This document shows positions 1 through 64,000 of a stretch of 64,000 bases of DNA, piece after piece (positions within the stretch are counted from its first letter, which is position 1; the number at the start of each line of letters is the position of its first letter). The DNA is from Patescibacteria group bacterium (lineage in GTDB: Bacteria > Patescibacteriota > Microgenomatia > UBA12405). The stretch lies in contig JAHIPV010000020.1 of NCBI GenBank assembly GCA_018902845.1, positions 74,810 to 138,809 on the forward strand. Reading direction: 5' to 3'. The translations under genes and the position numbers were made by a program. Under the pieces are notes generated by a model. It saw only the letters and a program-made list of their open reading frames with translations, did no database searches and was not told the origin of the DNA.

Positions 1-152
1 ACCTCCATCGGTAATTAGAATTTCTATTCTTCCAGAGACTGACTTCGCTGTTGCTTGCTTGGGATAATCTTGAGAATTAATAGATTTTAGGCATTTGTTT
101 AATACTTTGGCTGAGTTGAGAGTTGGAATTACAATTGAAATGGTTGGATAGG
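1..152 (-). CDS. Glycosyltransferase family 2, N-terminal fragment. The gene starts at 152 and continues beyond the window edge.
   Basis: Reverse-complement translation of 152..1 gives MTYPTISIVIPTLNSAKVLNKCLKSINSQDYPKQATAKSVSGRIEILITDGG, a typical GT2 N-terminus. It is too short in-window to appear in the ORF track. Confidence 0.5.
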
Positions 153-761
153 TCATTTTTTAACTTTTATTAGCCAGTAACAGGCGTAATTTTTGAGTAT
201 TTTGGGTACTTTTTTTGAAAAGAGTTTGATTTTTTCAGCATGGAGACCAATGGCAACAGGGATAATTTTGTATTTTTTAAATTTTGATTTGATGAGTATT
301 TTTTTTAAGTCTTGGTAAGTATATTCCCTTTGGTGTTCTTGATATGGGAATTTTTTTTTGCCTGTGAAGAATTCTACAAAAACTCTGATTAATCTTTTTC
401 TGTTTGGTGTAGTTATCAACCCGATGCCGTTTGGTTTTAGAACTCGATAAGTTTCGTTTATGGCATTTAGATCATTTTTTGTGTGTTCCAGGGTGTGACT
501 GCTTATTAGTATTTCGAAGGTATTTGATTTGACATTGTTTAATTTTTGCCAATCCCCTTGTTTATATTTTATATTTTTAAAACTTTTGGGAATTCTTTGC
601 GCATAATATTCAATACCCAAACATTTTTTGCAATGTTTTGCCAGTTGTTTTGTTTTGCTTTTGTTACTGCTACCGATTTCGATTACATTTTTTTTGTTGT
701 TGGCGATTTTTTTGTATTCTTTTAGTAGAAGTATCCAATCGTATGAATTTTTTATTTTCAT
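153..761 (-). CDS. Class I SAM-dependent methyltransferase
   Basis: VIEIGSS glycine-rich SAM-binding motif and typical Methyltransf_11-like layout. It lies adjacent to a radical SAM gene and the GT genes. Confidence 0.55.
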   Translation of the reverse strand: MKIKNSYDWILLLKEYKKIANNKKNVIEIGSSNKSKTKQLAKHCKKCLGIEYYAQRIPKSFKNIKYKQGDWQKLNNVKSNTFEILISSHTLEHTKNDLNAINETYRVLKPNGIGLITTPNRKRLIRVFVEFFTGKKKFPYQEHQREYTYQDLKKILIKSKFKKYKIIPVAIGLHAEKIKLFSKKVPKILKNYACYWLIKVKK

Positions 762-762
762 T

Positions 763-2388
763 TTATTTAAAATCTTTGAGTTTGGAGAGGAATTTTAGGG
801 AGTATTTGGCTAGGTGGGTGAAGTCGTTTAGTGATCTTATGGAGAGGGTTTTTTTTAGTAAGAATTTTGGTGTTAAAACACCTTTGAAAAGAGATTGAAT
901 GAGTTGTATTTGTTTTTGTGATGAAATAGGAGATTTTATAACCGGCTGGCTCATGTCGTATTTGTCCCAATCTAGGGTAAGAAGCTTGTTGGCTTGTTTA
1001 AGCTCTTTAAAGAGTGGGGTGCCAGGATAAGGAATTAATAGAGTGGCTTGGATGGAATCGGCTAATCCGTCCTTGAATAACTGGCGAGCTAAGTTGAGGG
1101 TTTTTTGGGCGTCTGCTTCCGTTTCCCAAGGATAACCAATTATGATGGTAAGGTGATTTTCTATGCCGGCTTTCTTGGCCTTTACAAGAGTTTCTTTGAT
1201 ATCTGATACTTTAATGTTTTTATTGATTTTGTCTAAAGTTTTTTGATTAGCCGATTCAAGTCCGTATAGAATAAATCTGAAACCGGCTTTTTTCATCAGA
1301 TTAAACTCTTTTTGAGATAAAGCCCCCATTCTTAAATTACAGCCTAGTTTAATTTTTTTGTTAAAGCCCTTGTCTATTAGGCCATGGCAAAATTTTTTGA
1401 GCCAATCCCCTGTTGGAATAGTGCCGGAGTCATCAAAGACTTCTTTTATGTTGTAGTTTTCAATTAGATTTTGAATTTCTTTAAGGCTATGTTGAGGTGA
1501 AAAAGTTCGATAGGATTGGTTGGGAAAAAGTGTTGTCCAAGAACAGAAGGTACATTTTCCCCACCAGCAGTCACGGCCTGACATTATGTAGGCGCCGGGA
1601 GTGTATTTGAAGTTTGAATTGTTGTGGGTGTAGAGGTGGTTTTTGGTTAGAGCGCGATCGATGATGGGAAGAATATCTAGATTATGATTTTTTAGAGCGA
1701 ATTTACCGGAATTGAGGATTTTAGTATTGGTTTGTTTTTGGGGGGATCCTTCGACAGGCTCAGGATGACGATGGATAAGATTATGGTTTGATCTGAAATA
1801 AAAGCCCGGTGAGAGTTTGGTTCCTTTGGTCAGATGTTCTACTAAATTTAAGAGCATAAAGTCGTAGTCACCGCCGGTAAGGATGTAATCGACAGGAGAA
1901 TTTTTGAATGATTCAAGGGGTAGTGCGGTGACATGGTCGCCCATTAGGACGATGGTAGGCGTGTGTTGATTCCGATGGGATCTGCCAGAGGTGGACAGGT
2001 TGCCACGTCTGCGGGCGACCGCAAGGGTCGCCCCTACAAAAGAATTTGCAATAACAGTGGGTTTGTTGACAGAAAAAGCCTTTTTTATATCTTTGATTAT
2101 TTTCCAATGGGTTTTGATTACAGGAGTTTTGGTTTCTATGGCGATAAGACCGGGAGAGCGTTTGATTAAACGATTGAGCCATTGTTGGTATGAAAGTTTT
2201 TCTGCAATAGCGTCATCCCAAAAGACTTTATGGCCTTTGGATTTTAAAAGTGTAGCTGTATAAGCTGGAATGACGGGGAAAATAAAGTTTTTTGTGTTGG
2301 TCCATTGAAATTGGCGGTTTTGGGATAAAAAAGCAGTTTGGCTGTTTTTGTGAAGAGGAGGATAAGAGATTGAGACGGAAAAAGACAT
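763..2388 (-). CDS. B12-binding domain radical SAM protein. It carries two in-frame repeat insertions.
   Basis: Radical SAM cysteine cluster CWWGKCTFCSW and an N-terminal B12-binding-like domain. The ORF contains repeat copies at 1741..1774 (HRHPEPVEGS) and 1985..2057 (SFVGATLAVARRRGN). Confidence 0.7.
   Translation of the reverse strand: MSFSVSISYPPLHKNSQTAFLSQNRQFQWTNTKNFIFPVIPAYTATLLKSKGHKVFWDDAIAEKLSYQQWLNRLIKRSPGLIAIETKTPVIKTHWKIIKDIKKAFSVNKPTVIANSFVGATLAVARRRGNLSTSGRSHRNQHTPTIVLMGDHVTALPLESFKNSPVDYILTGGDYDFMLLNLVEHLTKGTKLSPGFYFRSNHNLIHRHPEPVEGSPQKQTNTKILNSGKFALKNHNLDILPIIDRALTKNHLYTHNNSNFKYTPGAYIMSGRDCWWGKCTFCSWTTLFPNQSYRTFSPQHSLKEIQNLIENYNIKEVFDDSGTIPTGDWLKKFCHGLIDKGFNKKIKLGCNLRMGALSQKEFNLMKKAGFRFILYGLESANQKTLDKINKNIKVSDIKETLVKAKKAGIENHLTIIIGYPWETEADAQKTLNLARQLFKDGLADSIQATLLIPYPGTPLFKELKQANKLLTLDWDKYDMSQPVIKSPISSQKQIQLIQSLFKGVLTPKFLLKKTLSIRSLNDFTHLAKYSLKFLSKLKDFK
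1985..2057. repeat. Family-A repeat (GNRA-tetraloop GC hairpin GGGCGACC-GCAA-GGTCGCCC with conserved flanks), intragenic in the radical SAM gene
   Basis: ccagaggtggacaggttgccacgtctgcgggcgaccgcaagggtcgcccctacaaaagaatttgcaataacag. Near-identical copies occur at 47437..47523, 48690..48768, 60124..60198 and 60380..60466. Confidence 0.9.
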
Positions 2389-2406
2389 TGAGGTAGTATA
2401 GCGTGT

Positions 2407-3348
2407 TTAGGTTTGGCGGGGGGTGAAGGAGAGGGTTTTTTTGAGTAGGCCGATGATGAAATATATTCCGTAGTAGATATGAGTTGTGGGAATTGTTATT
2501 GTTCCGAGAATGGAAGCCAGAAGACCGTTTTTTTTGAGGAAACTAAGAAAGGTTAGGAATAATAGTAAGAGATAAGAAATTAGGGGTATCGCGTCAAACG
2601 CGACTGTGGAAAAAGGAAGGGAAAGTAAATAAACCAGAAAAAGACTGGGGAGGAAATAGCCCAGTCGAAGTGATGTTTGGGGAAATTTTTTGGCAAAGAA
2701 ACCGCGGTGGAGGGCGTATCTTTTGATTTGAGCCAGATGAGAATTAAAAATTTCTCGACGATGATGATAAACAACAATATTTGGATGATAGAGAATTTTT
2801 TTATTTAGTTTTTTGGTTAAATTTAGGCACAAAACCGTATCTTCTCCTGGCCAATGGTGGGTATCAAAGCCTTTTACTTTGTTGAAATCAGATTTTTTGA
2901 CTATTAAATTGACGGTTGGATAATCGTCGACGAATCTTTGTTTTTGGATACTGTTTCTATAACGGCCGGCCGCTCCACTGCCAAGCCATGACGACCAGAC
3001 TAATCCTGAAGCAATTTGCTTAATATTGTTATTGGGTGGAGTGAGACAGGGACCGCAAACAGCAGAGAGATTGGTGTTGGTGTTGAAAACCTTTAAAGCA
3101 TTTTTGAGCCAGTTTTTGTCAGGATAAGAATCGTCGTCAAGGAAAGCCAGGTATTTGCCTTTGGCCATTTTGGCTCCTAAATTTCTTTTTTGGGCCGGAT
3201 TGGCAGTCTTAGAAATTTTGTCTGTGATTACCAGAATTTCGAAATTTTTGAAGGTTTGATTTTTGAGATGAGATAAGGTTTGGGTCAGAAATTTATTTTT
3301 TTTGCGGATAGGAATGATGATGGAGAAGGAAAAATTGTGATTTTTCAA
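2407..3348 (-). CDS. Glycosyltransferase family 2 with a C-terminal membrane anchor
   Basis: IIIPIRKKN..LAFLDDDS..YHH GT2 motifs including the DxD-like DDD. There are C-terminal hydrophobic helices. Confidence 0.75.
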   Translation of the reverse strand: MKNHNFSFSIIIPIRKKNKFLTQTLSHLKNQTFKNFEILVITDKISKTANPAQKRNLGAKMAKGKYLAFLDDDSYPDKNWLKNALKVFNTNTNLSAVCGPCLTPPNNNIKQIASGLVWSSWLGSGAAGRYRNSIQKQRFVDDYPTVNLIVKKSDFNKVKGFDTHHWPGEDTVLCLNLTKKLNKKILYHPNIVVYHHRREIFNSHLAQIKRYALHRGFFAKKFPQTSLRLGYFLPSLFLVYLLSLPFSTVAFDAIPLISYLLLLFLTFLSFLKKNGLLASILGTITIPTTHIYYGIYFIIGLLKKTLSFTPRQT

Positions 3349-3444
3349 ATTTTTAATTTCTAATTTTTAATTTCTAAATTAATTTTGCCATCACGAGTCC
3401 TTCGGTGGCACTCAGGACAAGCTTCGCGTGGCAATGACAGATAA

Positions 3445-4245
3445 TTATTGTCCGGTGTTGATGCGGAGTTGGAGATCGGGGTTGAATTTCCATTTTCTCT
3501 TGTTGGAATCGTTATAGTATCTAAGAATACGCAAACGATAAAAAATTGCCAAAGTGTCGATAAATGTTTTGTAAATTGTTTTTAGCATTGAATTATGCAG
3601 ATGTAAATTATCAAAATCATAATTTAGTTTGATTGGTGCTTCATATATACGTTTAAAACCTAAATGTTTTGAAACGGCTAAAATTTCGAGATCAAAGGCG
3701 AAGCTTTTTACTAAAAGCCTTGGCAAAACTTTTTCCAATACTTTTCTTTTAAAAATTTTTACTCCTGCCTGCGTATCACGGATTTTGAGATTAAAGAGTG
3801 TGCGAGAAATGAGATAAACAAAGAAGCTGATGATTTTTCGATCAATTGGGTAATTAACAAGGGAAGCGGGGTGGCGTTTTGATCCGACTATAATATCGGC
3901 GTCATACCATTCTAAGTGTTCCAGAAGCATAGAAATGCCGTTGGGATCGATTTCCATGCCTGCATCTATGAAGGCGATGTAATCCCCTTTTGTTTTTGTC
4001 ATACCAAAACGAATAGCGTGGCCTTTGCCGTGATTGTGTTTGTAAGTGTAAATTTTTAGATTTTTGCGTTTAATTTGTTGGCAGATTTTGTATGAGTTAT
4101 CTTCGTTTTTGCCGTCCACTATGGCAATGATTTCGTATGGATAACGAATTTTTTGTAAAGTATTGTCAATGTTTAAAATATCTTTTTTGATGGTTTTTTC
4201 TTGCTTGTAGATAGGGATGATGATTGAGAGGAAATGGGTATTCAT
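3445..4245 (-). CDS. Glycosyltransferase family 2
   Basis: LSIIIPIYKQEKTI..IAIVDGKNEDNS..DADI GT2 signature. The start is placed at the internal Met (ATG 4243..4245). The upstream 22 codons of the tracked ORF are the repeat element 4266..4324. Confidence 0.7.
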   Translation of the reverse strand: MNTHFLSIIIPIYKQEKTIKKDILNIDNTLQKIRYPYEIIAIVDGKNEDNSYKICQQIKRKNLKIYTYKHNHGKGHAIRFGMTKTKGDYIAFIDAGMEIDPNGISMLLEHLEWYDADIIVGSKRHPASLVNYPIDRKIISFFVYLISRTLFNLKIRDTQAGVKIFKRKVLEKVLPRLLVKSFAFDLEILAVSKHLGFKRIYEAPIKLNYDFDNLHLHNSMLKTIYKTFIDTLAIFYRLRILRYYNDSNKRKWKFNPDLQLRINTGQ

Positions 4246-4258
4246 TTTATGTTTTATT

Positions 4259-5404
4259 TCATTTAATCGGGCGACCGCAAGGGTCGCCCTTACGAATGTA
4301 TTTCGTGGCAATTGCGGGGTGACAGAGTCGGTAAACGGCCAGAGTTTGGAGAGCGGTCAGTTTCCATGAAAAAGCCCTGGCTCTTTTTTGTCCCAGTTTG
4401 GAAAATTTTTGTCTTAATTTTGGACTGGTCATGAGTTTTTTTAGGGCCTTTTTAATACTTTTAAGGGATTTTGGATTAAAAAATACTCCGTTATAGTCCA
4501 TAATTTCGGCCAAACTGCTTTGAAGACTATAACAAACCGGGCAACCCGATTGCATAGCCTCTAAGGGGGTAAGACCGAAGCCTTCGGCAAAAGATGGTTG
4601 GCAATAAAAAGTAGCCAGATTGTAGATTTTGGCAAGATCCGGATCAGGAACGAAGCCGGTAAGTGTTAAAAGCGGGTGGTGTGTTTTTTGGAGCCAGAGG
4701 AGATCTTGGTTCCAGGGATGATTAATTACGTTTTTGCGAGTAGCGGCAGAACCAACTATAACAAGTGGGTATTTTAAGGATAAACAGGCCCTAACAAGAT
4801 TGGGAATGTTTTTGTTCCAATTGATATCGCCAACATAAAGAACAAATTTTTTTGGCAGTTTGTATTTTTTCCTAATTTTTTCTAATTCTTTTGTGTTTTT
4901 GATTGATTTAAAAATTGGATCGGCTCCGAGATAAATAGGATAGATTTGGTCGGTTGGATATTTAGTGATTTTGTGTATTGCGTATTTTGAGAAGTGTGAA
5001 TCTGTGATAATATAATCGACTTTTTTTAGACGATTTTTTTGGATTAGCCAACGGACATTACCTTTTATGCCGACTGGATAGTGTTTTTTAAATTGGCGAG
5101 GGATAAGATCGTGGACTGTGACTATGGTAGGAACGGTTTTTTGAGGTAGGGTTAGTTGAAAAGGATCGAAATAAGGATAATGCAATAAATCAAAAGTTCC
5201 AATTTTTAATTTTTCCCCCTTCGGGTGACTTCGCTTCGCTTCGCAATTTTTAATTAGTTTTAAAGACCAGGATTTATATTCGGGGTTGGTTTTTAGTTCT
5301 CTTTGGAGATATTTGACTAGATTTTTGGTATAAAAACCAACTCCTCTTTTGGAATTGGCATTTTTTGTGGGAGAGATATCAATAGCGATTTTAAATTTTT
5401 TCAT
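4259..5404 (-). CDS. Glycosyltransferase family 4 (GT1-fold, RfaG-like)
   Basis: C-terminal EGFGLTPLEAMQSGCPV motif of GT4. The start is placed at MKKFKIAIDISP (ATG 5402..5404), overlapping the upstream stop. The last ~8 codons and the stop are supplied by the GC-hairpin repeat at 4266..4324. Confidence 0.75.
   Translation of the reverse strand: MKKFKIAIDISPTKNANSKRGVGFYTKNLVKYLQRELKTNPEYKSWSLKLIKNCEAKRSHPKGEKLKIGTFDLLHYPYFDPFQLTLPQKTVPTIVTVHDLIPRQFKKHYPVGIKGNVRWLIQKNRLKKVDYIITDSHFSKYAIHKITKYPTDQIYPIYLGADPIFKSIKNTKELEKIRKKYKLPKKFVLYVGDINWNKNIPNLVRACLSLKYPLVIVGSAATRKNVINHPWNQDLLWLQKTHHPLLTLTGFVPDPDLAKIYNLATFYCQPSFAEGFGLTPLEAMQSGCPVCYSLQSSLAEIMDYNGVFFNPKSLKSIKKALKKLMTSPKLRQKFSKLGQKRARAFSWKLTALQTLAVYRLCHPAIATKYIRKGDPCGRPIK
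4266..4324. repeat. Family-A repeat copy spanning the GT4 3' end and the GT2 5' region
   Basis: Hairpin core 4269..4289 with a ...cgtggcaattgcggggtgacag tail. Confidence 0.85.
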
Positions 5405-6213
5405 TAATTCCAGTCGGTTTTTAGATTTATAGATCGTTTGGTTTTTTTTAGTTCCCAGAATTTGATAAAAGCGATGGGGAAACGAAGAGAAGAAAAATAA
5501 CAAAAAATAAAACCGGGAAATCCATCTACAAAGCCTTTGTGTCTAAAGTAGGTTAATAAAAACCAATGAATTGGTTTGACAAGAAAATAATTTAAAATAC
5601 TTAGAAAATTAATTTTGAAATCTTGATCAATTAATTCTTGGGCTATTAGGGTGGTGTAGCGATTGTTGCGTTCTATATAGCGTGAAAATGAATAATCGGC
5701 GTAGTGAAGAAGATCGTTTTTTAGACTGCTGATTTTTCCATTTATTTCTACTTGTTCGTGAACCGATTTGCACGGTAGCCAACCTTTATTATTTTTAAAA
5801 AATCTGATAACCGGATCCGGATATTGTCCGCCTTTTTGCAAAAATTCACCTAAAAAATAATTTTTCCTTTTTATCCAAAAACCGTTATAGGGAACTTTGT
5901 TTATTGGTCTTTTTAAAATATATTGAATTTCTTTTTTTAGTCTTGGAGTGACTCTTTCGTCTGCATCTAATTGAAGAATCCAACCACCGTTGCATTTGTC
6001 TATGGCTTTTTGTTTATTAATATGAAAAATGGCTTTATTGGCGGTTTTGATTATCTTAACCTTTTTGTAGTTTTTGGCAATCTGGCGAGTTTTGTCAGTA
6101 GAGTTTCCGTCAACTAAAATTATTTCGTTGACCCATTTTAGACAATCAAGGAAGTCTTTTATGTTGTGTTCTTCGTTGTAGGTGGCAACGGCGACTGAGA
6201 TAGTATGTTTCAT
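5404..6213 (-). CDS. Glycosyltransferase family 2 (paralog of 22223..23029)
   Basis: VAVATYNEE..ILVDGNSTDKT..LQLDADE GT2 motifs. The C-terminal region is shared with the 22223..23029 protein. Confidence 0.75.
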   Translation of the reverse strand: MKHTISVAVATYNEEHNIKDFLDCLKWVNEIILVDGNSTDKTRQIAKNYKKVKIIKTANKAIFHINKQKAIDKCNGGWILQLDADERVTPRLKKEIQYILKRPINKVPYNGFWIKRKNYFLGEFLQKGGQYPDPVIRFFKNNKGWLPCKSVHEQVEINGKISSLKNDLLHYADYSFSRYIERNNRYTTLIAQELIDQDFKINFLSILNYFLVKPIHWFLLTYFRHKGFVDGFPGFIFCYFSSLRFPIAFIKFWELKKTKRSINLKTDWN

Positions 6214-6288
6214 ATTTAAATTAAATTTAAATTAAATTCTAAATCCTAATATTTTTGTTTTGGATTTTTGATTTAGTATTTAGGATTT

Positions 6289-8085
6289 TCATTGTTTAGT
6301 ATATATTTTAAACGCTGGGAGGTCGTTTGTGAAATTGATGATATCAACCGGCTGAATTGGAACAGTTTCGTTTGAGGCTACTATAAGTGAATTTGAAGGA
6401 ATATTATCCCAATTAATTTTTTCAAAATGAATATTATCTATTTGTTTTACTGTAGAAAAACCAAATTTATCCGGAGGTGTTAATTTGATTTGGTTATGAA
6501 GGGCAGGTGGTGGATATTTTGAATAAAAAAGATACAGGATGTAAGGTTGATCGTATTTATCGGTTATATAGATGTTGCTAAAATTATTTTTTTGAGACTC
6601 TATATAAGGAATTAGCCGATCAAAACCTTGATTCCATGCAAAGGGATAGCGTTTGGGGGAGTGAATGTGATAAGAGCTAAGGTAGTAGGCTATCGAGTAG
6701 GAGTAAAAAATAACAAGAAAGAAGAGTATGGAGGGTTGTTTGTGAGTAAGACTTAAGAAAGATTGAATACCAAAAGCGGTGAGGATAGTGAGGGGGATGA
6801 CCATGGGAAGAGCGCGGAGAGCGGATGGGGCCTGGAAAGTGAGGGATGAAGCTATGGGTGAGAGAAAAAGCCAGAGAAAAATAAACTTATAATTTGTTTG
6901 AGTGGTTATGAGATCCCTCGACTTCGCTCGGGATGACAATAACTTCGCTCGGGATGACAATAACTTCGCTCGGGATGACAATAACTTCGCTCGGGATGAC
7001 AGCATAACTACAATGCCTAGAATTAAAAATGGGAGTTCTATTAAATGGAATTGACCTATTTCTGGGCTTTTGGAACGTGGGACCTCGTCTCCATTGATAA
7101 AAAGAAAGTTTAAATCAAAGTGGGAAAAGTATTTTTCGGCCCATGAAATTGCGTAAAGAACTCGGGCATTATGTGTGATTCTGTTAATCAGTGTTGTTTT
7201 TTGACTTTGGTTAAAGTGGTGATTTAATAATTCATTGGAACGCCACAGTGGACCTTGATCGGCTGTTATACCAACTCCGGAAAAACGAGTTGTACCGCCA
7301 TTCTTGAAGAAGGAAAAAACAACTGGCAGAGTGATAAGGATGCCAAAAAATAAAGAAAGGATAAATTTTTTATGAGATCCTTCGGCAAGCTCAGGATGAC
7401 GTAGTATTTTATTTCGATTAATAAAAAATAAAGATAAAGCAAGTAAGGGGGCGAAAATGCGGGCAGAGTGATAGGTGTATAAAGAAAGAGAAAGGAAAAG
7501 AGCGAAGAGATAAAGATTGTGTTTTCCCCCTGCGGGTGACTGCGCTGATGCTTGTTTTGTGTTAGTGTTTTTGTAGAAATAATAAGTGCCGATAATAATA
7601 AACGAGAGGGCGGTACAGGATTCCCAGGCACCGCGGGAAAAGTGGATGTGCCAGGGGTTAATAGAAAGCAAGAAAGCAGAAAGTAGAGAAAGTGTTAAAT
7701 TGTTTGTAATAAGAAGAACAAGTTTGTAAAGAAAATAAATTGAAAGAATTGAAAGAATTAGGTTAGGGAGGCGAACAGCAAGAGGAGTAAGGCCAAGGAT
7801 TTTGATAAAAGGAAGAGTAAGGTAAAAATATCCTCCGGGTTTGAAGTCACTAAATGATTTAAAATGAATGGGCCAAGGGATACTGTGTTCGTCTTTTCCG
7901 GTTTGGAGTAAAGAGTAAGCATTGTAGCCGATAGCGGCTTCGTCTGGATTGAGAGAAGGAAGATTGGAGATATTGTAGAAACGGAGAAGAATTGCAAGGA
8001 TGAGAATATATACGATAGGATTCTTCGCTACGCTCAGAATGACGACTGTTGGTTTGGTTTTGTTTGATTGATGATTGTTTGTCAT
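6289..8085 (-). CDS. GT39/ArnT-like GT-C membrane glycosyltransferase, a protein O-mannosyltransferase-like paralog
   Basis: N-terminal NPDEAAIGYNAYSLLQTGKDEH..KPGGYFY..LAVRLPNLILS (DE motif, loop 1 of GT39/GT83) with many TM helices. It contains in-frame repeats: 6908..7004 (SSRAKLL x4), 7374..7401 (RHPELAEGS) and 7525..7557 (QSPAGG). Confidence 0.7.
   Translation of the reverse strand: MTNNHQSNKTKPTVVILSVAKNPIVYILILAILLRFYNISNLPSLNPDEAAIGYNAYSLLQTGKDEHSIPWPIHFKSFSDFKPGGYFYLTLPFIKILGLTPLAVRLPNLILSILSIYFLYKLVLLITNNLTLSLLSAFLLSINPWHIHFSRGAWESCTALSFIIIGTYYFYKNTNTKQASAQSPAGGKHNLYLFALFLSLSLYTYHSARIFAPLLALSLFFINRNKILRHPELAEGSHKKFILSLFFGILITLPVVFSFFKNGGTTRFSGVGITADQGPLWRSNELLNHHFNQSQKTTLINRITHNARVLYAISWAEKYFSHFDLNFLFINGDEVPRSKSPEIGQFHLIELPFLILGIVVMLSSRAKLLSSRAKLLSSRAKLLSSRAKSRDLITTQTNYKFIFLWLFLSPIASSLTFQAPSALRALPMVIPLTILTAFGIQSFLSLTHKQPSILFFLVIFYSYSIAYYLSSYHIHSPKRYPFAWNQGFDRLIPYIESQKNNFSNIYITDKYDQPYILYLFYSKYPPPALHNQIKLTPPDKFGFSTVKQIDNIHFEKINWDNIPSNSLIVASNETVPIQPVDIINFTNDLPAFKIYTKQ
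6908..7004. repeat. Family-B repeat with its 21-bp terminal unit tandemly amplified ~3.8x, in-frame in the GT39 gene
   Basis: gagatccctcg + (acttcgctcgggatgacaata) x3 + a partial unit. Translated on the minus strand as SSRAKLL x4. Confidence 0.9.
7525..7557. repeat. Family-C repeat CCCCCTGCGGGTGACTGCG, in-frame in the GT39 gene (QSPAGG)
   Basis: Other copies at 9234..9267, 9379..9410, 9962..9990, 14315..14345, 35410..35450 and 44616..44648. Variants with a ..GACTTCGCTTCGC tail occur at 5214..5247 and 20934..20964. Confidence 0.85.
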
Positions 8086-8104
8086 TTTGTTTATATTGAT
8101 TTAA

Positions 8105-9913
8105 TTATTTTGGGAGGTTATGAGATCCCTCCACTTCGGTCGGGATGACAGAAGTTTGGTAGGCATAGAAGGTGGAAATATTATTAATTGGAGATAATTG
8201 TATTAATTTAGAAAAATCAGTTGATTTATCTATACCAAGGCGAATTATTTCTTGGTGTGAATAAATTACCAAAGTATTTTGTTGGCTTTTGATGAATTGG
8301 AAATCTGGTGCATGAAAGATAATGTTGTCGAGTTTTTCAATTTTACCTGTATCCCCTACTTGGTTTTTTGTCAAAAATGCTTGTTGTTGATATTTAAGAG
8401 GTGGATATTTTGAATAAAAAAGATAGTAGATGTATGGTTGGTTGTAGAAATCGGTAAAATATATATTGTCATATTTATTTTGATTTTTGATTAAATATTG
8501 AATTGATTCTTCGTAGCCGTATAAAAAGTCTTGAGGTGATTTTTTGGTCATATGGTTTAGGTATAGATCTGAATAGTAAAAAAAAGAGAAAAAATAGACA
8601 GTAATGAGCAAAAAGTAAAAAGTAAAGAAAATTGATTTATGACCGTGCCTACCGGCAGGCAGGTTTATGAAATATGATTTATGAATAAAACTTAAAAAAG
8701 AATTGAGGCCAAGAGAAATAAAGAAAACTATGGGGATGGAGAGGGACATGGTGCGGGTGGCTTGGATGGAATCACGGGTAAGAGAAGCGGGAATGGGGGC
8801 GATGAGAAGCCAGAATAGGAAGAAGATGGAAAGCGTTGAAAACGAAAGTGAATGAAAAATTCCAATGAGAAGAAAAATTATACTGGGGTAAAGAATAACA
8901 CCGATATAAGGAGCTGAGTGGCGGGGATTTTGCCAATCGCCTTGGAAAATAAGAAATTTAGGCGAAAAGTGATTAAAATAGCGGTTTAAAAAATTTCGTA
9001 GAAAAAAGATTGGTTGATTGTAAAAAATTTGATAGTCCAGTTTATTGCCTTCGGAGATAATTGTTTCAGTTTCTTGTTGGCTTCTGGGATAAGAAAAAAG
9101 ACTTAAGACTTTTAGACGATTAGTGTCAGATGAAAATAAGAGGCCATAAATAATGGGAAGGGAAAGAAGAAAGAGAGGAAGAATGAAGTGTTTTAAAAAT
9201 TTATTTTTGTTTTTTTGTATTTTCCCCCTGCGGGTGACTGCGTTGACATTTGTTTTTAAATTAATTGAAAACAAAATAAATATCAAAAACAGACTGATCA
9301 TTTTGGCTGACTGATAGGTGTATAGAGAAAGTGAAAAGGCAAGAGACGAGAGTAAAAAATAATTGTTTTTTTTAATGTTCCCCCTGCGGGTGACTGCGTT
9401 TTCGCTTGTGATGGCTTTGAAAAAAAAATAGGAAGCCAGAATTAATTGGAATGTAAGAATATTGGTTTCCCAGGCTCCCCTACTGTAGTGAATGTTGTAT
9501 GGATTGAAGGCTAATATCAGAGCTGATATTAGAGCTAAGTTGCGTGTTTTCTTGTTTTTGGGATTAATTTGGGTGATGAGCAAATACAAAAACAAAGGTG
9601 TTAATGAGCCTAAAATAATTGATGGCAGACGGACTGAAAGCGGATTAAGGCCGAATATGGCCACAAATGGAACAGTAAGATAGATATAAAAACCTGGTTT
9701 GTAGTCTCCAAAAGATTTAAAAATTAATGGCAAGAATTCACCATATTCGTCTTTGCCGGTTTTGAGAATTGAATAAGCGTTATAGCCGATAGCAGTTTCG
9801 TCCCAAAGTAAGGGTGGATACGAATTTGTTTTGTAAATTCTTATAAAAAAAGCTGTGAGGGTGATTAAAAGAAGGATTATTTTGGTTTTTTTATTCATAG
9901 GCAATGATTTCAA
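8105..9913 (-). CDS. GT39/ArnT-like GT-C membrane glycosyltransferase paralog
   Basis: WDETAIGYNAYSILKTGKDEYGEFLPLIFKSFGDYKPGFY..SVRLPSIILG. Two copies of the CCCCCTGCGGGTGACTGCG repeat are read as NAVTRRG (9234..9267, 9379..9410). The C-terminus EVEGSH comes from the repeat at 8117..8150. Confidence 0.7.
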   Translation of the reverse strand: MKSLPMNKKTKIILLLITLTAFFIRIYKTNSYPPLLWDETAIGYNAYSILKTGKDEYGEFLPLIFKSFGDYKPGFYIYLTVPFVAIFGLNPLSVRLPSIILGSLTPLFLYLLITQINPKNKKTRNLALISALILAFNPYNIHYSRGAWETNILTFQLILASYFFFKAITSENAVTRRGNIKKNNYFLLSSLAFSLSLYTYQSAKMISLFLIFILFSINLKTNVNAVTRRGKIQKNKNKFLKHFILPLFLLSLPIIYGLLFSSDTNRLKVLSLFSYPRSQQETETIISEGNKLDYQIFYNQPIFFLRNFLNRYFNHFSPKFLIFQGDWQNPRHSAPYIGVILYPSIIFLLIGIFHSLSFSTLSIFFLFWLLIAPIPASLTRDSIQATRTMSLSIPIVFFISLGLNSFLSFIHKSYFINLPAGRHGHKSIFFTFYFLLITVYFFSFFYYSDLYLNHMTKKSPQDFLYGYEESIQYLIKNQNKYDNIYFTDFYNQPYIYYLFYSKYPPLKYQQQAFLTKNQVGDTGKIEKLDNIIFHAPDFQFIKSQQNTLVIYSHQEIIRLGIDKSTDFSKLIQLSPINNISTFYAYQTSVIPTEVEGSHNLPK

Positions 9914-11549
9914 AAGCCGGGGTGTTGTCTAAAAAATTAATTGTTTTTAACAGTTTAGCGTCCCCCTGCGGGTGATTGGCATTTGTTTGTGGATAGTTGT
10001 TAGGAGAAGTAATGAGGAGAGTGGATGTACGAGAGGATCCTTCGACAAGCTCAGGATGACGAGGAACGATTTCCCAGTCATTTATAAATTTAAATTTATC
10101 AAAGGCATCGACCCAGTACCAATTAGCGTGATAATCCCAAACTTTATTGGGATCAGATTGATAAGTCTCTGGATCCCATGGCCAATAAAAGAGAACGAAT
10201 TCATGTGCTTCGCCGTATTTTTTGGTAAAGTAGATTTGATCATATTCTGAATAGTTTTCTTTTATAAAATCAATGGCTTGTTTATAACCATATTGCCATG
10301 ATTGTGAATATTTTTGGGGATAAAAATTAATATATTTGTTCCAATAAGAAAAGAATTGTAGAAATAGACCAAGAGAAATGATTGGCAAAAGTTTTGGCAT
10401 AAATTCAAGTCCCAGCGCAATCAAGATGTATGGAATTGGAAGTATACTAACAGCGCGGATAATGGGAAAATCCCCTGACGTAAGGGCCGAAGGGAGGAGT
10501 CCTATGATAAACCAAAGAAGAATTAGTTTTTTATTGTTTGGTGAAAGTTTGTTAAGCGATAAAATGCCAATATAAAAGAAAGGTAAACAAATCGAATAAA
10601 GAATGCCTGTGTTGGGAATATTAAACTGATAATTACCCGTTCCTTTGAAAAAGAGTAAATACGGATTAAGAAAGTTTATGTAGTTTGTAATAAATTTGGG
10701 AATAAAGTAAGTAAGCTTGTTGTGAACAAGACGGGCGAAAAAGGGCGATAGGGTGGATTGGCCTCTTTGGTGGTTAATAATATTAATGGCATCTTGATTG
10801 AGAATAAAAGTCCAACGAGAACGGGCTTGAGAATCTGGAAGACTTAAATTAATTAGCTGGGGTATGGTAAAGATTAGAAAAATGGCCATAGAGATTAAAA
10901 CTGTGTTTTTGTGTTTTTTGAATAGTGCTGAAGTTTGTTTTTTATAGATAAAAAGAATTATTGGTACAAGCAAAGGGATAACTATGCGGGTGTTGTGATA
11001 GGCGTATTGAGATAAAGCTAAAAAAACAGAAGAATAGATGAGGAGTGTTTTTTTTTGTTGTTTTAGGGTGTAAAGCAACAAGGTGATGCCACCGATAAGA
11101 AAAAAGGAAGAAATAGTGGATTGAAAAACAGCCCTGGAAGGGAATAAGCTCCAGGGGGAAACGGCACTAAGTAGTGTGACAAAAAGAGCCAATTTTTCTT
11201 TTTTTAAAATAAGCTTGGCAAGAAAATAGGTTGGAATTAAAGTAAGGGCGCCAAGCAGAGCTGATGGCAGACGAGAAGTGAATGCGTTTATTCCGAAGTA
11301 TTTAACCAAAGGAAGTGTTAGATACATGTTTAAAGTAGTGGGGAAATCGCCATAGGCGCGAAAGTTAAAAATTGGCCAAGAGACTCCCCACTGATCTTTG
11401 CCTGTTTTAGCGAGACTGTAGGCGTTATAGGTATGGCTAATTTCGTCCCAATTTAAGGAGGGAGGGAATTGATCAAGTTTGTATAGTCGAAGAAAAAGAG
11501 AAAAGATAAAAATAATTATGAATAAAATTTGGTGAGTTTTAATTTTCAT
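9891..11549 (-). CDS. GT39/ArnT-like GT-C membrane glycosyltransferase paralog
   Basis: NWDEISHTYNAYSLAKTGKDQWG..AFTSRLPSALLG. The C-terminus carries repeat-derived PRHPELVEGS (10034..10061) plus 9962..9990. The 3' end overlaps the start of the 8105..9913 gene. Confidence 0.7.
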   Translation of the reverse strand: MKIKTHQILFIIIFIFSLFLRLYKLDQFPPSLNWDEISHTYNAYSLAKTGKDQWGVSWPIFNFRAYGDFPTTLNMYLTLPLVKYFGINAFTSRLPSALLGALTLIPTYFLAKLILKKEKLALFVTLLSAVSPWSLFPSRAVFQSTISSFFLIGGITLLLYTLKQQKKTLLIYSSVFLALSQYAYHNTRIVIPLLVPIILFIYKKQTSALFKKHKNTVLISMAIFLIFTIPQLINLSLPDSQARSRWTFILNQDAINIINHQRGQSTLSPFFARLVHNKLTYFIPKFITNYINFLNPYLLFFKGTGNYQFNIPNTGILYSICLPFFYIGILSLNKLSPNNKKLILLWFIIGLLPSALTSGDFPIIRAVSILPIPYILIALGLEFMPKLLPIISLGLFLQFFSYWNKYINFYPQKYSQSWQYGYKQAIDFIKENYSEYDQIYFTKKYGEAHEFVLFYWPWDPETYQSDPNKVWDYHANWYWVDAFDKFKFINDWEIVPRHPELVEGSSRTSTLLITSPNNYPQTNANHPQGDAKLLKTINFLDNTPAFEIIAYE

Positions 11550-13225
11550 CGATTAGTAAGGAGATCCTTCGTCCGACTAATCGGGTTCAGGATGACGAGT
11601 AAGGTTAACAAAGTGATGATACTAATAGTATTGGCCACGGTTCTTATTGGTGTATTTTTTAGTTTAAGAGTTAGAGTATGGTCGCCTTTTGGTAGTTTGA
11701 GTTGGATAAGGCCAAGGTCCGGCGTGATTGTGATTGGCAGTTTTTGGTTATTTTGGTTATAGATTTGCCAATTGGGAAAATAAACCATAGGAAAAGTAAT
11801 GGTGGCAAATTCTGAATCGACTGTAATGGAAATATCGGCCCTGTTGCTGGTTTTATTAAATGAATTTAAGGTAATTTTGTCTAGCGAAAATGGTTTTGGG
11901 GGAGCAAATTCCGGTGGAAATTGATTGCCAGAATTAGGCCAATAATCTTTTAGTCCGGCACCGCTTTGGCGAATTATTTCTTGTTTGTTTAATTTATCTT
12001 TATCAGTTAAGTTTGAATACCAGATATCTTCTTTGAAATATTTTATGTTAAGAATTATGGTGGCGGTGCTTATTAATATAAGCCATAATTGTCTTTGGTT
12101 TTTTGGAATTAGGCTAATTAATGATGCTGAGATAAAAGATAGAGAAAAAATTGCTATACCCAAAAAGCGCCAAGGAAATTGAAAGTATGCCATAAAAGGA
12201 AAAAGTTTCCATATAAAAATGGAACGTGGATGGGTTAAAAAAAGCGAGATTAAAGACAAAAGAGCGAAAAAAATAAGAATTGGAATATTTTTTATTGGTT
12301 TTTTATTTGTTTTAAGTAAAAATAAGATAAAGCAAATTAGTGGAACTAGCCAATGTATGTATCCAATCTGAAAAGACATATCGTCAATTGGCCCCCAAAG
12401 GGAAGCGCCAAAACCCCAGTCATGGCTAAAAAATAATTGTTTTAGAGTTGTAAAATGGGCTTCGTAATTAAAATATCCCTGTGTCATGGTTTGAATGGTT
12501 ACTAGTTTTTTTTCCAAAAGTGCCGGGATGATAAAAAACGAAGATAGGCCTAAACTTAGGAAAATAGGAAGAAAAAGTTTGAATCGAATTTGTTTTTGGT
12601 AAAAAAAGATATATAAAATGAGGATGGGGATGGTGACTAGTGATATTAGATTGTGGCAAAGGAATAGAGATGATAAAAGTATTGTTGATACAAGCAAGTT
12701 TTTTTTAGAGGATTTTTGGAGATATTTAGTGATTGACCAAAAAACGAAAGGTAGCAGTGAGAGAGCAAAAAATTCTGCCAATGCTCCCCTGACATATCCA
12801 TCAACGGCCCTATATGGGGCAAAAAGATAGAGAATGGTGGAGAGAAGAGCACCTTTTTGACCCCAAAAGAGTTTAGAAAAAAGAAAAATGCCGATGCCGG
12901 CTGACAAGTGGCCCAGTACAAAAGTAAGTTTGATGCTATTTATCAGGCTAAGGCCAAAAAGATGAAAAGTTTCGGCGATGATGTAGACAAAGGGTGGATA
13001 AAAATTGAAGAGTGGGTAACCGTATCCAAATCCCCCGTTGGATATAAAACGGCAAGGGATTTGCAGGTCTTTGATACATTGATCAAACTGTTGAAGACGA
13101 AATATGTGAACATCGTCTTGCATGGAGAAATATCCGGATCGAAAAAGTCGGAAACAGGTGAGAAAAGATATGGTTAATATGAAGATATATGGCAATAAAA
13201 ATTTCTTTTTAAAAAAGCATTTCAC
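11546..13225 (-). CDS. Polytopic GT-C-like membrane protein, PTPS-related/DUF-type (paralog of 28994..30892)
   Basis: Conserved block MQDDVHIFRLQQFDQCIKDLQIPCRF..GYGYPLFNFYPP shared with the 28994..30892 protein. The C-terminal 15 aa are encoded by the repeat at 11561..11597. Confidence 0.55.
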   Translation of the reverse strand: MKCFFKKKFLLPYIFILTISFLTCFRLFRSGYFSMQDDVHIFRLQQFDQCIKDLQIPCRFISNGGFGYGYPLFNFYPPFVYIIAETFHLFGLSLINSIKLTFVLGHLSAGIGIFLFSKLFWGQKGALLSTILYLFAPYRAVDGYVRGALAEFFALSLLPFVFWSITKYLQKSSKKNLLVSTILLSSLFLCHNLISLVTIPILILYIFFYQKQIRFKLFLPIFLSLGLSSFFIIPALLEKKLVTIQTMTQGYFNYEAHFTTLKQLFFSHDWGFGASLWGPIDDMSFQIGYIHWLVPLICFILFLLKTNKKPIKNIPILIFFALLSLISLFLTHPRSIFIWKLFPFMAYFQFPWRFLGIAIFSLSFISASLISLIPKNQRQLWLILISTATIILNIKYFKEDIWYSNLTDKDKLNKQEIIRQSGAGLKDYWPNSGNQFPPEFAPPKPFSLDKITLNSFNKTSNRADISITVDSEFATITFPMVYFPNWQIYNQNNQKLPITITPDLGLIQLKLPKGDHTLTLKLKNTPIRTVANTISIITLLTLLVILNPISRTKDLLTNR

Positions 13226-13247
13226 AGGTTAATTATATATGTTTGGA

Positions 13248-14954
13248 TTAGTCGTTGGCTATCGAAGTTTTGTAGATATAGATGGCTGGGGTTTGGGAGG
13301 TGGCGTAGGGATAGTAGATGATTTTGTCTATTTTGGTTGAGACAGGGAATTCTTCCGGTTTGCCGATTAAAATTGTGTCTGGTTCTAAACTATCGGCGGC
13401 AAAAGTTAATTCTCTAAATATAAAATTATCCAGTTTGTATTCACCAAGCTGATCCAAGAAAGATAATCCCTTTTCGTCATATTTAAGCCAATTTATTGAT
13501 TCTTGCTGAGTTAGTTTTGGTGCAATTTTCATAAAAAAAGAAGCATAGGCTTGTGGTTCTGAGAGTTTGCGGGAGTAAATTATCTGAGAAGGTTTTTCTT
13601 TTTGAACGTATTTTATGGCTTCTTTATGACCATAAAGCATGCCGTGGGCTAGAATTTGATTGCCACGATAAAAATAAGTGCTAAGAAAATCTAGATTATA
13701 GAAAATAAATATTGATGCCAAGAGAATTAAAGTAGCTTTTTTGATTTGTCTTTGAGAGATTTTTTGGTAAAAAAGATAAAGACCGGTGACAGAAAAAATT
13801 TGAATAAATGGAATCATGATTGAAGCCCGGTTTCCAAACATTTGGCCCTTAGCTAGAGTGGCGGGAATTGGAGTTAAAAGGATTAGGGGGAGTAAAAAAA
13901 GTAGTTGGGAGTGATAGATATTGTGCTTTTTTGAAAAAATAGAAGTTAGTGAAACGAGAAGTCCTAAAAACAAAAGTGGATTAAGGACTCCAAAACTTGG
14001 AATCATGCCGTAGTCGGTTTCTGAGGCCCCGTTTGTAAGTAAAAACTGGGGAGAGAAATAAGAAAAATAGTTTTGGAAAAATATTTTTGTTGTGTAGATA
14101 AACTTGTTGTTAAAAATTCTGCTAATTTGAGTTGGCAGGCCATTTTGAATAGTTTGAAATTGTTGGTCGGAAACAGATTGCCACTTGTCGGTAGGGTTAA
14201 ATATGACAATATCCGAAGTTCTGGTGGAGTTGGAATTAAAAAAGTTGATAGTAAGAAATAAGAAAATGACAGAATAGAAAACTAAATATGGTTTGAGGTT
14301 TGAGAATATTTCTCCCCCTTCGGGTGACTGCGCCGTTGCTTGCCTTTTTTTGTAAACGGAGATTAATATAATAACCAGAGGGACAAGGGCTTTGGTGGAA
14401 TGGTAAGAGAAAGAAGCAAGAATTAAAAGAATGGCTGAAATGATTAAATTTTTACAAGATTTTGTTGAATTGGTAGAGCGCAGAAAAAAGAAAAGGCCAA
14501 GAGAAACAAAAAATACGTGAAGATTGGCTTCAAGAGCCAACCGAGACATTGGCAGGTGCCATGGTGAAAGACTTAAAAAAAGGGCAGAAAGAAGTGGAAT
14601 GGCGATTGTTCGTTTAAAGAGTTGTTTGGTAAAAAGAAAAACAGCAATAATTGAGAGAGATGAAAATAGGGCATTAGGAAAACGGGCGGCAAAAGGTGTT
14701 AGGCCGAATAATTTTATTGATGGAATCATTAGATAAGTTTGTAGGGGCGGTTTAAAGTCACCAAAGGAACGTAAAGATAATGGCCAGGGAATTCCCCACT
14801 CGTCTTTGCCGGTGTTTAAAAGCGAATAAGCAGTATAGGCTTGAGCTAATTCATCGGGACTGTAGGAACTTGGTAGAGATTCAAGTTTGTAGAATCTAAG
14901 AAAAGTACCCAAAATAAATATTAAAAATAAAATGATGTATGATTTGCGATTCAT
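13248..14954 (-). CDS. GT39/ArnT-like GT-C membrane glycosyltransferase paralog
   Basis: SPDELAQAYTAYSLLNTGKDEWGIPWPLSLRSFGDFKPP..AARFPNALFS. There is an in-frame QSPEGG repeat at 14315..14345. Confidence 0.7.
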   Translation of the reverse strand: MNRKSYIILFLIFILGTFLRFYKLESLPSSYSPDELAQAYTAYSLLNTGKDEWGIPWPLSLRSFGDFKPPLQTYLMIPSIKLFGLTPFAARFPNALFSSLSIIAVFLFTKQLFKRTIAIPLLSALFLSLSPWHLPMSRLALEANLHVFFVSLGLFFFLRSTNSTKSCKNLIISAILLILASFSYHSTKALVPLVIILISVYKKRQATAQSPEGGEIFSNLKPYLVFYSVIFLFLTINFFNSNSTRTSDIVIFNPTDKWQSVSDQQFQTIQNGLPTQISRIFNNKFIYTTKIFFQNYFSYFSPQFLLTNGASETDYGMIPSFGVLNPLLFLGLLVSLTSIFSKKHNIYHSQLLFLLPLILLTPIPATLAKGQMFGNRASIMIPFIQIFSVTGLYLFYQKISQRQIKKATLILLASIFIFYNLDFLSTYFYRGNQILAHGMLYGHKEAIKYVQKEKPSQIIYSRKLSEPQAYASFFMKIAPKLTQQESINWLKYDEKGLSFLDQLGEYKLDNFIFRELTFAADSLEPDTILIGKPEEFPVSTKIDKIIYYPYATSQTPAIYIYKTSIAND

Positions 14955-15040
14955 GATCGATAAATTCTAAATTCTAATATCTAAATTCTAAATAAATTCA
15001 AAATTCAAATGTTCAAAATTTAAAACTAATTAAAATAAAT

Positions 15041-16792
15041 TTATAATTTTTGGATTATTTGGGCGAAGATTAAATTGTTTGGTAAATAAACTGTATCGAT
15101 TGTTTTAAAACCATCTGGTGGGTTTTTGCTTAGATCCCAGTCTCCAGGAATATCCAGAAGCTGGAAAAGAACAAAAGTATCTGAGCTTTGGGCTATTTTA
15201 GCAATTTTATCTATAGTTGATGTGGCGTTCCAGTTTGTGACGAAAAAGATTTGGTCGTTTAATTTGAAGCCGGATAAATCTTGGTAAAAATTATCAACAG
15301 TTTTGTCAGTAAAATTTGATTGATGGAGTGATTGTGGCGGATATTTGCTATAAAAAAGATAATGAATTAAAGAGGTATAGTTGCTGTTGCTGATAAAAAG
15401 ACGGTTGGTGTTTGATGGTATGGATTGCATAAGTTGTTGATAGCCATATTGCCATGATTGAAAAGAATCTTTGGGATAGCGAACAAAATAATTGCGATAA
15501 TAAAAAATCATATTGATTGATAACGATGTGATTATAAGTATGGTAATAATTTTTGATTTGTTGGTGATGGCAAGAAAGCCTTTGGAGACAAAATAGATTA
15601 GTGGTGGCAGTATCAAGAAAAGTCGAGTGGCTTGAGTACCGCCGTCTATGGTAAGACTGGTGGGTATAGGAGCTATTAGTAGCCAAAAAAACATAAGTTG
15701 ATTAGCTTTGCCGTTTTTTTTGTTTTTATTAATGGAAAAAAATCCAAACAGTAGGAGTGGTAAAAAGGTGATTGGCAGAAGACCAAAATCTGATGGACTG
15801 TGGCGAGGGTTAGGATCGCCGGAACGAAAAAGAAAATTGAAAGAAAGACTTGATAAATAATTATTGGTAAAAATATTTAGTGTTTTTGTCAGTTTGTTAT
15901 AAAAAATTCTTTCTGTTTCAGAATCAGTAGCAGAAAAGCCCGTTCTTTTTGTAATTATTTCTTCTGTTATTTTTGGGTTATTAAAGATACCAATGAGTTT
16001 GAAACGATTGGCGGCTGAACCGGAAAGAATGTTTTTGGCAAGAGGAAATAAAAGGAATAGGGCCAAAAAAGCTGGTGCTTGTTTTTTAGTTGCTTGTTTT
16101 TTGATTTCTTTAAAATTTGTGAGAATGAGAAATATAACAAGAAGTGGTGTGAAAATATTGGCGGTGTTATAAGTGTAAAAAGATAGTGAAAAAATAAAAA
16201 TGGAGAGATAAAGGTAGGGGGAAAATGATTGGTTTTTTTTGAGGGATTTGTAAAAATAATAAGTGCCGGAGAGGATGAGAGTGAGGAGAAGAGAAACTTC
16301 AAAGGCGGTGCGACTGTAGTGGAAGTGCCAGTTTGATAGGCCTAGGAATACAGAAGAAAGAAGAGCCAGATTAGAGTTTTTGGTTTGGATTTTGACTAAT
16401 TTATATAAATAAACAATGGCTAGAATGGCGAAAACAACCGAAGGTAAACGAACAGCAATTGGATTAAGCCCAAAGAGTAATACAAATGGAATGGTGGTGT
16501 ACATGAGTAAAGGAGCTCGAGATTCGGCCAAAGAGTCTATATAAAAAGGTAATAAATTTCCTTTGTAGTCTTTGGCGGTTTTTAAAAGAGAATAGGCATG
16601 ATATCCAACGTCGGCTTCGTCGCCAAAAAGTGGGAGAATGTCTAGTTTGTAAAGTCTTAAAAAGATAGATATAAAAAAAATGGTAATGAGAAAAAATTTT
16701 ATGAAGATGTTGAATAGGTTTCTGGGGGATCCTTCGTCCGATGAATCGGACTCAGGATGACGAATAGGAAAAAATTTTATTTTTTGTGACAT
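15041..16792 (-). CDS. GT39/ArnT-like GT-C membrane glycosyltransferase paralog
   Basis: GDEADVGYHAYSLLKTAKDYKGNLLPFYIDSLAESRAPLLMY..AVRLPSVVFA. The start is chosen at the internal Met (MSQKIKF..) because the upstream part overlaps the GT2 gene. The N-terminal RHPESDSSDEGS comes from the repeat at 16725..16762. Confidence 0.65.
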   Translation of the reverse strand: MSQKIKFFPIRHPESDSSDEGSPRNLFNIFIKFFLITIFFISIFLRLYKLDILPLFGDEADVGYHAYSLLKTAKDYKGNLLPFYIDSLAESRAPLLMYTTIPFVLLFGLNPIAVRLPSVVFAILAIVYLYKLVKIQTKNSNLALLSSVFLGLSNWHFHYSRTAFEVSLLLTLILSGTYYFYKSLKKNQSFSPYLYLSIFIFSLSFYTYNTANIFTPLLVIFLILTNFKEIKKQATKKQAPAFLALFLLFPLAKNILSGSAANRFKLIGIFNNPKITEEIITKRTGFSATDSETERIFYNKLTKTLNIFTNNYLSSLSFNFLFRSGDPNPRHSPSDFGLLPITFLPLLLFGFFSINKNKKNGKANQLMFFWLLIAPIPTSLTIDGGTQATRLFLILPPLIYFVSKGFLAITNKSKIITILIITSLSINMIFYYRNYFVRYPKDSFQSWQYGYQQLMQSIPSNTNRLFISNSNYTSLIHYLFYSKYPPQSLHQSNFTDKTVDNFYQDLSGFKLNDQIFFVTNWNATSTIDKIAKIAQSSDTFVLFQLLDIPGDWDLSKNPPDGFKTIDTVYLPNNLIFAQIIQKL

Positions 16793-17670
16793 TTTGAAGA
16801 TAACCAGATAATAAGTGTTAACAGATAATGCTTCAAAAGACCGTGGTAAATTTTTGAGCTGGGAATAAGTCGTCGCCATTGATTTTCGGAATTGCTTAAA
16901 CTTTTTCCACTAAGGCCGTGGTAGTGAATAACTTTGCATTGTGGATAACAATAAACTTGCTTGACTGATTTGTGTATCCGGCGACAAAGGTCGAGATCTT
17001 CAAAATACATAAAATATTTTTCATTCCATTTGCCGAGTTGATCAAAGAGTTTTTTTGATATAAGAAAAGCACCGCCAGAAATGGCGTAAACAGAGGAAGG
17101 GGTTGTATCCTTGGGTATATTTTTAGTAAAGGCATATTTTTGCCCAAGCCAAAATTCTTTAAATGCGTTTAAAATAGATTGTTTTGGAAAAACAGAGGCT
17201 TGTGGGGTTTTGTTTGGATTTAAAAATTGGGGGCCAATAGCCCCAACTTTGGGACTTTTTTGAAGAAATTGAAGCATATTGACAATAGAACTATCAACTA
17301 ATTTCATGTCTGAGTTAAGAAAAAGTAAATAGTCGCCTTTGGCTTTTTTAGAGGCTATATTGTTTCCTTTGGCAAAACCGAAATTCGAAGAATTTTGAAT
17401 TAATTGGATTTTTACGTCATTCTGAGGCGAAGCCGAAGAATCTCGTTGTTGTTTTTGCCGATTCCGAGGGGATCCTTCTCCCCCTTGCGGGTGATCAGGA
17501 TGACGATGTATAAGGGTTTTTTTGATTTGATTAACAGAATTGTCTGTGGAGGCGTTGTCGGCAACGATGATTTCGTGTTTAATGTCTTTGATATATTTAA
17601 AAATTGATTTAATGCAGTTTATAGTGGCTTTGGGTGTGTTCCAGTTGAGAATGATGATGCTAAGGTCCAT
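16777..17670 (-). CDS. Glycosyltransferase family 2 with an in-frame ~90-nt repeat insertion
   Basis: IIILNWNTPKAT..IVADNASTDNS..LFLNSDM GT2 motifs. The insert at 17415..17505 encodes HRHPDHPQGGEGSPRNRQKQQRDSSASPQND. Confidence 0.75.
   Translation of the reverse strand: MDLSIIILNWNTPKATINCIKSIFKYIKDIKHEIIVADNASTDNSVNQIKKTLIHRHPDHPQGGEGSPRNRQKQQRDSSASPQNDVKIQLIQNSSNFGFAKGNNIASKKAKGDYLLFLNSDMKLVDSSIVNMLQFLQKSPKVGAIGPQFLNPNKTPQASVFPKQSILNAFKEFWLGQKYAFTKNIPKDTTPSSVYAISGGAFLISKKLFDQLGKWNEKYFMYFEDLDLCRRIHKSVKQVYCYPQCKVIHYHGLSGKSLSNSENQWRRLIPSSKIYHGLLKHYLLTLIIWLSSKCHKK
17415..17505. repeat. Long family-B variant (CGTCATTCTGAGG..GAAGAATC + GGGGATCCTTC..CAGGATGACG) in-frame in a GT2 gene
   Basis: cgtcattctgaggcgaagccgaagaatctcgttgttgtttttgccgattccgaggggatccttctcccccttgcgggtgatcaggatgacg. 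Near-identical copies occur at 24335..24450 and 63373..63452. Confidence 0.9.
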
Positions 17671-17696
17671 TGATTCGATTATAGCTTTTTTGTTTA

Positions 17697-20048
17697 TTAA
17701 TGACTATGGTTGGCGAGATTATTTGTTTTTGGAGTAGTTTTTTTTGATAGTAATATAAAAACTGATACAAGCATGATTGTTAATCCAATAATAAAAGCTT
17801 TGGGGAAATAATAAAATTTAATTGTGTGGGTGCCGGGTGGAACTAGAACTGCTCTAAAAGCGTGATTGGCTTGGTAGATTTGAGCGGACTGTTGGTCTAT
17901 TTTGGCTTTCCATTCCGGATAATAAGCATCAGAAAGAAGAAGAATCTGGGGGCAATTATTTTCTGTTTTTAGTTCTATGCTGTTTTCTTTGTCTGAGATG
18001 AATAAGATATTTGATATGTCAGGTTGGCAGTTTTTGATGTTTTCCAGTTTACTATTATCAGGCGCATTTTTTGAATAAAAAGCAACTAGATTTTTGTCGA
18101 ATTGGTTTGTTAAGATTTTTGCCATTTCGTTTTTTGAATTAACGACAATCGGGTTGTTGGTAAAACGGGCCCGAGATAGACTACTTTTGTTTTCGATTAT
18201 TTCTACTTTTTTTTCTGTAAAAACAGTGTCGAAGTCGGAGTGATTTTTTTCTTCTACATCGAAGAAATAATCTTTGTTGTGAAAAAGATATTTGACAGAC
18301 AAGGAATTAAAGAGAGAAGAGTTAATATTGGTGACTTTGCGGGCCCTAGAAGCGGAGTGGGGAAATTTTAGTTCTTGAGTTAACAAAAGATATTCATAGT
18401 TTAATAGTGGTACGGTGGCATCATAGCCGTCTGGAGATTTTAGTCCATATGGCATCCACATGTTTTCCGGAATAGTGCTTAGGGTTGCGATTCTGTCGTT
18501 GTTGACATTTTTTTGGACAAATTCTATTGATGGAGTAGTTGGAAACAAATATTTTGCTGGTGTGAAAGGTAGATATTTCCAGCCTAAATAAAAAAGTTCT
18601 GCGGTTGAAATAATTATGGTGATAGCCAGTAAAAAAGATTTGATGCCTTTATTTTTAAAAAAGTTTATCAGTAAAATAGAAAAAATAATTGGCAGACTAA
18701 AGAGGAGGCCATAAAGAGTATTTTTGAAGGCAACAGTAGAAAGTAATAAATTTGGTTTGAATTTTGAAAGTGACAATAAAAGTATTTGCCAGAAGAATAT
18801 GAGAAAAACAGGAATGATAATGTTGAGAAATTTGTTGGTAAACAGATTTTCTAGCAAATAAGCACCCAAAACAGAAAAGGCCAGATTGCTGATTACAAAG
18901 ATTCTAGTTGAGATTCCGTTTTTAGAAAAAATCAAGCCTAAGTGGTTTTTTAGAAAAATTGAGATTGGATTTGAAGTAGCCAGTAAAAAGGCGATGGGAA
19001 TGGAAAATAGGAAAAGTTTTGTAAGTTTGGATTTTTTGGGATCCTTCGGCAAGCTCAGGATGAGGCTGAAAAAAGCAAAGATGGCAAAAATTCCGGGATA
19101 AAAGGCATTGTTGTCGTAAAAACCTTTAGCTTGGTAATCATTGGTGGCTGGATTGCCCCAAAAATTTGGAGATATAGCCGTAAATAGATTTTCTGTGGGC
19201 AAGAAACCGCTGTTGGATGACTGGGCCGTGTTGTCAATTGAATGGATTGAACGAGAAATTAATTGTAAGCCGGGAATGAGTAATGGAGCGGCAAGAGCTA
19301 GTCCTAAGATGATATAGATGAAAAAATTTAATATTTTTTTGTGGTTTTTGTTTGAATGAAGGATTAAGAAATAAAATGTAATTAAAATTAACGAATAAAT
19401 GGAATATTGGGGGTAACCGCCATAAATTTGAAGAGCGATTAATATTGACATTAAAGGAAATTTCTTTTTTTCTATGGCAGTTAACATTAGCGGGAGAAAT
19501 GAAGCAACATAGGCATGGATTCCATATTCCAACCAGGTAATATTAAAAAGAGAGAAAGTGAAAATGATAGCACCCATAAGGGCGCTGGGGTTTTTGAATT
19601 TGATTGTTTTTAGGTAGATAAAAGCAGAGACAAGAGCAAAAAGTAACTGCAAATAAATCATTAATCCCCAAGCGGTAGTTGTCTTTATAGGTAAAAAAAA
19701 TGGAAGATTAGTAAAGTTGATAAGAGAATTTTGAAAATTAGCAAAAAGAGGCATACCCAAAAAATAGTACGGATTCCAAAAAGGAAAAACCTTTGATTTA
19801 ATTGCGTTTATAGCTGTTGTTCTCCATTGGTAGATTATAGAAACAATGTCTGACATTAACGGGTTTTTGATTGCAACACCGACGGCATTGCCCCATTTTG
19901 AGTTGAGCCAAGGATAGTACATGCCAACGGTAATATCGGCAGGAATTGGAATGAGTTTATATAAGAAAAATTTGTGAAAGAAAATAAAACTGAGAAGTAT
20001 GAGAAATATCGGTGGCCAAAAGTTGAAAGATTGTTTTTTAAATTTCAT
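17697..20048 (-). CDS. YfhO-like large polytopic membrane protein, a putative GT-C glycosyltransferase
   Basis: 783 aa with more than 12 TM helices. The N-terminal PADITVGMYYPW..FPFWNPYYFLGMP block resembles the YfhO family. The repeat at 19038..19064 is read as ILSLPKDP. Confidence 0.5.
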   Translation of the reverse strand: MKFKKQSFNFWPPIFLILLSFIFFHKFFLYKLIPIPADITVGMYYPWLNSKWGNAVGVAIKNPLMSDIVSIIYQWRTTAINAIKSKVFPFWNPYYFLGMPLFANFQNSLINFTNLPFFLPIKTTTAWGLMIYLQLLFALVSAFIYLKTIKFKNPSALMGAIIFTFSLFNITWLEYGIHAYVASFLPLMLTAIEKKKFPLMSILIALQIYGGYPQYSIYSLILITFYFLILHSNKNHKKILNFFIYIILGLALAAPLLIPGLQLISRSIHSIDNTAQSSNSGFLPTENLFTAISPNFWGNPATNDYQAKGFYDNNAFYPGIFAIFAFFSLILSLPKDPKKSKLTKLFLFSIPIAFLLATSNPISIFLKNHLGLIFSKNGISTRIFVISNLAFSVLGAYLLENLFTNKFLNIIIPVFLIFFWQILLLSLSKFKPNLLLSTVAFKNTLYGLLFSLPIIFSILLINFFKNKGIKSFLLAITIIISTAELFYLGWKYLPFTPAKYLFPTTPSIEFVQKNVNNDRIATLSTIPENMWMPYGLKSPDGYDATVPLLNYEYLLLTQELKFPHSASRARKVTNINSSLFNSLSVKYLFHNKDYFFDVEEKNHSDFDTVFTEKKVEIIENKSSLSRARFTNNPIVVNSKNEMAKILTNQFDKNLVAFYSKNAPDNSKLENIKNCQPDISNILFISDKENSIELKTENNCPQILLLSDAYYPEWKAKIDQQSAQIYQANHAFRAVLVPPGTHTIKFYYFPKAFIIGLTIMLVSVFILLSKKTTPKTNNLANHSH

Positions 20049-20965
20049 TCTTTAAACTTGTTAAAGATTTGTTTGTCTGTTAGTTTAGGAAAGACGATAG
20101 GGGGAAGGTGATTTTTAATTTGTCTTTTGGCAGCACGAATGATTTTTATATAATTGGGGCCAAAAGGAACTCTTAATGCGATGGCAATTTTGTTTGATGT
20201 TAAAAGTTTTGGATCTGTAATGTTTCTTAAGACAGTTAGCAATCGATTTCTTTCTTTAACATAAATCAAGAAGCGTTTGGGTAATTTTGACATAGTGCTT
20301 TGGTGTTTGTGATAGATTTTTGATTTTGGTTCCCAAATTAGCGTGTAACCTGATTTCCAGGCTCTATAACCTAAATCTAAATCCTCTGAGTAGCAGGGGT
20401 GATAAATATTATCAAAACCTCTTAACTTGGTAAAAATTGACTTTCTGATTATAGAGCCGCCTCCGGAAAGCCAGGCCGTAATGTGGGCTTTTGAGATTTT
20501 TTTTCCCGGTTCGTATTGCAAATAACCTTCCTTCCAAAAAATTCTGGCCCAATTTTCATTGCCTATTTCAGCAAATCCAACTCCAAAAAGTTTTGGATTT
20601 TTGAAATGGTGGAGTGAGTTTTTAATGTAATTTTTGGTAGGAGTGATGTCGTTGTTTAATAAAACCACTAATTCGCCTTTGCATTTACCGACGGCCATAT
20701 TTGAGTTAATAACGAATCCTTGGTTCTTTTTTTGGGTTAATAGTTTTATTTGTGGATGTTTTTTTTGCAGTTTTTTTAAAAAAATGTGGCTTTTGTCGGT
20801 TGATGCGTCGTCGGCGATAATAATTTCGGAGACTTGGGGACTATATTTGATTACTTTGGGAAGATTTTTTTTTAGGAGTTTTAGTCCGTTGAAGTTAGTT
20901 ACAATGAGGGAGATGGAAAAATTATGATTTTTTCCCCCTGCGGGTGACTTCGCTTTGCTTCGCAT
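20045..20965 (-). CDS. Glycosyltransferase family 2
   Basis: FSISLIVTNFNG..IIADDASTDKS..LLNNDI GT2 motifs. The N-terminal MRSKAKSPAGGK is derived from the repeat at 20934..20964. Confidence 0.75.
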   Translation of the reverse strand: MRSKAKSPAGGKNHNFSISLIVTNFNGLKLLKKNLPKVIKYSPQVSEIIIADDASTDKSHIFLKKLQKKHPQIKLLTQKKNQGFVINSNMAVGKCKGELVVLLNNDITPTKNYIKNSLHHFKNPKLFGVGFAEIGNENWARIFWKEGYLQYEPGKKISKAHITAWLSGGGSIIRKSIFTKLRGFDNIYHPCYSEDLDLGYRAWKSGYTLIWEPKSKIYHKHQSTMSKLPKRFLIYVKERNRLLTVLRNITDPKLLTSNKIAIALRVPFGPNYIKIIRAAKRQIKNHLPPIVFPKLTDKQIFNKFKE

Positions 20966-20968
20966 TTT

Positions 20969-22147
20969 TTAATTTATTATTTCTAATAATTTTTTTTCAA
21001 AGTTTTGTTTGGAAAATTTAGCGGAATCTTGTTGTGTTTGAACGGATAATTGTTCCATTAATTGCGGAGAACCGATAAGAAGTTGGGTTTTGGAAACCAA
21101 TTCGTCTATATCGCTCCAAAGGAAACCGTTTTTTCTTTCATTGATTATTTCTGGTAAACCACCCTTTTTTACCACAATTGGAATTGTTCCGGAAGCCATG
21201 GCTTCGACTACGGCCATACCAAAATGTTCGGTATTTTGGGGATTAATATTTTCGTCTACTCCAAAGCCTGCCGCATGCCAATAAATTTTGCTTTGGGAAT
21301 AAATTTTTTTGAGGGTGTCAAAATTTGGACCGATTAAAAATTCAATGGGAAAATTTTTGGCTTCATATTTTAAGTGTTTTAGGTAATTATTAAGCTCAGG
21401 TTTTTTTATAGAACCGCCGACCAAAATTAATTTCCAGTCTTTGTTGTTTTGATTTTGACTAAGTTTTTTGAAGGCTTTGATAAGAATATCCTGCCTTTTT
21501 TTGTTTAATATATTGTCAAATCTGCCAACCGATAAAATAATGTTTTCTTTTTTACCGGAGGCTGAAAATTTATCTGTATCTATGGGGGGGTATAACAGAG
21601 AGGATTTGTGGTGAAAGGTTTTTTTGAATTGATCTTGAGTGAAGATAGAATTGCAAATAATGTTTTTGTTTAAAAACAGTTTAAGTTTGTTGGCTATTTT
21701 GGTTTGAAAACTGAATTTGTTGGTAAAAGGAACTTGGCAGTGAAGAATGTTTTTTTTGGCAAAAAGAATTGGAATACTGCCATCGCTTAGATAGAAAAAA
21801 AGATTGTAATTGCGAGTAATCTTAAGCTTGTTTAGTAGATGTTTAACTTTTCCTAAGTTTGTACGTGTTTCTTTTTGTGTACTATTGATTTTTTTTAGTT
21901 GGCTGTGATCTTGGATTAAATCGATGTTTTGTTGGGGTTGACTAAAAATGTCGGGAACCAGATTGAGGTTTTCTAAATTTAGGGCAAATCTATCTTGGGC
22001 CTTGTCAATTAAATCTTTGTCTTTGGACCAAAATATATCAACTTGATAATTATGTTTTAAGAGAATTTCGGCGATAGTGAGCATGTAGCGCTCCCCTCCG
22101 CCGAGAGTGTCTAAGTAAGGATCGTATATGCCGACTTTTAATGGCAT
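20969..22147 (-). CDS. Glycosyltransferase family 4 (GT1-fold)
   Basis: C-terminal NTEHFGMAVVEAMASGTIPIV GT4 EX7E-type motif. Directly upstream lie a 4 x 8-bp tandem repeat and a TTAAGTATATATG box. Confidence 0.75.
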   Translation of the reverse strand: MPLKVGIYDPYLDTLGGGERYMLTIAEILLKHNYQVDIFWSKDKDLIDKAQDRFALNLENLNLVPDIFSQPQQNIDLIQDHSQLKKINSTQKETRTNLGKVKHLLNKLKITRNYNLFFYLSDGSIPILFAKKNILHCQVPFTNKFSFQTKIANKLKLFLNKNIICNSIFTQDQFKKTFHHKSSLLYPPIDTDKFSASGKKENIILSVGRFDNILNKKRQDILIKAFKKLSQNQNNKDWKLILVGGSIKKPELNNYLKHLKYEAKNFPIEFLIGPNFDTLKKIYSQSKIYWHAAGFGVDENINPQNTEHFGMAVVEAMASGTIPIVVKKGGLPEIINERKNGFLWSDIDELVSKTQLLIGSPQLMEQLSVQTQQDSAKFSKQNFEKKLLEIIN

Positions 22148-22164
22148 GAGTTAAGTATATATGC

Positions 22165-22196
22165 TGGATGACTGGATGACTAGATAACTGGATAAC
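22165..22196. promoter_or_regulatory. Tandem repeat, 4 x 8 bp of the same octamer family, upstream of the GT4 ATG
   Basis: ggatgact ggatgact agataact ggataact, preceded by gagttaagtatatatgct, which is nearly identical to the ftsX box. Confidence 0.6.
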
Positions 22197-22222
22197 TCGA
22201 AAGAAAGATAAAAATTAGGTAT

Positions 22223-23029
22223 TTATTTTATTTTTTGTTGGAGTTCGTAGAGGCGGGCGTAGATGATAAAAGTATTGAAAGTTTCAAAAATTACTGATAT
22301 CCAGCCAACTGTGCCGTCTTTCCACGCTTGTTGTTTGATTAAGCGAGTGTAGAAAGTAGTAAGCATCATACGGAAAAAACGCCACCAGACAACGGGAGGG
22401 TGGTTGGTTTTGTACAGAGCTTTGGCTTCCAATTCTGTCCATGTTATTGTTTTTTCTAACATTGAACTAAGATCAGAATGAGTGAAGTGGAGCAGGTCTG
22501 ATTTTAGATGGCCGATTTGACCTTTTATGATTGGCTCTTCGTGAACAGTTCCCTGCCATTTTTTTAATTTATCTTTTTTGAATAGTCTTTTGACATAATC
22601 GGGATAGGATCCGCCGTGTTTAACTCTTTTGCCTAAATAATGATTGGCTCTGGGAATGGCGTAGTAGTTGTGCGAGGCACGCCTCGCCCTTACACTTATC
22701 GTTTTTTGAATTTCTCTCTTTAACTGGGGCGTAACTTGTTCGTCTGTATCTATGTAAAGTATCCAGTCATTGGTGGTTAATTTTAGTCCCATGTTTCGCC
22801 ATTTGGCGTAGTGCTTGCCGTATTGATCGGTAGTAGTAATTGTTTTGGCTTGAGGAACAAGTTTTTGGGCAATTTTTTTGGAATTATCTGTAGAATTGGC
22901 AAAAACAATTATTATTTCGTTGGCCCATTTAATAGATTTGATGCAGTCCCCTATTGTGTTTTCAAAATTGCCACAGATGATGATGGTGGTTAGCGCGTTG
23001 TTGTGCTGGTTTTTTGTTTGTTTTGTCAT
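22223..23029 (-). CDS. Glycosyltransferase family 2
   Basis: LTTIIICGNFENTI..YIDTDEQ motifs; paralog of 5404..6213. The start codon is embedded in the 'tgtcat' terminus of the composite leader element 23024..23175. Confidence 0.7.
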   Translation of the reverse strand: MTKQTKNQHNNALTTIIICGNFENTIGDCIKSIKWANEIIIVFANSTDNSKKIAQKLVPQAKTITTTDQYGKHYAKWRNMGLKLTTNDWILYIDTDEQVTPQLKREIQKTISVRARRASHNYYAIPRANHYLGKRVKHGGSYPDYVKRLFKKDKLKKWQGTVHEEPIIKGQIGHLKSDLLHFTHSDLSSMLEKTITWTELEAKALYKTNHPPVVWWRFFRMMLTTFYTRLIKQQAWKDGTVGWISVIFETFNTFIIYARLYELQQKIK

Positions 23030-23175
23030 TTCGACTCCTTCGGCTGTACTCAGGATAAACTCCGTGGAGAAATCCCTGCCTGCCGGCAGGCAGGTCTGAA
23101 TTTATTTCAGAAATCCGCCTTTAGCGGATATCTCAGACAAGCTGAGAGATCCCTCGACTGCGCTCGGGATGACAA
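23024..23175. repeat. Composite ~150-nt 5' leader element abutting the start codon of GT2 22223..23029
   Basis: tgtcatttcgac...ggagaaatc...tgaatttatttcagaaatccgcctttagcggatatctcagacaagctgagagatccctcgactgcgctcgggatgacaa. Confidence 0.85.
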
Positions 23176-23182
23176 CTACTTT

Positions 23183-23458
23183 TTAATTACAAAGATCTTT
23201 GAACTTTGGATTTAATTTTTTAATTAAACTAATTTTTTTGTTTCTGTTCCAGTTTTTAATTTGTTTTTCTCTTGCTATTGCTTCATTAATGTTGTTGTAT
23301 TCTTCAATATAAATTGGTTTATTTATATTATATTTGGCAGTAAAGCTATTATGTTTTTTGAGTTTGTGTTCGAAATATCTTTTTTCTAGGTTGTTGGTAA
23401 CACCAGTATACAGAGTACCTGAATTATTGGTAAGAATGTATAAAAAATATGATTTCAC
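23183..23458 (-). CDS. Stand-alone GIY-YIG nuclease-domain protein (UPF0213/YhbQ-like)
   Basis: YFLYILTNNSGTLYTGVTNNLEKRYFEHK matches the GIY-YIG core. At 91 aa it is flanked on both sides by repeat elements. Confidence 0.65.
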   Translation of the reverse strand: MKSYFLYILTNNSGTLYTGVTNNLEKRYFEHKLKKHNSFTAKYNINKPIYIEEYNNINEAIAREKQIKNWNRNKKISLIKKLNPKFKDLCN

Positions 23459-23585
23459 TGATTAATTATACCCGTAAAGCTTATTTGGATGGTTATGAGA
23501 TCCCTCGGCTACGCTCGGGATGACAAAAGAGCTACGCTTCCTTCAAAGATGGACACATTGTAATTCGCAATGACAGGAGGTGGGA

Positions 23586-24626
23586 TTATTTCCAGCGGCC
23601 TTTGTTAAAGCGCTGAAGATAAAAGTCGATGATACCGCGTTTTTCCCAAGAATATTTGGAACTAAATAATTTTTCTACTGATTGGCGAATAATGGCCAGT
23701 TTGACTCGAAATGAAGCATGGCGCATGGCAAAAAGAAGTCGGTTTCTGGAGATAAAATAGTGATGCAAGTTTCCGCCCGTACCCGATGATTGAGCGTTTA
23801 AATGCCAAATTTTTGAATCAGGAATATAAGCAAGTTTATATCCTGCCTTTTTGGCCTTTTGGCAAAAGTCAATATCTTCCAGATACATGAAATATTTTTT
23901 ATCAAACAAGCCAATTTCTTTGAATAATTTTGATTTGACAAGCATACAACATCCGGAAATAAAGTCTATTTTAGTAGTGAATTTATTGAATTGACCTTTG
24001 TCAATTTGATCGACTCCAATGTTTGAGCCCAAGATATTGTCCCAATCCATGTAACCGCCGGCAGACCAGATGATATTACCCAGCTCATTTTTTTTGTATC
24101 TATTTTTGTGAAATTCGTAACCTTTGGCAAAATAGATTTTGGGTCCCAATATAGCCAGTTTGGGATTTTTTTGGGCGGATTTTAATAAAATTTGAAGAAA
24201 ATCAGGATCAACCAAAACGTCATTGTTGATTACTAGAATATAGTCAAAGTTTTCTTTTAAGGCTTGTTTGATGCCAAAATTGTTGCCGTTGGCATAACCC
24301 AAGTTTGAAGAGGTTTGGAGAATTTGGATTTTTACGTCATTCTGAGGCGAAGCCGAAGAATCCCGTTGTTGTTTTTGCCGATTTCGAGGGGATCCTTCTT
24401 CGCCGGTCGGCGAATCAGGATGACGGTGGGAAGGATCAGGATGGCGGTGTGTGAATTTATTAAATAATTCGATTGAATTATCGGTGGAGGCGTTGTCAAC
24501 CAAAAAGATTTTGTAGTTAAAAGAAGTATGCTTAATTTTAAGAAGAGATTTAATAGTTTGGATGGTGAGCGCGGGCTGATTCCAGTTAAGAACGATGATG
24601 GCAATTTTAGTTTTATTTTTTGTCAT
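23586..24626 (-). CDS. Glycosyltransferase family 2 with an in-frame repeat insertion
   Basis: IAIIVLNWNQPALT..LVDNASTDNS..VINNDV motifs. The start ATG at 24624..24626 is the terminus of the composite leader element. The insert at 24335..24450 encodes HRHPDPSHRHPDSPTGEEGSPRNRQKQQRDSSASPQND. Confidence 0.75.
   Translation of the reverse strand: MTKNKTKIAIIVLNWNQPALTIQTIKSLLKIKHTSFNYKIFLVDNASTDNSIELFNKFTHRHPDPSHRHPDSPTGEEGSPRNRQKQQRDSSASPQNDVKIQILQTSSNLGYANGNNFGIKQALKENFDYILVINNDVLVDPDFLQILLKSAQKNPKLAILGPKIYFAKGYEFHKNRYKKNELGNIIWSAGGYMDWDNILGSNIGVDQIDKGQFNKFTTKIDFISGCCMLVKSKLFKEIGLFDKKYFMYLEDIDFCQKAKKAGYKLAYIPDSKIWHLNAQSSGTGGNLHHYFISRNRLLFAMRHASFRVKLAIIRQSVEKLFSSKYSWEKRGIIDFYLQRFNKGRWK
24335..24450. 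repeat. Long family-B variant in-frame in a GT2 gene (paralog of the 17415..17505 insert)
   Basis: The same ~60-nt 5' half as 17415..17505, followed by ggggatccttcttcgccggtcggcgaatcaggatgacggtgggaaggatcaggatggcg. Confidence 0.9.
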
Positions 24627-24728
24627 TTCGACCAAAGTGGAGAAATCTCTGAATTTATTTCAGAAATCCGCTTTTGGCGGATATCTCAGACAAGCCGAGA
24701 GATCCCTCGACTTCGCTCGGGATGACAA
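24621..24728. repeat. Composite ~108-nt 5' leader element; its 'tgtcat' terminus supplies the GT2 start codon
   Basis: tgtcatttcgaccaaagtggagaaatctctgaatttatttcagaaatccgcttttggcggatatctcagacaagccgagagatccctcgacttcgctcgggatgacaa. Confidence 0.9.
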
Positions 24729-24730
24729 GC

Positions 24731-25663
24731 TCAAAAGTTTTTGGTTAGGCGGTTTAGTAAATGGCGAAATTTAATAAAGACTGATTTAAATATATTACCG
24801 GCTTTTTCATCAGCAAAATATTTAGCAAACCAATGACTATATTCATAGGTGGCCTGCTGACTGGCGGAAACAAATGATTCTTTGGGTAGATTTTTTTCTT
24901 TAAAGCCCCTTTTTTCCCAAATTCTTATATAAATAAGACATTCAGAAAAAGCTTGAAGTAGGGCAAAAACAAGTCCGTGAATACCGTCTTTGTATCCCTG
25001 AGAGGCAAAAAAACGGCTGTTGAATTCTTGGGTAGGTTTTAGAATAAAATCGGAAAGTTTAAGTTTGTGTTGTTTAGAAATTAATTCTTCCGCTTGTACT
25101 TTTGTATAACGAAGCATGCGGTTAAGATAACTGGTTATAGTGGGATAGTTGTTGTGTCTAATGGCTAGTTTTTCTGTGTCTAGTATCGTGATTCCATTGC
25201 CTTTTGTTTCAGGTTGACTGTGTATTTCTTTGTTCCATTTGACAGCGCCTTTTTTGAAAAAGCGAATTAAGTAGTCAGGCCATGAACCTGAGTGGCGCAT
25301 CCATTTATTAAAAACTATATTTTTTCTCGGGATTCTGACAAAATCGACATCGGTGCGGTTGGTAATTTTTTGAAGTTCTCTTTTGAGAGTTTTGGTAATA
25401 TATTCGTCGGGATCAAGTAATAGTATCCATTTTCCTTTTGCTTTTGATAGAGCAAAATTTCTGGCCGGTTCAACACATTTCATATAACGATGTTGAAAAA
25501 CTTTGGCGTTGTGACTTTTGGCAATTTCGACAGAATTGTCGTTAGAGTGCATATCTATAAGAATGATTTCATCGGCAAAATTTTTGACAGATTTGAGACA
25601 TTTAGAAAGATACTTGGCATCGTTGTATGTATTGATGATTACTGATATTAAAGGTTTGGGCAT
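24731..25663 (-). CDS. Glycosyltransferase family 2
   Basis: ISVIINTYNDAKYL..ILIDMHSNDNS..LLLDPDE motifs. Confidence 0.75.
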   Translation of the reverse strand: MPKPLISVIINTYNDAKYLSKCLKSVKNFADEIILIDMHSNDNSVEIAKSHNAKVFQHRYMKCVEPARNFALSKAKGKWILLLDPDEYITKTLKRELQKITNRTDVDFVRIPRKNIVFNKWMRHSGSWPDYLIRFFKKGAVKWNKEIHSQPETKGNGITILDTEKLAIRHNNYPTITSYLNRMLRYTKVQAEELISKQHKLKLSDFILKPTQEFNSRFFASQGYKDGIHGLVFALLQAFSECLIYIRIWEKRGFKEKNLPKESFVSASQQATYEYSHWFAKYFADEKAGNIFKSVFIKFRHLLNRLTKNF

Positions 25664-25769
25664 ATGAATTAATTTTTTCCGCCAAAGGCGGACTAAAGAA
25701 TTTTAAATTTCTAATTTTTAATGAGAGTGGAAGGATTAAGGATTTTTAAACAAGAGTTCTTTAATTTTA

Positions 25770-27428
25770 TCATTTTTGAATTTGGTAAATACGAATGCCG
25801 TCGGAATCGTATATTTTTTCAATTTCTAAGTTTTTTGGTTTGTGGGGAAGGTTTTGGTTTTTTGTCAAATATATATAGTCAATGTTGTTATTAAGCAAAA
25901 AGCCCTTTGATTCAAAAATATTACTGAATTTGTTTGAGAAAAAATTATCCGAATCCTGTCGTCTTTGTTTCCAATCGTAGCCCGAAATACTTAAATTCAT
26001 TTCATCTGAGAGAAAAGTTTGTTTACCAGTAAAGGCTGGTACATAGGCAGTTGTTTCGTAAAGGTAGAGAGGAATGGGGGTTTGTAAATTACTTTTTTTG
26101 AATTTGTCGTAAGGGTAAGTCAAAACTGCATTTCCCGGTTGCTTTTTTAGAAAATTTAGGGCTTCTAACTCTGTTGTTGGTAGAGAGGCAGGGGCCGGAT
26201 TGCCCAAATAGCTTTTGTAATTTGGCAGATTGGCTATGAAGCTGGTAACAAAAATAGCAAATATAATAAATTTGTTAAAGCGCTTCTTTTTGATATTAGA
26301 AAGTGTAATAGCCAAGAGAATATTGGCAAAAAAGAGTGAATAATAAAGAAATTGGATTGTATTCCAGGCTGTCCCTTTTTGAATAAAAAAAATGGGGATA
26401 ATAAGAGAAAATAGAATTGTAAATAGGATGGATTTTGTAAAAATATTTTTTAGGTATAGTTTTGTTTTAAACAAAAATAAAGTTCTGTAGCCAAAATTGC
26501 CAAGAATAAAAATTACTAAACTGACTAATTCGATAGTTATTAAGCGGGGACCAACTTTGTCTGAAGCCAATAACGAGTATCTCATATTAGCTATTTTGGG
26601 AAGATAAAAACGATCGGCTGATTCAATCATTGAGTGAATAAACCAAAATGGCTTGAAGATAAATAAACCGGTTGAGTTTTTGTTATAAATCAAAAATAAA
26701 AGAATGGATAGAATGAAAGAAATTGTAAATATTTTGATGTAACTGGTTTGTTTTTTTAATAGTTTAAGAAAAGAAAATATAAAGAAAAATGCAAAAAATA
26801 CTACTCCCCCGTAGGATTTGGTGATAGGGATAAAAGGAGAAAGAAAAATTAAAAGAAATGGTTTTTTTTTAAGGATTATTAAGCAGATTAGAATTAGAAG
26901 TAGAGAAAAAATAAAAGGTGGATTAAGTTGATTTGAAAAAGATTGCATGGCCCAAAATAAAGATTCACCGCCCAGATTTTTGTTTTTTATCAGAGTGACG
27001 ACCCAGCCAAAAGAAGTAGCGAAAGTGTTGAGTAGCACCAAATAAATCCCGCCGGAGAATTTTTTTGTCAATAATTTACCGAGTTTAAAGCTTAAAAGTA
27101 GAAATATAACAGAGCTAAGAATTGGAAATAGCTGAAAAAGCCAAATAGATGGATTTATAAAAGTTATTTTTGAAAGTGTGGCGATGAAAATGTCGTAAAA
27201 AGGATGATAGTTTTCTAGATATTGGCCGGAAATAGTTGGATGAGGAATTTTGAAAGGGTTTTTGATTTGATTGATGAGAGCAAGATGCCAGATGGCGTCG
27301 TGGCCATTTGGTCCCCAAAATCCAATGCCGTAATCATATTTCAACCCACTACGAATCATGGGTAGAGACTGAAAAAAAGTGCAAATTAGAATAGTGAATA
27401 CTAGTAAGATTTTTTGTCCTTTTGACAT
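25770..27428 (-). CDS. Polytopic membrane protein of unknown function; a polymerase/ligase or GT-C-like role is suspected only from its context
   Basis: 552 aa with more than 12 predicted TM helices. It has an N-terminal GFWGPNGHDAIWHLAL motif, lies inside the glycosylation island, and overlaps the flippase start by 1 nt. Confidence 0.35.
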   Translation of the reverse strand: MSKGQKILLVFTILICTFFQSLPMIRSGLKYDYGIGFWGPNGHDAIWHLALINQIKNPFKIPHPTISGQYLENYHPFYDIFIATLSKITFINPSIWLFQLFPILSSVIFLLLSFKLGKLLTKKFSGGIYLVLLNTFATSFGWVVTLIKNKNLGGESLFWAMQSFSNQLNPPFIFSLLLILICLIILKKKPFLLIFLSPFIPITKSYGGVVFFAFFFIFSFLKLLKKQTSYIKIFTISFILSILLFLIYNKNSTGLFIFKPFWFIHSMIESADRFYLPKIANMRYSLLASDKVGPRLITIELVSLVIFILGNFGYRTLFLFKTKLYLKNIFTKSILFTILFSLIIPIFFIQKGTAWNTIQFLYYSLFFANILLAITLSNIKKKRFNKFIIFAIFVTSFIANLPNYKSYLGNPAPASLPTTELEALNFLKKQPGNAVLTYPYDKFKKSNLQTPIPLYLYETTAYVPAFTGKQTFLSDEMNLSISGYDWKQRRQDSDNFFSNKFSNIFESKGFLLNNNIDYIYLTKNQNLPHKPKNLEIEKIYDSDGIRIYQIQK

Positions 27429-28879
27429 TAGTTAGTTTTTTTGATTGATTTTAGTTGATGGAAGAACCAGAGAAGTTGTTGTTTGGAAAAAATTAAGTGA
27501 TAGCCAACGTAGATTAAAGTACCGATAAGGATTTTTGAAATTAATTGTGAAAAGTGAGAGATAGGTAGCTGTGAAATAAGAAGTAGAGCAGAAAGCATAA
27601 TTAAGGAAGCCAGTAAAGGATGGAGAATAGCCGTAAATATATTGGCGGAAAAATGCTTTTTGATTAAATGCCAAACATAAAAAGAACTTAAGTTTACTAT
27701 TATAGAAGCCAACAAAGTTCCATATAAGCCAAATTTTAAACTTAAAATAGGATAAAAGATCCAGGTTAAAACTGTCCACATGATCATTAGTCTGGTGGTA
27801 ACTGTTATCTTGCCAACGGCATTAAAAGCATTGGTAAGAGGGGTGGTAATAGCGGCAATGGCGAAGTTAAAACAAAAAACATAAAGTGGAACAAGAGCCG
27901 GAAGCCATTTGGTGTATTTTGGAACTATAAACATAATGTTTTTTGCTATCAGGGCGGTACCGACTAACATGGGAAAAGCAACCAGAGCAATAAAGTATGT
28001 GCTTTTTTGTAATATTTTTTTTAGACTTTCTTTGTCTTTTTGTAGCCTAGAAAAGGCAGGAAAACTGATTCTGGTAACAGCATCCATAATCGAAAGAGAT
28101 ACTCTTGGGGCTTTTTGGCCCCAAGTGAGAAAGGCAAAATTATTGCGACCGATAATTCCGGCAACCAGTAGATTTGAAAGTCTGTCCTTGGCAACGGCAA
28201 TAAGAGAGTTTATTTGATATGGAATGCCGAACTTAAAGAGTTTTTTGGCCGATTCCCAGTTAAACGAAATACCAATGGGCCAAGGAGAAATTTTGTAAAT
28301 TAAGATTAAACCTACGATGCTTTTGGCAAATATGGCGTAAGCATAAGAGTAAGCGCCAAATCCCATAGAGGCCAAAAGAACGGCTAAAAAGTAAAAAAAT
28401 ATGTTTTCGACAATATCAACAGAAGAAATTTTTTTGAACTCCAGTTTTCTTTCCAAAAGAACCGAAGGAATAGTTTTTAAGGAGGCGGTAAAAAATGAAA
28501 AAACCAATGAGATTAATATCCATGTTTCCTTTGGGCCGTAATTTCTGGCTATTTTAATTTTGGGATAAGTTAAGGCTACGAGAAGAATGGAAAGAATGAC
28601 GAGTAATTGCTGAGTGGTAAATGCGGTTTGTAGTTGTTTTTTGGTGACTTCTTTTTTTTGCTGGATCAAAGCAGAGACAAAACCAAGATCGGAGAAATAG
28701 CCTAAAATAGCAACTGTTTCGGCGACTATACCAAAAAGGCCAACATCGGCAGTGCCCAAAAGGATGGTGAGAATAAAAAAGCCAATAGAGGAAATGGCTT
28801 GAATACTAAAATTTCGAGCGGAAAGAAATATTACGCTTTTGATTGATTTTTGTTTTATTTGTTGTAAGTCAGTGGACAT
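27428..28879 (-). CDS. Wzx-like oligosaccharide flippase (MOP superfamily polysaccharide biosynthesis protein)
   Basis: 483 aa with ~12-14 TM helices and a typical N-terminal Wzx/PST-family architecture. Confidence 0.6.
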   Translation of the reverse strand: MSTDLQQIKQKSIKSVIFLSARNFSIQAISSIGFFILTILLGTADVGLFGIVAETVAILGYFSDLGFVSALIQQKKEVTKKQLQTAFTTQQLLVILSILLVALTYPKIKIARNYGPKETWILISLVFSFFTASLKTIPSVLLERKLEFKKISSVDIVENIFFYFLAVLLASMGFGAYSYAYAIFAKSIVGLILIYKISPWPIGISFNWESAKKLFKFGIPYQINSLIAVAKDRLSNLLVAGIIGRNNFAFLTWGQKAPRVSLSIMDAVTRISFPAFSRLQKDKESLKKILQKSTYFIALVAFPMLVGTALIAKNIMFIVPKYTKWLPALVPLYVFCFNFAIAAITTPLTNAFNAVGKITVTTRLMIMWTVLTWIFYPILSLKFGLYGTLLASIIVNLSSFYVWHLIKKHFSANIFTAILHPLLASLIMLSALLLISQLPISHFSQLISKILIGTLIYVGYHLIFSKQQLLWFFHQLKSIKKTN

Positions 28880-28945
28880 GTAAATTAATTTTTAATTTTT
28901 AAATTTCTAATTTTTAGTATCTAAATTCTAAACAATGTTTAAATT

Positions 28946-29067
28946 CGTCATTCTGAATGAAATGAAGAATCCCGAGGGGATCCTTCGCTACGCTCAGGAT
29001 GACGGTGTTTTGACCGACGGGATTGCCACGCTTCGCTTCCTCCAGAGGCGGACACGGCGCAATGACA
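28946..29067. repeat. Composite family-B repeat encoding the C-terminus of the PTPS-related protein
   Basis: cgtcattctgaatgaaatgaagaatcccgaggggatccttcgctacgctcaggatgacgg ... gggattgccacgcttcgcttcctccagaggcggacacggcgcaatgacaag. Confidence 0.85.
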
Positions 29068-30892
29068 AGATTAATAATAAGGTCCAAGAGATGAGAGAAA
29101 TTGTGTTTGAAATAGTTCTTATGGGAGTGTTTTTGAGTTTGATATAAATTTGATATTGGCCAGGGTCTAGTTTTAAAACCATTCGGCCCAATTCCGGTTC
29201 AATCTCGATTGGAATTTCTGAATCGTAATTATAGGCTTTAAAATTAGGGAAATACATTTGGGCTAAGGTAATGGTTGTTTTTTCTTTTAAATCAGCATTA
29301 AAAAATAGCCAATCGGTTCCTTTTTTTTGACCATAAATAGTACCCGTTGCTTCTGGAGTAATTTGGTCTATGATAAATTTGGCTTGAGATTTAGCGGCTG
29401 TGCCGGCAGTATTGGGAAGATAGTCGTAAATACCTGAGGTCATTTGATTTTGCCAGGCTAAGCCTGAAAATTTTTGGTCATCTGTTAATGGGCCTGATTT
29501 GATAGGGTGAAAATATTTTAAGTTAAAAAATAAAAGCAAGGGTATGATTATTGTTGTTACTATGATGAGGGGATCCTTCGGCAAGCTCAGGATGACAGTG
29601 GGAAGATTTGGGGAGGTGCGACGAGAGTTTAAAATAATATTGGAATGTTTTGAAATGGTTTTAAGGGAAGTTTTGGAAAGATTGAATGGTTGAAAGATAT
29701 GGCTTAGTATTTTAAAGGCAAATCCGGTGGAAATAGAGAAGAAAAAAACAGATAGATTTAGAAAGCGCCAGGGAAATTGGATTTTTTGAATTGGTGAAAA
29801 AATTTTCCATATAAAAACCGATCTTTCGTGAGTCATAAAGGCGGTAAAAAGGGCTAAAATGAAAAAGAAGAGAAAGAAAGCAAAGAGATTTTTGAGGGAT
29901 TTAAGCTTAGTTCTGATTTTAGACGAAAAGGCTATGACGGAAACAACCAAAACAATAGTTGGTAATATCCAGTGAAGATAACCTATCATAAACGACATTT
30001 GGTCTTCCTGACCCCAAACTGAAGGGCCGTCTCCCCAAAAATTGCTGATAAAAAGCTGTTTTAGGCTGGTGAAATGAACTATGTAGTTGTAATAGCCCTT
30101 AAACATTGAATCAATTTGAACCAATTTGGTTTCAAAGAGAACTGGTAAAGTATAAAAGGCAGCCAATCCTAAGCTCAACAAACCTGAACAGAATAATTTA
30201 AAGATGGTTGTTTTTTGCTTGAAGATATTTTTTAGGTTTTTGTGTTTTTGGAATAAACATAAAATGACCCAGAATATGGTAAGGGGGGCGAAAACTAAAA
30301 GCATTGGGTTGTGGGACAGCATGAGTCCAAGAATACTAAGGCTGAGTAAAAGAGTGTATTTTGCTGACGCTTGTTTTTTGGCGTCTATTAGTTTTTTTGA
30401 GGTATAAAAAATAGCAGGAAAGAAAGTGTAGGCCCAAGCTTCGTTCATGGCACCACGAACATAAATGTTTAAAGCGTGGTAAGGAGCGTAAGTATAAAAA
30501 AGAGACGAGACTAAACCGGCAACATTACCAAATAGGTAAGAGCTTAGAAGAAAGGCAAAAAAAGCAGATAACAAAAAGTGAAAAACAGCCGTAAGTTTAA
30601 CTGACCACATAAAAGAAATTCCCAGACTTCTAAAAATTTGGCCGACTATATAAGGAAGAGGTGGGTAAAAATTAAAAAGTGGATAGCCATAGGCGTAACC
30701 TAAATCCGGTGACCAGCGACAAGGGATTTGACCGTCTTTGATACATTTTTCCATTTCTAGCTGGCGAACCATTTGCATGTCGTCGTGCATGTTGTAGTAG
30801 CCGGGTTTTAGAAGGGCGAAGACGGAAGGTAGTGTAAGAATTAAAAGTAAGGTAAGAAAAAATGACTTTTTGTTGAGCAGTTTTTGAATCAC
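28994..30892 (-). CDS. Polytopic GT-C-like membrane protein, PTPS-related/DUF-type (paralog of 11546..13225)
   Basis: MHDDMQMVRQLEMEKCIKDGQIPCRW..GYAYGYPLFNFYPP block. The C-terminal 20 aa and the stop come from the composite repeat 28946..29067. The internal repeat 29569..29597 encodes ILSLPKDP. Confidence 0.55.
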   Translation of the reverse strand: MIQKLLNKKSFFLTLLLILTLPSVFALLKPGYYNMHDDMQMVRQLEMEKCIKDGQIPCRWSPDLGYAYGYPLFNFYPPLPYIVGQIFRSLGISFMWSVKLTAVFHFLLSAFFAFLLSSYLFGNVAGLVSSLFYTYAPYHALNIYVRGAMNEAWAYTFFPAIFYTSKKLIDAKKQASAKYTLLLSLSILGLMLSHNPMLLVFAPLTIFWVILCLFQKHKNLKNIFKQKTTIFKLFCSGLLSLGLAAFYTLPVLFETKLVQIDSMFKGYYNYIVHFTSLKQLFISNFWGDGPSVWGQEDQMSFMIGYLHWILPTIVLVVSVIAFSSKIRTKLKSLKNLFAFFLFFFILALFTAFMTHERSVFIWKIFSPIQKIQFPWRFLNLSVFFFSISTGFAFKILSHIFQPFNLSKTSLKTISKHSNIILNSRRTSPNLPTVILSLPKDPLIIVTTIIIPLLLFFNLKYFHPIKSGPLTDDQKFSGLAWQNQMTSGIYDYLPNTAGTAAKSQAKFIIDQITPEATGTIYGQKKGTDWLFFNADLKEKTTITLAQMYFPNFKAYNYDSEIPIEIEPELGRMVLKLDPGQYQIYIKLKNTPIRTISNTISLISWTLLLILSLRRVRLWRKRSVAIPSVKTPSS

Positions 30893-30922
30893 AAGGTTAA
30901 TTTTACTATATCTTAAGTTTAT

Positions 30923-32164
30923 TTAAATTCGTTTTAGTTTGTGAAGCAGATAATCATCTGTTAGTTGGGTGGAAGAAACAATTTCAAATGGTTGCATACT
31001 TTTTACTTCCCATACTGTTTCGGTTTGTGGCGGACGGTTTTTTGAGGCTATTAAAAACAGTATTTTCGATTTAGGATAATCTTCTATTGCCATTGGTGGG
31101 CATTTTTTTGTGGTTAGCAAGTATCTAAGATCGTAGGAGATGGTGTTACCCGTTATGGTTGATGCAACATTGTAATCGAGCGGACAGTCATCTTTTAGTA
31201 TTTCTGAAACTACTTTTTGCTGAATTAGATATGTCCAATCTTTGGGATGACCTTGTGGAGTTTGTGTTTTGTTTTTTATGAGAAATAACAAATTAAATAA
31301 AAGAGGGATTAAAATTAATAAATTTAATAATATTTTTTTGGAATAAAATTTATTTAAAAATAGGGAATAAAAATATAGGAAAGGAATTAGGAAGGGGAAA
31401 ATAAAATAATAAATAGAGATATCTGAACCTTTGTTTGATTGATTAAAAACAAAGAAAATTGTTTTTAGGTTATAAAAGGAATTGCGAAATTCAAAAACCC
31501 AAAAAGGAAGATTTCCAAGTAAAAAGGAAATAAATATGATTAATAAATGTTTTATTTTAAGAATATTGTTTTTATGTAAAATTATTATTAACGGAATTGA
31601 CCAAAGTAAAACACTGTAATGAAAACTAAATGCTATTCCAAAAATTGTTCCTATTAAAAAAAGATAGATAAGTTTTTTGCTTTTTAAGTATTTATCAAAA
31701 AAAATAAGTTCTAAGATTGCAAGTGGTATCAGAAAGTGTGGGTTCCAAAAAAAACGACTATGAGTGATCAGATAACTAGAAGTAGATAAATATAAAAAGA
31801 CAGAAATTGAAATAACAGTATTGGTTTTATTTTTTAAAAAGATGGCAAAAAGAATATAAAAAGAAAGTTCTATAATAATCAGCAATACTAGAATGGTAAC
31901 CGGATTCCAGTTTGAAATTATTCCTAATGTTGCAAGTATATAATAGTAATTTGGTCCGATAAAAAATCCTCTACCATCAAAGGTTTTTGAGCTTACCATA
32001 GGGCCGATTAATCTTGGTTTTTTGTTTTTTACCATGTTGTAAGTTTCTAAAAGGTGAAGTCCTTGATCCAAATGGAATGTCATTTTTTGTGGAAGTTTAT
32101 ATAAACGCAGGCTTAGATAAAGAATGCTTACCAGAAAAATGCTGATTAAAAAAGACTTTTTCAT
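30923..32164 (-). CDS. Polytopic membrane protein, GT-C-like (distant paralog of 34839..36362)
   Basis: It shares FIGP..YYY..FNPV..L block architecture with the 34839..36362 protein and has multiple TM helices. Confidence 0.4.
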   Translation of the reverse strand: MKKSFLISIFLVSILYLSLRLYKLPQKMTFHLDQGLHLLETYNMVKNKKPRLIGPMVSSKTFDGRGFFIGPNYYYILATLGIISNWNPVTILVLLIIIELSFYILFAIFLKNKTNTVISISVFLYLSTSSYLITHSRFFWNPHFLIPLAILELIFFDKYLKSKKLIYLFLIGTIFGIAFSFHYSVLLWSIPLIIILHKNNILKIKHLLIIFISFLLGNLPFWVFEFRNSFYNLKTIFFVFNQSNKGSDISIYYFIFPFLIPFLYFYSLFLNKFYSKKILLNLLILIPLLFNLLFLIKNKTQTPQGHPKDWTYLIQQKVVSEILKDDCPLDYNVASTITGNTISYDLRYLLTTKKCPPMAIEDYPKSKILFLIASKNRPPQTETVWEVKSMQPFEIVSSTQLTDDYLLHKLKRI

Positions 32165-32174
32165 TGTAGATTGA

Positions 32175-33905
32175 TTATATTTTTATAAGCAATAATGTGT
32201 CGGAGGCGGGTTTGGGGTGTTGTTGGACAATTTTTAGTTTTTCAAATTCTGTGGAAGGCAGTTTTAGGCGGGATTGGTTGATTAATAAATAGACTTCGTC
32301 GCCGTAATTTTTGGCATCTATTAATTTTTTAGGAATTTCGATTATGTTTATACCGATACCAAAAACGGTTAGCTGAGGAGTTTGGTCAGTATATATTTGT
32401 AAACCGTCTGGAAGAGTGCCAAAGTAGCCTTCGGTGCCAACTATGACATTGGTTTGGACAGCTCTTTGCTTAAGATAATCGGCTGATTGTTTAATTCCCC
32501 AACCTGAGGTCCAGTCTTGAATATAGCCGGTTTCAGTAGACGGAAGGTTTAAGTTAAAGGGTTGATAAGAAAATTGGTAGAGTCTGTAGAAGTTGGGAAG
32601 AAAAATTAAAAGTAAAATAATGTATATCCAACGGGATTGCCACGCTTCGCTCGCAATGACAGGTTTTTTCCTGAGAGATTTTTTTCCCGATTGATTGGGT
32701 TTAGGGTGACAAAGAAAGGGAGTAATCAAAAGACTGATTATGATAATTAATGGGGGAAGGGTGTAGAGAATGTAACGGGTGGTAAAAACTTTTGTAAAAA
32801 TAGCGTTGGCCAGAAGTGGAAGTATCCACCAAAAAGTGACAAGCAATAAGGTTGTTTTATTTTTTTTCTTGAGAGTAAGGATAAAACTAATTATTGTAAA
32901 AAGTAAAACCGGAAGAGAGATGAAATATTTATAGATAGTCCAAATGTCTAAAACGTGTGGCTTTAGAGGATCGAGGGGATGGTTTAATATTTCTTTTAGT
33001 CCCCAGATATAGTCTTTGTTGCGAATGGCGATCATATGAAATTGGGGGCCAAGACGGAGGAGATTGTAGATGCAGAAAGCAATTGCAAGAGTAATGAGGT
33101 TTAGGGTTAGGAGTTTAAAAACATCGGATTTATTCTTTTTGGGATCCTTCGACCCTTCGACTATGCTCAGGGCAAGCTCGCTCAGGATGACGGGTGTAGA
33201 CGCGGTAAAGATGGATAGGACAATAAAGAAAATGGCGGGAGATTTGGTTAGCCAGGCGGCGCCTAGGATAGCTCCTAATACTAATGAAAGATCAAGGCGA
33301 AGGAATAAAGATTGAAGTAGTGAAAGGTAAAGAGCCCAGGCGCCAAACATGGTTAATAGGGTGTCTGGAAGCGCCAAGCGGTCAAAGAAGAAGGAAAAAG
33401 GTAGAAAGACGTAGATTAAGGATGACAGGAGGCCGGAGTTAAAGTTAGTAGAAATGGTGTGGAGGATAAAAATCAAGGGGTTTTGATTCCAACGGGATCC
33501 TTCGACCCTTCGACTATGCTCAGGGCAAGCTCGCTCAGGATGACGTTGTGGAAGCTTGGAAGAAAGGAGACAAGTGGTGAGGAATATGGCAACCATAGTG
33601 CCAAGGCCAGCAAGAACTGAGAGAAGACGGCCGGCAAAAAGCGGATCTGAAAAAAAGGAAAGAATAGGTGTTGTCAGCCACATAAAAAGAGGTTGTTTGC
33701 CATCAGTAAGTGGTATAAAACGTAACGTTTCTACATTTTTTATAATTTGGGACCAGCGAATGTAAATAGCTTCGTCGGCAAAAACTGGGATGGAGGTTAG
33801 GTTTTGAAGGCGGGTTAGAAAGTATGTAGCAATTAACAAAATACTGATAATGATTTGTTTGTGGATTTTTTTCATAAAAAAAATTATTGTGCTATTGTCT
33901 CGCAT
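32175..33905 (-). CDS. ArnT/GT83-GT39-like GT-C membrane glycosyltransferase with three in-frame repeat insertions
   Basis: N-terminal VFADEAIYIRWSQII..DGKQPLFMWL motif. The inserts are at 32629..32663 (VIASEAWQSRW), 33141..33192 (VILSELALSIVEGSKDP) and 33489..33545 (RHPERACPEHSRRVEGS). Confidence 0.6.
   Translation of the reverse strand: MRDNSTIIFFMKKIHKQIIISILLIATYFLTRLQNLTSIPVFADEAIYIRWSQIIKNVETLRFIPLTDGKQPLFMWLTTPILSFFSDPLFAGRLLSVLAGLGTMVAIFLTTCLLSSKLPQRHPERACPEHSRRVEGSRWNQNPLIFILHTISTNFNSGLLSSLIYVFLPFSFFFDRLALPDTLLTMFGAWALYLSLLQSLFLRLDLSLVLGAILGAAWLTKSPAIFFIVLSIFTASTPVILSELALSIVEGSKDPKKNKSDVFKLLTLNLITLAIAFCIYNLLRLGPQFHMIAIRNKDYIWGLKEILNHPLDPLKPHVLDIWTIYKYFISLPVLLFTIISFILTLKKKNKTTLLLVTFWWILPLLANAIFTKVFTTRYILYTLPPLIIIISLLITPFLCHPKPNQSGKKSLRKKPVIASEAWQSRWIYIILLLIFLPNFYRLYQFSYQPFNLNLPSTETGYIQDWTSGWGIKQSADYLKQRAVQTNVIVGTEGYFGTLPDGLQIYTDQTPQLTVFGIGINIIEIPKKLIDAKNYGDEVYLLINQSRLKLPSTEFEKLKIVQQHPKPASDTLLLIKI
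33141..33192. repeat. Family-B repeat with an internal duplication, in-frame in the GT-C gene (a second copy is at 33489..33545)
   Basis: gggatccttcgacccttcgactatgctcagggcaagctcgctcaggatgacg. Confidence 0.9.
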
Positions 33906-33963
33906 TGGCGAGACACCTCACATTCGTGAGAGATTCCTCCGCTTCGGTCGGAATGACAAATTG

Positions 33964-34725
33964 TTAATTATATTTGCCTTTGAGATTGTTAACTAAGACA
34001 TTTAGGATTTCTTTGGCCATTTGGATTGATTCTTTCTTGAATCTTTCCAGATTATCCCCTTTTGTGGTACTGGTATCTTCGTTTACCCAAACAACTGGTA
34101 CTTCTTTGATTTTATATCCTTGTTTTTGCAGCATAAAGAGCAATTCAACATCGTAAGCAGAAACAGTCCAGCCTTTTTTATTTCTTTTTTGAGTAAAAAA
34201 AGATAATTTTGGGAAGATTTTTTTTACTACATCAGTTTTAAAAGCTTTAAAGCCACACTGAGTATCGCGAATTTTTGGGAGAAGAAAAAGACGGCGACTT
34301 GAAAGAAATACCAAGGTCATTAGCTTTCTTATTGCACTAAAGCTTTTTCTGGTTGTACCACGGGAACCGATGACTACGTCGAAGCCATTGTTAAAGTGTG
34401 GTAGAAGTTTTGAAAGCTGTGATATGGGCGTAGATTGATCCATATCGGTAAATAGAACCAAGGGATATCGGGCTTTTTTGAGCCCTACCAAAACAGCCGA
34501 TGGTTTGCCACCATGAGAAAGATTTATTATTTTAAAGTTTTTATGTTTTGCGACAAATTGTTTAATTATTTTTAGACTGTTATCTGTTGAGGCGTCATTG
34601 GCTATAATTACCTCCCATTTATATGTTTGTTTGGAAAGATAAGTATAAACTTCGTTTAGCACTCCCCTATTAAGATTTGATTCTTCGTTGTAGCAAGGAA
34701 TTATGATAGAAATTTTCAATTTCAT
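33964..34725 (-). CDS. GT2 polyprenol-phosphate glycosyltransferase (DPM1/ArnC-like)
   Basis: ISIIIPCYNEESNL..VIIANDASTDNS..FTDMDQS with a DXD motif. At 253 aa it is soluble and partners with the GT-C transferases. Confidence 0.7.
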   Translation of the reverse strand: MKLKISIIIPCYNEESNLNRGVLNEVYTYLSKQTYKWEVIIANDASTDNSLKIIKQFVAKHKNFKIINLSHGGKPSAVLVGLKKARYPLVLFTDMDQSTPISQLSKLLPHFNNGFDVVIGSRGTTRKSFSAIRKLMTLVFLSSRRLFLLPKIRDTQCGFKAFKTDVVKKIFPKLSFFTQKRNKKGWTVSAYDVELLFMLQKQGYKIKEVPVVWVNEDTSTTKGDNLERFKKESIQMAKEILNVLVNNLKGKYN

Positions 34726-34838
34726 ATTAATTAATTCTGGTTTTTATGGGATTCTTCGTCCGATCAATCGGACTCAGAATGACGGGTATTGGCTTAAAGA
34801 TGATGTTTCTTTGATTATTTTAACAATAATTTTGTTTT

Positions 34839-36362
34839 TTAATCTTTCTCACTTGGAGTCATAAGGAAAATTTTTATGTTGTTGACTTCCCATTGTTGGC
34901 GGATTTTGGCAGGGCCAAAGGCAGCAATATCCCAAAGTGGATCCCCTTCCGGGGTGCATTCCTGTTGCCAGGGTTCACAAATAACAAAAAGCTGATCAGT
35001 TTTTTTGTCTGCCAAAAGGTATAAGGGTAACTTTTTGAGATTAGCAATGTATCTGTATGGTGGATCGTAATTTTGTTTGGCTAACAAGGCTAGATTAAAT
35101 TCGTTTTGATTTGATTCTTGGGCGATTAGGTCGACTATTTTTTTGGTAGTTTGCAGTTGTTTGTTGGCGGAAAAGCGAAAAGGATTTTCCAAAATAGAAA
35201 GAGTGGCAATGATGGCCAAAAGTAATATGGCCAATAGTTTTATATAAAATTTTTGCTGGAAAAGAAAAGAAATGAAATTAGCCGTAAGCAAACAAACGAT
35301 GGGGAATAAAAAAGCAAAATAGTGATCGTAAATGTGCTGTTTATAAAGACCAAGACCCAAAATGCCTATTATTAGCCAAATATATAATAAGGTGAGAAAA
35401 GGTGCTTGTCCCCCTGCGGGTGACTGCGCTGACGCTTGTTTTCTTGTTTTTAAAAAAGAAAAGAGAAAACCAAAAAAAAGCAGGGTGGAAATTAGGCTTC
35501 CCCATATTTCGTTTTTGCCGGCAATGAGCCTGGTAATAATTTGTCTAAATAATGGCCAAATTTGAGGAATAGCCTTGTAGACTTTTAGGTTAACTGTGGT
35601 TTGCCTGATGGTGAAAAACTTTATGATAGAGTTGATGTTTTGGCCATTGTGTTTTATGTCAAAAAGAATTTGTGGCAAGAGAGAAAGAAAAAAGAGAAGA
35701 AGGGCATAAAGAGAATATTTGATGAATTGCTTATTAATTCCAACGGGATCCTTCGACTGGCTCAGGATGACGGAGTAATAGAAAAAATAGATGGCAAAAA
35801 CGGGCAGGAGTAAGAGGGCTAGGTAGTGAGAGTTTAGGCAAAAAATGAATGAAATGGATGAAAGAATTAAAAATTTATATTTTTTTTGAATAAAAACTTG
35901 ATAGATAGACCATATAAAAAGAAGTGAGAAAAAAGGCATGATATTTGGATTCCAGGAAAAACTACTGTATTTTATTATTACCGGTGAAATTGAATACAAG
36001 AAAGAGGCAATTAGGGCAGTGGGGTGGTTTAAATATTTTTTGGCCAACAGATAAATCAAAAAGGTTGTAGCTACTGAAAATAATGCCACCATGATGGCCG
36101 GTCCTACTGGATTGAAATTACTGAAAAGCAAAAATGGTGCCATTAAGTAGTAATAAAGAGGACCAAGATACATATTGCCAATTGAAGTTTGAGGGCCTAT
36201 GAACATTAGATCTCTTTCTTTTAAGAATTTAGCTACTAATACTACATCACGGCCTTGATCGCCCAAGAATTCCATGTAATCAGAAATTTTAAACAGACGA
36301 AGAAAAGCAGAGAGAAGAAGAATGAAAATAATAAATTTATTTTTTTTTAGTATTTTTTTCAT
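34839..36362 (-). CDS. Polytopic GT-C-like membrane protein
   Basis: Multi-TM protein with MEFLGDQGRDV..FIGPQTSIGNMYLGPLYYYLMAP. In-frame repeats at 35410..35450 (QSPAGG) and 35740..35773 (VILSQSKDP). Confidence 0.5.
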   Translation of the reverse strand: MKKILKKNKFIIFILLLSAFLRLFKISDYMEFLGDQGRDVVLVAKFLKERDLMFIGPQTSIGNMYLGPLYYYLMAPFLLFSNFNPVGPAIMVALFSVATTFLIYLLAKKYLNHPTALIASFLYSISPVIIKYSSFSWNPNIMPFFSLLFIWSIYQVFIQKKYKFLILSSISFIFCLNSHYLALLLLPVFAIYFFYYSVILSQSKDPVGINKQFIKYSLYALLLFFLSLLPQILFDIKHNGQNINSIIKFFTIRQTTVNLKVYKAIPQIWPLFRQIITRLIAGKNEIWGSLISTLLFFGFLFSFLKTRKQASAQSPAGGQAPFLTLLYIWLIIGILGLGLYKQHIYDHYFAFLFPIVCLLTANFISFLFQQKFYIKLLAILLLAIIATLSILENPFRFSANKQLQTTKKIVDLIAQESNQNEFNLALLAKQNYDPPYRYIANLKKLPLYLLADKKTDQLFVICEPWQQECTPEGDPLWDIAAFGPAKIRQQWEVNNIKIFLMTPSEKD

Positions 36363-36371
36363 GCTGACACG

Positions 36372-37097
36372 TTAGTGAAGGGCTTTCCAGAGGTTAATAG
36401 AGTCTATGGCGGCCTTTTTCATAACTTTGAAATCAGATCCACTTGATGAACCGTGTAAGCGAGGATAATGACCAATCGGGACTTGGGCCCATTTGAATCC
36501 AAGTTTTTTGATTTTGATTAATAGTTCGGTGCTGGTGATGGCGCTGTCAGTTTTTAGTTTGCCAACCTGGTCAATAACCTTTTTGTTAAAAAGTTTGAAG
36601 GCACAGTCAACATCTTTGACTCCATAGAAACCGAACCAGATAAAGTTCCATATTTTGAGCAAATTGGCGATAAGAATTCGAGTGTAAGAATCTCTTCTTT
36701 TGGCGCGATAACCCAAAATAACCTGGTAATTAGTTTCTTTTTGTTTTTTGATTAATTTTTTGATATCAGAAAAATCAAATTGGCCGTCTGAGTCGGTAAA
36801 AGTAATCCAGTCGTACTTTGAATTATAGAGGCCTGCTTTAAAAGCGCCTCCGTAGCCTTTGTTTTTGAGGTGATTGATGATTTTTAGTTTATTTCCGTGT
36901 TTTTTGGCGAGGATTTTGGCTTTTTCTAGTGTTTTGTCAGTGGAGCCATCGTTGACTAAAACGATTTGCCATTTTGGAGTTATTTTGTTTAAAACCAAAA
37001 CAGCCTTGTTAACAGTATTTTCGATGTTTTTTTCTTCGTTATGGCAGGGAAAAAAGACAGAAAGTTCAGGAATGATGTATTTAGCTTTGACTGACAT
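36372..37097 (-). CDS. GT2 polyprenol-phosphate glycosyltransferase (DPM1/ArnC-like)
   Basis: LSVFFPCHNEEKNI..IVLVNDGSTDKT..FTDSDGQ motifs. Confidence 0.7.
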   Translation of the reverse strand: MSVKAKYIIPELSVFFPCHNEEKNIENTVNKAVLVLNKITPKWQIVLVNDGSTDKTLEKAKILAKKHGNKLKIINHLKNKGYGGAFKAGLYNSKYDWITFTDSDGQFDFSDIKKLIKKQKETNYQVILGYRAKRRDSYTRILIANLLKIWNFIWFGFYGVKDVDCAFKLFNKKVIDQVGKLKTDSAITSTELLIKIKKLGFKWAQVPIGHYPRLHGSSSGSDFKVMKKAAIDSINLWKALH

Positions 37098-37120
37098 TAG
37101 ATAAGTATAAGATATAAAAT

Positions 37121-37150
37121 TACGAATTACGAATTAAGAATTACGAATTG
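37121..37150. promoter_or_regulatory. Tandem heptamer, 4 x ACGAATT, upstream of the GT2 (36372..37097) ATG
   Basis: aaattacgaattacgaattaagaattacgaattgag, preceded by a tagataagtata box next to the ATG. Confidence 0.45.
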
Positions 37151-37193
37151 AGGGCGTCATTCTGAGTGGAAGCGAAGAATCCCAAAGAGGTGT

Positions 37194-38492
37194 TTACTGC
37201 ATGTGGAGGTATAGAGTCATTTTGCCGTCGGGATGAAAAAGTTTGACGTGGTTGCCTAAACTGCTTGACGGGTTTCTAAAAAAGTAGGCAACACCTTCGT
37301 TAATAGCCAAAATCGTTCTGTTTGATGAAACAAGGTCAATACCGTGGTGGAATTTGTCACTGTAGAGATAAGCATACTTAGTGACTCCCCTGCCTTGAGT
37401 TATTTCGAAAGGATTATTTAAAGGCCAACCATATTGATTAATATATTCCTGCGCGTCTATGTCATTAAAATAACTCCAAACAGAAAGATTTTCTTCTTTA
37501 AGTTGATAAAGACCAAAGTGTAAGTGTGTACCACAATCAGGGCACGTGGGGGATGGTGGTGGAAGAGAAAATCCGGTATTGCCCATTATTCCCAAAGGTT
37601 CACCTTTGCTAACTTGTCTTTTTCCAACAAATTTAGCTTTTAAAAGAGCGCTTAGTTCTTGTTCTGCCTCTGATTTTAGTTTTTGGTAGGTTTTTTCGTC
37701 GTTTTTGGTAATAGCCAAAAGATTGTCTTTGGCTGCTTTTTGTCCAATCAATTCCTTTTTTTGTCTGTCCAGGGTTTCTTGAAGGTTGGCCAGTTCTTCT
37801 TGTTTTTGTTCTTTTTTTTGTTTTTGAATATCATAGTTAGTCCTGACTGTTTCCAGGTTAAGCATGGTTTGCTGGTTGGCTTTTTGAAGAACCTGAATAT
37901 ATTTATATTGTTCAAAGAAGTGGTTAAAGCTTTTGGAGGAAAAAATACTAATGGATGGAATTTTTTTACTTATTTTGTAATTTTCATTGACTTGGCTCAA
38001 AAATAAACTTGATAGCTTGTTTAGATCAACATCAAGTTTATTAATTTCTTGTGTCAATTCGATAATTTCTTTTTTGAGAATTTCTATAGATTGTTCTATT
38101 TGAGAAATTTTTAGAGAAGTCAGCTGAACCTGGGAATTAAGATAGTTGATTTGGTTAGAAAGAGTGTCTTTTTCTTTGGAAAGTTGAATTAGTTTTTCTG
38201 TATATTGGTCTATTTTGTTTTGAATGTCGCCAGGAGTGTTTTGAGCTTGAATGGAAAAAGAAAAAAAGAAAAAGAAAATGAGAGATAAAAATAAAAAAAA
38301 AGCTTTTTTAAAGTTCCGACGGGATTGCCACGTCGTCACGTAATAAATTAAGAAATTTAAACGTGATTTCCTCGCAATGACAGGTGTATCATACTTGCGG
38401 GCGACCGCAAGGGTCGCCCCTACAAAAAACTGGCGCAATGACTGGATGTGATGCTTGATACTGGTGATTATTTTATTCACCCGTTTTATCAT
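37194..38492 (-). CDS. Coiled-coil M23 (LytM-domain) metalloendopeptidase, likely the FtsEX-coupled cell-separation hydrolase
   Basis: C-terminal M23 motifs HLHFGLYQ and HHGIDL after a long coiled coil. It overlaps ftsX by 4 nt (operon ftsE-ftsX-M23). The N-terminal ~55 aa are encoded by repeat modules (38316..38442). Confidence 0.7.
   Translation of the reverse strand: MIKRVNKIITSIKHHIQSLRQFFVGATLAVARKYDTPVIARKSRLNFLIYYVTTWQSRRNFKKAFFLFLSLIFFFFFSFSIQAQNTPGDIQNKIDQYTEKLIQLSKEKDTLSNQINYLNSQVQLTSLKISQIEQSIEILKKEIIELTQEINKLDVDLNKLSSLFLSQVNENYKISKKIPSISIFSSKSFNHFFEQYKYIQVLQKANQQTMLNLETVRTNYDIQKQKKEQKQEELANLQETLDRQKKELIGQKAAKDNLLAITKNDEKTYQKLKSEAEQELSALLKAKFVGKRQVSKGEPLGIMGNTGFSLPPPSPTCPDCGTHLHFGLYQLKEENLSVWSYFNDIDAQEYINQYGWPLNNPFEITQGRGVTKYAYLYSDKFHHGIDLVSSNRTILAINEGVAYFFRNPSSSLGNHVKLFHPDGKMTLYLHMQ
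38316..38442. repeat. Composite repeat (GGGATTGCCACG..GCAATGACAGG module plus the family-A hairpin) inside the N-terminal coding region of the M23 gene
   Basis: ccgacgggattgccacgtcgtcacg ... cctcgcaatgacagg ... gcgggcgaccgcaagggtcgcccctacaaaaaactggcgcaatgac. Confidence 0.85.
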
Positions 38493-39358
38493 TTAATATA
38501 TCTTCTAACTCCTACAAGACTGGCAAGATAAGAAATGGTTACTCCGGCTAAATTGGCAATGCCTAGGATTTTTAGATAATAATTTAAATCAAACCGGATA
38601 AAGGTAACGGGTTTAAAAAAGTTGTTAATATCGTTAGCAAAATGATAGGCCAATAAAGAGGCGATAAGCCAGCCGATAAAAGATCCAAGGATGCCATAAA
38701 TTATCCCTTCAAGAAGGAAAGCTTTTTTGGTATAAAACCTGGAGGCTCCCAAAAGGCGACTGATTTTAATTTCGTCTTTTCTGTTGGTAATTTTCATGCC
38801 TATAATGACAGAAATTACGAAAAAGGCCAAGGTTGCCAAAACGGAAACGAGAATAATTCCAAAACGGCGAATATTGTTAGTCCAGGTTATCAAAGATTGA
38901 ACAACATCTTGTTGATAGATTATTTCATCGACTATGTCTTTTTTTTGGCTGAAATTTTGAGCAATTTGTGAAAGAATATTTGGATTTAAAGCTGAAATTT
39001 CAAAAGATGCCGGTAAAATACTGGCAGTAACCATTTCAGTTAGCATTTGGTTATCCTTGTTTTGTTCTTTGTAGATTTCCAAGGCTTTTTCTTTTGAAAT
39101 AAACCTGATTTCTTTTAGATCTGGATAGCTACTGATTTCTTTTTGAATTGATTCAACGGTGTCTTTATCAAGTCCGTCTTTTAGGAAGATAGTGATTTCT
39201 GGTTTTGATTCAAAAAATTTTAGAGTAGAAGACAATCCGGAGCTAATGATATAGAAAGCGGAAAAGACAAAAAAACTGAAGGCTAAAGTGCTTATGGCAG
39301 CTAAGCTTTGAAACGGAGATCTTCTGATGTGGTGCCAGGTGGTTTTAGAGGTGGACAT
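38489..39358 (-). CDS. ftsX: Cell division permease-like protein FtsX
   Basis: 289 aa with an N-terminal TM, a periplasmic domain and C-terminal 3-TM FtsX architecture; downstream of ftsE. Confidence 0.7.
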   Translation of the reverse strand: MSTSKTTWHHIRRSPFQSLAAISTLAFSFFVFSAFYIISSGLSSTLKFFESKPEITIFLKDGLDKDTVESIQKEISSYPDLKEIRFISKEKALEIYKEQNKDNQMLTEMVTASILPASFEISALNPNILSQIAQNFSQKKDIVDEIIYQQDVVQSLITWTNNIRRFGIILVSVLATLAFFVISVIIGMKITNRKDEIKISRLLGASRFYTKKAFLLEGIIYGILGSFIGWLIASLLAYHFANDINNFFKPVTFIRFDLNYYLKILGIANLAGVTISYLASLVGVRRYIK

Positions 39359-39376
39359 GATTTAAGTATATATGTT

Positions 39377-39424
39377 GGATGACTAGATGACTAGATGACT
39401 GGATGACTGGATGACTGGATGACT
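39377..39424. promoter_or_regulatory. Variable-number tandem repeat, 6 x 8 bp ([A/G]GATGACT), in the ftsE-ftsX intergenic region 19 nt upstream of the ftsX ATG
   Basis: ggatgact agatgact agatgact ggatgact ggatgact ggatgact, preceded by the conserved box gatttaagtatatatgtt. Confidence 0.6.
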
Positions 39425-39432
39425 GGAAAAAA

Positions 39433-40107
39433 TTATTTGGTTGTTTTGGCGGTGTCTTTGACTATTGCTCCGTTTTTTATGCTAATGGTTCGAGTATTTA
39501 ATGATTCTATAAGATCAAGGTCGTGTGTTGCTAAAATGATGGTAGTACCGGTTGATTTGTTGATTTCTTTAAGAAGTTTTATTAATTTCCAAGAATTATC
39601 TATATCTAAATTGCCGGTCGGTTCATCGGCCAAAATTACTTCTGGTTCTATGGCTAATGCTCGTGCCAGAGCAGTTCTTTGCAATTCCCCGCCGGATAAC
39701 TGTGATGGAAACAGAAACCTTCGAGTAGAAAGATCAACTTGTTCTATGACTTGATCAATTCTGGTTTGAATTCGATTTTTGGGATACGAAACTATATCAA
39801 GAGCTAAGGCAATATTTTCTTCTATGCTTTTGTCGGGAATGAGCTGATAATCTTGAAAAATCACTCCGATTTTTCTTCTGGTTTGATCGATTGCTTTTTT
39901 GTTATTTCCCCAAATAGTTCCATTTATAAGAATTTGCCCGTAACTTGGTTTTATTTGTCCTAGGATTAATTTTAATATGGTTGATTTACCGGCCCCGCTT
40001 GGCCCAATTAAAAGAAGAAACTCTCCGTCATTAATTGAGAAATTTGTTTTTTTTAGTGCTGAAACGATACCGTAATTTTTGGAAACTTTTTTAAATTTTA
40101 TTTTCAT
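39433..40107 (-). CDS. ftsE: Cell division ABC ATPase FtsE
   Basis: Walker A GPSGAGKST, ABC signature LSGGELQR, Walker B ILADEPTGNLD; 224 aa. Confidence 0.8.
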   Translation of the reverse strand: MKIKFKKVSKNYGIVSALKKTNFSINDGEFLLLIGPSGAGKSTILKLILGQIKPSYGQILINGTIWGNNKKAIDQTRRKIGVIFQDYQLIPDKSIEENIALALDIVSYPKNRIQTRIDQVIEQVDLSTRRFLFPSQLSGGELQRTALARALAIEPEVILADEPTGNLDIDNSWKLIKLLKEINKSTGTTIILATHDLDLIESLNTRTISIKNGAIVKDTAKTTK

Positions 40108-40202
40108 TCTTGGTAAAAGCTGGTAAATATTTCCATGTAAATTATTATTTTTTTTATTTTGTGGTTATGAGATCCCTCGACTTCGCTCGGGATGACAGAG
40201 GG

Positions 40203-40703
40203 TTACTCTAGCACTTTAACACTGCCTACATCCAAAAGCCAAGAGGTTTTATCGGAGGCATTGGTTTCACCTTTTATTTCTACTTTACGTCCAATAAAAA
40301 GATCCAAATCCAGAACTGATGAGGTTAAAGATGCCCTTTGAGATTCACCCCCTTCTCTTTCCAGAATGTGGGTCCCAACACCATTAATACTTCCTTCTAT
40401 TAGAGTTCCGGTAGCTGAATCTTTAAAAGATTTTTCGGCCTCTCCATAGACGATACCAGTTTTGATGTCTTCGGTTTTTTCGATATTTTTGGCAGAAACT
40501 AATTCTTCTGTTTTTTGAGATTCCGATGCTGTTTTGTTACTGGGAAAAAAACGAGACAACCAAAAACCTACAAAAATAGCTGAAAAAATTACTAAAATTG
40601 CCGAAACTGGAAATTTTCTTTTTGTCTGTTTTGCTTCATTGTTAAATATTTCTGTACTGTCTGGTGCAATTTCTTTTGAATCTAAAAGGCTTGGTATTTG
40701 CAT
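40203..40703 (-). CDS. Hypothetical membrane-anchored protein
   Basis: N-terminal TM helix (VSAILVIFSAIFVGFWL) followed by a soluble domain. No recognisable motif. Confidence 0.3.
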   Translation of the reverse strand: MQIPSLLDSKEIAPDSTEIFNNEAKQTKRKFPVSAILVIFSAIFVGFWLSRFFPSNKTASESQKTEELVSAKNIEKTEDIKTGIVYGEAEKSFKDSATGTLIEGSINGVGTHILEREGGESQRASLTSSVLDLDLFIGRKVEIKGETNASDKTSWLLDVGSVKVLE

Positions 40704-40787
40704 AAATTACAAAAAATTAATAAAAGGTTATAAAAGTATAGCATTGTTTGGCAACTGTTGAGTAATGGTTTTTGTCATTTAATAATC

Positions 40788-41822
40788 TCATTTTATAGAT
40801 TGAGAAATGAAATTTTGCAGATTAGTTATATTGTCAAAACTAGGAAGAAATACCCAGGCTTTGTTTGTGAAATAATCGGGATGATATATAACCCCAGATT
40901 CATCAAACTTATCAAGACCGATGGGAATTTGGTGTTTTTTTAGATCAAGTTTAAATATACCTTTTTTTAGATTAAAAAGAATACTTAATAAAAATTCATC
41001 TGTTATGTTGCTATCGGTTTGACTTTTCCAAAAATTATAAAGCTTGGAAATATTATCCGGTTTAAAAATGAAGTTATTATCTTTTATTTTTGTAAACAAA
41101 GCTTCTATCAAAAGCTGTTGCCGTTGAGATCGGCCTATGTCGGTACCGCCGTTAGTGGCTGTATCGGCATTTTTACGAGATTTGACAAAAGGAGTGATGT
41201 TGTTTTCGTCGAGTTTATTCCATCCTTGATCGAAATTTATTGTCATGTAGGGTTTAGGGCATTTTTGAGGGTCTTTGATATAACAAGGGTCTGGGTATTG
41301 ATCATCCGTAAAAGCATTTTCTAAATAAACGTTGATTGGACCAACAAGTGCAGGTATTTGTGTGAAGCTGTCGGTTTTTATAATCAAAATTCCATCTATC
41401 TTTTGTCCGGTTAGATTACTGAATTTTTTTTGGATAGAAGAAAGGTAATCTTTTTCTGTTTCTTTTGCCTGTGGGTATATGGCGTTTATTTTGGACATTG
41501 ACTCTTGAGTCCATAAATCTCTTGGCAGAGAGATTAGGTGGATTTGTTGGTTGCTTAGGTTTAAAGAAAGAAACAGAATTGTATCGGTAACTGAGGTTTT
41601 TTCCAGCCAATCATCTCTCTTGTCAAGACCGAGCAGAAGAAAGTTTAAACTTGCGGGTAAATTTTGTGATTGCTGGTATGAAGATTTTAGTTTTGTAATC
41701 AGTTTCCGGGGTTGATGGTTTATGGAATAAGAAAAATTGACAAAAAAACGGGTTAAAAAAATAAAAAATAAAGATAAAAACAGAAAAGAAGATGTGAGTA
41801 GTATGGTAATTATTTTTTTCAT
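40788..41822 (-). CDS. LytR-CpsA-Psr (LCP) family cell-wall glycopolymer transferase
   Basis: [41 protein letters not shown] core motif with an N-terminal TM. Confidence 0.7.
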
Positions 41823-42892
41823 AATTTTAATTCTGCCTCTACAAATGCATCTAAATCACCATCCAAAACGGCTGTGGTATTGGATGTTTCATGTTTGGTT
41901 CTTAGGTCTTTTACCATTTTATATGGATGTAAGATATAGGATCTAATTTGATGACCCCAACTGGCCATTATGTTTTTACCTTTAACTTGTTTTTTTTCGG
42001 CTTCCCTTCTTTCTTCTTCTATGGCCCAGACCTTTGAAGTTAACATTTCCATGGCTAGTTCTCTGTTTTGTTGTTGAGAGCGCTGGCTTTGTGATGAAAC
42101 CGTTACGCCGGTAGGTTTATGAGTAAGCCTGACAGCGGTAGAAACTTTGTTGACATTTTGCCCCCCACTACCGCCTGATCTGAAAGCAGAGAATTCGATA
42201 TCTTCATCCTTTACGGGTGGTATGTCTTGCCGGTTAAAAAGTGGGTTAATCTCTACTTTGGCAAAAGAGGTTTGGCGAAGATTGTCAGCGTTAAATGGTG
42301 ATAATCTGACCAAGCGATGAACGCCAGCTTCGCGACGTAATAAACCATAAGCAAAGTTAGCTGATATTTTAAACGTAACTGATTTTATGCCGGCTTCTTC
42401 TCCAGTGATTATGTCAACGAGTTGATATTTCCATTTTTTCTTTTCAAAGAATCTTTGATACATTCTTTGGAGTATTGAGGCCCAATCCATAGCTTCTGTA
42501 CCTCCCTGACCGGCGTGGATGGAAAAAATGGCCTGGTTGGCGTCGTATTTTCCGGATAAATAGGTTTTTAATTCCAAAGCTTTGATTTGTTTTTCTAACT
42601 CAAGCAAATTTTTGTTGTAGTTATTTTTTAGCTCTTCGTCAGTTTCTTGAGAAAGTAGCTTTGAAATTCCTTGGAGAGTTGGAATGTTTGTTTCAATTTC
42701 GTCGATTTGGTTAACTGTTTCTTCTAACAGGGAAATTTGTTTCATTACTGATTGAGCGCTGGTTGAATCATCCCAAAATGAGTTTTGAAGGGATTGTTTT
42801 TTGAGAGTTTCTAGGGTTTTTTGTTTGTTATCGTAATCTAGTTTGTTTTTTAGATCTTGAATGTTTTTTGTTATTGTTTGTAGTTGGGTCAT
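41819..42892 (-). CDS. prfB: Peptide chain release factor 2, encoded without the programmed frameshift
   Basis: GGQ motif ([12 protein letters not shown]) and the RF2-specific SPF motif (RLSPFN). It is a continuous ORF from M1. Confidence 0.85.
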
Positions 42893-42900
42893 AAGTGTGT

Positions 42901-43008
42901 TGTCATTTCGACTGAAATGGAGAAATCTCTGAATTTATTTCAGAAATCCGCCTTTGGCGGATATCTCAGACAAGCTGAGAGATCCCTCGACTTCGCTCGG
43001 GATGACAG
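42901..43008. repeat. Composite ~108-nt 5' leader element immediately upstream of prfB
   Basis: 96% identical to 24621..24728. It contains the CCGCCTTTGGCGG and TCTGAA-ataaa-TTCAGA hairpins. Confidence 0.9.
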
Positions 43009-43013
43009 GTTGG

Positions 43014-43442
43014 TTAATTAGTGTTATTTTTATCATTTTCTAAGTTTTTTGTAATATCTTGATAAATGTTGTCTATGATTGACTTCTTGAGACTGTTTAT
43101 TTGTTTTTGCGGAAAATTTGGAATTTCTTTTTTTATTGTATCAAAAAAAGTGTAAATATTTTTGACTATCTTTGTATCAGTGACACCGAGTATTTTTTCT
43201 TTGGTAGGGTTTGGAAGTTTTTCAAAGTTATCGGATAAAAAAGTGGCAAGATTATTGTTGTTTGGTTGGCTTTCTTCTTTTGAAACAGTTGGATCTGTAA
43301 AATTTTTTTTTGGAGTTTTGTTAATTAAGGAAATTACCCCGAAAATTATGAACAAAAAAAGAGTAATTCTGATGATGTGCTGAAGACTCAATCTGAACGG
43401 TTCTTTTGTTTTTTTGATTCTCTTTTTTTTACGCTTGGCCAC
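43014..43442 (-). CDS. Hypothetical protein with a basic N-terminus and a TM anchor
   Basis: MAKRKKKRIKK followed by a TM helix; no motif. Confidence 0.3.
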   Translation of the reverse strand: MAKRKKKRIKKTKEPFRLSLQHIIRITLFLFIIFGVISLINKTPKKNFTDPTVSKEESQPNNNNLATFLSDNFEKLPNPTKEKILGVTDTKIVKNIYTFFDTIKKEIPNFPQKQINSLKKSIIDNIYQDITKNLENDKNNTN

Positions 43443-43466
43443 AAACTATTTTAGCACTGAGAAGTT

Positions 43467-43694
43467 TTATTTTTTGATAAGTTTTAAAAAGTCTTCAACT
43501 GATATTTCAATTTGTTTTAGAATTGCTCTTAAGGTACCAGTTCTGACAGGACGATTGTGAACAGGGATAACCGTTCTTCGACCATCGTGATGTTTAAAAA
43601 CCACATGACTACCTTTACCTTGACGGGAAATAAAATTGAGTTTAATAAGTACTTTTTCAATTTTTCTTGGTTTTATCTGGGGCAATTTAGTCAT
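43467..43694 (-). CDS. hicA: HicA-family mRNA interferase toxin
   Basis: 75 aa with QGKGSHVVFKHHDGRRTVIPVH (HicA GSH..H motif). Confidence 0.65.
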   Translation of the reverse strand: MTKLPQIKPRKIEKVLIKLNFISRQGKGSHVVFKHHDGRRTVIPVHNRPVRTGTLRAILKQIEISVEDFLKLIKK

Positions 43695-43701
43695 TTAAGC
43701 T

Positions 43702-43974
43702 TCAAGCAAACTGAAAAGGGAAAGGAGTACTGATTTGGGTGGTGGTAATAATATCTTGTTCGGGTTTATCAAGAGGAACAGGTTGATTATCTTCAACAAG
43801 ACTATCTATATAAAGCTGGATAGCATTTTTAACATTAGTTAAAGCCTTTTCAATAGTGTCACCATCATCAGCGACACCCAGTGTAGGACACAAGGCAGTA
43901 TAGCCTGGCTTGTTGGTTCCTGTTTGTGTGTCCGGGCTGATAATGATCCGATAGTTTAGAATTTGAGTTTGCAT
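43702..43974 (-). CDS. hicB: HicB-like antitoxin (UPF0150 RNase H-fold domain only)
   Basis: YRIIISPDTQTGTNKPGYTALCPTLGVADDGDTIEKALTNVKNAIQLYIDSL matches the HicB N-domain pattern. It is immediately upstream of hicA. Confidence 0.55.
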   Translation of the reverse strand: MQTQILNYRIIISPDTQTGTNKPGYTALCPTLGVADDGDTIEKALTNVKNAIQLYIDSLVEDNQPVPLDKPEQDIITTTQISTPFPFQFA

Positions 43975-44007
43975 ATACTATAGTTTAGCAAATCAGGTAA
44001 AAATAAG

Positions 44008-44655
44008 CTATTTCGTTTGGGTGGTGATTTCGAGAATTAGATCGTCTTGTTGAATTTGATCAAGAATTTCGAGGCCGGAGACAACTTCACCAAAATTGAC
44101 ATAATCATTGGTTAAATGCCGGCAACCTTCCGTTTTAAAACAAATGAAAAACTGAGAATCGTTGCTATATTCTTTTGTGTCGGCGGTTCTGGCAAGACCT
44201 AGACTACCACGAACAAAAGGAAGATTGTTTAACTCTGATTTTTGCTTACCGCCACCGGTACCAGTTCCCAATGGGTCTCCGCCTTGGGCCATGAAACCAT
44301 CTATAACACGGTGAAATTTAAGATTGTCGTAAAAGCCTGAATTAACTTTTTCTAAGAAATTTTTGACTGTATTGGGGCATTTATCAGCGTAAAGTTTTAT
44401 AATTATTTGACCGTTTTTGGTTTTTAGTCCGATTATTGGGTTTTGATCATTTGGCATATTTGGTTGGGTTTGATTATTAACTGTTGATTGGCTTGAATCA
44501 GGAAGTGAGGAAGGCCGATCTGTCTCTTCTGGGATTTCTGCTTTTTTGGGCAAAAGAGTGCAGGCGGAGAGGAAAAATAGAGAGGCTAAAAATGGAAGAA
44601 TTAAAATCGCTTTTCCCCCTTCGGGTGACTGCGCTTTGGCTTGGTTTTGTTTCAT
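44008..44655 (-). CDS. Cyclophilin-type peptidyl-prolyl cis-trans isomerase lipoprotein
   Basis: FHRVIDGFMAQGGDP..GTGTGG cyclophilin core. The N-terminal signal has the lipobox FLSAC. Residues 3-14 (QNQAKAQSPEGGK) come from the repeat at 44616..44648. Confidence 0.8.
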   Translation of the reverse strand: MKQNQAKAQSPEGGKAILILPFLASLFFLSACTLLPKKAEIPEETDRPSSLPDSSQSTVNNQTQPNMPNDQNPIIGLKTKNGQIIIKLYADKCPNTVKNFLEKVNSGFYDNLKFHRVIDGFMAQGGDPLGTGTGGGKQKSELNNLPFVRGSLGLARTADTKEYSNDSQFFICFKTEGCRHLTNDYVNFGEVVSGLEILDQIQQDDLILEITTQTK

Positions 44656-44696
44656 ATGAGGTAGTATAGCAGTTTGATTTAAACTCTGCTTGTTGC

Positions 44697-44740
44697 GGGC
44701 GACCGCAAGGGTCGCCCCTACAAAAATTTTTAGAGTGATG
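44697..44740. repeat. Family-A hairpin repeat, intergenic
   Basis: gggcgaccgcaagggtcgcccctacaaaaattttt. Confidence 0.85.
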
Positions 44741-45521
44741 GGAAAATTATTAGAATTTTTTTGTGACCTAGGTTGATATCTTCTTTTTTGCCTGAAGCTG
44801 GAAAATCGTGGATTGATTCCATTAACAGGGAGTAAGAGTATTTAAAATAAGCGCCGTGGCGAGTGCCAACGTCATGAACAGTAAATTGGGAATTGTTATC
44901 GTCATAGCCCAGAATGACCAGATTGTGATAATAAGGACCACCGTCATTAAAATGTTTGTTTTCTTTAAAAAGGGTTTTACCATTAGCCGGAATTATTATA
45001 GGGATATTTTGGGAAATATAGTTCTTGATTTGGTCGATAGTAGGATTATCAATAATTTCTGTTTGATAGTTCAAATAATTTTTGGCAATTCGGGCCATTT
45101 GCTGTAAATTAACGTCTTTGGTAAAGTCTTGTTGTTTTTCGTAATCAATCATAGATAGGATTGATTGGACTATTTGTTTTTCAGACGGCTTTTGGTTTTT
45201 GTAATAAAAATCAAGGGTTAAAAGAGCGGCTTCTTCACAAGCGTCTTGCCAGGGCTGATCCCAGTTTTTTTGCGGGGCTTGTTCTACAAAGGTAGTTTTA
45301 ATTAGCTTGGATTGGGGAAGAGAAGGCTGAGTAACAGAAGGCGAGACTGGTGTGCCGGTGGTTTGAGGTGTAAAGGATTGGGTTTGGGAGTTTGGAGAGA
45401 TTTGAGTGGGTTTTTGTTTTAGTTTTTTTAAAAAAAGAAAAAAAAGGCCAATAAATTCAAAAGAAAACAAGAATAGCGAGATAAAAAGATATAAGCTTTG
45501 TAATTTGCTTAGTTTTGTCAT
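44730..45521 (-). CDS. Secreted/membrane-anchored C39-like (papain-fold) peptidase domain protein
   Basis: N-terminal TM, a low-complexity S/T/P/Q linker, then WDQPWQDACEEAALLTLDFYY with a C39_2-like Cys. The start ATG at 45519..45521 sits in the composite leader element terminus. Confidence 0.45.
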   Translation of the reverse strand: MTKLSKLQSLYLFISLFLFSFEFIGLFFLFLKKLKQKPTQISPNSQTQSFTPQTTGTPVSPSVTQPSLPQSKLIKTTFVEQAPQKNWDQPWQDACEEAALLTLDFYYKNQKPSEKQIVQSILSMIDYEKQQDFTKDVNLQQMARIAKNYLNYQTEIIDNPTIDQIKNYISQNIPIIIPANGKTLFKENKHFNDGGPYYHNLVILGYDDNNSQFTVHDVGTRHGAYFKYSYSLLMESIHDFPASGKKEDINLGHKKILIIFPSL

Positions 45522-45610
45522 TTCGACCAAAGCGGAGAAATCTCTTGACCACTAGCTTCTAAAAAAGATTGGGAGGTTGGGAGATCCCTCGACTACGCTC
45601 GGGATGACAA
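45516..45610. repeat. Composite 5' leader element variant supplying the start codon of the C39-like gene
   Basis: tgtcatttcgaccaaagcggagaaatctcttgaccac...gggagatccctcgactacgctcgggatgacaa. Confidence 0.85.
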
Positions 45611-45612
45611 AC

Positions 45613-45966
45613 TTAATAATTAAGATTTTTTTGATTAAATTGATCTAGGTCTAAGTCATTTAAGTCGAGTTGCATTTTGGGTTGAGGTATGACTTTTTCC
45701 CAGTTAACCTGACTCATTGTATTTTCCATCCAATTACTAAAAAAATTACCAAGATTCATTTTGGAAAAAATATAAATTGTGGCTGCAAAAATTACAATAC
45801 TGCCAAAAAGTCGTCCCAAGGAAAAGAAAATACCGGCGGTGAAGTTAGCCCAAGCAAATTTGAGTGGATTAGCAGAATAAATCATGAATTTGTTTTTGTT
45901 GCCAAATTCGTCGAGTTTGTTGTTTAGGTTCTTGAGCTGTTGGGTTAACCCCGTTTCTTCTTCCAT
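45613..45966 (-). CDS. Hypothetical small membrane protein
   Basis: 117 aa with a central hydrophobic segment. Confidence 0.3.
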   Translation of the reverse strand: MEEETGLTQQLKNLNNKLDEFGNKNKFMIYSANPLKFAWANFTAGIFFSLGRLFGSIVIFAATIYIFSKMNLGNFFSNWMENTMSQVNWEKVIPQPKMQLDLNDLDLDQFNQKNLNY

Positions 45967-45989
45967 GATGTTTTAAGTATAATCTAAAC

Positions 45990-55230: not shown

Positions 55231-57393
55231 TTATAATCTGATTTGGTCGGCGATGGATTGCATAGATAGAAAACAGACTTCGATGAATTTGTCGATGGGA
55301 ATATTTAGACCATCTTTTTTTTCACACAGCATTACTTCTTCTCTTCTGGTGCCGGCGGCAAAACGTGGTTCCTTTTTGAAGCGTTTAGTAATAGATGAGA
55401 GTTTGACATCAGCTAGTTTTTTGGAAGGATATACGAGAGCTACGGCAACAATTAAACCCGTTAGAGAATCAGCGCAAAGAATGGCCCACTTGGCTTTTGA
55501 GTCGTATTTTATTTTTTCTCTACCATCATGAGCCAGAACTATTTGATGAACAAGGTCAGAAATTTCCAGATTGTGTTTGGCTAAAATTTGTTTGGTATTA
55601 GCCGGGTGTTGGTCTTTTAACTCTCCTGAATAATCAATATCGTGAACCAGTCCGGCCAAAAGCCAATCTTCTTTGCTTGGTTCGTTGTCGTCAATATGAT
55701 TGTTTTCTTTTAGATAGTCGTAAATTCCACCCATACAGGCTTCGAGGGTCAAAGAGTGAAAAAAGATATTTGTTTCCAGTTCGCTTTTTACTGCGTTTAG
55801 GTATTTTTGACGATTGGGATAGTTTTTCTTAGTTGACTTAGTCATAGTAACTTTAGTTTGTGTTTTAGGTTTAGTCGTTCTTGATTTTTTTTTCTGTTTG
55901 ATCTTTGGTTTCATTAGTGGGAAGGCGATAATTTCTCGAATAGATTTGGAATCTGTAAATAGTTTTATTAATCTGTCGATTCCAATGGCGATACCACAAG
56001 TGGGCGGAAAACCCTGTTCAATGGCTTCTAGATAATCATAATCTATTTGGTGTGCTTCTTCGAATCCAGCTTCTTCTCTTTTCTTCTCTTCAATAAATCT
56101 TTTTTTTAAGTCAACTGCATCGGTTAATTCAGAGTAATTGTTTCCTAATTCTGAACCAAAAGCAAACATTTCAAATCTTTGCGTAAATCGAGGATCTTTG
56201 CATTTTTTTGCCAAAGGAGAAATTTCAACGGGGTAATCATAAATTATAATCGGTTGTATTAATTTTTCTTCTACTAATTCTTCAAAGGTAAAATTTATAA
56301 TTTCACCGATAGATGTCATGGCCGAAAGTTCTTTGTGTTTAGTTTCATTTAGTTTTATATTCTGCAATGAATTTCTTGCATCTTTTACTGTTTTCCATGT
56401 TAGGGGATCGATTTTTGTGTATTTTTGTATTGCCTCCACTAATCTCAACTTCTCCCATGGACGTTTAAAACTGAACTTTTTTCCTTGATATTTTAATTCA
56501 GTGGTGCCAAGAACTTTTATGGCGGCATGTTCGATGATTTTTTCAATAAGATCCATACCGTATTTGTAATCTTTAAACGCTATCATTGCCTCAAACATGG
56601 TGAATTCGGGATTATGTTGTTGATCTATGCCTTCATTTCTAAATACTTTTGTAATCTCATAAACTTTTTCAAAACCCCCAACAATAAGTCTTTTTAAATA
56701 CATTTCATCAGAAATTCGTAAATAAAACTGAGAATTTAGAGCGTTATGATGGGTAGTAAAAGGTCTAGCAAAAGCACCTCCATAAATTGGTTGCAAAACT
56801 GGAGTTTCTACCTCAATAAATCCTTTTTTTTCTAAAAAATTTCTGATAGAACTGACAACATTGCTTCTAATTCTTAAGGAATTTCTAACTTTTGAATCAA
56901 GTAAAATATCTAAATATCTTTTTCGAAAACGTTCTTCGGTGTCTTTTAGGCCGTGCCATTTGTCAGGTAAGGGACGAAGTGCTTTTGTCAGAAGTTGAAA
57001 ATCTTTTATATCAATAGTAATTTCTCCAGCCGAAGTTTTGATCACTTTTCCTTCAACACCAATAAAGTCTCCTCTGTCTATTAATTTAAGTATTTTAAAT
57101 TTATCCTTACCTAAGTTTTTTTCCTGAAAAAAAAGTTGGATTTTACCTGTTTCGTCTTGAATATCAGCAAAAAGAATTCGACCATGGCCACGTAAACTCA
57201 TTAATCTGCCGGCGGTTTTGACTTGCTTGTTTAAATTTTGGCAACAGTACGAGACGCTGTGTTTTTTGTCGTAAGAATTAGGGTAAGGATCAATGCCTAG
57301 TTCTTTAAGTTTTTTTATTTTTTCTAAACGGAGGTTACGGATTTGACGCAGTTTTGTCTGGTTCATTATCTTAATTTTACACGATTGAGGCAA
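55231..57393 (-). CDS. lysS: Class II lysyl-tRNA synthetase fused to a C-terminal ~220-aa HD-type domain
   Basis: LysRS motifs (FRNEG, GGAFARPF, GIAIGIDRL, ending FPLMKPK at ~aa 500), then a K-rich linker and a domain with H..HD..H..H..D spacing (FFHSL, LVHDIDY, LVHQIV, LAHDG, CADSL). Confidence 0.8.
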   Translation of the reverse strand: MPQSCKIKIMNQTKLRQIRNLRLEKIKKLKELGIDPYPNSYDKKHSVSYCCQNLNKQVKTAGRLMSLRGHGRILFADIQDETGKIQLFFQEKNLGKDKFKILKLIDRGDFIGVEGKVIKTSAGEITIDIKDFQLLTKALRPLPDKWHGLKDTEERFRKRYLDILLDSKVRNSLRIRSNVVSSIRNFLEKKGFIEVETPVLQPIYGGAFARPFTTHHNALNSQFYLRISDEMYLKRLIVGGFEKVYEITKVFRNEGIDQQHNPEFTMFEAMIAFKDYKYGMDLIEKIIEHAAIKVLGTTELKYQGKKFSFKRPWEKLRLVEAIQKYTKIDPLTWKTVKDARNSLQNIKLNETKHKELSAMTSIGEIINFTFEELVEEKLIQPIIIYDYPVEISPLAKKCKDPRFTQRFEMFAFGSELGNNYSELTDAVDLKKRFIEEKKREEAGFEEAHQIDYDYLEAIEQGFPPTCGIAIGIDRLIKLFTDSKSIREIIAFPLMKPKIKQKKKSRTTKPKTQTKVTMTKSTKKNYPNRQKYLNAVKSELETNIFFHSLTLEACMGGIYDYLKENNHIDDNEPSKEDWLLAGLVHDIDYSGELKDQHPANTKQILAKHNLEISDLVHQIVLAHDGREKIKYDSKAKWAILCADSLTGLIVAVALVYPSKKLADVKLSSITKRFKKEPRFAAGTRREEVMLCEKKDGLNIPIDKFIEVCFLSMQSIADQIRL

Positions 57394-57844
57394 TAGAAAC
57401 GATTTTGTAAGTTAATTTGCCAATTGGAGCTTCAAAGTCTATGCTTTCGTTGACTTTTTTACCTAACAAAGCTTCCCCCAATGGGGATTGATCCGAAATC
57501 ATTTGTCGAGCCGGATCAGCTTCGTATTTGCTGACGATAAAAAATTCTTTTTCGGCTTTGTCCTGCAATTTGATTCTGACTTTGGTACCAATTTCAACTT
57601 GGTTTGTATTAATGTTTCCGCTTATTATTTTGGCGATGGCCAAAACTTCTTCAAGTTTTTCTAGCTTGGAGCTAATTAATGCCAATTCCTCTTTTAACTG
57701 AACAGCCAAACCATCTTCTCCGGACTCATCCGGCTGAGCTACTTCCTCTATTCGAGAAACTAAAAGATCTTTTTTGGATTTTAATTCCTGTAACTCCTGG
57801 CTTAGTTTTTCGAAGCCCTTTTGTGTTAGTAATATTTGGTTCAT
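57377..57844 (-). CDS. greA: Transcription elongation factor GreA
   Basis: N-terminal coiled coil and a C-terminal FKBP-like domain at 155 aa. It overlaps lysS by 17 nt. Confidence 0.8.
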   Translation of the reverse strand: MNQILLTQKGFEKLSQELQELKSKKDLLVSRIEEVAQPDESGEDGLAVQLKEELALISSKLEKLEEVLAIAKIISGNINTNQVEIGTKVRIKLQDKAEKEFFIVSKYEADPARQMISDQSPLGEALLGKKVNESIDFEAPIGKLTYKIVSIASIV

Positions 57845-58029
57845 CTTTATTTAAAAAATTAAAACCTCTCCTTTTTTAAACTTAGACGGTTGTTTTTTTT
57901 GACAACCCTCTTAAGCTTTAATAGAGAGGCGAATAGTGTTGACGCAAAACAAAATCCCAAAATTGGGTGTGTAGAGTTTTTTCTCTTTGTTGTTGCTTTT
58001 TAGCGTCATGGTAGTGATGTTAGAATAGA

Positions 58030-58803
58030 ATGAACATTTTGTCAATGCTTTTTAAATTTAAAATAATGGAAATATTGGAATTTTTTAGAGTTACACCACA
58101 TAAGCGAAAAGTTAAAATCAAGGGGAAATCAGGTGTGATTTTTAGTAACCCATCTGGTGTAAAAAGACATATTTTTTACGTATCAAACTTGTTGTTGGTT
58201 TTTCTGTTGTTTTACGCTTTTTATTTATATGGACCTCTGGTTAGAGTTATTTTTAAATATCATTTCGATAAAACGAACCTGAATTTGCAACCCAAGCCAA
58301 CAGTTAAGCCAATAACAAGTGTAGAGTTGCAACCTACAATCAGAGAGATAAAAAAAATTGAAAGTTTTAAGATAAGAATAGATAAAATTGGAGCCGTGGC
58401 TGATGTAAAGGTTGGTGTTTCCCCTTTTGATGAGAAAAAATTTAAAGAAGTTTTGAGTGAAGGATGGATTGTTCATGCCAAGGGAAGTGCTTTGCCTGGA
58501 AGCGGTAAAGGTAAAATGTCATATATTTTTGCTCATTCTACCGAACTGGGAGCAGGGTCGGTACGAAAAAATTCAACTTTTTATTTGCTTGGTGAAATGG
58601 AAGATGACGATGAGATTATTGTGGATATTGACGGGAAGGAATATGTTTATAGGGTTTATGATAAAAAAGTAGTGGAAGGAGGAGAAACTGAATATCTTAG
58701 TTACAGTGATGCAAGTAGAGATGTTTTGATACTTCAGACCTGCTGGCCGATTGGAACCAATTGGAAGAGACTGCTGGTGTTTGGAGAACTGGTAAATTTT
58801 TAA
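58030..58803 (+). CDS. Sortase-family transpeptidase-like protein
   Basis: N-terminal TM, a conserved His (YIFAHST) and a C-terminal LILQTCWP that matches the sortase TLxTC active-site motif. Confidence 0.45.
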   Translation: MNILSMLFKFKIMEILEFFRVTPHKRKVKIKGKSGVIFSNPSGVKRHIFYVSNLLLVFLLFYAFYLYGPLVRVIFKYHFDKTNLNLQPKPTVKPITSVELQPTIREIKKIESFKIRIDKIGAVADVKVGVSPFDEKKFKEVLSEGWIVHAKGSALPGSGKGKMSYIFAHSTELGAGSVRKNSTFYLLGEMEDDDEIIVDIDGKEYVYRVYDKKVVEGGETEYLSYSDASRDVLILQTCWPIGTNWKRLLVFGELVNF

Positions 58804-58850
58804 TTTCTAATTTTTAATTTTTAAATAAATTCAAAACTTTTTTATTTTAT

Positions 58851-58920
58851 TCGTCATTCTGAGTGTAGCGAAGAATCCCAAGGGGATCCTTCGTCCGACT
58901 GATCGGACTCAGGATGACGG
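58851..58920. repeat. Tandem pair of family-B modules between the sortase-like gene and tyrS
   Basis: tcgtcattctgagtgtagcgaagaatcccaaggggatccttcgtccgactgatcggactcaggatgacgg. Confidence 0.85.
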
Positions 58921-58932
58921 TGTGTGTGCCGT

Positions 58933-58970
58933 TCCCCCTGCGGGCGACCGCAAGGGTCGCCCCTACAATT
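58933..58970. repeat. Hybrid family-C/family-A repeat in the tyrS leader
   Basis: ccccctgcgggcgaccgcaagggtcgcccctacaatt. Confidence 0.85.
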
Positions 58971-58997
58971 GTTTTTCTAATAAGCTATAATCCGGTT

Positions 58998-60131
58998 ATG
59001 ACTGTTGATGAAAGATTGAAATTAATTACCAGAAATTGTCAGGAGGTGTTGGTTGAGAAGGAGTTGAAGGAATTGCTGGGAAATGGGACAGAGTTGAAGC
59101 ACTATATCGGTTTTGAAATTTCGGGAATGGTGCATTTGGGGACTGGGTTGATTTCGATGGGTAAAATTGCTGATTTTGTAAAAGCCGGAGTTAAATGTCA
59201 AATTTTTTTGGCTGATTTTCATTCTTATTTAAATAATAAATTAGGCGGAAATTGGGAAAATATTCGCTGGGCAACAGAAAATTATTTTAAAGAGGGACTG
59301 ATTGCTTCTTTAAAATGTTTTGGGGTTGATGAAAGCCAAATTGAATTTATTACCGGAAAAGAATTGTACACAGATAATATTGTCCACTGGGAAACTTTTA
59401 TGGAAGTGGGTAAGCATGTGACTTTGTCACGAAATTTAAGATCAATTTCGATTATGGGAAAAATGCAGGGCAAGGATGTTGATATGGCCACTCTTTTTTA
59501 TCCCCCGCTTCAGGTAGCTGACATTTTTACTATGGGGGTTAATTTAGCTCATGCCGGAACGGACCAAAGAAAAGCTCATGTGATAGCTCGACAAGTGGCA
59601 AAGAAATTGATAATTAATCCGCTTAAAAATGCCAAAGGTAAAGTAATAGCACCGATTGCTATCCACCAAAATTTGATTGCTGGATTAAGCGGACCGACTA
59701 CAGGCGAGAATAGTGAAGAAAGTTTAAAAATGAGTAAGTCAAAACCAGGTAGTGCTATTTTTGTACACGATACTGCTGATGAAATCAGAGAAAAAGTCAA
59801 AAAAGCTTATGGGCCACCAAAAGAGATTGAGTTTAATCCGTTGATTAATTGGATGGAAAATTTGGTTTTTTGGGGAGAAGGTGAAAGTAAGGACGGACTT
59901 AAGGTGAAAAGGGCTGAAAGATTTGGAGGGGATGTAAGTTATTATAAAATTGCTGATTTGATAGATGATTATAAAAGTGAAAAATTACATCCGATGGATT
60001 TAAAGAGTGCATTAAGCGAGTGGTTGGTTGAAAAACTAGAACCGGCCAGAAAGCATTTTGAAAGTGAAAAGGCTAAAAAAGGGTTGGAAAAGATGAGAAA
60101 GTTGATGCTGTCATCACAAGGAACGAAGTGA
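58998..60131 (+). CDS. tyrS: Tyrosyl-tRNA synthetase, archaeal/eukaryotic type
   Basis: HYIGFEISGMVHLG (HIGH-like), KMSKS, and a C-terminal RAERFGGD..LHPMDLK..LEPARK collinear with the archaeal-type TyrRS. The start is placed at the internal Met because the upstream 28 codons are repeat 58933..58970. Confidence 0.8.
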   Translation: MTVDERLKLITRNCQEVLVEKELKELLGNGTELKHYIGFEISGMVHLGTGLISMGKIADFVKAGVKCQIFLADFHSYLNNKLGGNWENIRWATENYFKEGLIASLKCFGVDESQIEFITGKELYTDNIVHWETFMEVGKHVTLSRNLRSISIMGKMQGKDVDMATLFYPPLQVADIFTMGVNLAHAGTDQRKAHVIARQVAKKLIINPLKNAKGKVIAPIAIHQNLIAGLSGPTTGENSEESLKMSKSKPGSAIFVHDTADEIREKVKKAYGPPKEIEFNPLINWMENLVFWGEGESKDGLKVKRAERFGGDVSYYKIADLIDDYKSEKLHPMDLKSALSEWLVEKLEPARKHFESEKAKKGLEKMRKLMLSSQGTK

Positions 60132-60198
60132 TCTTCCAGAAGCGGACACGTTGTCATGACTGCGGGCGACCGCAAGGGTCGCCCCTACAAAAGAAGCG
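60124..60198. repeat. Family-A repeat between convergent tyrS and uvrC, overlapping both stop codons
   Basis: ttccagaagcggacacgttgtcatgactgcgggcgaccgcaagggtcgcccctacaaaagaagcgac. Confidence 0.9.
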
Positions 60199-61651
60199 AC
60201 ATTAATTCTTTGCGGTATTTATTGGCAAAGCGGTGAGATTCGTCGCGAAGGTGACGGAGAAGATTTAAGGCTTGAGAGTTTTTTGGAAGGTTGATTTGTT
60301 GAAATGAATTTTTTGTTTTTATGACTATAGTTTCGTCGCTTTTGGCAAGGCCGATTAAGACGATGTGGTTTGTTTTTTTCCGACGGAATTTTCCAGAGGC
60401 AGGCAGGTTGCCATGATTGCGGGCGACCGCAAGGGTCGCCCCTACAAAAGAATTTGCAATGACAGAATGGGTGACAGTTACCTGAGGTTTGCCACCGTCG
60501 ACAAGGATGATGTTAGGAAATTGCCATTCGGGGTGGTTTAGACGGCGGGAAACGAGTTGTGAAATCATTAAGGCGTCGTTTTGTTGAAGTCTGTTGTCAT
60601 CCTGAGAAAGCTTGCGACCGAAGGATCCCGTGGGAATTTTTGACTCCAACGGGATTCTTCGTCTCCCTGCGGGTGACTCAGAATGACGGGAGAGAGGTTT
60701 CGGGTGACGATAATGGCGGATTTTGAATTTGCGGTATTGAGACTTGTCTATAAAACCTTCTTGAAAAACAACCATAGAACCGACAAAATATTTGTTTCCT
60801 AAATTAGATATATCATAAGCTTCGATGCGGTTGACTGATTTTAGCTTAGGAAAATAGGGCAAAAGGATTGTTTTGAGTTCGTTTAGAGCCGAATTGGTCT
60901 TGTCACTAGCAAGATTAATGGATTGAAAAAGATTGTTTAAATTTTTCCAGCCATCAGTGATGTATTTTAATGATTCAATCTGATCACGTAAGCTTATGGC
61001 TTTTTCGTAATTTTGGGTTTTGGAGGCTTGGCGCATTTGTGTTTCCAGCGACTTGACTAGATTTTTGATTTGGCCGTTTAGGATTTTTTTGATATACCCA
61101 ATGGTCCTTCTGTATTGTTTGGCATTTGGACTAGGACCAGGGCATAGATTTAGATGGCAGTAAAGACAATTTTTTGGATGAGTCTGGTGATAATCTCTGA
61201 ATGGGAAAATTTTTCTGATTGTTTTTAGCAGAGTGCGGACAGAAGATGAGTTGGGAAAAGGACCATAAAGATGTGAAGTGGTTTTTGTTTTGGTTAATTT
61301 GTTTTTGTGAGTAGCAAAAATTCTGGGAATTAACTCTTTGGTGATAACTATATAAATATAGTTTTTGTCGTCTTTGAGCTGAGAGTTGTATTTGGGTTTG
61401 TGTTTTTTGATTAAGTTGGCTTCAAGAACTAGAGCTTCGATTTCTGAACCAACTGTTTTGTAGCTGATGTTACTGATTTGTGAAATTAATTGGCGGGTTT
61501 TTGGACCCAGAGTATTGTTTTTTTGGAAATATTGGGAAATGCGGTTTTTTAGATTTATGGCCTTGCCAATGTAAATTATTTCTTTTTTTGAATTTTTGAA
61601 AATATAAACGCCGGGAGAGGTGGGAAAAGAGCTTGTGTCTTTTTTGTTCAT
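60185..61651 (-). CDS. uvrC: Excinuclease ABC subunit C (no HhH domain), with two in-frame repeat insertions
   Basis: N-terminal GIY-YIG (GVYIFKNSKKEIIYIGKAINLKNR..YF), a UVR domain and an EndoV-like domain. Inserts at 60380..60466 (SFVGATLAVARNHGN) and 60595..60690. The stop is provided by repeat 60124..60198. Confidence 0.8.
   Translation of the reverse strand: MNKKDTSSFPTSPGVYIFKNSKKEIIYIGKAINLKNRISQYFQKNNTLGPKTRQLISQISNISYKTVGSEIEALVLEANLIKKHKPKYNSQLKDDKNYIYIVITKELIPRIFATHKNKLTKTKTTSHLYGPFPNSSSVRTLLKTIRKIFPFRDYHQTHPKNCLYCHLNLCPGPSPNAKQYRRTIGYIKKILNGQIKNLVKSLETQMRQASKTQNYEKAISLRDQIESLKYITDGWKNLNNLFQSINLASDKTNSALNELKTILLPYFPKLKSVNRIEAYDISNLGNKYFVGSMVVFQEGFIDKSQYRKFKIRHYRHPKPLSRHSESPAGRRRIPLESKIPTGSFGRKLSQDDNRLQQNDALMISQLVSRRLNHPEWQFPNIILVDGGKPQVTVTHSVIANSFVGATLAVARNHGNLPASGKFRRKKTNHIVLIGLAKSDETIVIKTKNSFQQINLPKNSQALNLLRHLRDESHRFANKYRKELMSLLL
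60380..60466. repeat. Family-A repeat inside the uvrC coding sequence
   Basis: ccgacggaattttccagaggcaggcaggttgccatgattgcgggcgaccgcaagggtcgcccctacaaaagaatttgcaatgacag. Confidence 0.9.
60595..60690. repeat. Two family-B modules in opposite orientations inside the uvrC coding sequence
   Basis: tgtcatcctgagaaagcttgcgaccgaaggatccc ... ccaacgggattcttcgtctccctgcgggtgactcagaatgacggg. Confidence 0.85.
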
Positions 61652-61839
61652 TTCTTAATTGTGAGTTTTTTAGCGGTTGGACTGACAATAAAACCAAAAC
61701 TAAGATTTCCTTTTACAAATTCTCTTAAAAATACACGAGTTAGTTCTTGTAAAGAAGAAAAACCCATATTTAGGGCTATTTTGGTTACATTATCTTTTAA
61801 AGTTTTATTGATTGGAACTTGAAGTACTGTATTATTCAT
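61648..61839 (-). CDS. DinJ/RelB-like antitoxin-fold small DNA-binding protein
   Basis: 63 aa with NVTKIALNMGFSSLQELTRVFLREFV, resembling the ribbon-helix-helix of DinJ/RelB. It overlaps the uvrC start by 4 nt and has no cognate toxin in-window. Confidence 0.35.
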   Translation of the reverse strand: MNNTVLQVPINKTLKDNVTKIALNMGFSSLQELTRVFLREFVKGNLSFGFIVSPTAKKLTIKK

Positions 61840-61923
61840 ATATTACGATTATATTATGTTTATAATACTTGTCAAGAATTGAGTTTTTTGTGCTAGAATA
61901 AAAATGTTGAATAAAGTTATTTT

Positions 61924-62358
61924 TTGAAAAATATTAAAAATATGCCAAAAGTAGAAAATCATGTTAATAGACTTACGGCGGACATGAGAGGGAATGATTG
62001 GAAGGTAGAGGATGGTCAAGAGTCTAGGTTAAGGGATAGATTTGGTGAAGAAATGAAAACATTTATGCCTTGGCTAGATTCATCTTTGTTTGGTCCTTGG
62101 ACAGATCCGCAAACTATCTGTACCAGACACACAAACAGAAGGAAAAGGGCACAGTTGAGAGAAATGAATGAGAAAAGATGGACAAGAGAGATAATTATTA
62201 GTGATGATGCTGTAGATGATTTCGTTGTTGCTTTTGATATTATGGCTCCAGACGAAGGGAAAAGGATTTTTGGATATGTAGACAGAGAAGGTAACTTTAT
62301 TGCACAATTTGGAAAAGGTGGTGCGTTTTGTATGGTTACTATGCAAAAATCAAACTAA
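61924..62358 (+). CDS. Hypothetical protein
   Basis: 144-aa ORF on the rare plus strand, locally GC-richer than its surroundings. An extended -10 (TGcTAGAAT) lies ~40 nt upstream. Confidence 0.35.
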   Translation: MKNIKNMPKVENHVNRLTADMRGNDWKVEDGQESRLRDRFGEEMKTFMPWLDSSLFGPWTDPQTICTRHTNRRKRAQLREMNEKRWTREIIISDDAVDDFVVAFDIMAPDEGKRIFGYVDREGNFIAQFGKGGAFCMVTMQKSN

Positions 62359-64000
62359 TTAAGTTTTTGTTTGAGATAGTGTGTGGTGTGGGAAGATTTG
62401 GATTTTAGGATATCTTGAAGCGTGCCTTGGGTAACTATTTGGCCTCCTTTGTTTCCTCCTTCCGGCCCCAAATCAATTATCCAATCCGCATTTTTTATTA
62501 TTTCCTGATTGTGTTCAATAATGACAACACTATTGCCTTTGTCTGCTAAACGTCGCAAAACCTTTATTAATTTTTCAATATCATAAAAATGGAGACCGGT
62601 GGTGGGCTCGTCAAAAATGTAAAGGGTGTGAATGTTTTTTACTTTTACCAATTCTCGACTGATTTTTAACCTTTGTGACTCCCCTCCCGAAAGAGTATTG
62701 GAAGCTTGACCCAGTTCCAGGTAACCCAAGCCCACTTCTTGAAGCGTGTTTAAGCTTTTTTTTATTCTGGGAACATTTTCGAAAAAAACTTCTGCCTCAT
62801 CTATGGTGAGTTCTAAAACTTGGGCAATATTTTTGCCTTTGTATTCTACTTCCAGAGTTTCTTCTTTAAAACGGGTGCCGTGACATTCGTCACAAGTGAC
62901 ATAAACATCGGGTAAAAATTGCATTTCTATTTTTATTTGGCCTTGACCCCGACAAGCTTGACAACGGCCACCTTTGACATTAAATGAAAAATGACCGGCT
63001 TGGTAGCCTCTGATTTGAGATTCAACAGTTCTGGAAAAAATTGCTCTTATTTCGTCAAAAATTTTTGTATATGTAGCCGGGTTGCTACGAGGAGTACGAC
63101 CAATTGGTGATTGGTCAACCAGCAAAATATCACCGATGTTTTCAATTCCTTTGATTTCTTTGTAATCACCGACTACGCCTCGATAAGCTGGATTGAAATG
63201 CTTGCGAATGGCACCATAAAGAGTGTCGTGGACTAAAGTTGATTTACCGGATCCGGAAACACCGGTGACACAAACAAGTTTGTTTAGGGGTAAGTTTAGG
63301 GTGATGTTTTTTAGATTCCATTGAGTGCAGTTGGTGATGGTAAGAAGGGCTGTGTCATCGCGGGATGAAATTCCGTCATTCTGAGGTGAAGCCGAAGAAT
63401 CTCGTTGTTGGTTCTGATAACTATGGGATCCTTCGCCGTGCTCAGGATGACGGTGGAGAAGCTTAGGGTTACGGCGGGAAGATAAATATTCTCCGGTTAG
63501 GGAGTTGGAATTCTTTTTGATTTGAGCTAAAGTACCTTGGGCTATTACTTGACCGCCATCTTTACCGGCAAGAGGGCCAAAATCAACAATGTAATCGGCT
63601 GATTTTATGACTTCTTCGTCATGTTCTACCACTATAACACTGTTACCCAAATCTCTTAGCCTATTTAGAGTTTTTATGAGCCTTTGGTTGTCGCGGGGAT
63701 GAAGACCAATAGTTGGTTCGTCCAGGATATAAAGAACACCGCTAAGACCGGTGCCGATTTGACTGGCAAGTCTGATACGCTGAGACTCGCCACTTGATAA
63801 GGTTCCGGCTTCTCTTTCCAGCGATAAATAATCAAGACCAACGCTTAATAAAAATTCCAGCCTAGTATTAATTTCATTTTTAATGGGGATTAATATCTCC
63901 TTTTCTTGGTTGCTATTTAAACTTTTGTGCAAATCCCCTACCCAATTTAATAATTTACTGATTGATAATTGGCAGAGCTGATAAATGTTTTTTTCATTAA
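62355..64000 (-). CDS. uvrA: Excinuclease ABC subunit A, C-terminal ~two-thirds; the N-terminus is beyond the window. It carries an in-frame repeat insertion.
   Basis: Second ABC module (GVSGSGKSTL, LSGGESQR), a UvrA zinc finger CQACRGQGQ..CDECHGTRF and signature 1 LSGGESQRIRLASQIG. The insert at 63373..63452 encodes HRHPEHGEGSHSYQNQQRDSSASPQND. Confidence 0.85.
   Translation of the reverse strand, partial: NEKNIYQLCQLSISKLLNWVGDLHKSLNSNQEKEILIPIKNEINTRLEFLLSVGLDYLSLEREAGTLSSGESQRIRLASQIGTGLSGVLYILDEPTIGLHPRDNQRLIKTLNRLRDLGNSVIVVEHDEEVIKSADYIVDFGPLAGKDGGQVIAQGTLAQIKKNSNSLTGEYLSSRRNPKLLHRHPEHGEGSHSYQNQQRDSSASPQNDGISSRDDTALLTITNCTQWNLKNITLNLPLNKLVCVTGVSGSGKSTLVHDTLYGAIRKHFNPAYRGVVGDYKEIKGIENIGDILLVDQSPIGRTPRSNPATYTKIFDEIRAIFSRTVESQIRGYQAGHFSFNVKGGRCQACRGQGQIKIEMQFLPDVYVTCDECHGTRFKEETLEVEYKGKNIAQVLELTIDEAEVFFENVPRIKKSLNTLQEVGLGYLELGQASNTLSGGESQRLKISRELVKVKNIHTLYIFDEPTTGLHFYDIEKLIKVLRRLADKGNSVVIIEHNQEIIKNADWIIDLGPEGGNKGGQIVTQGTLQDILKSKSSHTTHYLKQKLN
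63373..63452. repeat. Long family-B variant in-frame in uvrA
   Basis: ccgtcattctgaggtgaagccgaagaatctcgttgttggttctgataactatgggatccttcgccgtgctcaggatgacgg. Confidence 0.9.

Follow-up and report, generated by a model that had tools for sequence, protein, structure and literature searches.

In a 64-kb stretch of a Patescibacteria contig (hereafter the window, meaning the whole 64,000 nucleotides analysed), a repeat of about one hundred nucleotides lies between genes in five places and ends in an ATG that can open a reading frame downstream. Does this repeat exist to supply start codons, and if not, what is it? An earlier note had read it as a portable 5' UTR and start-codon cassette, possibly carrying a promoter or a regulatory RNA structure.

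Anatomy of the composite elements

The repeat is real: its 28-nt left motif gave nine matches at three or fewer mismatches, all on the minus strand, against 0.00 expected. All five copies claimed earlier were found, within 1-2 nt of where they had been placed:

23024-23174, minus strand: composite copy 1, with ends and spacer hairpins as in copy 2 and an extra hairpin at 23075-23094
24621-24727, minus strand: composite copy 2 (the feature under study), a tags-outward ('head-to-head') heterodimer whose spacer holds three small hairpins
42901-43007, minus strand: composite copy 3, before prfB
45516-45609, minus strand: composite copy 4, with two end modules as in the other copies and a different spacer
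55062-55187, minus strand: composite copy 5, a heterodimer whose modules are of other subtypes (the left one ATTCC) and whose spacer hairpins differ as well

Each composite has a 29-nt hairpin module at either end, the left one reading TGTCAT…ATC and the right one, in inverted orientation, …ATGACA; the two are identical at 22 of 29 positions and enclose a spacer of about 50 nt. The earlier note had overlooked that a single module type, inverted at one end relative to the other, makes up both ends and so forms TGTCAT...ATGACA terminal inverted repeats. The single architecture that it proposed for all copies held in part. Copies 1-4 share the left module A (TGTCATCCCGAGCGNAGTCGAGGGATCTC) and the inverted right module (GAGATTTCTCC..GTCGAAATGACA), but the three spacer hairpins occur only in copies 1-3, the spacer of copy 4 differs, and copy 5 combines different module subtypes with different spacer hairpins. 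Copies 2 and 3, at unrelated loci, are 95% identical over 108 nt, and the right module of copy 1 (23024-23076) carries a nested module-like insertion in its loop.

Copy 2 lies between the stop of the GT2 gene at 24731-25663 and the start of the GT2 gene at 23586-24626. Its parts are as follows:

24699-24727, minus strand: left module A, TGTCATCCCGAGCGAAGTCGAGGGATCTC
24648-24700, minus strand: spacer with three hairpins
24684-24700, minus strand: spacer hairpin TCTCGGCTTGTCTGAGA
24666-24682, minus strand: spacer hairpin ATCCGCCAAAAGCGGAT, an AT..AT palindrome without a tag
24648-24664, minus strand: spacer hairpin TCTGAAATAAATTCAGA
24621-24649, plus strand: right module, with its tag on the plus strand (TGTCATTTCGACCAAAGTGGAGAAATCTC) and its complement ending in ...GTCGAAATGACA

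In module A of this copy, a TGTC tag precedes an AT-first stem of 5 bp; tandem G.A pairs and a single covarying pair then lead to the loop, and a C follows the stem. All composites sit between co-directional genes, 3-8 nt past the upstream stop (the individual distances are 3, 3, 6 and 8 nt), and the element occupies the entire intergenic space.

Modules across the window and in other phyla

Related modules are found all over the window, a point that had also been missed. About 36 modules of the form YGTC-ATYYY-GA-(stem-loop)-GA-RRRAT-C were counted in the 64-kb window at first and about 40 in a wider scan, all of them starting with a YGTC tag. Roughly half lie inside ORFs or in other contexts, and those in frame within glycosyltransferase genes add peptide segments. 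Module A, too, occurs outside the composites, alone or paired with other partners:

6910-6938, minus strand: module A, then 21-nt tandem half-module tails (6921-7001)
8122-8150: module A
23497-23525, minus strand: module A 5' of a nuclease gene (described below), then a CATAACC..CCAAA leader
40169-40197: module A
49866-49894: module A

The CATAACC..CCAAA leader is common to four further copies of module A (at 6910, 8122, 40169 and 45581). A separate, GTAG-type REP family is also present in the window.

Covariation was examined in 80 distinct 25-nt modules that had been picked without a pairing requirement. The arms are 9 nt long with tandem G.A at positions 6-7, and the loops measure 4-6 nt or hold a nested hairpin. 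Stem pairing reached 92.7%, compared with 72.3% in shuffles, and double-change cells numbered 126 against 43, a value reached by 0 of 500 shuffles. The first stem pair was A-U in 71 of the 80 modules and the second U-A in 76; G2, T3 and C4 of the tag were invariant, GTCAT being a selection criterion for the set. The hairpin covariation that the earlier note had proposed as a check on RNA function is strong, but the family that shows it is one of DNA repeats. Exact copies of the right module turned up in more than 120 stretches spread over many phyla, and the modules occur in either orientation, inside genes as well, whatever the gene context.

Filled and empty junctions

The comparison covered the 64-kb window and a few related contigs. 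Five other assemblies of the locus (L002-L006) carry identical elements and are uninformative on presence or absence. Copy 2 is missing at the orthologous junction in four related genomes (L208, L213, L214 and L215). An empty site for copy 3 is seen in L212 (TAA-CTAGCCC-ATGACTCAA), and copy 4 is present at the same place in L211 and missing from L212. A longer insertion contains copy 1:

23028-23587: nuclease block of 560 nt, comprising a degenerate module, module A, the nuclease gene and composite copy 1

This block is lacking in related genomes, where the stop/start overlap TGGAAATGACAAAAC is found instead, and both neighbouring proteins are unchanged by it. Set against the junctions of relatives, which have a gap of 0-7 nt or a stop/start overlap of 4 nt, both the element and the nuclease block are insertions.

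The composite flanks are GCT/AAA, AACC/ACA, GTT/AAA and AGT/AAA. Comparison of junctions with their empty sites revealed no target-site duplication; one junction has a 5-nt ambiguity, the GAAAT that stands at both junctions of the 560-nt block. This bears on whether the composites are ordinary IS-derived MITEs, mobilised by a DDE transposase from another locus. In keeping with such elements, the composites measure roughly 100 nt, have inverted repeats of about 29 nt at their ends and occur in several copies, of which two at unrelated loci are 95% identical. A MITE origin is nonetheless extremely improbable: the four junction pairs examined have no target-site duplication, the ends are themselves hairpins with covarying stems, they belong to a pan-bacterial family that brackets GIY-YIG genes and not transposase genes, and no transposase was found associated with repeats tagged CGTC (PMC3733652).

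For three insertions the ancestral state is readable, and each has a native ATGAC close by, at 0, 6 and 8 nt; about 10% of the window genes begin with ATGAC. In other phyla, 21% of modules have an extra ATGAC on the outer side of the tag, no more than 40 nt away, compared with 3.9% of control windows.

The terminal ATG and the starts of neighbouring genes

Read on the opposite strand, the conserved tag and the first stem bases after it (TGTCAT) give the terminal ATG of the element. As had been claimed, the reading frames place it in frame and as the first possible start of three genes (GT2 at 22223-23029, GT2 at 23586-24626 and a C39-like gene at 44730-45521), and it is the only usable start of each. 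Independent gene calls choose these starts for both GT2 genes and for the 91%-identical C39 orthologue in L211.

The GT2 gene at 23586-24626 now starts at the ATG of copy 2 (24626-24624, minus strand). In all four relatives this junction reads ...TAA(0-3 nt)ATGACT(AAA/TCC)ATTGCC, where the window has AAAACTAAAATTGCC, and the ancestral start position holds another codon:

24612-24614, minus strand: AAA codon at the ancestral start position of GT2 23586-24626 (relatives ATGACTAAAATTGC, window AAAACTAAAATTGC)

The protein starts four codons upstream of the ancestral start, at the element's ATG, and its 4-residue N-terminal extension is the sole case among 120 homologues. Start-codon donation at this gene is borne out by the four related genomes and the homologue N-termini, and the comparison supports a history in which the ancestral ATG has decayed to AAA and the ATG of the element has been captured as the start. 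The alternative that both GT2 starts are merely ancestral was ruled out by the 120 N-termini together with three further outgroup junctions.

Donation had also been claimed for the GT2 gene at 22223-23029, and here it did not hold. The start ATGACAAAACAA of this gene is ancestral, since two related genomes that lack the element have it as well, overlapping the upstream stop as TGGAAATGACA; the terminal ATG of copy 1 (23029-23027) coincides with it. No possible start of the C39-like gene precedes the terminal ATG of copy 4 (45521-45519); in L212, a relative without the element, this gene has a TTG start and a different N-terminus. Copy 3 is as described before; its ATG opens a 5-codon uORF (MTTHL*, 42906-42889) whose UGA overlaps the native prfB AUG (42892). 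The ATG of copy 5, about 170 nt before serS, opens no relevant gene. The ORF at 58914-60131, which has an in-frame ATG derived from an SRM hairpin (see below), was considered as a fourth case and rejected as a probable spurious extension, because its Pfam domain starts at residue 59.

Is the element, then, a portable cassette of 5' UTR and start codon, equipped with a promoter or regulatory RNA and selected for its effect on the downstream gene? The terminal ATG as sole usable start of three genes, the lost ancestral ATG of GT2 23586 with the element's ATG in use, and the different C39-like N-terminus in the element-free relative would all suit a cassette. Such a role is nevertheless quite improbable. 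The GT2 22223 start is ancestral, copy 5 and the prfB copy start no gene, module A also occurs with other partners, and about half of the related modules lie in ORFs or other contexts. Start donation as a general property of the module was rejected on 136 right-module copies in other phyla, which lack an association with ORFs: their ATG opened long ORFs in 4 cases, compared with 0 and 5 in the other frames, which is no excess. Of the cassette proposal, the capture at GT2 23586 remains, while the ancestral start of GT2 22223 and the lack of ORF association elsewhere go against the rest. The terminal ATG is a by-product of the conserved tag TGTCAT and not a designed cassette.

RNA folding, promoter and Rfam searches

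Copy 2 folds into one long hairpin of -50.4 kcal/mol (z -6.2), and the four folded copies (2-5) close with UGUCAU:AUGACA at z values of -3.9 to -6.2. In these folds the AUG and the 5' tag pair with each other at the foot of a hairpin of -35 to -53 kcal/mol, beside the upstream stop codon. A transcript-strand fold so much more stable than shuffles (z -6.2) would again suit a cassette, but the other signals of one were not seen. No support was obtained for a promoter in the element (5 promoter-like matches compared with 6.2 expected), and the promoter and terminator scan of the element gave values at or below shuffled expectation. A regulatory RNA function fared no better: Rfam returned 0 matches for the whole window at gathering thresholds and, for the region of copies 3 and 4 (42800-45700) with E up to 1, chance-level matches only, and the known partner of the repeat family is a single-strand DNase reported to bind ssDNA and not RNA (PMC11893778). 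A hammerhead-like reading of CUGA...CGAA in the module was rejected by eye, its core being incomplete. A literature search for the motif as a text string gave primer coincidences only.

The folds raise the further question of whether the primary selected role lies at the RNA level, as with REP/BIME sequences, the element either stabilising the upstream mRNA or serving as a coupling device that exposes the AUG upon upstream translation. The positions between co-directional genes, 3-8 nt after the upstream stop, the pairing of the AUG with the 5' tag at the base of the hairpin, and the rare use of Shine-Dalgarno motifs in this genome (such motifs precede only 5 of 49 genes) are consistent with this role, as are the ancestral junctions. 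Because those junctions were stop/start overlaps or zero-length gaps, coupling probably predates the insertion. A role at the RNA level, which we infer in its entirety, is unlikely to be primary: modules lie in either orientation and also within genes, in many phyla and irrespective of gene context, and an RNA effect would be a consequence tolerated or exploited after insertion and not the reason for the repeat's existence.

The GIY-YIG nuclease gene and its modules

The 560-nt block carries a gene of the following kind, 1.2 kb from copy 2:

23183-23458, minus strand: predicted Ssn-like gene for a 91-aa single-domain GIY-YIG nuclease (Pfam PF01541, E 1.4e-13)

Module A stands upstream of the gene and composite copy 1 downstream. 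The catalytic residues Y7, Y17, R27 and E64 are conserved in an alignment with six relatives. The closest solved relatives are 1zg2 and 1ywl, and the solved relatives are UPF0213 proteins only; an NCBIfam search with the protein gave no match and no name. The literature on GIY-YIG proteins with transposable elements and on YhbQ/COG2827/UPF0213 yielded nothing on repeats. Chenal et al. (2025; PMC11893778) described an NTS/SRM hairpin, CGTCATTCCCGCG..GCGGGAATC, that flanks ssn GIY-YIG genes, with at least one SRM nearby in 71% of ssn loci and SRMs on both sides in 42%. Ssn is reported to bind ssDNA strand-specifically, to cleave it a few nucleotides 5' of the tag and not to act on dsDNA or RNA (PMC11893778).

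The association was measured in 80 metagenome loci chosen by the nuclease protein alone. A module was present within 200 nt upstream of the nuclease gene in 57 loci (71%) and within 250 nt downstream in 51, and an inverted bracket was found in 36 (45%). Module density was 4.56 per kb beside the nuclease gene and 0.22 per kb farther off, a 21-fold difference. Six loci found via the module all had a GIY-YIG gene with adjoining modules, which stood on both sides in five of the six and in the window.

The published degenerate SRM pattern, HGTCWYN(0-2)YYVSBRHN(0-5)WNVSBRGN(0-2)RNCYNB, had 0 matches on both strands of the window (shuffle mean 0.08) and matched only 4 of the 80 nuclease loci. The mismatch is due to the G.A positions in the stem. 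Hairpins flanking relatives that are 54-58% identical to the window nuclease (L175, L200 and L201) match the pattern. These hairpins and the conserved catalytic residues lend indirect support to a putative placement of the window protein in the Ssn subfamily (CDD cd10448; tblastn E < 1e-10 to N. meningitidis SsnA), as opposed to the neighbouring UPF0213 subfamily. The window modules are a tandem-G.A subclass outside the published operational definition of SRMs.

These results make it very probable that the element is a non-coding DNA repeat, a tags-outward dimer of CGTC/TGTC-tagged hairpin modules of the CGTC-REP/SRM type, which are the cognate ssDNA hairpins of a small GIY-YIG nuclease, and that it is organised in a BIME/REPIN-like manner. 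Since these modules also stand on both sides of the nuclease gene, the composites look to be related to a module-nuclease-module unit but without its gene. On this reading, the insertion at GT2 22223 brought the tag into coincidence with an ancestral ATGACA start. The insertion at GT2 23586 occurred 6 nt upstream and in frame, the ATG of the element later replacing the decayed ancestral one, and that at prfB was out of frame, giving a uORF. The ATG of the element matters in this genome because its genes follow one another without gaps and few have a Shine-Dalgarno motif. In the mRNA, the long hairpin may keep the upstream stop and the downstream AUG together, and upstream translation could melt the stem, giving coupled translation. 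Spread may depend on nuclease action on single-stranded DNA, and insertion may favour tag-like sites (AAATGAC).

A bolder proposal, which we offer tentatively as a minor possibility, is that the unit and the gene-less dimers are still mobile and insert preferentially beside mimics of the tag and stem foot (GTCATTT, which is AAATGAC on the other strand), the paired ends preserving coupling and the tag ATG being open to later capture. In this gene-dense genome, the target would typically be an overlapping stop and start (ATGA) or an operon gene that starts with ATGAC, and the native site would become, or adjoin, the tag of the element. In favour of this proposal are the native ATGAC sequences near the three readable insertions, the unchanged neighbours of the 560-nt block and the frequency of extra ATGAC beside tags in other phyla. 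If tag-directed mobility were true, the junctions described here would be the first junction-level evidence on how CGTC/SRM repeats spread, and the system would be a GIY-YIG-dependent analogue of REPIN or IS200/IS605 behaviour.

Significance

The finding is explained by a repeat family known since 2013 and tied in 2025 to Ssn nucleases, and no new class of leader or regulatory RNA is involved. This Patescibacterium has many such repeats (about 40 modules in 64 kb, some half of them in frame within genes), which fits the high repeat loads reported for symbiotic bacteria (PMC11893778). Most nuclease-flanking hairpins in the metagenome sample belong to the tandem-G.A subclass, and since the published pattern misses this subclass, the published counts are probably underestimates. 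Filled and empty sites were obtained for a gene-less dimer and for a nuclease-bearing block; together with the tandem-G.A subclass they bear on whether and how such repeats move. GT2 23586 is a clean case of a conserved repeat tag captured as a start codon and forms the counterpart of the GTAG repeats, which donate TAG stop codons (PMC3733652).

Comparison with known systems

The likeness to Neisseria Correia elements that had been suggested earlier is partial. A length of about 100-150 nt, terminal inverted repeats and a position adjoining genes are shared, as may be co-transcription and an effect on the expression of the neighbouring gene, but the family is a different one. Correia elements have a TA target duplication and promoter hexamers or an IHF site at their ends, whereas the window composites have neither a TA duplication nor a promoter signal and end in tagged hairpins of another family. 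Rickettsia palindromic elements resemble the window repeats in having in-frame modules inside genes, to which the repeat-derived N-terminal extension of GT2 23586 may be likened. They differ in that copy 2 is intergenic and only its last 6 nt are translated.

The REPIN-RAYT and REP/BIME systems likewise consist of hairpin repeats with an unpaired tetranucleotide and of inverted doublets that fold as one long hairpin, and in REPIN-RAYT, as here, one cognate gene is flanked by repeats while many copies are gene-less. The tag there is GTAG and the enzyme an HUH tyrosine (Y1) transposase, in contrast to the TGTC/CGTC tag and GIY-YIG nuclease of the window.

The CGTC-tagged REPs and their head-to-head dimers described by Di Nocera, De Gregorio & Rocco (2013; PMC3733652), which include Neisseria dRS3 and Rickettsia RPE-4/RPE-6, are closer. 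They are defined by an unpaired terminal CGTC/TGTC tag, an AT-first stem of 8-9 bp, a loop of 4-5 nt and a short tail; their dimers are mostly tags-outward (HH), the conserved spacers measure 20-100 bp and can contain small stem-loops, and copies are also found inside genes (PMC3733652). The window modules likewise have an unpaired tag, a stem beginning A-T then T-A, and a short unpaired tail beginning with C, and all five composites have their tags outside, with the spacer of about 50 nt conserved in copies 1-3. The sites just past upstream ORFs between co-directional genes and the in-frame intragenic copies are also alike. The stem seems to differ, being a plain 8-9 bp in CGTC-REPs and 5 bp, tandem G.A and then 1 bp or a nested hairpin in the window module. 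The published hosts belong to five other phyla, whereas the host here is a Patescibacterium. Neither 'start codon' nor 'ATG' occurs in that paper (0 occurrences), and use of the CGTC-tag complement as a start is absent from it.

With the SRM/Ssn system the window modules share an HGTCAT 5' flank, an AT-first palindrome followed by C, and a single GIY-YIG domain nuclease of about 91-94 aa bracketed by its own hairpins. The frequencies of an upstream module and an inverted bracket found here (71% and 45%) are close to the published 71% and 42%, the criteria differing slightly. The window modules differ in failing the published search pattern, and the paper makes no mention of Patescibacteria, start codons or intragenic copies (PMC11893778). 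IS-like behaviour of the ssn-SRM unit was put forward there as a proposal, without demonstration (PMC11893778); to this, the window and its relatives add pairs of filled and empty junctions.

Composite element and its copies

We found all five sites for which a leader-like element had been claimed, each on the - strand of the window; the small gene beside copy 1 is listed with them.

23024-23174, - strand, composite copy 1, with extra insertions
24621-24727, - strand, composite copy 2, the element under study
42901-43007, - strand, composite copy 3
45516-45609, - strand, composite copy 4, with a spacer of another kind
55062-55187, - strand, composite copy 5, built of other module subtypes
23183-23458, gene for a 91-aa single-domain GIY-YIG protein (PF01541, E 1.4e-13)

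The 28-nt left motif matched nine times with at most three mismatches (expected, 0), always on the - strand. Each copy starts with TGTCAT and finishes with ATGACA, and its ends repeat, in inverted orientation, a single type of 29-nt tagged hairpin, here called a module, agreeing at 22 of 29 positions; the left end (module A) is TGTCATCCCGAGCGAAGTCGAGGGATCTC and the right end is the complement of TGTCATTTCGACCAAAGTGGAGAAATCTC. The repeat described in the earlier note was thus real, but its architecture had been read incompletely. Spacers and module subtypes differ among the copies. Three spacer hairpins are common to copies 1-3, and copies 2 and 3 are 95% identical despite lying at unrelated loci. 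Module A also occurs without its right partner in five further places, one of them 5' of the small gene 23183-23458.

The window, part of contig JAHIMY010000028.1 in assembly GCA_018895715.1, has a G+C content of about 35% and is about 93% coding, and relatives of its proteins carry the labels Patescibacteria or Candidatus Shapirobacteria. Its strand asymmetry is extreme: the - strand carries 46 of the 49 long ORFs. On the + strand, GC skew is strongly positive (+0.14 to +0.37), which makes the coding strand rich in C and poor in G. Just 5 of the 49 genes are preceded by a Shine-Dalgarno-like motif.

Start codons at the insertion sites

The element had been proposed to donate start codons to two glycosyltransferase genes, GT2 22223-23029 (GT2-268) and GT2 23586-24626 (GT2-346), and to a C39-like gene. 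The Pfam domains of the two GT2 proteins begin at residues 16 and 8, respectively, and no alternative start codon is available upstream of either domain. At the GT2-346/GT2-268 junction, locus L208 (an 82% identical orthologue) reads ...GGTAGCTGGAAATGACAAAACAAACAAAAAACC, in which the ATG of MTKQTKNQH shares bases with the stop codon of the gene before it, and L210 (61% identical) reads TGGAAATGACAAAACAG. The window reads TGGAAAT-(560 nt)-GACAAAAC; the 560-nt block comprises a degenerate module, module A, the nuclease gene and composite copy 1, ends in ...GTCGAAAT, and left both neighbouring proteins unchanged. The ATG of GT2 22223 is ancestral and coincides with the tag, and the proposal fails for this gene.

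It held at copy 2. Between GT2 24731-25663 (GT2-310) and GT2-346, four relatives read TAA(0-3 nt)ATGACT(AAA/TCC/TCA)(A/G)T(T/C)GC, and the window reads TGA-GCT-(element ending ATGACA)-AAAAAT-AAAACTAAAATTGCC. AAA has replaced the ancestral ATG, and the ATG of the element, four codons upstream, is where the protein starts. Three residues precede the conserved IAIIVLNW block in 102 of 120 homologues; seven do so in the window protein alone. On these alignments, the start codon of GT2 23586 was captured from the repeat, with loss of the ancestral ATG and an N-terminal extension unique among the 120.

For the C39-like gene, start-codon capture is plausible but unproven: the same element is present in L211 (91% identical), and L212 (87% identical over 77% of the protein), which is without it, has a TTG start 4 nt past the upstream stop and a different N-terminus. 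At prfB, L212 has an empty site, TAA-CTAGCCC-ATGACTCAA, where the window reads TAA-CCAACC-(element)-ACACACTT-ATGACCCAA. Here the native start was kept and, as had been suggested, the ATG of the element opens a 5-codon uORF ending on the prfB AUG. The module ATG opened an ORF of 100 codons or longer in 4 of 136 cases from other phyla; the counts for the other two frames were 0 and 5.

A tag ATG need not be a start, as a TrpRS/TyrRS-like ORF (58914-60131, + strand) cautions. Its first in-frame ATG, in the region 58886-58918, is the complement of a module tag and is probably a spurious start; the Pfam domain runs from residue 59, and the extension crosses a module and a GTAG-type REP.

Promoter signals and RNA folding

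Promoter-like and terminator-like sites were not enriched in the element, and an Rfam search gave no relevant match; its reading as a promoter or purpose-built leader cassette is unsupported. On the transcript strand, copies 2-5 each fold into a single long hairpin closed by UGUCAU:AUGACA (-50.4, -47.6, -35, and -53 kcal/mol; z -6.2 to -3.9). In each, the 5' tag pairs with the AUG, and the stop codon of the preceding gene lies 3-8 nt ahead of the stem foot. A ribosome that reaches the end of the upstream gene would melt this stem and free the AUG, which could explain why insertions were tolerated at junctions that once overlapped.

Module family and its spread

A simple scan found about 36 modules in the window and a wider scan about 40, with the general form YGTC-ATYYY-GA-(short stem-loop or nested hairpin)-GA-RRRAT-C. 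The outer stem arms covary (ATCCC/GGGAT, ATCCT/AGGAT, ATTCT/AGAAT, ATTCC/GGAAT, ATTTC/GAAAT, and ATTGC/GCAAT). A set of 80 distinct modules of 25 nt was drawn from the window and other genomes with no pairing required; in it, the proposed stem was paired in 92.7% of cells versus 72.3% after shuffling, and double-change cells numbered 126 versus 43. None of 500 shuffles matched these statistics, and slid registers collapsed. Pairing and double changes beyond the shuffles show that the hairpin is under selection.

Verbatim copies of the 26-nt right module, GATTTCTCCNNTTNNGTCGAAATGAC, are present in at least 120 stretches from many bacterial phyla. Among the matches listed, hosts include Bacteroidota, Patescibacteria, Verrucomicrobiota, Chloroflexota, Clostridia, Spirochaetota, Planctomycetota, Acidobacteriota, Proteobacteria, and others, and an inverted partner often lies 35-50 nt away. 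Such conservation of a non-coding 26-mer implies either horizontal spread or very tight constraint by a cognate nuclease.

About half of the modules in the window fall within long ORFs, as do Rickettsia palindromic elements. Two paralogous GT2 genes carry in-frame clusters of three hairpin modules (24261-24428 and 17341-17508); the cluster inside GT2 23586-24626 encodes HRHPDPSHRHPDSPTGEEGSPRNRQKQQRDSSASPQNDV, and a sister species has one different module at that site. Tandem tails, made of a module 3' half plus its tag with a period of about 21 nt, were seen at 6921-7001 (at least three full units of ACTTCGCTCGGGATGACAATA), and similar tails occur in unrelated phyla (L010, L038, L043, L079, L107, and L119), a pattern suggestive of events recurring on the tag side of the hairpin.

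Association with a GIY-YIG nuclease gene

Among the matches listed, 6 of the 120 right-module loci hold a homologue of the GIY-YIG protein, whose nearest solved structures are UPF0213 proteins. The searched module adjoins the homologue in four of the six; modules bracket the gene on both sides in five and in the window, and stand only upstream in the sixth. As an independent test, seven GIY-YIG proteins were aligned and metagenome contigs were scanned by protein only, yielding 80 loci. A module lay within 200 nt upstream of the gene in 57, within 250 nt downstream in 51, and in a forward-upstream/reverse-downstream bracket in 36. Module density was 4.56 per kb beside the gene and 0.22 per kb at distances beyond 400 nt, and the two modules flanking a locus usually share a subtype.

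Possible target preference

At the three insertions for which the ancestral state could be read, the distance to a native ATGAC is 0, 6, and 8 nt; about one in ten window genes starts in this way. In other genomes, 29 of 136 modules had an extra ATGAC in the 40 nt beyond the tag, versus 3.9% of control windows, many of these cases being tandem half-module-plus-tag tails like that at 6921-7001. These small numbers are compatible with insertion or recombination guided by tag similarity; selection for insertions that spare both genes could also contribute to the nearness to ATGAC.

Other repeats and insertions in the window

Further repeat families and an insertion in the window
2012-2037, 4268-4293, 38398-38423, 44696-44721, 47475-47500, 48724-48749, 52762-52787, 58941-58966, 60163-60188, 60420-60445: classical GTAG-type REP, GTAGGGGCGACCCTTGCGGTCGCCCGCA (- strand)
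20920-20974, 44601-44655, 5201-5255, 7512-7566, 9366-9420, 14300-14354: repeat ..TTCCCCCTKCGGGTGACTKCGC..
22145-22200, 39356-39419, 48596-48659: runs of an 8-nt unit (AGTYATCC, - strand), then AGCATATATACTTAAnTC
43460-44003: 544-nt insertion relative to contig L212, a HicB-like/HicA toxin-antitoxin pair (43702-43974 and 43467-43694)

The ten GTAG-type REP copies are near-identical, an eleventh is only 65% alike, and the REP sometimes lies within an 88-nt unit. In at least two genes, the TTCCCCCTKCGGGTGACTKCGC repeat runs across the 5' end: it encodes the N-terminus MRSKAKSPAGGK in GT2 20045-20965, whose domain begins at residue 19, and a portion of the long N-terminal extension in cyclophilin 44008-44655, whose domain begins at residue 77. 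The AGTYATCC runs with AGCATATATACTTAAnTC immediately precede the ATG of genes 20969-22147 and 38489-39358, and a divergent copy (61%) precedes gene 47585-48604; this region may be a shared promoter or operator. HicA likewise starts with ATGACT.

Comparison with published repeat and nuclease families

CGTC-tagged REPs (Di Nocera et al. 2013, PMC3733652) carry a CGTC or TGTC tag, A-T then T-A at the start of the stem, and a short tail. They are mostly tags-outside dimers with conserved 20-100-bp spacers that may hold small stem-loops, sited close behind upstream ORFs, with some intragenic copies; Neisseria dRS3 and Rickettsia RPE-4/6 are members, and "no dedicated transposase" was found (PMC3733652). 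The Neisseria NTS (CGTCATTCCCGCGMAVGCGGGAATCYRG) and the related SRM flank genes of the GIY-YIG family Ssn, with a motif near 71% of homologues and on both sides of 42% (Chenal et al. 2025, PMC11893778), figures that our 80 metagenome loci reproduce. SsnA binds the hairpin only as single-stranded DNA, is inactive on dsDNA or RNA, and makes its cut a few nucleotides to the 5' side of the tag; the three bases preceding the palindrome and the C following it are critical, and the NTS-ssnA-NTS layout was likened to an insertion sequence and to REP/RAYT (PMC11893778).

The published degenerate SRM pattern had no match in the window, because it does not allow the G.A positions. The tandem-G.A subclass, predominant in this protein subfamily, escapes it (4 of 80 loci match, versus 57 of 80 with a tagged hairpin upstream). 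Hairpins flanking the genes in L175, L200, and L201, whose proteins are 54-58% identical to that of the window, a candidate member of the Ssn subfamily (CDD cd10448), do match it. Composite copy 2 is a heterodimer of NTS/SRM-type hairpins around a conserved spacer; the element belongs to a repeat family already described, and that family is linked to nucleases of a kind also described before.

Follow-up and report, generated by a model that had tools for sequence, protein, structure and literature searches.

Short tandem repeats stand directly upstream of three genes of an uncultured Candidatus Shapirobacteria genome (Patescibacteria/CPR), where they are predicted to provide the upstream half of promoters of the sigma-70 type for leaderless mRNAs. 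The octamer arrays, located in a window of 64,000 nucleotides (the whole stretch of DNA that was analysed), are confirmed as real tandem repeats. Their unit, GTNRTCYA, is specific to this species, and the arrays are best read as a fast-evolving, lineage-specific family of promoter-upstream repeats, of unproven function. It is proposed tentatively, at somewhat less than an even chance, that the units are iterated protein-binding sites that overlap the promoter; the main rival of this reading is near-neutral slippage. To our knowledge, almost nothing is known about the transcription signals and gene regulation of CPR bacteria, which cannot be grown alone.

Structure of the octamer arrays

The three genes are encoded on the minus strand, which is also the strand on which the arrays are read. 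The ftsX product carries the Pfam domains FtsX_ECD and FtsX, and its start is well defined, with 120 homologues aligning from M1 at 100% coverage; the gene is preceded by that of an ABC ATPase (FtsE) and followed by an M23 peptidase gene. The GT4 product belongs to Glycos_transf_1, and the nrnA-like product combines DHH and DHHA1.

38489..39358, minus strand: ftsX gene, 289 aa, with a predicted leaderless mRNA
39376..39427, minus strand: octamer array of ftsX, CCAGTCAT four times, CTAGTCAT twice and a partial unit
22164..22197, minus strand: octamer array of the GT4 gene (20969..22147), GTTATCCA GTTATCTA GTCATCCA GTCATCCA
48624..48671, minus strand: degenerate octamer array of six units before the nrnA-like gene (47585..48604), with a higher-order periodicity of 16/24 bp

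Within each unit, a conserved TCYA box precedes GT and a pair of variable bases. Tandem octamers had been reported before the ATG codons of these genes in a preliminary description, and their presence is supported both by TRF (ftsX: 39376-39427, period 8, 6.5 copies, 95% matches, score 90; GT4: 22164-22197, 4.2 copies; nrnA-like: 48616-48672, periods 8, 16 and 24) and by a two-unit pattern with at most one mismatch, which has 13 matches against 0.07 expected, all of them within the three arrays. The ftsX array takes up almost the whole of the 74-bp ftsE-ftsX gap and reads, on the coding strand, (T)CCAGTCAT four times, CTAGTCAT twice, CCAACATA, TATACT, TAAATC and ATG. At GT4 the four units are followed by GCATA, TATACT, TAACTC and ATG, while the nrnA-like units (GTTATCCA GTAATCCA GTTGTCTA GTTGTCCA GTAATCTA GCTGTCCA) lead into ATAAGC, TATAAT, AACTCCT and ATG. 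The near-identical box noticed earlier at ftsX and GT4 is equally real: CATATATACTTAAMTCATG occurs exactly twice, against 0.05 expected.

A search for further arrays in approximately 105 kb of the genome turned up a fourth, which lies beyond the window by 6 kb and precedes another GT4 gene, whose protein is unrelated to the first. This array ends 6 nt from the ATG; the gap contains no -10, and a TATAAT is found upstream of the repeats. Each of the four arrays reads along the coding strand, with 6-19 nt between the last box and the ATG. Over their 21 units, T5, C6 and A8 are invariant, G1 and T2 are nearly so, and variation is restricted to positions 3, 4 and 7, a count that represents few independent events, since block duplication may pass on unit variants. 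Outside the arrays, CYAGTCAT occurs five times, always in coding sequence (1.6 expected across the window), and a dispersed regulon of single octamers was rejected as not convincing.

Predicted leaderless promoters

What had been described as a TTAAGTATATATG box is a -10 element (TATACT) together with the start codon. The elements assigned to the promoters are the following.

39365..39370, minus strand: -10 TATACT of ftsX, 6 nt before the ATG (39356-39358)
39388..39393, minus strand: putative -35-like TAGTCA inside the ftsX array, 17 bp from the -10
22154..22159, minus strand: -10 TATACT of GT4, 6 nt before the ATG (22145-22147)
22177-22182, minus strand: TAGTCA of GT4, 17 bp upstream of the -10
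48612..48617, minus strand: -10 TATAAT of the nrnA-like gene, 7 nt before the ATG (48602-48604)
13232..13247, minus strand: single-box promoter TCCAAACATATATAAT, 6 nt before the GTG of gene 11546..13225

The three genes of the window share one layout, that is, the array (approximately -68 to -21), 5-6 nt, TATACT or TATAAT, 6-7 nt and the ATG. The earlier observation of an ATG shortly after a TATA-type hexamer is borne out. A Shine-Dalgarno sequence was sought at the array-linked starts and was absent, again as first described, and a Shine-Dalgarno-like tetramer precedes only 5 of the 53 ORFs of the window. A leaderless promoter design indeed appears to be common in this genome and its relatives. 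TATAMT-N5-8-ATG occurs 13 times (4.6 expected), and a -10 box lies 4-10 nt upstream of the start in 20 of the 53 ORFs, against 9.6% of random positions. An extended -10 (TGn), which had not been imposed, emerges from approximately 255 candidate leaderless promoters across the clade, and those that lack the TG show a weak TTG -35 at 17-18 bp. The array-linked promoters are without TG. The nrnA-like -10 motif, TCCAATAAGCTATAAT, recurs as TCTAATAAGCTATAAT at 58976-58991 on the plus strand.

Three promoters, those of ftsX, GT4 and gene 16777..17670, which has no array, place TAGTCA at precisely 17 bp from their -10. At ftsX the combination TAGTCA-17-TATACT has 9 of 12 consensus matches, in a scan that itself works at chance level: it returned 42 promoter-like sites against 40.5 expected, without discrimination. 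TCCA-N5/6-TATAMT occurs five times (0.85 expected), four of them at leaderless starts, and the promoter at 13232..13247 has the box-to-(-10) geometry of the array promoters without an array. A general TCYA-N5/6 element was not visible in the clade-wide promoter profiles; this promoter element is specific to the species of the window, with the exception of an array in a relative (L171) that also ends 6 nt before TATACT.

These observations give a clear picture of promoters in a CPR bacterium, in which an extended -10, or a pair of -35 and -10 boxes, stands 6-7 nt from the ATG, and they show that the DNA just upstream of leaderless promoters is a hotspot of short tandem repeats. They also indicate that ftsX has been uncoupled from ftsE by an inserted promoter; no terminator-like hairpin was found in the ftsE-ftsX gap. 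The window has no Rfam match at gathering thresholds and no tRNA gene. A literature search for leaderless promoters in CPR bacteria yielded a passing mention only.

Phase variation

The arrays were initially taken for a classic phase-variation design, in which slippage would change the spacing between -35 and -10. According to this proposal, slipped-strand changes in unit number would switch or tune ftsX, GT4 and nrnA, and there are reasons to consider it: the repeats are tandem and promoter-proximal, glycosyltransferases such as GT4 are a typical class of contingency genes, and gains and losses of units are seen in the clade over evolutionary time. The geometry, however, excludes a spacing switch. 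The arrays are not confined between -35 and -10 but start approximately 5 nt upstream of the -10, pass through the -35 in constant register and reach approximately -68. Since sequence and phase are constant from unit to unit, the promoter-proximal 40 bp would be unaltered by the gain or loss of a unit, and since the register of TAGTCA is fixed at 17 bp from the -10, copy number cannot shift the -35/-10 spacing. Nor is there at ftsX a distal site to be re-phased, given that the ftsE stop codon lies only 10 nt past the array.

The tracts themselves are short and imperfect, with at most four identical consecutive units and 77-95% matches (TRF), and the long run of identical units expected of a phase-variable repeat is not observed. 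Copy numbers are identical in every full-length assembly (four assemblies for ftsX, the record of the window included, three assemblies for GT4 and seven for nrnA), although these assemblies, drawn from several samples together with two MAGs that have 2 differences in 19.6 kb, are 99.99-100% identical overall, which makes the comparison a weak test of copy number, with little power. Among the same assemblies, a 21-bp coding repeat at 6921-7001 does vary, by two units. Four short contigs from other samples (L003, L004, L211 and L212) end at or inside the arrays, one of them with a variant unit, which could reflect mixed alleles. In addition, ftsX and nrnA are housekeeping genes and not typical contingency genes. 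All things considered, phase or rheostat variation is very unlikely, and the arrays should not be annotated as phase-variation loci, whichever reading holds.

Arrays in related species and across phyla

In a sister species (FtsX 80% identical) the -10 and ATG are retained, including the ftsX -10 core GTATATACTTAAATCATG, and the repeats differ, being TTAGAAT at ftsX and AATTCNT at GT4, while nrnA has none. In relatives at 63-66% identity the -10 and ATG occur without repeats, and no octamer of the GTNRTCYA family was found in 780 kb of relatives. These other Shapirobacteria carry 7-8-bp arrays of their own, built on a conserved TCTA box. In the 780 kb, TCTA ranks first of the 256 tetramers as the box of arrays with a 7-8-bp period, with eight arrays in five loci and divergent spacers, against none in shuffled sequences and none for most other tetramers. 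Some of the arrays in relatives lie between convergent genes, some come after a hairpin that resembles an intrinsic terminator, and some TCTA-box arrays are in inverted orientation. The commonest tandem-repeat periods of the clade are 7 and 8, and a pair of strains with 97% identity is separated by a single 8-bp unit.

Two arrays of heptamers in the window can be related to these.

37118..37149, minus strand: heptamer array AATTCGT/AATTCTT, 4.6 copies, upstream of TATACT (37104-37109) and the ATG of GT2 (36372..37097)
14961..15025, plus strand: TCTAAAT-type heptamer array upstream of gene 13248..14954, TTAGAAT on the coding strand

The first, already noted before GT2, is genuine (92% matches by TRF) and constitutes a second type of repeat-plus-promoter module. 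The second is a TCTA-box array in inverted orientation.

The pattern (GTNRTCYA)x3 was also sought in 185,579 species genomes. The matches listed include Bacteroidales, Vibrio, Anaerolineae, Myxococcales and others, with no CPR locus among them; approximately 90% of these arrays are intergenic, and their orientation to the neighbouring genes is inconsistent. In viral contigs the pattern has 20 loci and its reversed control 24. An octamer family shared across phyla was therefore rejected, the matches being generic 8-bp repeats.

Possible binding sites or near-neutral repeats

That the octamers are iterated binding sites of a regulator was offered as an alternative in the preliminary description, and it stays viable, because the pattern of a conserved box with variable spacers, both here and in relatives, would fit it. 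A DNA-binding protein might occupy the units cooperatively along the array, a mechanism that we infer, and cover the -35 and spacer region so as to control or insulate the promoter, in the mode of ribbon-helix-helix (RHH) repressors on contiguous 7-8-bp repeats. The arrays would originate and change by slippage, and whole modules of array, -10 and ATG would be copied from gene to gene. Support comes from the invariant unit positions, from the rank of TCTA among the boxes of relatives and from the sharing of one unit family by unrelated genes. From the last units to the ATG inclusive, ftsX and GT4 have nearly identical modules, and the heptamer module of GT2 is approximately 86% identical to the module before a non-orthologous GT4 gene of the sister species. 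Several observations weigh against the proposal. Orthologous promoters are poorly conserved across the sister species and relatives. Relatives have several of their TCTA-box arrays in promoterless positions between convergent genes, and in the fourth array of the present genome no -10 separates the repeats from the ATG. Octamers in tandem, whatever their sequence, are moreover no rarity, as the viral contigs illustrate. The small ORFs of the approximately 105 kb of genome were searched for RHH or omega-like domains, and none was found; nor did a search of nearby small ORFs for a candidate regulator give an RHH or HTH match of note.

The same facts might be explained by near-neutral slippage, that is, by lineage-specific intergenic microsatellites tolerated in short gaps, comparable to the cyanobacterial STRR or to other hepta- and octamer SSR families. 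The repeats would be born by slippage, possibly from a -35-like seed, the proximal unit would be at most a mediocre -35, and there would be neither a dedicated binding protein nor a regulatory effect of copy number. Rapid turnover, the absence of orthologous conservation, the single unit that separates the 97%-identical strains, the prevalence of periods 7 and 8, the arrays between convergent genes and the abundance of generic 8-bp tandem repeats in viral contigs and across bacterial phyla all agree with this view. There is also a precedent, as heptamer repeats are over-represented in bacterial intergenic DNA, for which polymerase slippage is held responsible (PMC4692102). Near-neutral slippage is on the whole rather unlikely. 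Independent slippage predicts unrelated units, whereas four loci in approximately 105 kb share one unit family with invariant positions; the TCTA box is common to different species despite diverged spacers; and the distance from box to -10 is constant at 5-6 nt.

The binding-site reading can be extended to the clade, where the TCYA/TCTA arrays would be putative operator or roadblock sites of a conserved protein that polymerises on the repeats and controls or insulates leaderless promoters poor in -35 elements, the sites being rapidly re-created by slippage and by the copying of promoter modules. This broader proposal is speculative and rather improbable as a whole, and if true, the arrays and their protein would make up a cis/trans system of global regulation that is new in Patescibacteria. 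Binding of a protein to the repeats would define one of the first regulons of the CPR radiation. If no protein binds, the arrays would exemplify the way in which promoters of streamlined genomes are built and rebuilt through slippage and through the copying of modules. Promoter-upstream repeats here turn over between sister species and appear to be copied between unrelated genes.

The near-identical modules at unrelated genes (ftsX and GT4; GT2 of the window and GT4 of the sister species), in a genome rich in REP/MITE-like elements, raise the question of whether array, -10 and ATG constitute a mobile promoter cassette, a transposable or MITE-like element that inserts before genes. The chance of this is very slight: at their 5' ends the four arrays have no flanking sequence in common and are without terminal repeats or target duplications, and at ftsX and GT4 the -10 and ATG predate the octamers, being present in relatives at 63-80% identity. 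Since the -10 and ATG are older and no element ends are found, the copying resembles gene conversion or an exchange of the upstream portion, and not the insertion of an element.

A role at the RNA level has also to be weighed. In read-through transcripts or in a 5' UTR, the arrays could serve as an unstructured, G-poor platform, either for SD-independent enhancement of translation of the S1 or Csp type or for Rho loading and insulation. The coding-strand orientation of all four arrays, their short distance to the ATG and the missing Shine-Dalgarno sequences are compatible with this, and the fourth array, with its TATAAT upstream, would be a 5' UTR. The arrays of ftsX and GT4, as well as those of L171 and L170, begin 0-30 nt past the stop codon of the preceding gene, which has the same orientation, and comparable repeats upstream of SD-less starts in Beggiatoaceae have been proposed as post-transcriptional sites (PMC4679880). 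However, a strong -10 stands between array and ATG in the three cases of the window, which together with the leaderless starts would place the array outside the main mRNA, and both the terminator-like hairpins before some arrays of relatives and the inverted TCTA-box arrays speak against an RNA element, which is accordingly rated as improbable. A literature search on Rho in CPR bacteria found nothing.

Comparison with known repeat systems

Among RHH proteins, MetJ recognises 8-bp metboxes and ParG recognises ACTC-N4 boxes. The omega/ParB protein of pSM19035 binds 7-10 contiguous 7-bp WATCACW repeats that overlap promoters, cooperatively and with one dimer per repeat (PMC9499535). As in such operators, the octamers are contiguous units of 7-8 bp without spacer, with a short conserved core and variable flanks; 4-7 units cover the -35 and upstream region, and both orientations occur in the clade. 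The arrays thus resemble, in their sequence organisation, RHH operators with at least 2-4 contiguous, core-conserved 7-8-bp units overlapping a promoter. They differ in the core (TCYA), in their location at chromosomal housekeeping genes and in the arrays of relatives that lie between convergent genes.

Marine Beggiatoaceae, as well as some Cyanobacteria and Bacteroidetes, carry direct repeats of the heptamer TAACTGA (MacGregor 2015, PMC4679880). These are likewise lineage-restricted repeats of 7-8 nt, with 2-6 copies per set, almost all of them intergenic, on the coding strand and a few nucleotides upstream of SD-less starts, and the genes behind them have no functional relation to one another, some being essential. 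In the present genome, by contrast, the unit has 8 nt (TCCAGTNA on the coding strand), and it is its complement, TAACTGGA, that resembles TAACTGA on the opposite strand; only four loci have been found so far, and the host is a CPR bacterium. Furthermore, three of the four arrays have a leaderless -10 between array and ATG, which points to a role at the DNA level.

The octamers also share features with the cyanobacterial STRR, the G-rich heptamer repeats of Xanthomonas and Nostoc and the hepta- and octanucleotides of Geobacter metallireducens (PMC4692102, PMC2700814). These are genome-specific, intergenic tandem repeats of 7-8 nt, with approximately four units per locus, whose length and sequence differ between close relatives and which have been proposed, without proof, as regulator sites. 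With one short unit in tandem at several intergenic loci of the genome, and with relatives that lack it or have other units, the arrays belong with such lineage-specific hepta- and octamer families. Their unit sequences are different, however, they have no G-quadruplex potential and they are tightly coupled to leaderless promoters.

The hif genes of H. influenzae have TA repeats between -35 and -10, and nadA of N. meningitidis has TAAA repeats. The hmw1A and hmw2A promoters carry phase-variable 7-bp repeats (PMC8262952). The octamers resemble these systems in that tandem repeats adjoin a promoter and one gene encodes a glycosyltransferase. The differences are that here the repeats extend beyond the -35/-10 interval, that there are 4-6 imperfect units in place of tens of perfect ones, that copy-number polymorphism was not detected among the near-clonal assemblies, that housekeeping genes are involved, and that the organism is a groundwater episymbiont and not a host-adapted pathogen.

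Other repeats in the window

The possibility that the units are DnaA boxes was rejected. The DnaA box has 9 bases, 7 of which are matched by the TTATCCA of some units, but the CACA end is missing, most units have no match and there is no GC-skew switch in the window. A further set of repeats lies downstream of SecA.

49898..49944, minus strand: degenerate repeats carrying ATCTAAC, with a period of approximately 10 bp, directly after the SecA stop codon

Repeats had been reported at 49899-49945 as well, and they are present, but in a degenerate form with a period of approximately 10 bp around ATCTAAC.

Octamer arrays and the promoters beside them

The window is contained in contig JAHIMY010000028.1 (MAG GCA_018895715.1). 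FtsX, NrnA and GT4 of the window have their nearest named homologues in Candidatus Shapirobacteria (Patescibacteria/CPR), Pfam confirms the identities of the array-linked genes, and alignments of homologues beginning at residue 1 back the ftsX start codon. The window (G+C 34-39%) holds a large cell-envelope glycosylation cluster, ftsE-ftsX-M23 peptidase, prfA, secA, uvrC and others, nearly all on the minus strand (48 of 53 ORFs lie on one strand). Plus-strand GC skew is strongly positive throughout, from +0.14 to +0.37, with no switch; C is strongly enriched and G scarce on the coding strand, the reverse in sign of the common pattern, in which the leading or coding strand is G-rich. The octamer arrays lie exactly where the preliminary description placed them:

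39376..39427, minus strand: ftsX array, 6.5 copies, 95% matches, TRF score 90
upstream of 20969..22147, minus strand: GT4 array, 4.2 copies (TRF)
upstream of 47585..48604, minus strand: nrnA-like array, roughly six degenerate units and a higher-order period of 16/24 bp (TRF)

The repeated unit, given for the coding (minus) strand, is GTNRTCYA, or CCAGTCAT in the other register; T5, C6 and A8 are invariant and G1 and T2 nearly so. A two-unit pattern gives 13 matches in the window against 0.07 expected, every one of them inside the three arrays. The ftsX array spans approximately -68 to -21 (A of ATG = +1), taking in the -35 position and the DNA upstream of it. An antisense ORF of 111 aa (39419-39754, plus strand), most likely spurious, begins within this array (ATGACTGG...) and crosses ftsE.

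The ftsX and GT4 modules are near-identical over the stretch that begins with their last units and includes the ATG. Two features reported earlier hold: the shared box CATATATACTTAAMTCATG occurs in the window at these two genes only (0.05 expected), and a Shine-Dalgarno (SD) sequence is absent at all three. The -10 hexamer within the box is TATACT, with TATAAT at nrnA, and its end lies 6-7 nt from the ATG in each case. As judged from sequence, a box and ATG without SD are the signature of predicted leaderless-mRNA promoters, general in this genome: TATAMT-N5-8-ATG occurs 13 times in the window against 4.6 expected, a -10-like box lies 4-10 nt upstream of 20 of the 53 ORF starts (9.6% of random positions), and an SD-like tetramer precedes just five. 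In 0.8 Mb of Shapirobacteria sequence (L125-L207, L264, L266 and the window), approximately 255 candidate sites preceding long ORFs show a clear TGnTAtAAT 5-8 nt ahead of the start; a -35 signal is nearly absent. An unforced TG at -3/-2 of the hexamer, that is, an extended -10, is present in 56-64% of them, and in the TG-less subset a weak TTG stands some 17-18 bp upstream; TGn and TTG alike are marks of promoters rather than of ribosome binding. The TG is missing from all three array-linked promoters. At ftsX and GT4 a TAGTCA lies 17 bp upstream of the -10, inside a repeat unit, and gene 16777..17670, whose promoter has no array, has this hexamer at equal distance. Four of the window's predicted leaderless promoters have their last TCCA box 5-6 nt from the -10 (5 matches in the window, 0.85 expected).

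A similar arrangement on the plus strand, TCTAATAAGCTATAAT-N6-ATG at 58976-59000, falls inside the listed ORF 58914..60131, whose own ATG (58914) is situated within a repeat element. Translation there probably starts at the ATG at 58998, giving a 377-aa tRNA-synt_1b enzyme (MTVDERLK...) from a predicted leaderless message.

A fourth array of the GTNRTCYA family (5.5 units; L268, 16640-16691) was found about 6 kb beyond the window, where it precedes, on the coding strand, another GT4 gene with no sequence relationship to the first. It ends 6 nt from the ATG without an intervening -10, which indicates that the arrays associate with gene starts generally and not with the -35 region alone; a TATAAT lies upstream of it, within the divergent intergenic region. 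In Beggiatoaceae, TAACTGA repeats stand just upstream of SD-less starts, and a role at the RNA level has been proposed (PMC4679880). By analogy, an RNA-level element would match the fourth array and the placement of arrays directly after upstream stop codons, but it is inconsistent with the three leaderless promoters and is considered unlikely.

Turnover of the arrays among relatives

Comparison with L129-L207 shows that ftsE and ftsX overlap or abut at about 75 other loci of Shapirobacteria, with no promoter between them; this suggests translational coupling. Only the window species and its two nearest relatives have a 74-bp gap (39359-39432) with its own predicted leaderless promoter. At ftsX, TATACT-N6-ATG stands without repeats in a 66% relative; the sister species, whose FtsX is 80% identical, shares the core GTATATACTTAAATCATG and has two to three TTAGAAT units ahead of it where the window species has octamers. 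At GT4, a 63% relative again shows TATACT-N6-ATG without repeats, and the sister species carries AATTC(G/T)T heptamers in a module that matches, at approximately 86% identity across some 66 nt, the one before the window's non-orthologous GT2 gene 36372..37097. At nrnA the sister species has neither array nor adjacent -10, and its upstream synteny differs. No GTNRTCYA-family octamers were found in 780 kb from 80 related loci. Since relatives keep the -10/ATG cores with other repeats or none, the cores are older and the upstream repeats young; this comparison indicates that the repeats were replaced between sister species and copied between unrelated genes. That array, -10 and ATG form one discrete, transposable or MITE-like cassette is thought very improbable.

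The commonest tandem-repeat periods in the Shapirobacteria genomes compared are 7 and 8. When all 256 tetramers were scanned in relatives for at least four boxes at 7-8-bp spacing, TCTA ranked first, with 8 arrays at 5 loci, on the ftsX-sense strand throughout (shuffles gave 0); spacers vary within and between arrays. The window octamer is a variant of this class, TCYA plus GTNR, and TTAGAAT-type arrays (window 14961-15025; sister ftsX promoter) are TCTA boxes in inverted orientation. The L171 array ends 6 nt ahead of a TATACT, like those of the window. In several related species a TCTA-box array with species-specific units takes up the interval that separates the M23-peptidase stop codon from a convergent gene, a place where no promoter is expected:

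L170 9069-9118 vs L173 2741-2782: array after M23 peptidase
L163 12009-12087: array after M23 peptidase
L169 3247-3277: array after M23 peptidase

Two 97%-identical strains differ by exactly one 8-bp unit. Fast turnover, arrays between convergent genes, the general commonness of 8-bp tandem repeats and the lack of a candidate binding protein in the approximately 105 kb of genome reached all favour near-neutral slippage repeats, an explanation that is possible although somewhat doubtful.

Copy number

The preliminary description preferred phase variation, in which slippage alters -35/-10 spacing. All units are alike and in phase, so that any gain or loss restores the same -10-adjacent sequence and the spacing cannot change with unit number; the ftsX array lies only 10 nt from the ftsE stop codon, which leaves no distal site for re-phasing. 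Given this geometry and the short, imperfect tracts, phase variation is not supported, and phase or rheostat variation is quite improbable. Copy numbers were compared in ENA, JGI and Logan assemblies and a second MAG, GCA_018896095.1 (2 differences in 19,647 bp), which sample one nearly clonal population. Within this nearly clonal sample the arrays are identical in all full-length instances (four for ftsX, including the window's own record, three for GT4 and seven for nrnA). Other samples contributed four short contigs that break off at or in arrays, one with a variant unit, so assemblies alone leave room for minor alleles.

A perfect 21-bp in-frame repeat (3.9 copies, 6921-7001) lies in the minus-strand gene 6289..8085, a PMT-like membrane glycosyltransferase; it encodes (LLSSRAK)n, and its unit is the REP-like motif GTCATCCCGAGCGAAGT. 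In ERZ27247113 (L270) it is two units shorter (584 vs 598 aa), the rest being 99.98-100% identical and the ftsX and nrnA arrays unchanged. It is a real coding VNTR within the population.

A possible operator

Contiguous short sites are used by MetJ and ParG. Among proteins whose contiguous 7-8-bp sites overlap promoters, omega/ParB of pSM19035, a ribbon-helix-helix protein, is the best characterised (PMC9499535). A protein-binding operator or roadblock is a reasonable, if tentative, reading of the window arrays: a protein would bind along the array, using the units sequence-specifically. Such use is suggested by the recurrence of one unit family at four loci, the conservation of T5, C6 and A8 and nearly of G1 and T2, the persistence of the clade-wide TCTA core despite divergent spacers, and the fixed distance to the -10. 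Geobacter tandem octanucleotides are proposed regulator sites (PMC2700814), while cyanobacterial STRR and the Xanthomonas and Nostoc heptamers are intergenic families of unknown function (PMC4692102). The window octamers resemble these and the TAACTGA family as intergenic hepta- or octamer repeats, in a host from a new phylum; their useful twist lies in being coupled to predicted leaderless promoters and in modules that turn over from one sister species to the other.

Other repeats

A REP-like hairpin element, GTCATCCCGAGCGWAGYCGAGGGATCT (variants include GTCATTCTGAGTCCGATTGATCGGACGAAGAATC), is dispersed in intergenic regions, often directly upstream of gene starts, and a palindromic element, GGGGCGACCCTTGCGGTCGCCC, is in some copies extended to about 80 nt (TTGTAGGGGCGACCC...GGAGGATCC):

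49893, 45608, 43006, 40196, 24726, 23524, minus strand: examples of full GTCATCCCGAGCGWAGYCGAGGGATCT copies (about 29 partial matches in the window)
60442, 60185, 58963, 52784, 48746, 47497, 44718, 38420, 2034, minus strand: the 9 copies of GGGGCGACCCTTGCGGTCGCCC

One GGGGCGACCCTTGCGGTCGCCC copy lies directly upstream of the nrnA array and another upstream of the 58976 promoter. In other phyla (L005-L124), some Bacteroidales MAGs have many long GTTATCCA/GTCATCCA-type arrays per genome, often at contig ends; Vibrio europaeus has them at at least six loci, with up to 12 units, mostly just past the 3' end of a gene. The Bacteroidales and Vibrio europaeus arrays look like generic SSR families.

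Follow-up and report, generated by a model that had tools for sequence, protein, structure and literature searches.

A genuine and apparently very recent fusion of lysyl-tRNA synthetase with a predicted HD-superfamily phosphohydrolase in a Patescibacteria genome

The window analysed here, a 64,000-nucleotide stretch of contig JAHIPV010000020.1 from a Patescibacteria group bacterium, carries on its minus strand a single, uninterrupted open reading frame (55231..57393; 720 amino acids counted from the first TTG, the numbering used throughout) in which a complete class II lysyl-tRNA synthetase (LysRS) is followed by a 26-residue Lys/Thr-rich linker and a 197-residue HD domain. The gene is likely to start at the ATG at 57366, 10 nt past the greA stop, as it does in its closest relative (L001). 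The features of the locus are as follows:

57377..57844, minus strand: greA, the upstream member of a conserved greA-lysS-HD-serS cluster
55231..57366, minus strand: the fused lysS::HD gene, 711 aa from the ATG at 57366, with a TAA stop at 55231-55233
56989..57222, minus strand: LysRS anticodon-binding OB fold, residues 58-135 (PF01336, 60.2 bits)
55912..56940, minus strand: LysRS class II catalytic core, residues 152-494 (PF00152, 282.5 bits)
55825..55902, minus strand: Lys/Thr-rich linker of 26 codons, residues 498-523, placed from the junction sequences and the alignment with the relative
55885..55893, minus strand: A9 homopolymer within the linker (T9 on the plus strand), on whose length the fused frame depends
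55843..55845, minus strand: in-frame ATG (M517), from which a separate HD protein of 204 aa might start
55234..55824, minus strand: predicted HD-superfamily (HDIG-like) phosphohydrolase domain, residues 524-720, from homology, ligands and an AlphaFold2 model
55756-55758, minus strand: putative metal ligand H546, a conserved alignment column
55639-55644, minus strand: putative metal ligands H584-D585, conserved alignment columns
55606-55608, minus strand: putative metal ligand H596, a conserved alignment column
55528-55530, minus strand: putative metal ligand H622, a conserved alignment column
55468-55470, minus strand: putative metal ligand D642, a conserved alignment column
53620..54891, minus strand: serS, the downstream member of the conserved cluster

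The synthetase half is that of a canonical class II LysRS. Lysine--tRNA ligase models from NCBIfam cover residues 18-497 end to end, with both full-length models above their cut-offs (PRK00484, 611.6 bits against 468, model positions 3-488; TIGR00499, 542.6 bits against 427.6, model positions 4-495), alongside the two Pfam domains listed above. LysRS ends in ...FPLMKPK at K497 and a further 223 residues follow, so that the first-pass annotation was right to report a frame running past this canonical terminus. Its description of the extension, as a Lys-rich linker leading into an HD-superfamily domain with the pattern H..HD..H..H..D, also stands, with the ligands at positions that are invariant, or close to it, when the family is aligned. 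Compared with the unfused relative, dN/dS is 0.073 for LysRS and 0.102 for HD; by this measure, strong purifying selection acts on both halves alike.

Across more than 50 diverse sequences, the H, HD, H and H positions are invariant or nearly so and the last is acidic (D/E), in fused and free forms alike; such conservation indicates a working metal site, as predicted from alignment. The six-residue pattern is typical of two-metal HD enzymes, and in the AlphaFold2 model of the domain (mean pLDDT 95.0, pTM 0.90; ten helices) the H...HD...D metal-binding residues of the PF01966 type sit on an all-helical fold. The window's own domain scores 20.3 bits against PF01966 (E = 7e-4), below the gathering threshold of 22, which is passed by homologues that align with it end to end (P0159, 32.7; P0166, 33.4; P0194, 37.1; P0184, 35.8 bits); many stand-alone members of the family carry a precomputed PF01966 match. 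The HDIG model TIGR00277 does not match the window sequence; of 31 family members, 13 match it at E <= 0.1, the best at 1.1e-9. Source annotation calls relatives 'HDIG domain-containing protein'. Weak matches to RNase Y and to a tRNA-methyltransferase-linked HD model occur in a few of the same 31. When the PDB was searched with the HD domain, neither sequence nor profile comparison gave a significant match, and the best Foldseek matches there are HD proteins (2qgs, 2cqz, YfbR, Ddi2, YpgQ) found at weak scores (E > 0.1, with E >= 0.19 for those named; TM 0.35-0.47). The prospect that the extension might be low-complexity or repeat-derived sequence, named beforehand as fatal to the HD reading, was rejected: the 26-residue linker alone is of low complexity, the domain being globular with high model confidence, conserved and under purifying selection.

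The origin of the fused gene can be read from its junction. In the closest relative (LysRS 92% and HD 89% identical by tblastn), lysS (495 aa) and HD (198 aa) are two genes 3 nt apart, with the junction ...KPKNKIVKKK* acc ATG GAC TAT CCC. The linker of the window protein, IKQKKKSRTTKPKTQTKVTMTKSTKK, occupies the place of that lysS stop and HD start, and the window frame reads through. The direct orthologue of the HD domain is the stand-alone 'HDIG domain-containing protein / phosphohydrolase' of Patescibacteria (~185-200 aa), of which the 198-aa P0001 (KKE45_01765) is 88% identical over the whole domain. It shares the conserved residues and the greA-lysS-HD-serS neighbourhood of the window HD, and differs in being made as a free polypeptide, from an ATG located 3 nt beyond the stop of lysS, where the window has its linker. 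In a neighbour-joining tree the window HD is sister to the unfused protein and nested within a clade whose members are stand-alone proteins of ~197 aa. Because the closest relative is unfused and the window HD is nested among stand-alone proteins, the fusion in this lineage is, on sequence evidence, very recent and derived from two adjacent, normally separate genes, the route being loss of the lysS stop and of the next gene's start from the reading frame. The window shows a gene fusion caught almost mid-event. Fused and unfused alleles are ~90% identical, and their contigs come from the consecutive JGI series Ga0180014 and Ga0180007, possibly from one study.

Reversal would take a single slip. 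Simulated changes of one base in the A9 run separate the two genes again: with A8, lysS terminates at a TGA overlapping the ATG of M517, and with A10 at a TAA aligned with the relative's stop. One must therefore consider whether a one-base error in this homopolymer joined two separate genes during assembly, as both the dependence of the frame on the run (A8 and A10 each yield two normal-looking genes) and the unfused state of the closest relative might suggest. This explanation deserves next to no credence and was rejected because four short-read assemblies, mutually independent and drawn from different samples and runs (NCBI GCA_018895715.1, JGI 3300013391, Logan SRR27456247 and Logan SRR6516043) agree exactly with the window gene, with 0/2136 mismatches and an identical A9 run in 4/4, and elsewhere in the window open reading frames are long and uninterrupted throughout, with no split genes. 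The exact 711-aa product is on record in 12 contigs. Metagenome contigs were also searched by DNA pattern for the junction, allowing A-runs of variable length, and nothing was found, although the exact-protein look-up did retrieve contigs. The architecture and authenticity of the LysRS-HD gene are near certain: as judged from its sequence, the gene is genuine and bifunctional in architecture, LysRS with an HD domain. The HD protein may in addition be initiated internally at M517; no Shine-Dalgarno motif lies upstream of it, which is uninformative because the motif is rare in this genome (present at just 5/34 starts).

Fusion of the two modules is not confined to this gene. The window's HD family is carried by 26 of the 150 best LysRS cluster representatives, in architectures comprising LysRS-HD, LysRS-B3_4-HD, LysRS-tRNA_bind-B3_4-HD, LysRS-HAD-HD and the reversed HD-LysRS (P0208). 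Other domains lie between LysRS and HD in P0184, P0238 and P0304, a HAD domain in the last, and tRNA-directed modules share the chain with HD in the first two. The fused forms span many clusters that are mutually <50% identical, and among the 120 best matches of each search no fusion partner other than LysRS was found. CPR proteins of this kind, such as PLX22187.1 (Parcubacteria) and MFH0820405.1 (Peregrinibacteria), are annotated just as 'lysine--tRNA ligase'; they have the same modules, order and metal-ligand pattern as the window protein and align with it end to end in a single stretch at 34-41% identity, whereas their HD halves are ~30% identical to the window's. As those HD halves fall outside its stand-alone clade, the window fusion is taken to be independent and much younger. 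Synthetases with appended catalytic domains, and an HD-type Ap4A hydrolase (YqeK), are already known; for an intact, predicted HD hydrolase repeatedly fused or translationally coupled to LysRS, no description was found in the literature, including under COG2316 and CPR aaRS-HD.

Where the genes are separate they are frequently neighbours. In Patescibacteria the order greA-lysS-HD-serS is a conserved one, and in many cases the stop of lysS overlaps the start of HD (by 8 nt in L093 and 4 nt in L095). Examination of orthologous lysS genes, as advised at the outset, found HD either fused or as the next gene. Among 80 species-level loci of the stand-alone HD subfamily, lysS lies <=1 kb upstream on the same strand in 26, no lysS occurs within 4 kb in about two thirds, serS lies downstream in 34, and the HD gene directly follows leuS in 14; a non-CPR homologue from Caldisericaceae has no linkage to lysS. 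The stand-alone form is dominant, the best 120 matches of both searches all being 183-212 aa. Where lysS and HD are separated by 400-1000 nt there is no conserved third gene; these gaps hold a C-terminal extension of LysRS (tRNA_bind, DUF2000; in L015, LysRS-tRNA_bind-DUF2000 precedes the HD gene) or unrelated genes, e.g. Peptidase_S51, Nudix, DUF5674 and NTP_transf_6. Nudix genes separate lysS from HD in L017 and L078, and in L005 a Ham1-like gene comes after the fused one; together with the HAD domain of P0304, these nucleotide-housekeeping genes and domains near lysS and HD were counted for the Ap4A reading set out below.

The conserved operon and the repeated fusions are the grounds on which a functional link to LysRS is argued. 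In the reading we prefer, the HD module would be a catalytically active phosphohydrolase acting on a nucleotide made by LysRS, the likeliest substrate being Ap4A, or a related Ap4N, formed by attack of ATP on lysyl-AMP. With the two enzymes made 1:1, whether covalently joined or coupled in translation, this by-product or alarmone would then be kept low where it arises. Clearance of Ap4A, or of another nucleotide product of LysRS, by the HD domain is a tentative proposal to which we give something short of an even chance, and Ap4A hydrolysis as such is a best guess at a predicted function. Other substrates, or synteny and nothing more, would account for the same operon and fusions just as well.

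The obvious enzymatic precedent is YqeK, an HD enzyme that cleaves Ap4A symmetrically, Ap4A itself arising chiefly from aminoacyl-tRNA synthetases (aaRSs) and from LysRS in particular (PMC13627108, PMC7705103). Like YqeK (COG1713, the Ap4A/Ap4N hydrolase of Firmicutes), the window HD is ~190 aa long, all-helical and equipped with the full H..HD..H..H..D ligand set, and the invariant H21, H50-D51, H83, H109 and D127 of the YqeK alignment follow the same ligand order. Other two-metal HD enzymes also have this pattern, which is therefore not specific to YqeK, and yqeK is typically linked to nadD, not lysS. The YqeK model TIGR00488 matched neither the window at E <= 10 nor any of 31 family members at E <= 0.1, one of which matches the nadD/yqeK model PRK07152 at 0.073. 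Alignment by hhalign with five PDB YqeK sequences is limited to 51 N-terminal columns, up to the HD doublet (prob. 93%), and the 50 best Foldseek matches listed from the PDB include no YqeK structure. The family also differs in the spacing from the HD doublet to the next His (11 residues against ~32 in YqeK) and in a conserved basic motif, K-R-F-x-K-E-P-K-F-A-A-G-T-R-R, in the C-terminal part that does not align with YqeK. Membership of YqeK was rejected on these grounds, and with it the 'YqeK type' label of the first-pass annotation; the similarity, as far as these comparisons reach, is at superfamily level only.

The alternative that survives best, although we consider it rather unlikely, is that HD is a nucleotide phosphohydrolase for general housekeeping and has no particular tie to LysRS, and that fusion is neutral and driven by synteny: where the lysS stop and HD start abut or overlap, small indels would fuse the genes repeatedly, and a flexible linker that leaves both parts independent would make the product tolerable. 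Conserved synteny alone could explain the repeated fusions because the HD gene also adjoins serS or leuS, is frequently without a nearby lysS and is unlinked to it in Caldisericaceae. The family is overwhelmingly stand-alone, overlaps of 4-8 nt in relatives ease fusion mechanically, and the window fusion is both very young and readily reversed. Chance read-through accounts less well for the occurrence of both domain orders and of intervening domains, not all of which can stem from read-through at a single junction, for the persistence of fused forms over many divergent clusters, or for the lack of partners other than LysRS among the best matches.

A second alternative, which we judge distinctly unlikely, would make the domain a quality-control or repair module in place of an alarmone hydrolase: it might act on tRNA(Lys), e.g. 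by removing a 2',3'-cyclic phosphate or 3'-phosphate at the acceptor end, or hydrolyse non-cognate aminoacyl-adenylates. Class II CCA-adding enzymes have an HD domain that removes just such phosphates. The tRNA-binding or tRNA-deacylating modules appended to LysRSs of the same bacteria (tRNA_bind, B3_4, DUF2000), sometimes in company with HD (P0184, P0238, L015), are tRNA-directed and hence point to tRNA, not Ap4A; the HD gene is located among aaRS genes (lysS, serS, leuS), and the HDIG, RNase Y and tRNA-methyltransferase-linked matches described above lean the same way. Set against this, neither RNase Y nor the HD domain of CCA-adding enzymes shows specific similarity to the family, 3'-end repair would not be specific to tRNA(Lys), and hydrolysis of aminoacyl esters is not a known activity of HD enzymes. 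A further precedent for contact with tRNA is bacterial GlyRS beta, an aaRS with a built-in HD-fold module for which binding of the tRNA acceptor arm, or an allosteric role, is proposed (PMC8464048). Chains of this protein (7eiv_C, 8ie2, 7yse) are among the best Foldseek matches, and might suggest that the window domain, too, is a non-catalytic HD fold serving in tRNA binding or regulation. Such a role is very improbable: the HD doublet of GlyRS beta has degenerated to Ser-Lys (PMC8464048), in contrast to the intact and (nearly) invariant ligand set of the family described here.

Another precedent is LysX, a class II LysRS whose appended MprF lysyl-phosphatidylglycerol synthase domain uses a LysRS product. 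The partner in LysX is a membrane transferase that uses Lys-tRNA, and chemistry and taxa differ from those of the window protein, in which the LPG_synthase_C domain is absent; the LysX model NF002821 matches the LysRS part alone (486.4 bits against a cut-off of 742, model positions 614-1101). A LysRS-LPG_synthase_C protein does occur among the homologues (P0192).

Returning to Ap4A turnover, a wider version of the proposal would see the family as the CPR Ap4A/Np4N hydrolase, beside ApaH, YqeK and Nudix, coupled physically or translationally to LysRS; here, slippage in the A9 run, whether transcriptional or by slipped-strand mutation, might also switch between one fused and two separate proteins and so tune the coupling of synthesis to degradation. 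We regard this version as doubtful, and unlikely as a whole. If HD does degrade Ap4A or Ap4N, it would be a candidate turnover enzyme for a very large group of uncultivated bacteria, and a natural synthetase-hydrolase pair would make the debate over Ap4A as signal or by-product directly testable in one polypeptide. Should it act on tRNA, it would join B3_4, DUF2000 and tRNA_bind as evidence of CPR LysRS collecting quality-control domains. Searches of the whole window for Rfam families and tRNAs gave no match, including in the 340-nt GC-richer spacer that follows the fused gene; that spacer contains a dispersed 29-nt repeat.

The lysS::HD gene has the following layout.

55231-57393, minus strand: lysS::HD, a single uninterrupted ORF of 720 codons counted from the first TTG
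directly after K497: a Lys/Thr-rich linker of 26 residues, IKQKKKSRTTKPKTQTKVTMTKSTKK
after the linker: a C-terminal domain of 197 residues

The start codon is likely to be the ATG at 57366, giving 711 aa, as it lies 10 nt past the greA stop, a spacing equal to that of the closest relative. Across residues 18-497 curated lysine--tRNA ligase models align end to end, each scoring over its cut-off (PRK00484, 611.6 against 468; TIGR00499, 542.6 against 427.6), and Pfam recovers the OB fold that binds the anticodon as well as the class II core. LysRS ends at ...FPLMKPK (K497) with 223 residues beyond it, in agreement with the first-pass annotation, which had described some 220 additional residues entered through a lysine-rich linker. 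Low complexity, which that annotation had named as grounds for rejecting the domain, is confined to the linker; the rest is a conserved domain, modelled by AlphaFold2 from a 32-sequence alignment as all-helical (mean pLDDT 95.0, pTM 0.90). The product is a bifunctional polypeptide in which LysRS is intact and the HD module, predicted to be catalytic, retains its ligands.

The domain scores just below the Pfam HD threshold (20.3 bits against 22). The proposed H..HD..H..H..D pattern is upheld, with H546, H584-D585, H596, H622 and D642 (720-aa numbering) occupying invariant or nearly invariant columns of a large conserved family. Neither phmmer nor the family profile found a significant PDB match to the domain, and Foldseek against the PDB returned weak matches only (E at least 0.19, TM 0.35-0.47), these being HD proteins whose functions are diverse or unassigned (SE1688, PH0347, YfbR, Ddi2 cyanamide hydratase, YpgQ, dGTPase) and the GlyRS beta HD domain. 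In the NCBIfam scan, 13 of 31 family members matched the generic HDIG model and none the YqeK model; when five real YqeK sequences were recovered from the PDB and aligned, their profile matched that of the HD family over the first 51 columns only, to the HD doublet (probability 93%). By these results the domain is outside the YqeK family, and the 'YqeK type' label is not supported. It is best classed as a putative member of the HD/HDIG superfamily, carrying the set of six residues characteristic of two-metal HD enzymes. A basic motif in its C-terminal part, K-R-F-x-K-E-P-K-F-A-A-G-T-R-R, is strongly conserved and specific to this family.

The best 120 homologues of the domain are all stand-alone (192-212 aa), and a profile of the fused type retrieves >6800 proteins, the best 120 of which are stand-alone 'HDIG domain-containing proteins' of 183-203 aa. 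The HD gene encodes a member of an extensive family of short HDIG proteins; in Patescibacteria it is typically embedded among aaRS genes, very often following lysS directly and translationally coupled to it. Across 80 species-level genomes with the stand-alone subfamily, none carrying a fused copy, lysS is immediately upstream of HD in nine (<=80 nt from the LysRS match end), and a further 17 have it 400-1010 nt upstream in the same orientation; clustered neighbours at the 80 loci are serS downstream (34), lysS upstream (25), greA (17) and leuS directly upstream (14). Two loci looked up from the fused-type profile matches (L093, L095) read greA-lysS-HD-serS with lysS/HD overlaps of 8 and 4 nt, and in the relatives the two genes are co-transcribed and translationally coupled. 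At the one Caldisericaceae locus looked up, no lysS was found near the HD homologue. The aaRS-rich neighbourhood (tRNA-synt_1b, sortase, greA, lysS::HD, serS) is conserved between the window, where it spans 53620-60131, and relatives' loci L093, L095 and L001-L005, with these flanking genes in the window:

58914-60131, plus strand: tRNA-synt_1b gene (TyrRS/TrpRS type)
58030-58803, plus strand: sortase gene
52784-53620, minus strand: DUF4349 gene, after serS and followed by secA

Fusion of the family to LysRS has occurred many times. A whole-protein search of 1.84 billion cluster representatives, with the best 150 matches scanned using the HD-family profile, answered the call to check related lysS genes by finding the domain in 26 of the 150, in these architectures:

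LysRS-HD: 22 of 26, many giving one continuous full-length alignment, 34-41% identical (P0158, P0159, P0161, P0167, P0213, P0215, P0280)
LysRS-tRNA_bind-B3_4-HD: 1 of 26 (P0184)
LysRS-B3_4-HD: 1 of 26 (P0238)
LysRS-HAD-HD: 1 of 26 (P0304)
HD-LysRS, in reverse order: 1 of 26 (P0208, interior of its contig)

Two fused proteins sit in NCBI as plain 'lysine--tRNA ligase' (Parcubacteria, Peregrinibacteria), and another fused copy, cut by the contig end, lies on a JGI contig followed by Ham1-like and serS genes. At locus L004 (ENA ERZ25039495 contig_101358) greA is in two pieces and lysS in three, probably through assembly frameshifts, so the 'fused' call there (P0137) is not independent evidence.

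Related LysRSs are a hot spot for appended domains more generally (proteins P0156, P0157, P0164, P0187, P0204, P0184, P0238, P0304, P0269; loci L007, L010, L015, L017, L019, L025, L029, L058). C-terminal additions comprise tRNA_bind (Trbp111/EMAP-like), DUF2000, B3_4 (known as the editing fold of PheRS-beta), HAD, tRNA_bind+DUF2000 and LPG_synthase_C, and at the N-terminus B3_4 and a TauD-like dioxygenase occur. In the two LysRSs nearest the window's (59% identity) the addition is DUF2000 and B3_4, not HD. This pattern points to quality-control modules acting in cis on a synthetase that normally lacks an editing domain.

Our tentative best guess is that the HD module would hydrolyse a nucleotide that LysRS produces, with Ap4A or Ap4N the most plausible. 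Synthesis of Ap4A is chiefly the work of aaRSs, LysRS in particular, and YqeK is an HD-type Ap4A hydrolase (PMC13627108, PMC7705103). We infer the role from this source and precedent, from the recurrence of LysRS-HD fusions in several independent architectures and from occasional nucleotide-housekeeping neighbours or inserts (Nudix, Ham1-like, HAD). In two Shapirobacteria genomes a Nudix gene (PF00293, E ~1e-16) lies between lysS and HD (L017, ~3590-4005; L078, ~3300-4005); Nudix enzymes include asymmetrical Ap4A hydrolases, and the arrangement may bear on the nucleotide hypothesis. It is possible, if rather unlikely, that the fusion is neutral, abutting genes joining easily and the HD protein having an unrelated housekeeping job: the family is mostly free-standing, its gene is often unlinked to lysS, and it lies as often beside serS or leuS. 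A tRNA-directed phosphoesterase or quality-control module, for which the tRNA_bind, B3_4 and DUF2000 domains gathered by related LysRSs speak, is an unlikely reading. A non-catalytic fold as in GlyRS beta is very improbable, since that protein has Ser-Lys in place of the HD doublet (PMC8464048) whereas the window's family keeps its catalytic residues.

Weakest of all, and barely credible, is an artefact in which an assembly error in a run of nine adenines joined two genes.

55885-55893: A9 run at the lysS/HD junction

Homopolymer error was a serious possibility because either neighbouring length would split lysS from HD, A8 stopping lysS at a TGA that overlaps M517's in-frame ATG, and A10 at a TAA aligned with the closest relative's stop codon. 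The same 711-aa protein, residue for residue, is on record for 12 contigs, and four independent assemblies (NCBI MAG GCA_018895715.1, JGI 3300013391, Logan SRR27456247 and Logan SRR6516043) show 0 mismatches in the 2136 nt of the gene, with an identical A9 run; elsewhere in the window ORFs are long and intact, with no split genes. Error at A9 is thereby rejected and the fused ORF is real at the DNA level. Slippage on the run could yield a mixture of fused and separate proteins, and M517 could serve as an internal start for the HD protein. No Shine-Dalgarno motif precedes M517, which is uninformative since few genes of this genome have one (5 of 34 sampled window starts, probably by chance); gene leaders in the window are A/T-rich and several adjacent genes abut or overlap.

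In the closest relative (contigs L001-L003; by tblastn LysRS 92% and HD 89% identical to the window), lysS (495 aa) and HD (198 aa) form two genes with 3 nt between them, and the order of tyrS/trpS-type synthetase-sortase-greA-lysS-HD is that of the window. By comparison the window's LysRS tail is Lys-rich and 19 codons longer, and the relative's TAA-ACC-ATG-GA stop/start is absent from its frame. The low-complexity junction allows two alignments, either of which may reflect the mutational path: a 12-nt deletion that removes both the stop and the start codon, or an insertion combined with a frame change. A neighbour-joining tree of the HD domains pairs the window's copy with the unfused P0001 as its sister, deep within the stand-alone Microgenomates-type clade, and this position indicates that the fusion is recent and independent of the others. 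Between window and L001 (dS ~0.62-0.66), LysRS has a dN/dS of 0.073 and HD one of 0.102, and both halves are under strong purifying selection. One residue of the fused copy departs from the family:

55234-55239 (residues 719-720 of the ORF): Gly-to-Arg change, non-conservative, at the penultimate position (...IGL to ...QIRL), where Gly is nearly invariant (>90% of sequences)

LysRS-HD is not a new category: appended domains are already known in aaRSs, as are an HD fold within one of them (GlyRS beta), a LysRS with two functions (LysX) and an Ap4A hydrolase of HD type (YqeK). Public databases hold LysRS-HD and stand-alone HD proteins under generic names, and our literature search found no paper on the fusion or on this HD family. 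The window case is a recent joining of two adjacent genes; the interest lies in the wider, apparently undescribed coupling of lysS and HD across the candidate phyla radiation, and in an Ap4A hypothesis that is directly testable.

Genes of the window lie nearly all on the minus strand, and no tRNA gene or Rfam family above gathering score was found in its 64 kb (1-64000). Four copies of a 29-nt motif, TGTCATTCCGACCGAAGTGGAGGAATCTC, are present with <=3 mismatches against a chance expectation of none, and the motif resembles a dispersed intergenic repeat or a miniature mobile element:

55159-55187, minus strand: motif copy in the GC-richer 340-nt spacer from lysS::HD to serS, beside a short hairpin, ATCCCGCTGTAGCGGGAT
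8122-8150, minus strand: motif copy
24621-24649, plus strand: motif copy
33930-33958, minus strand: motif copy

The lysS::HD-serS spacer may differ between assemblies, with serS called at 5476 in locus L086 and 5561 in L087, or the start may simply have been called differently.
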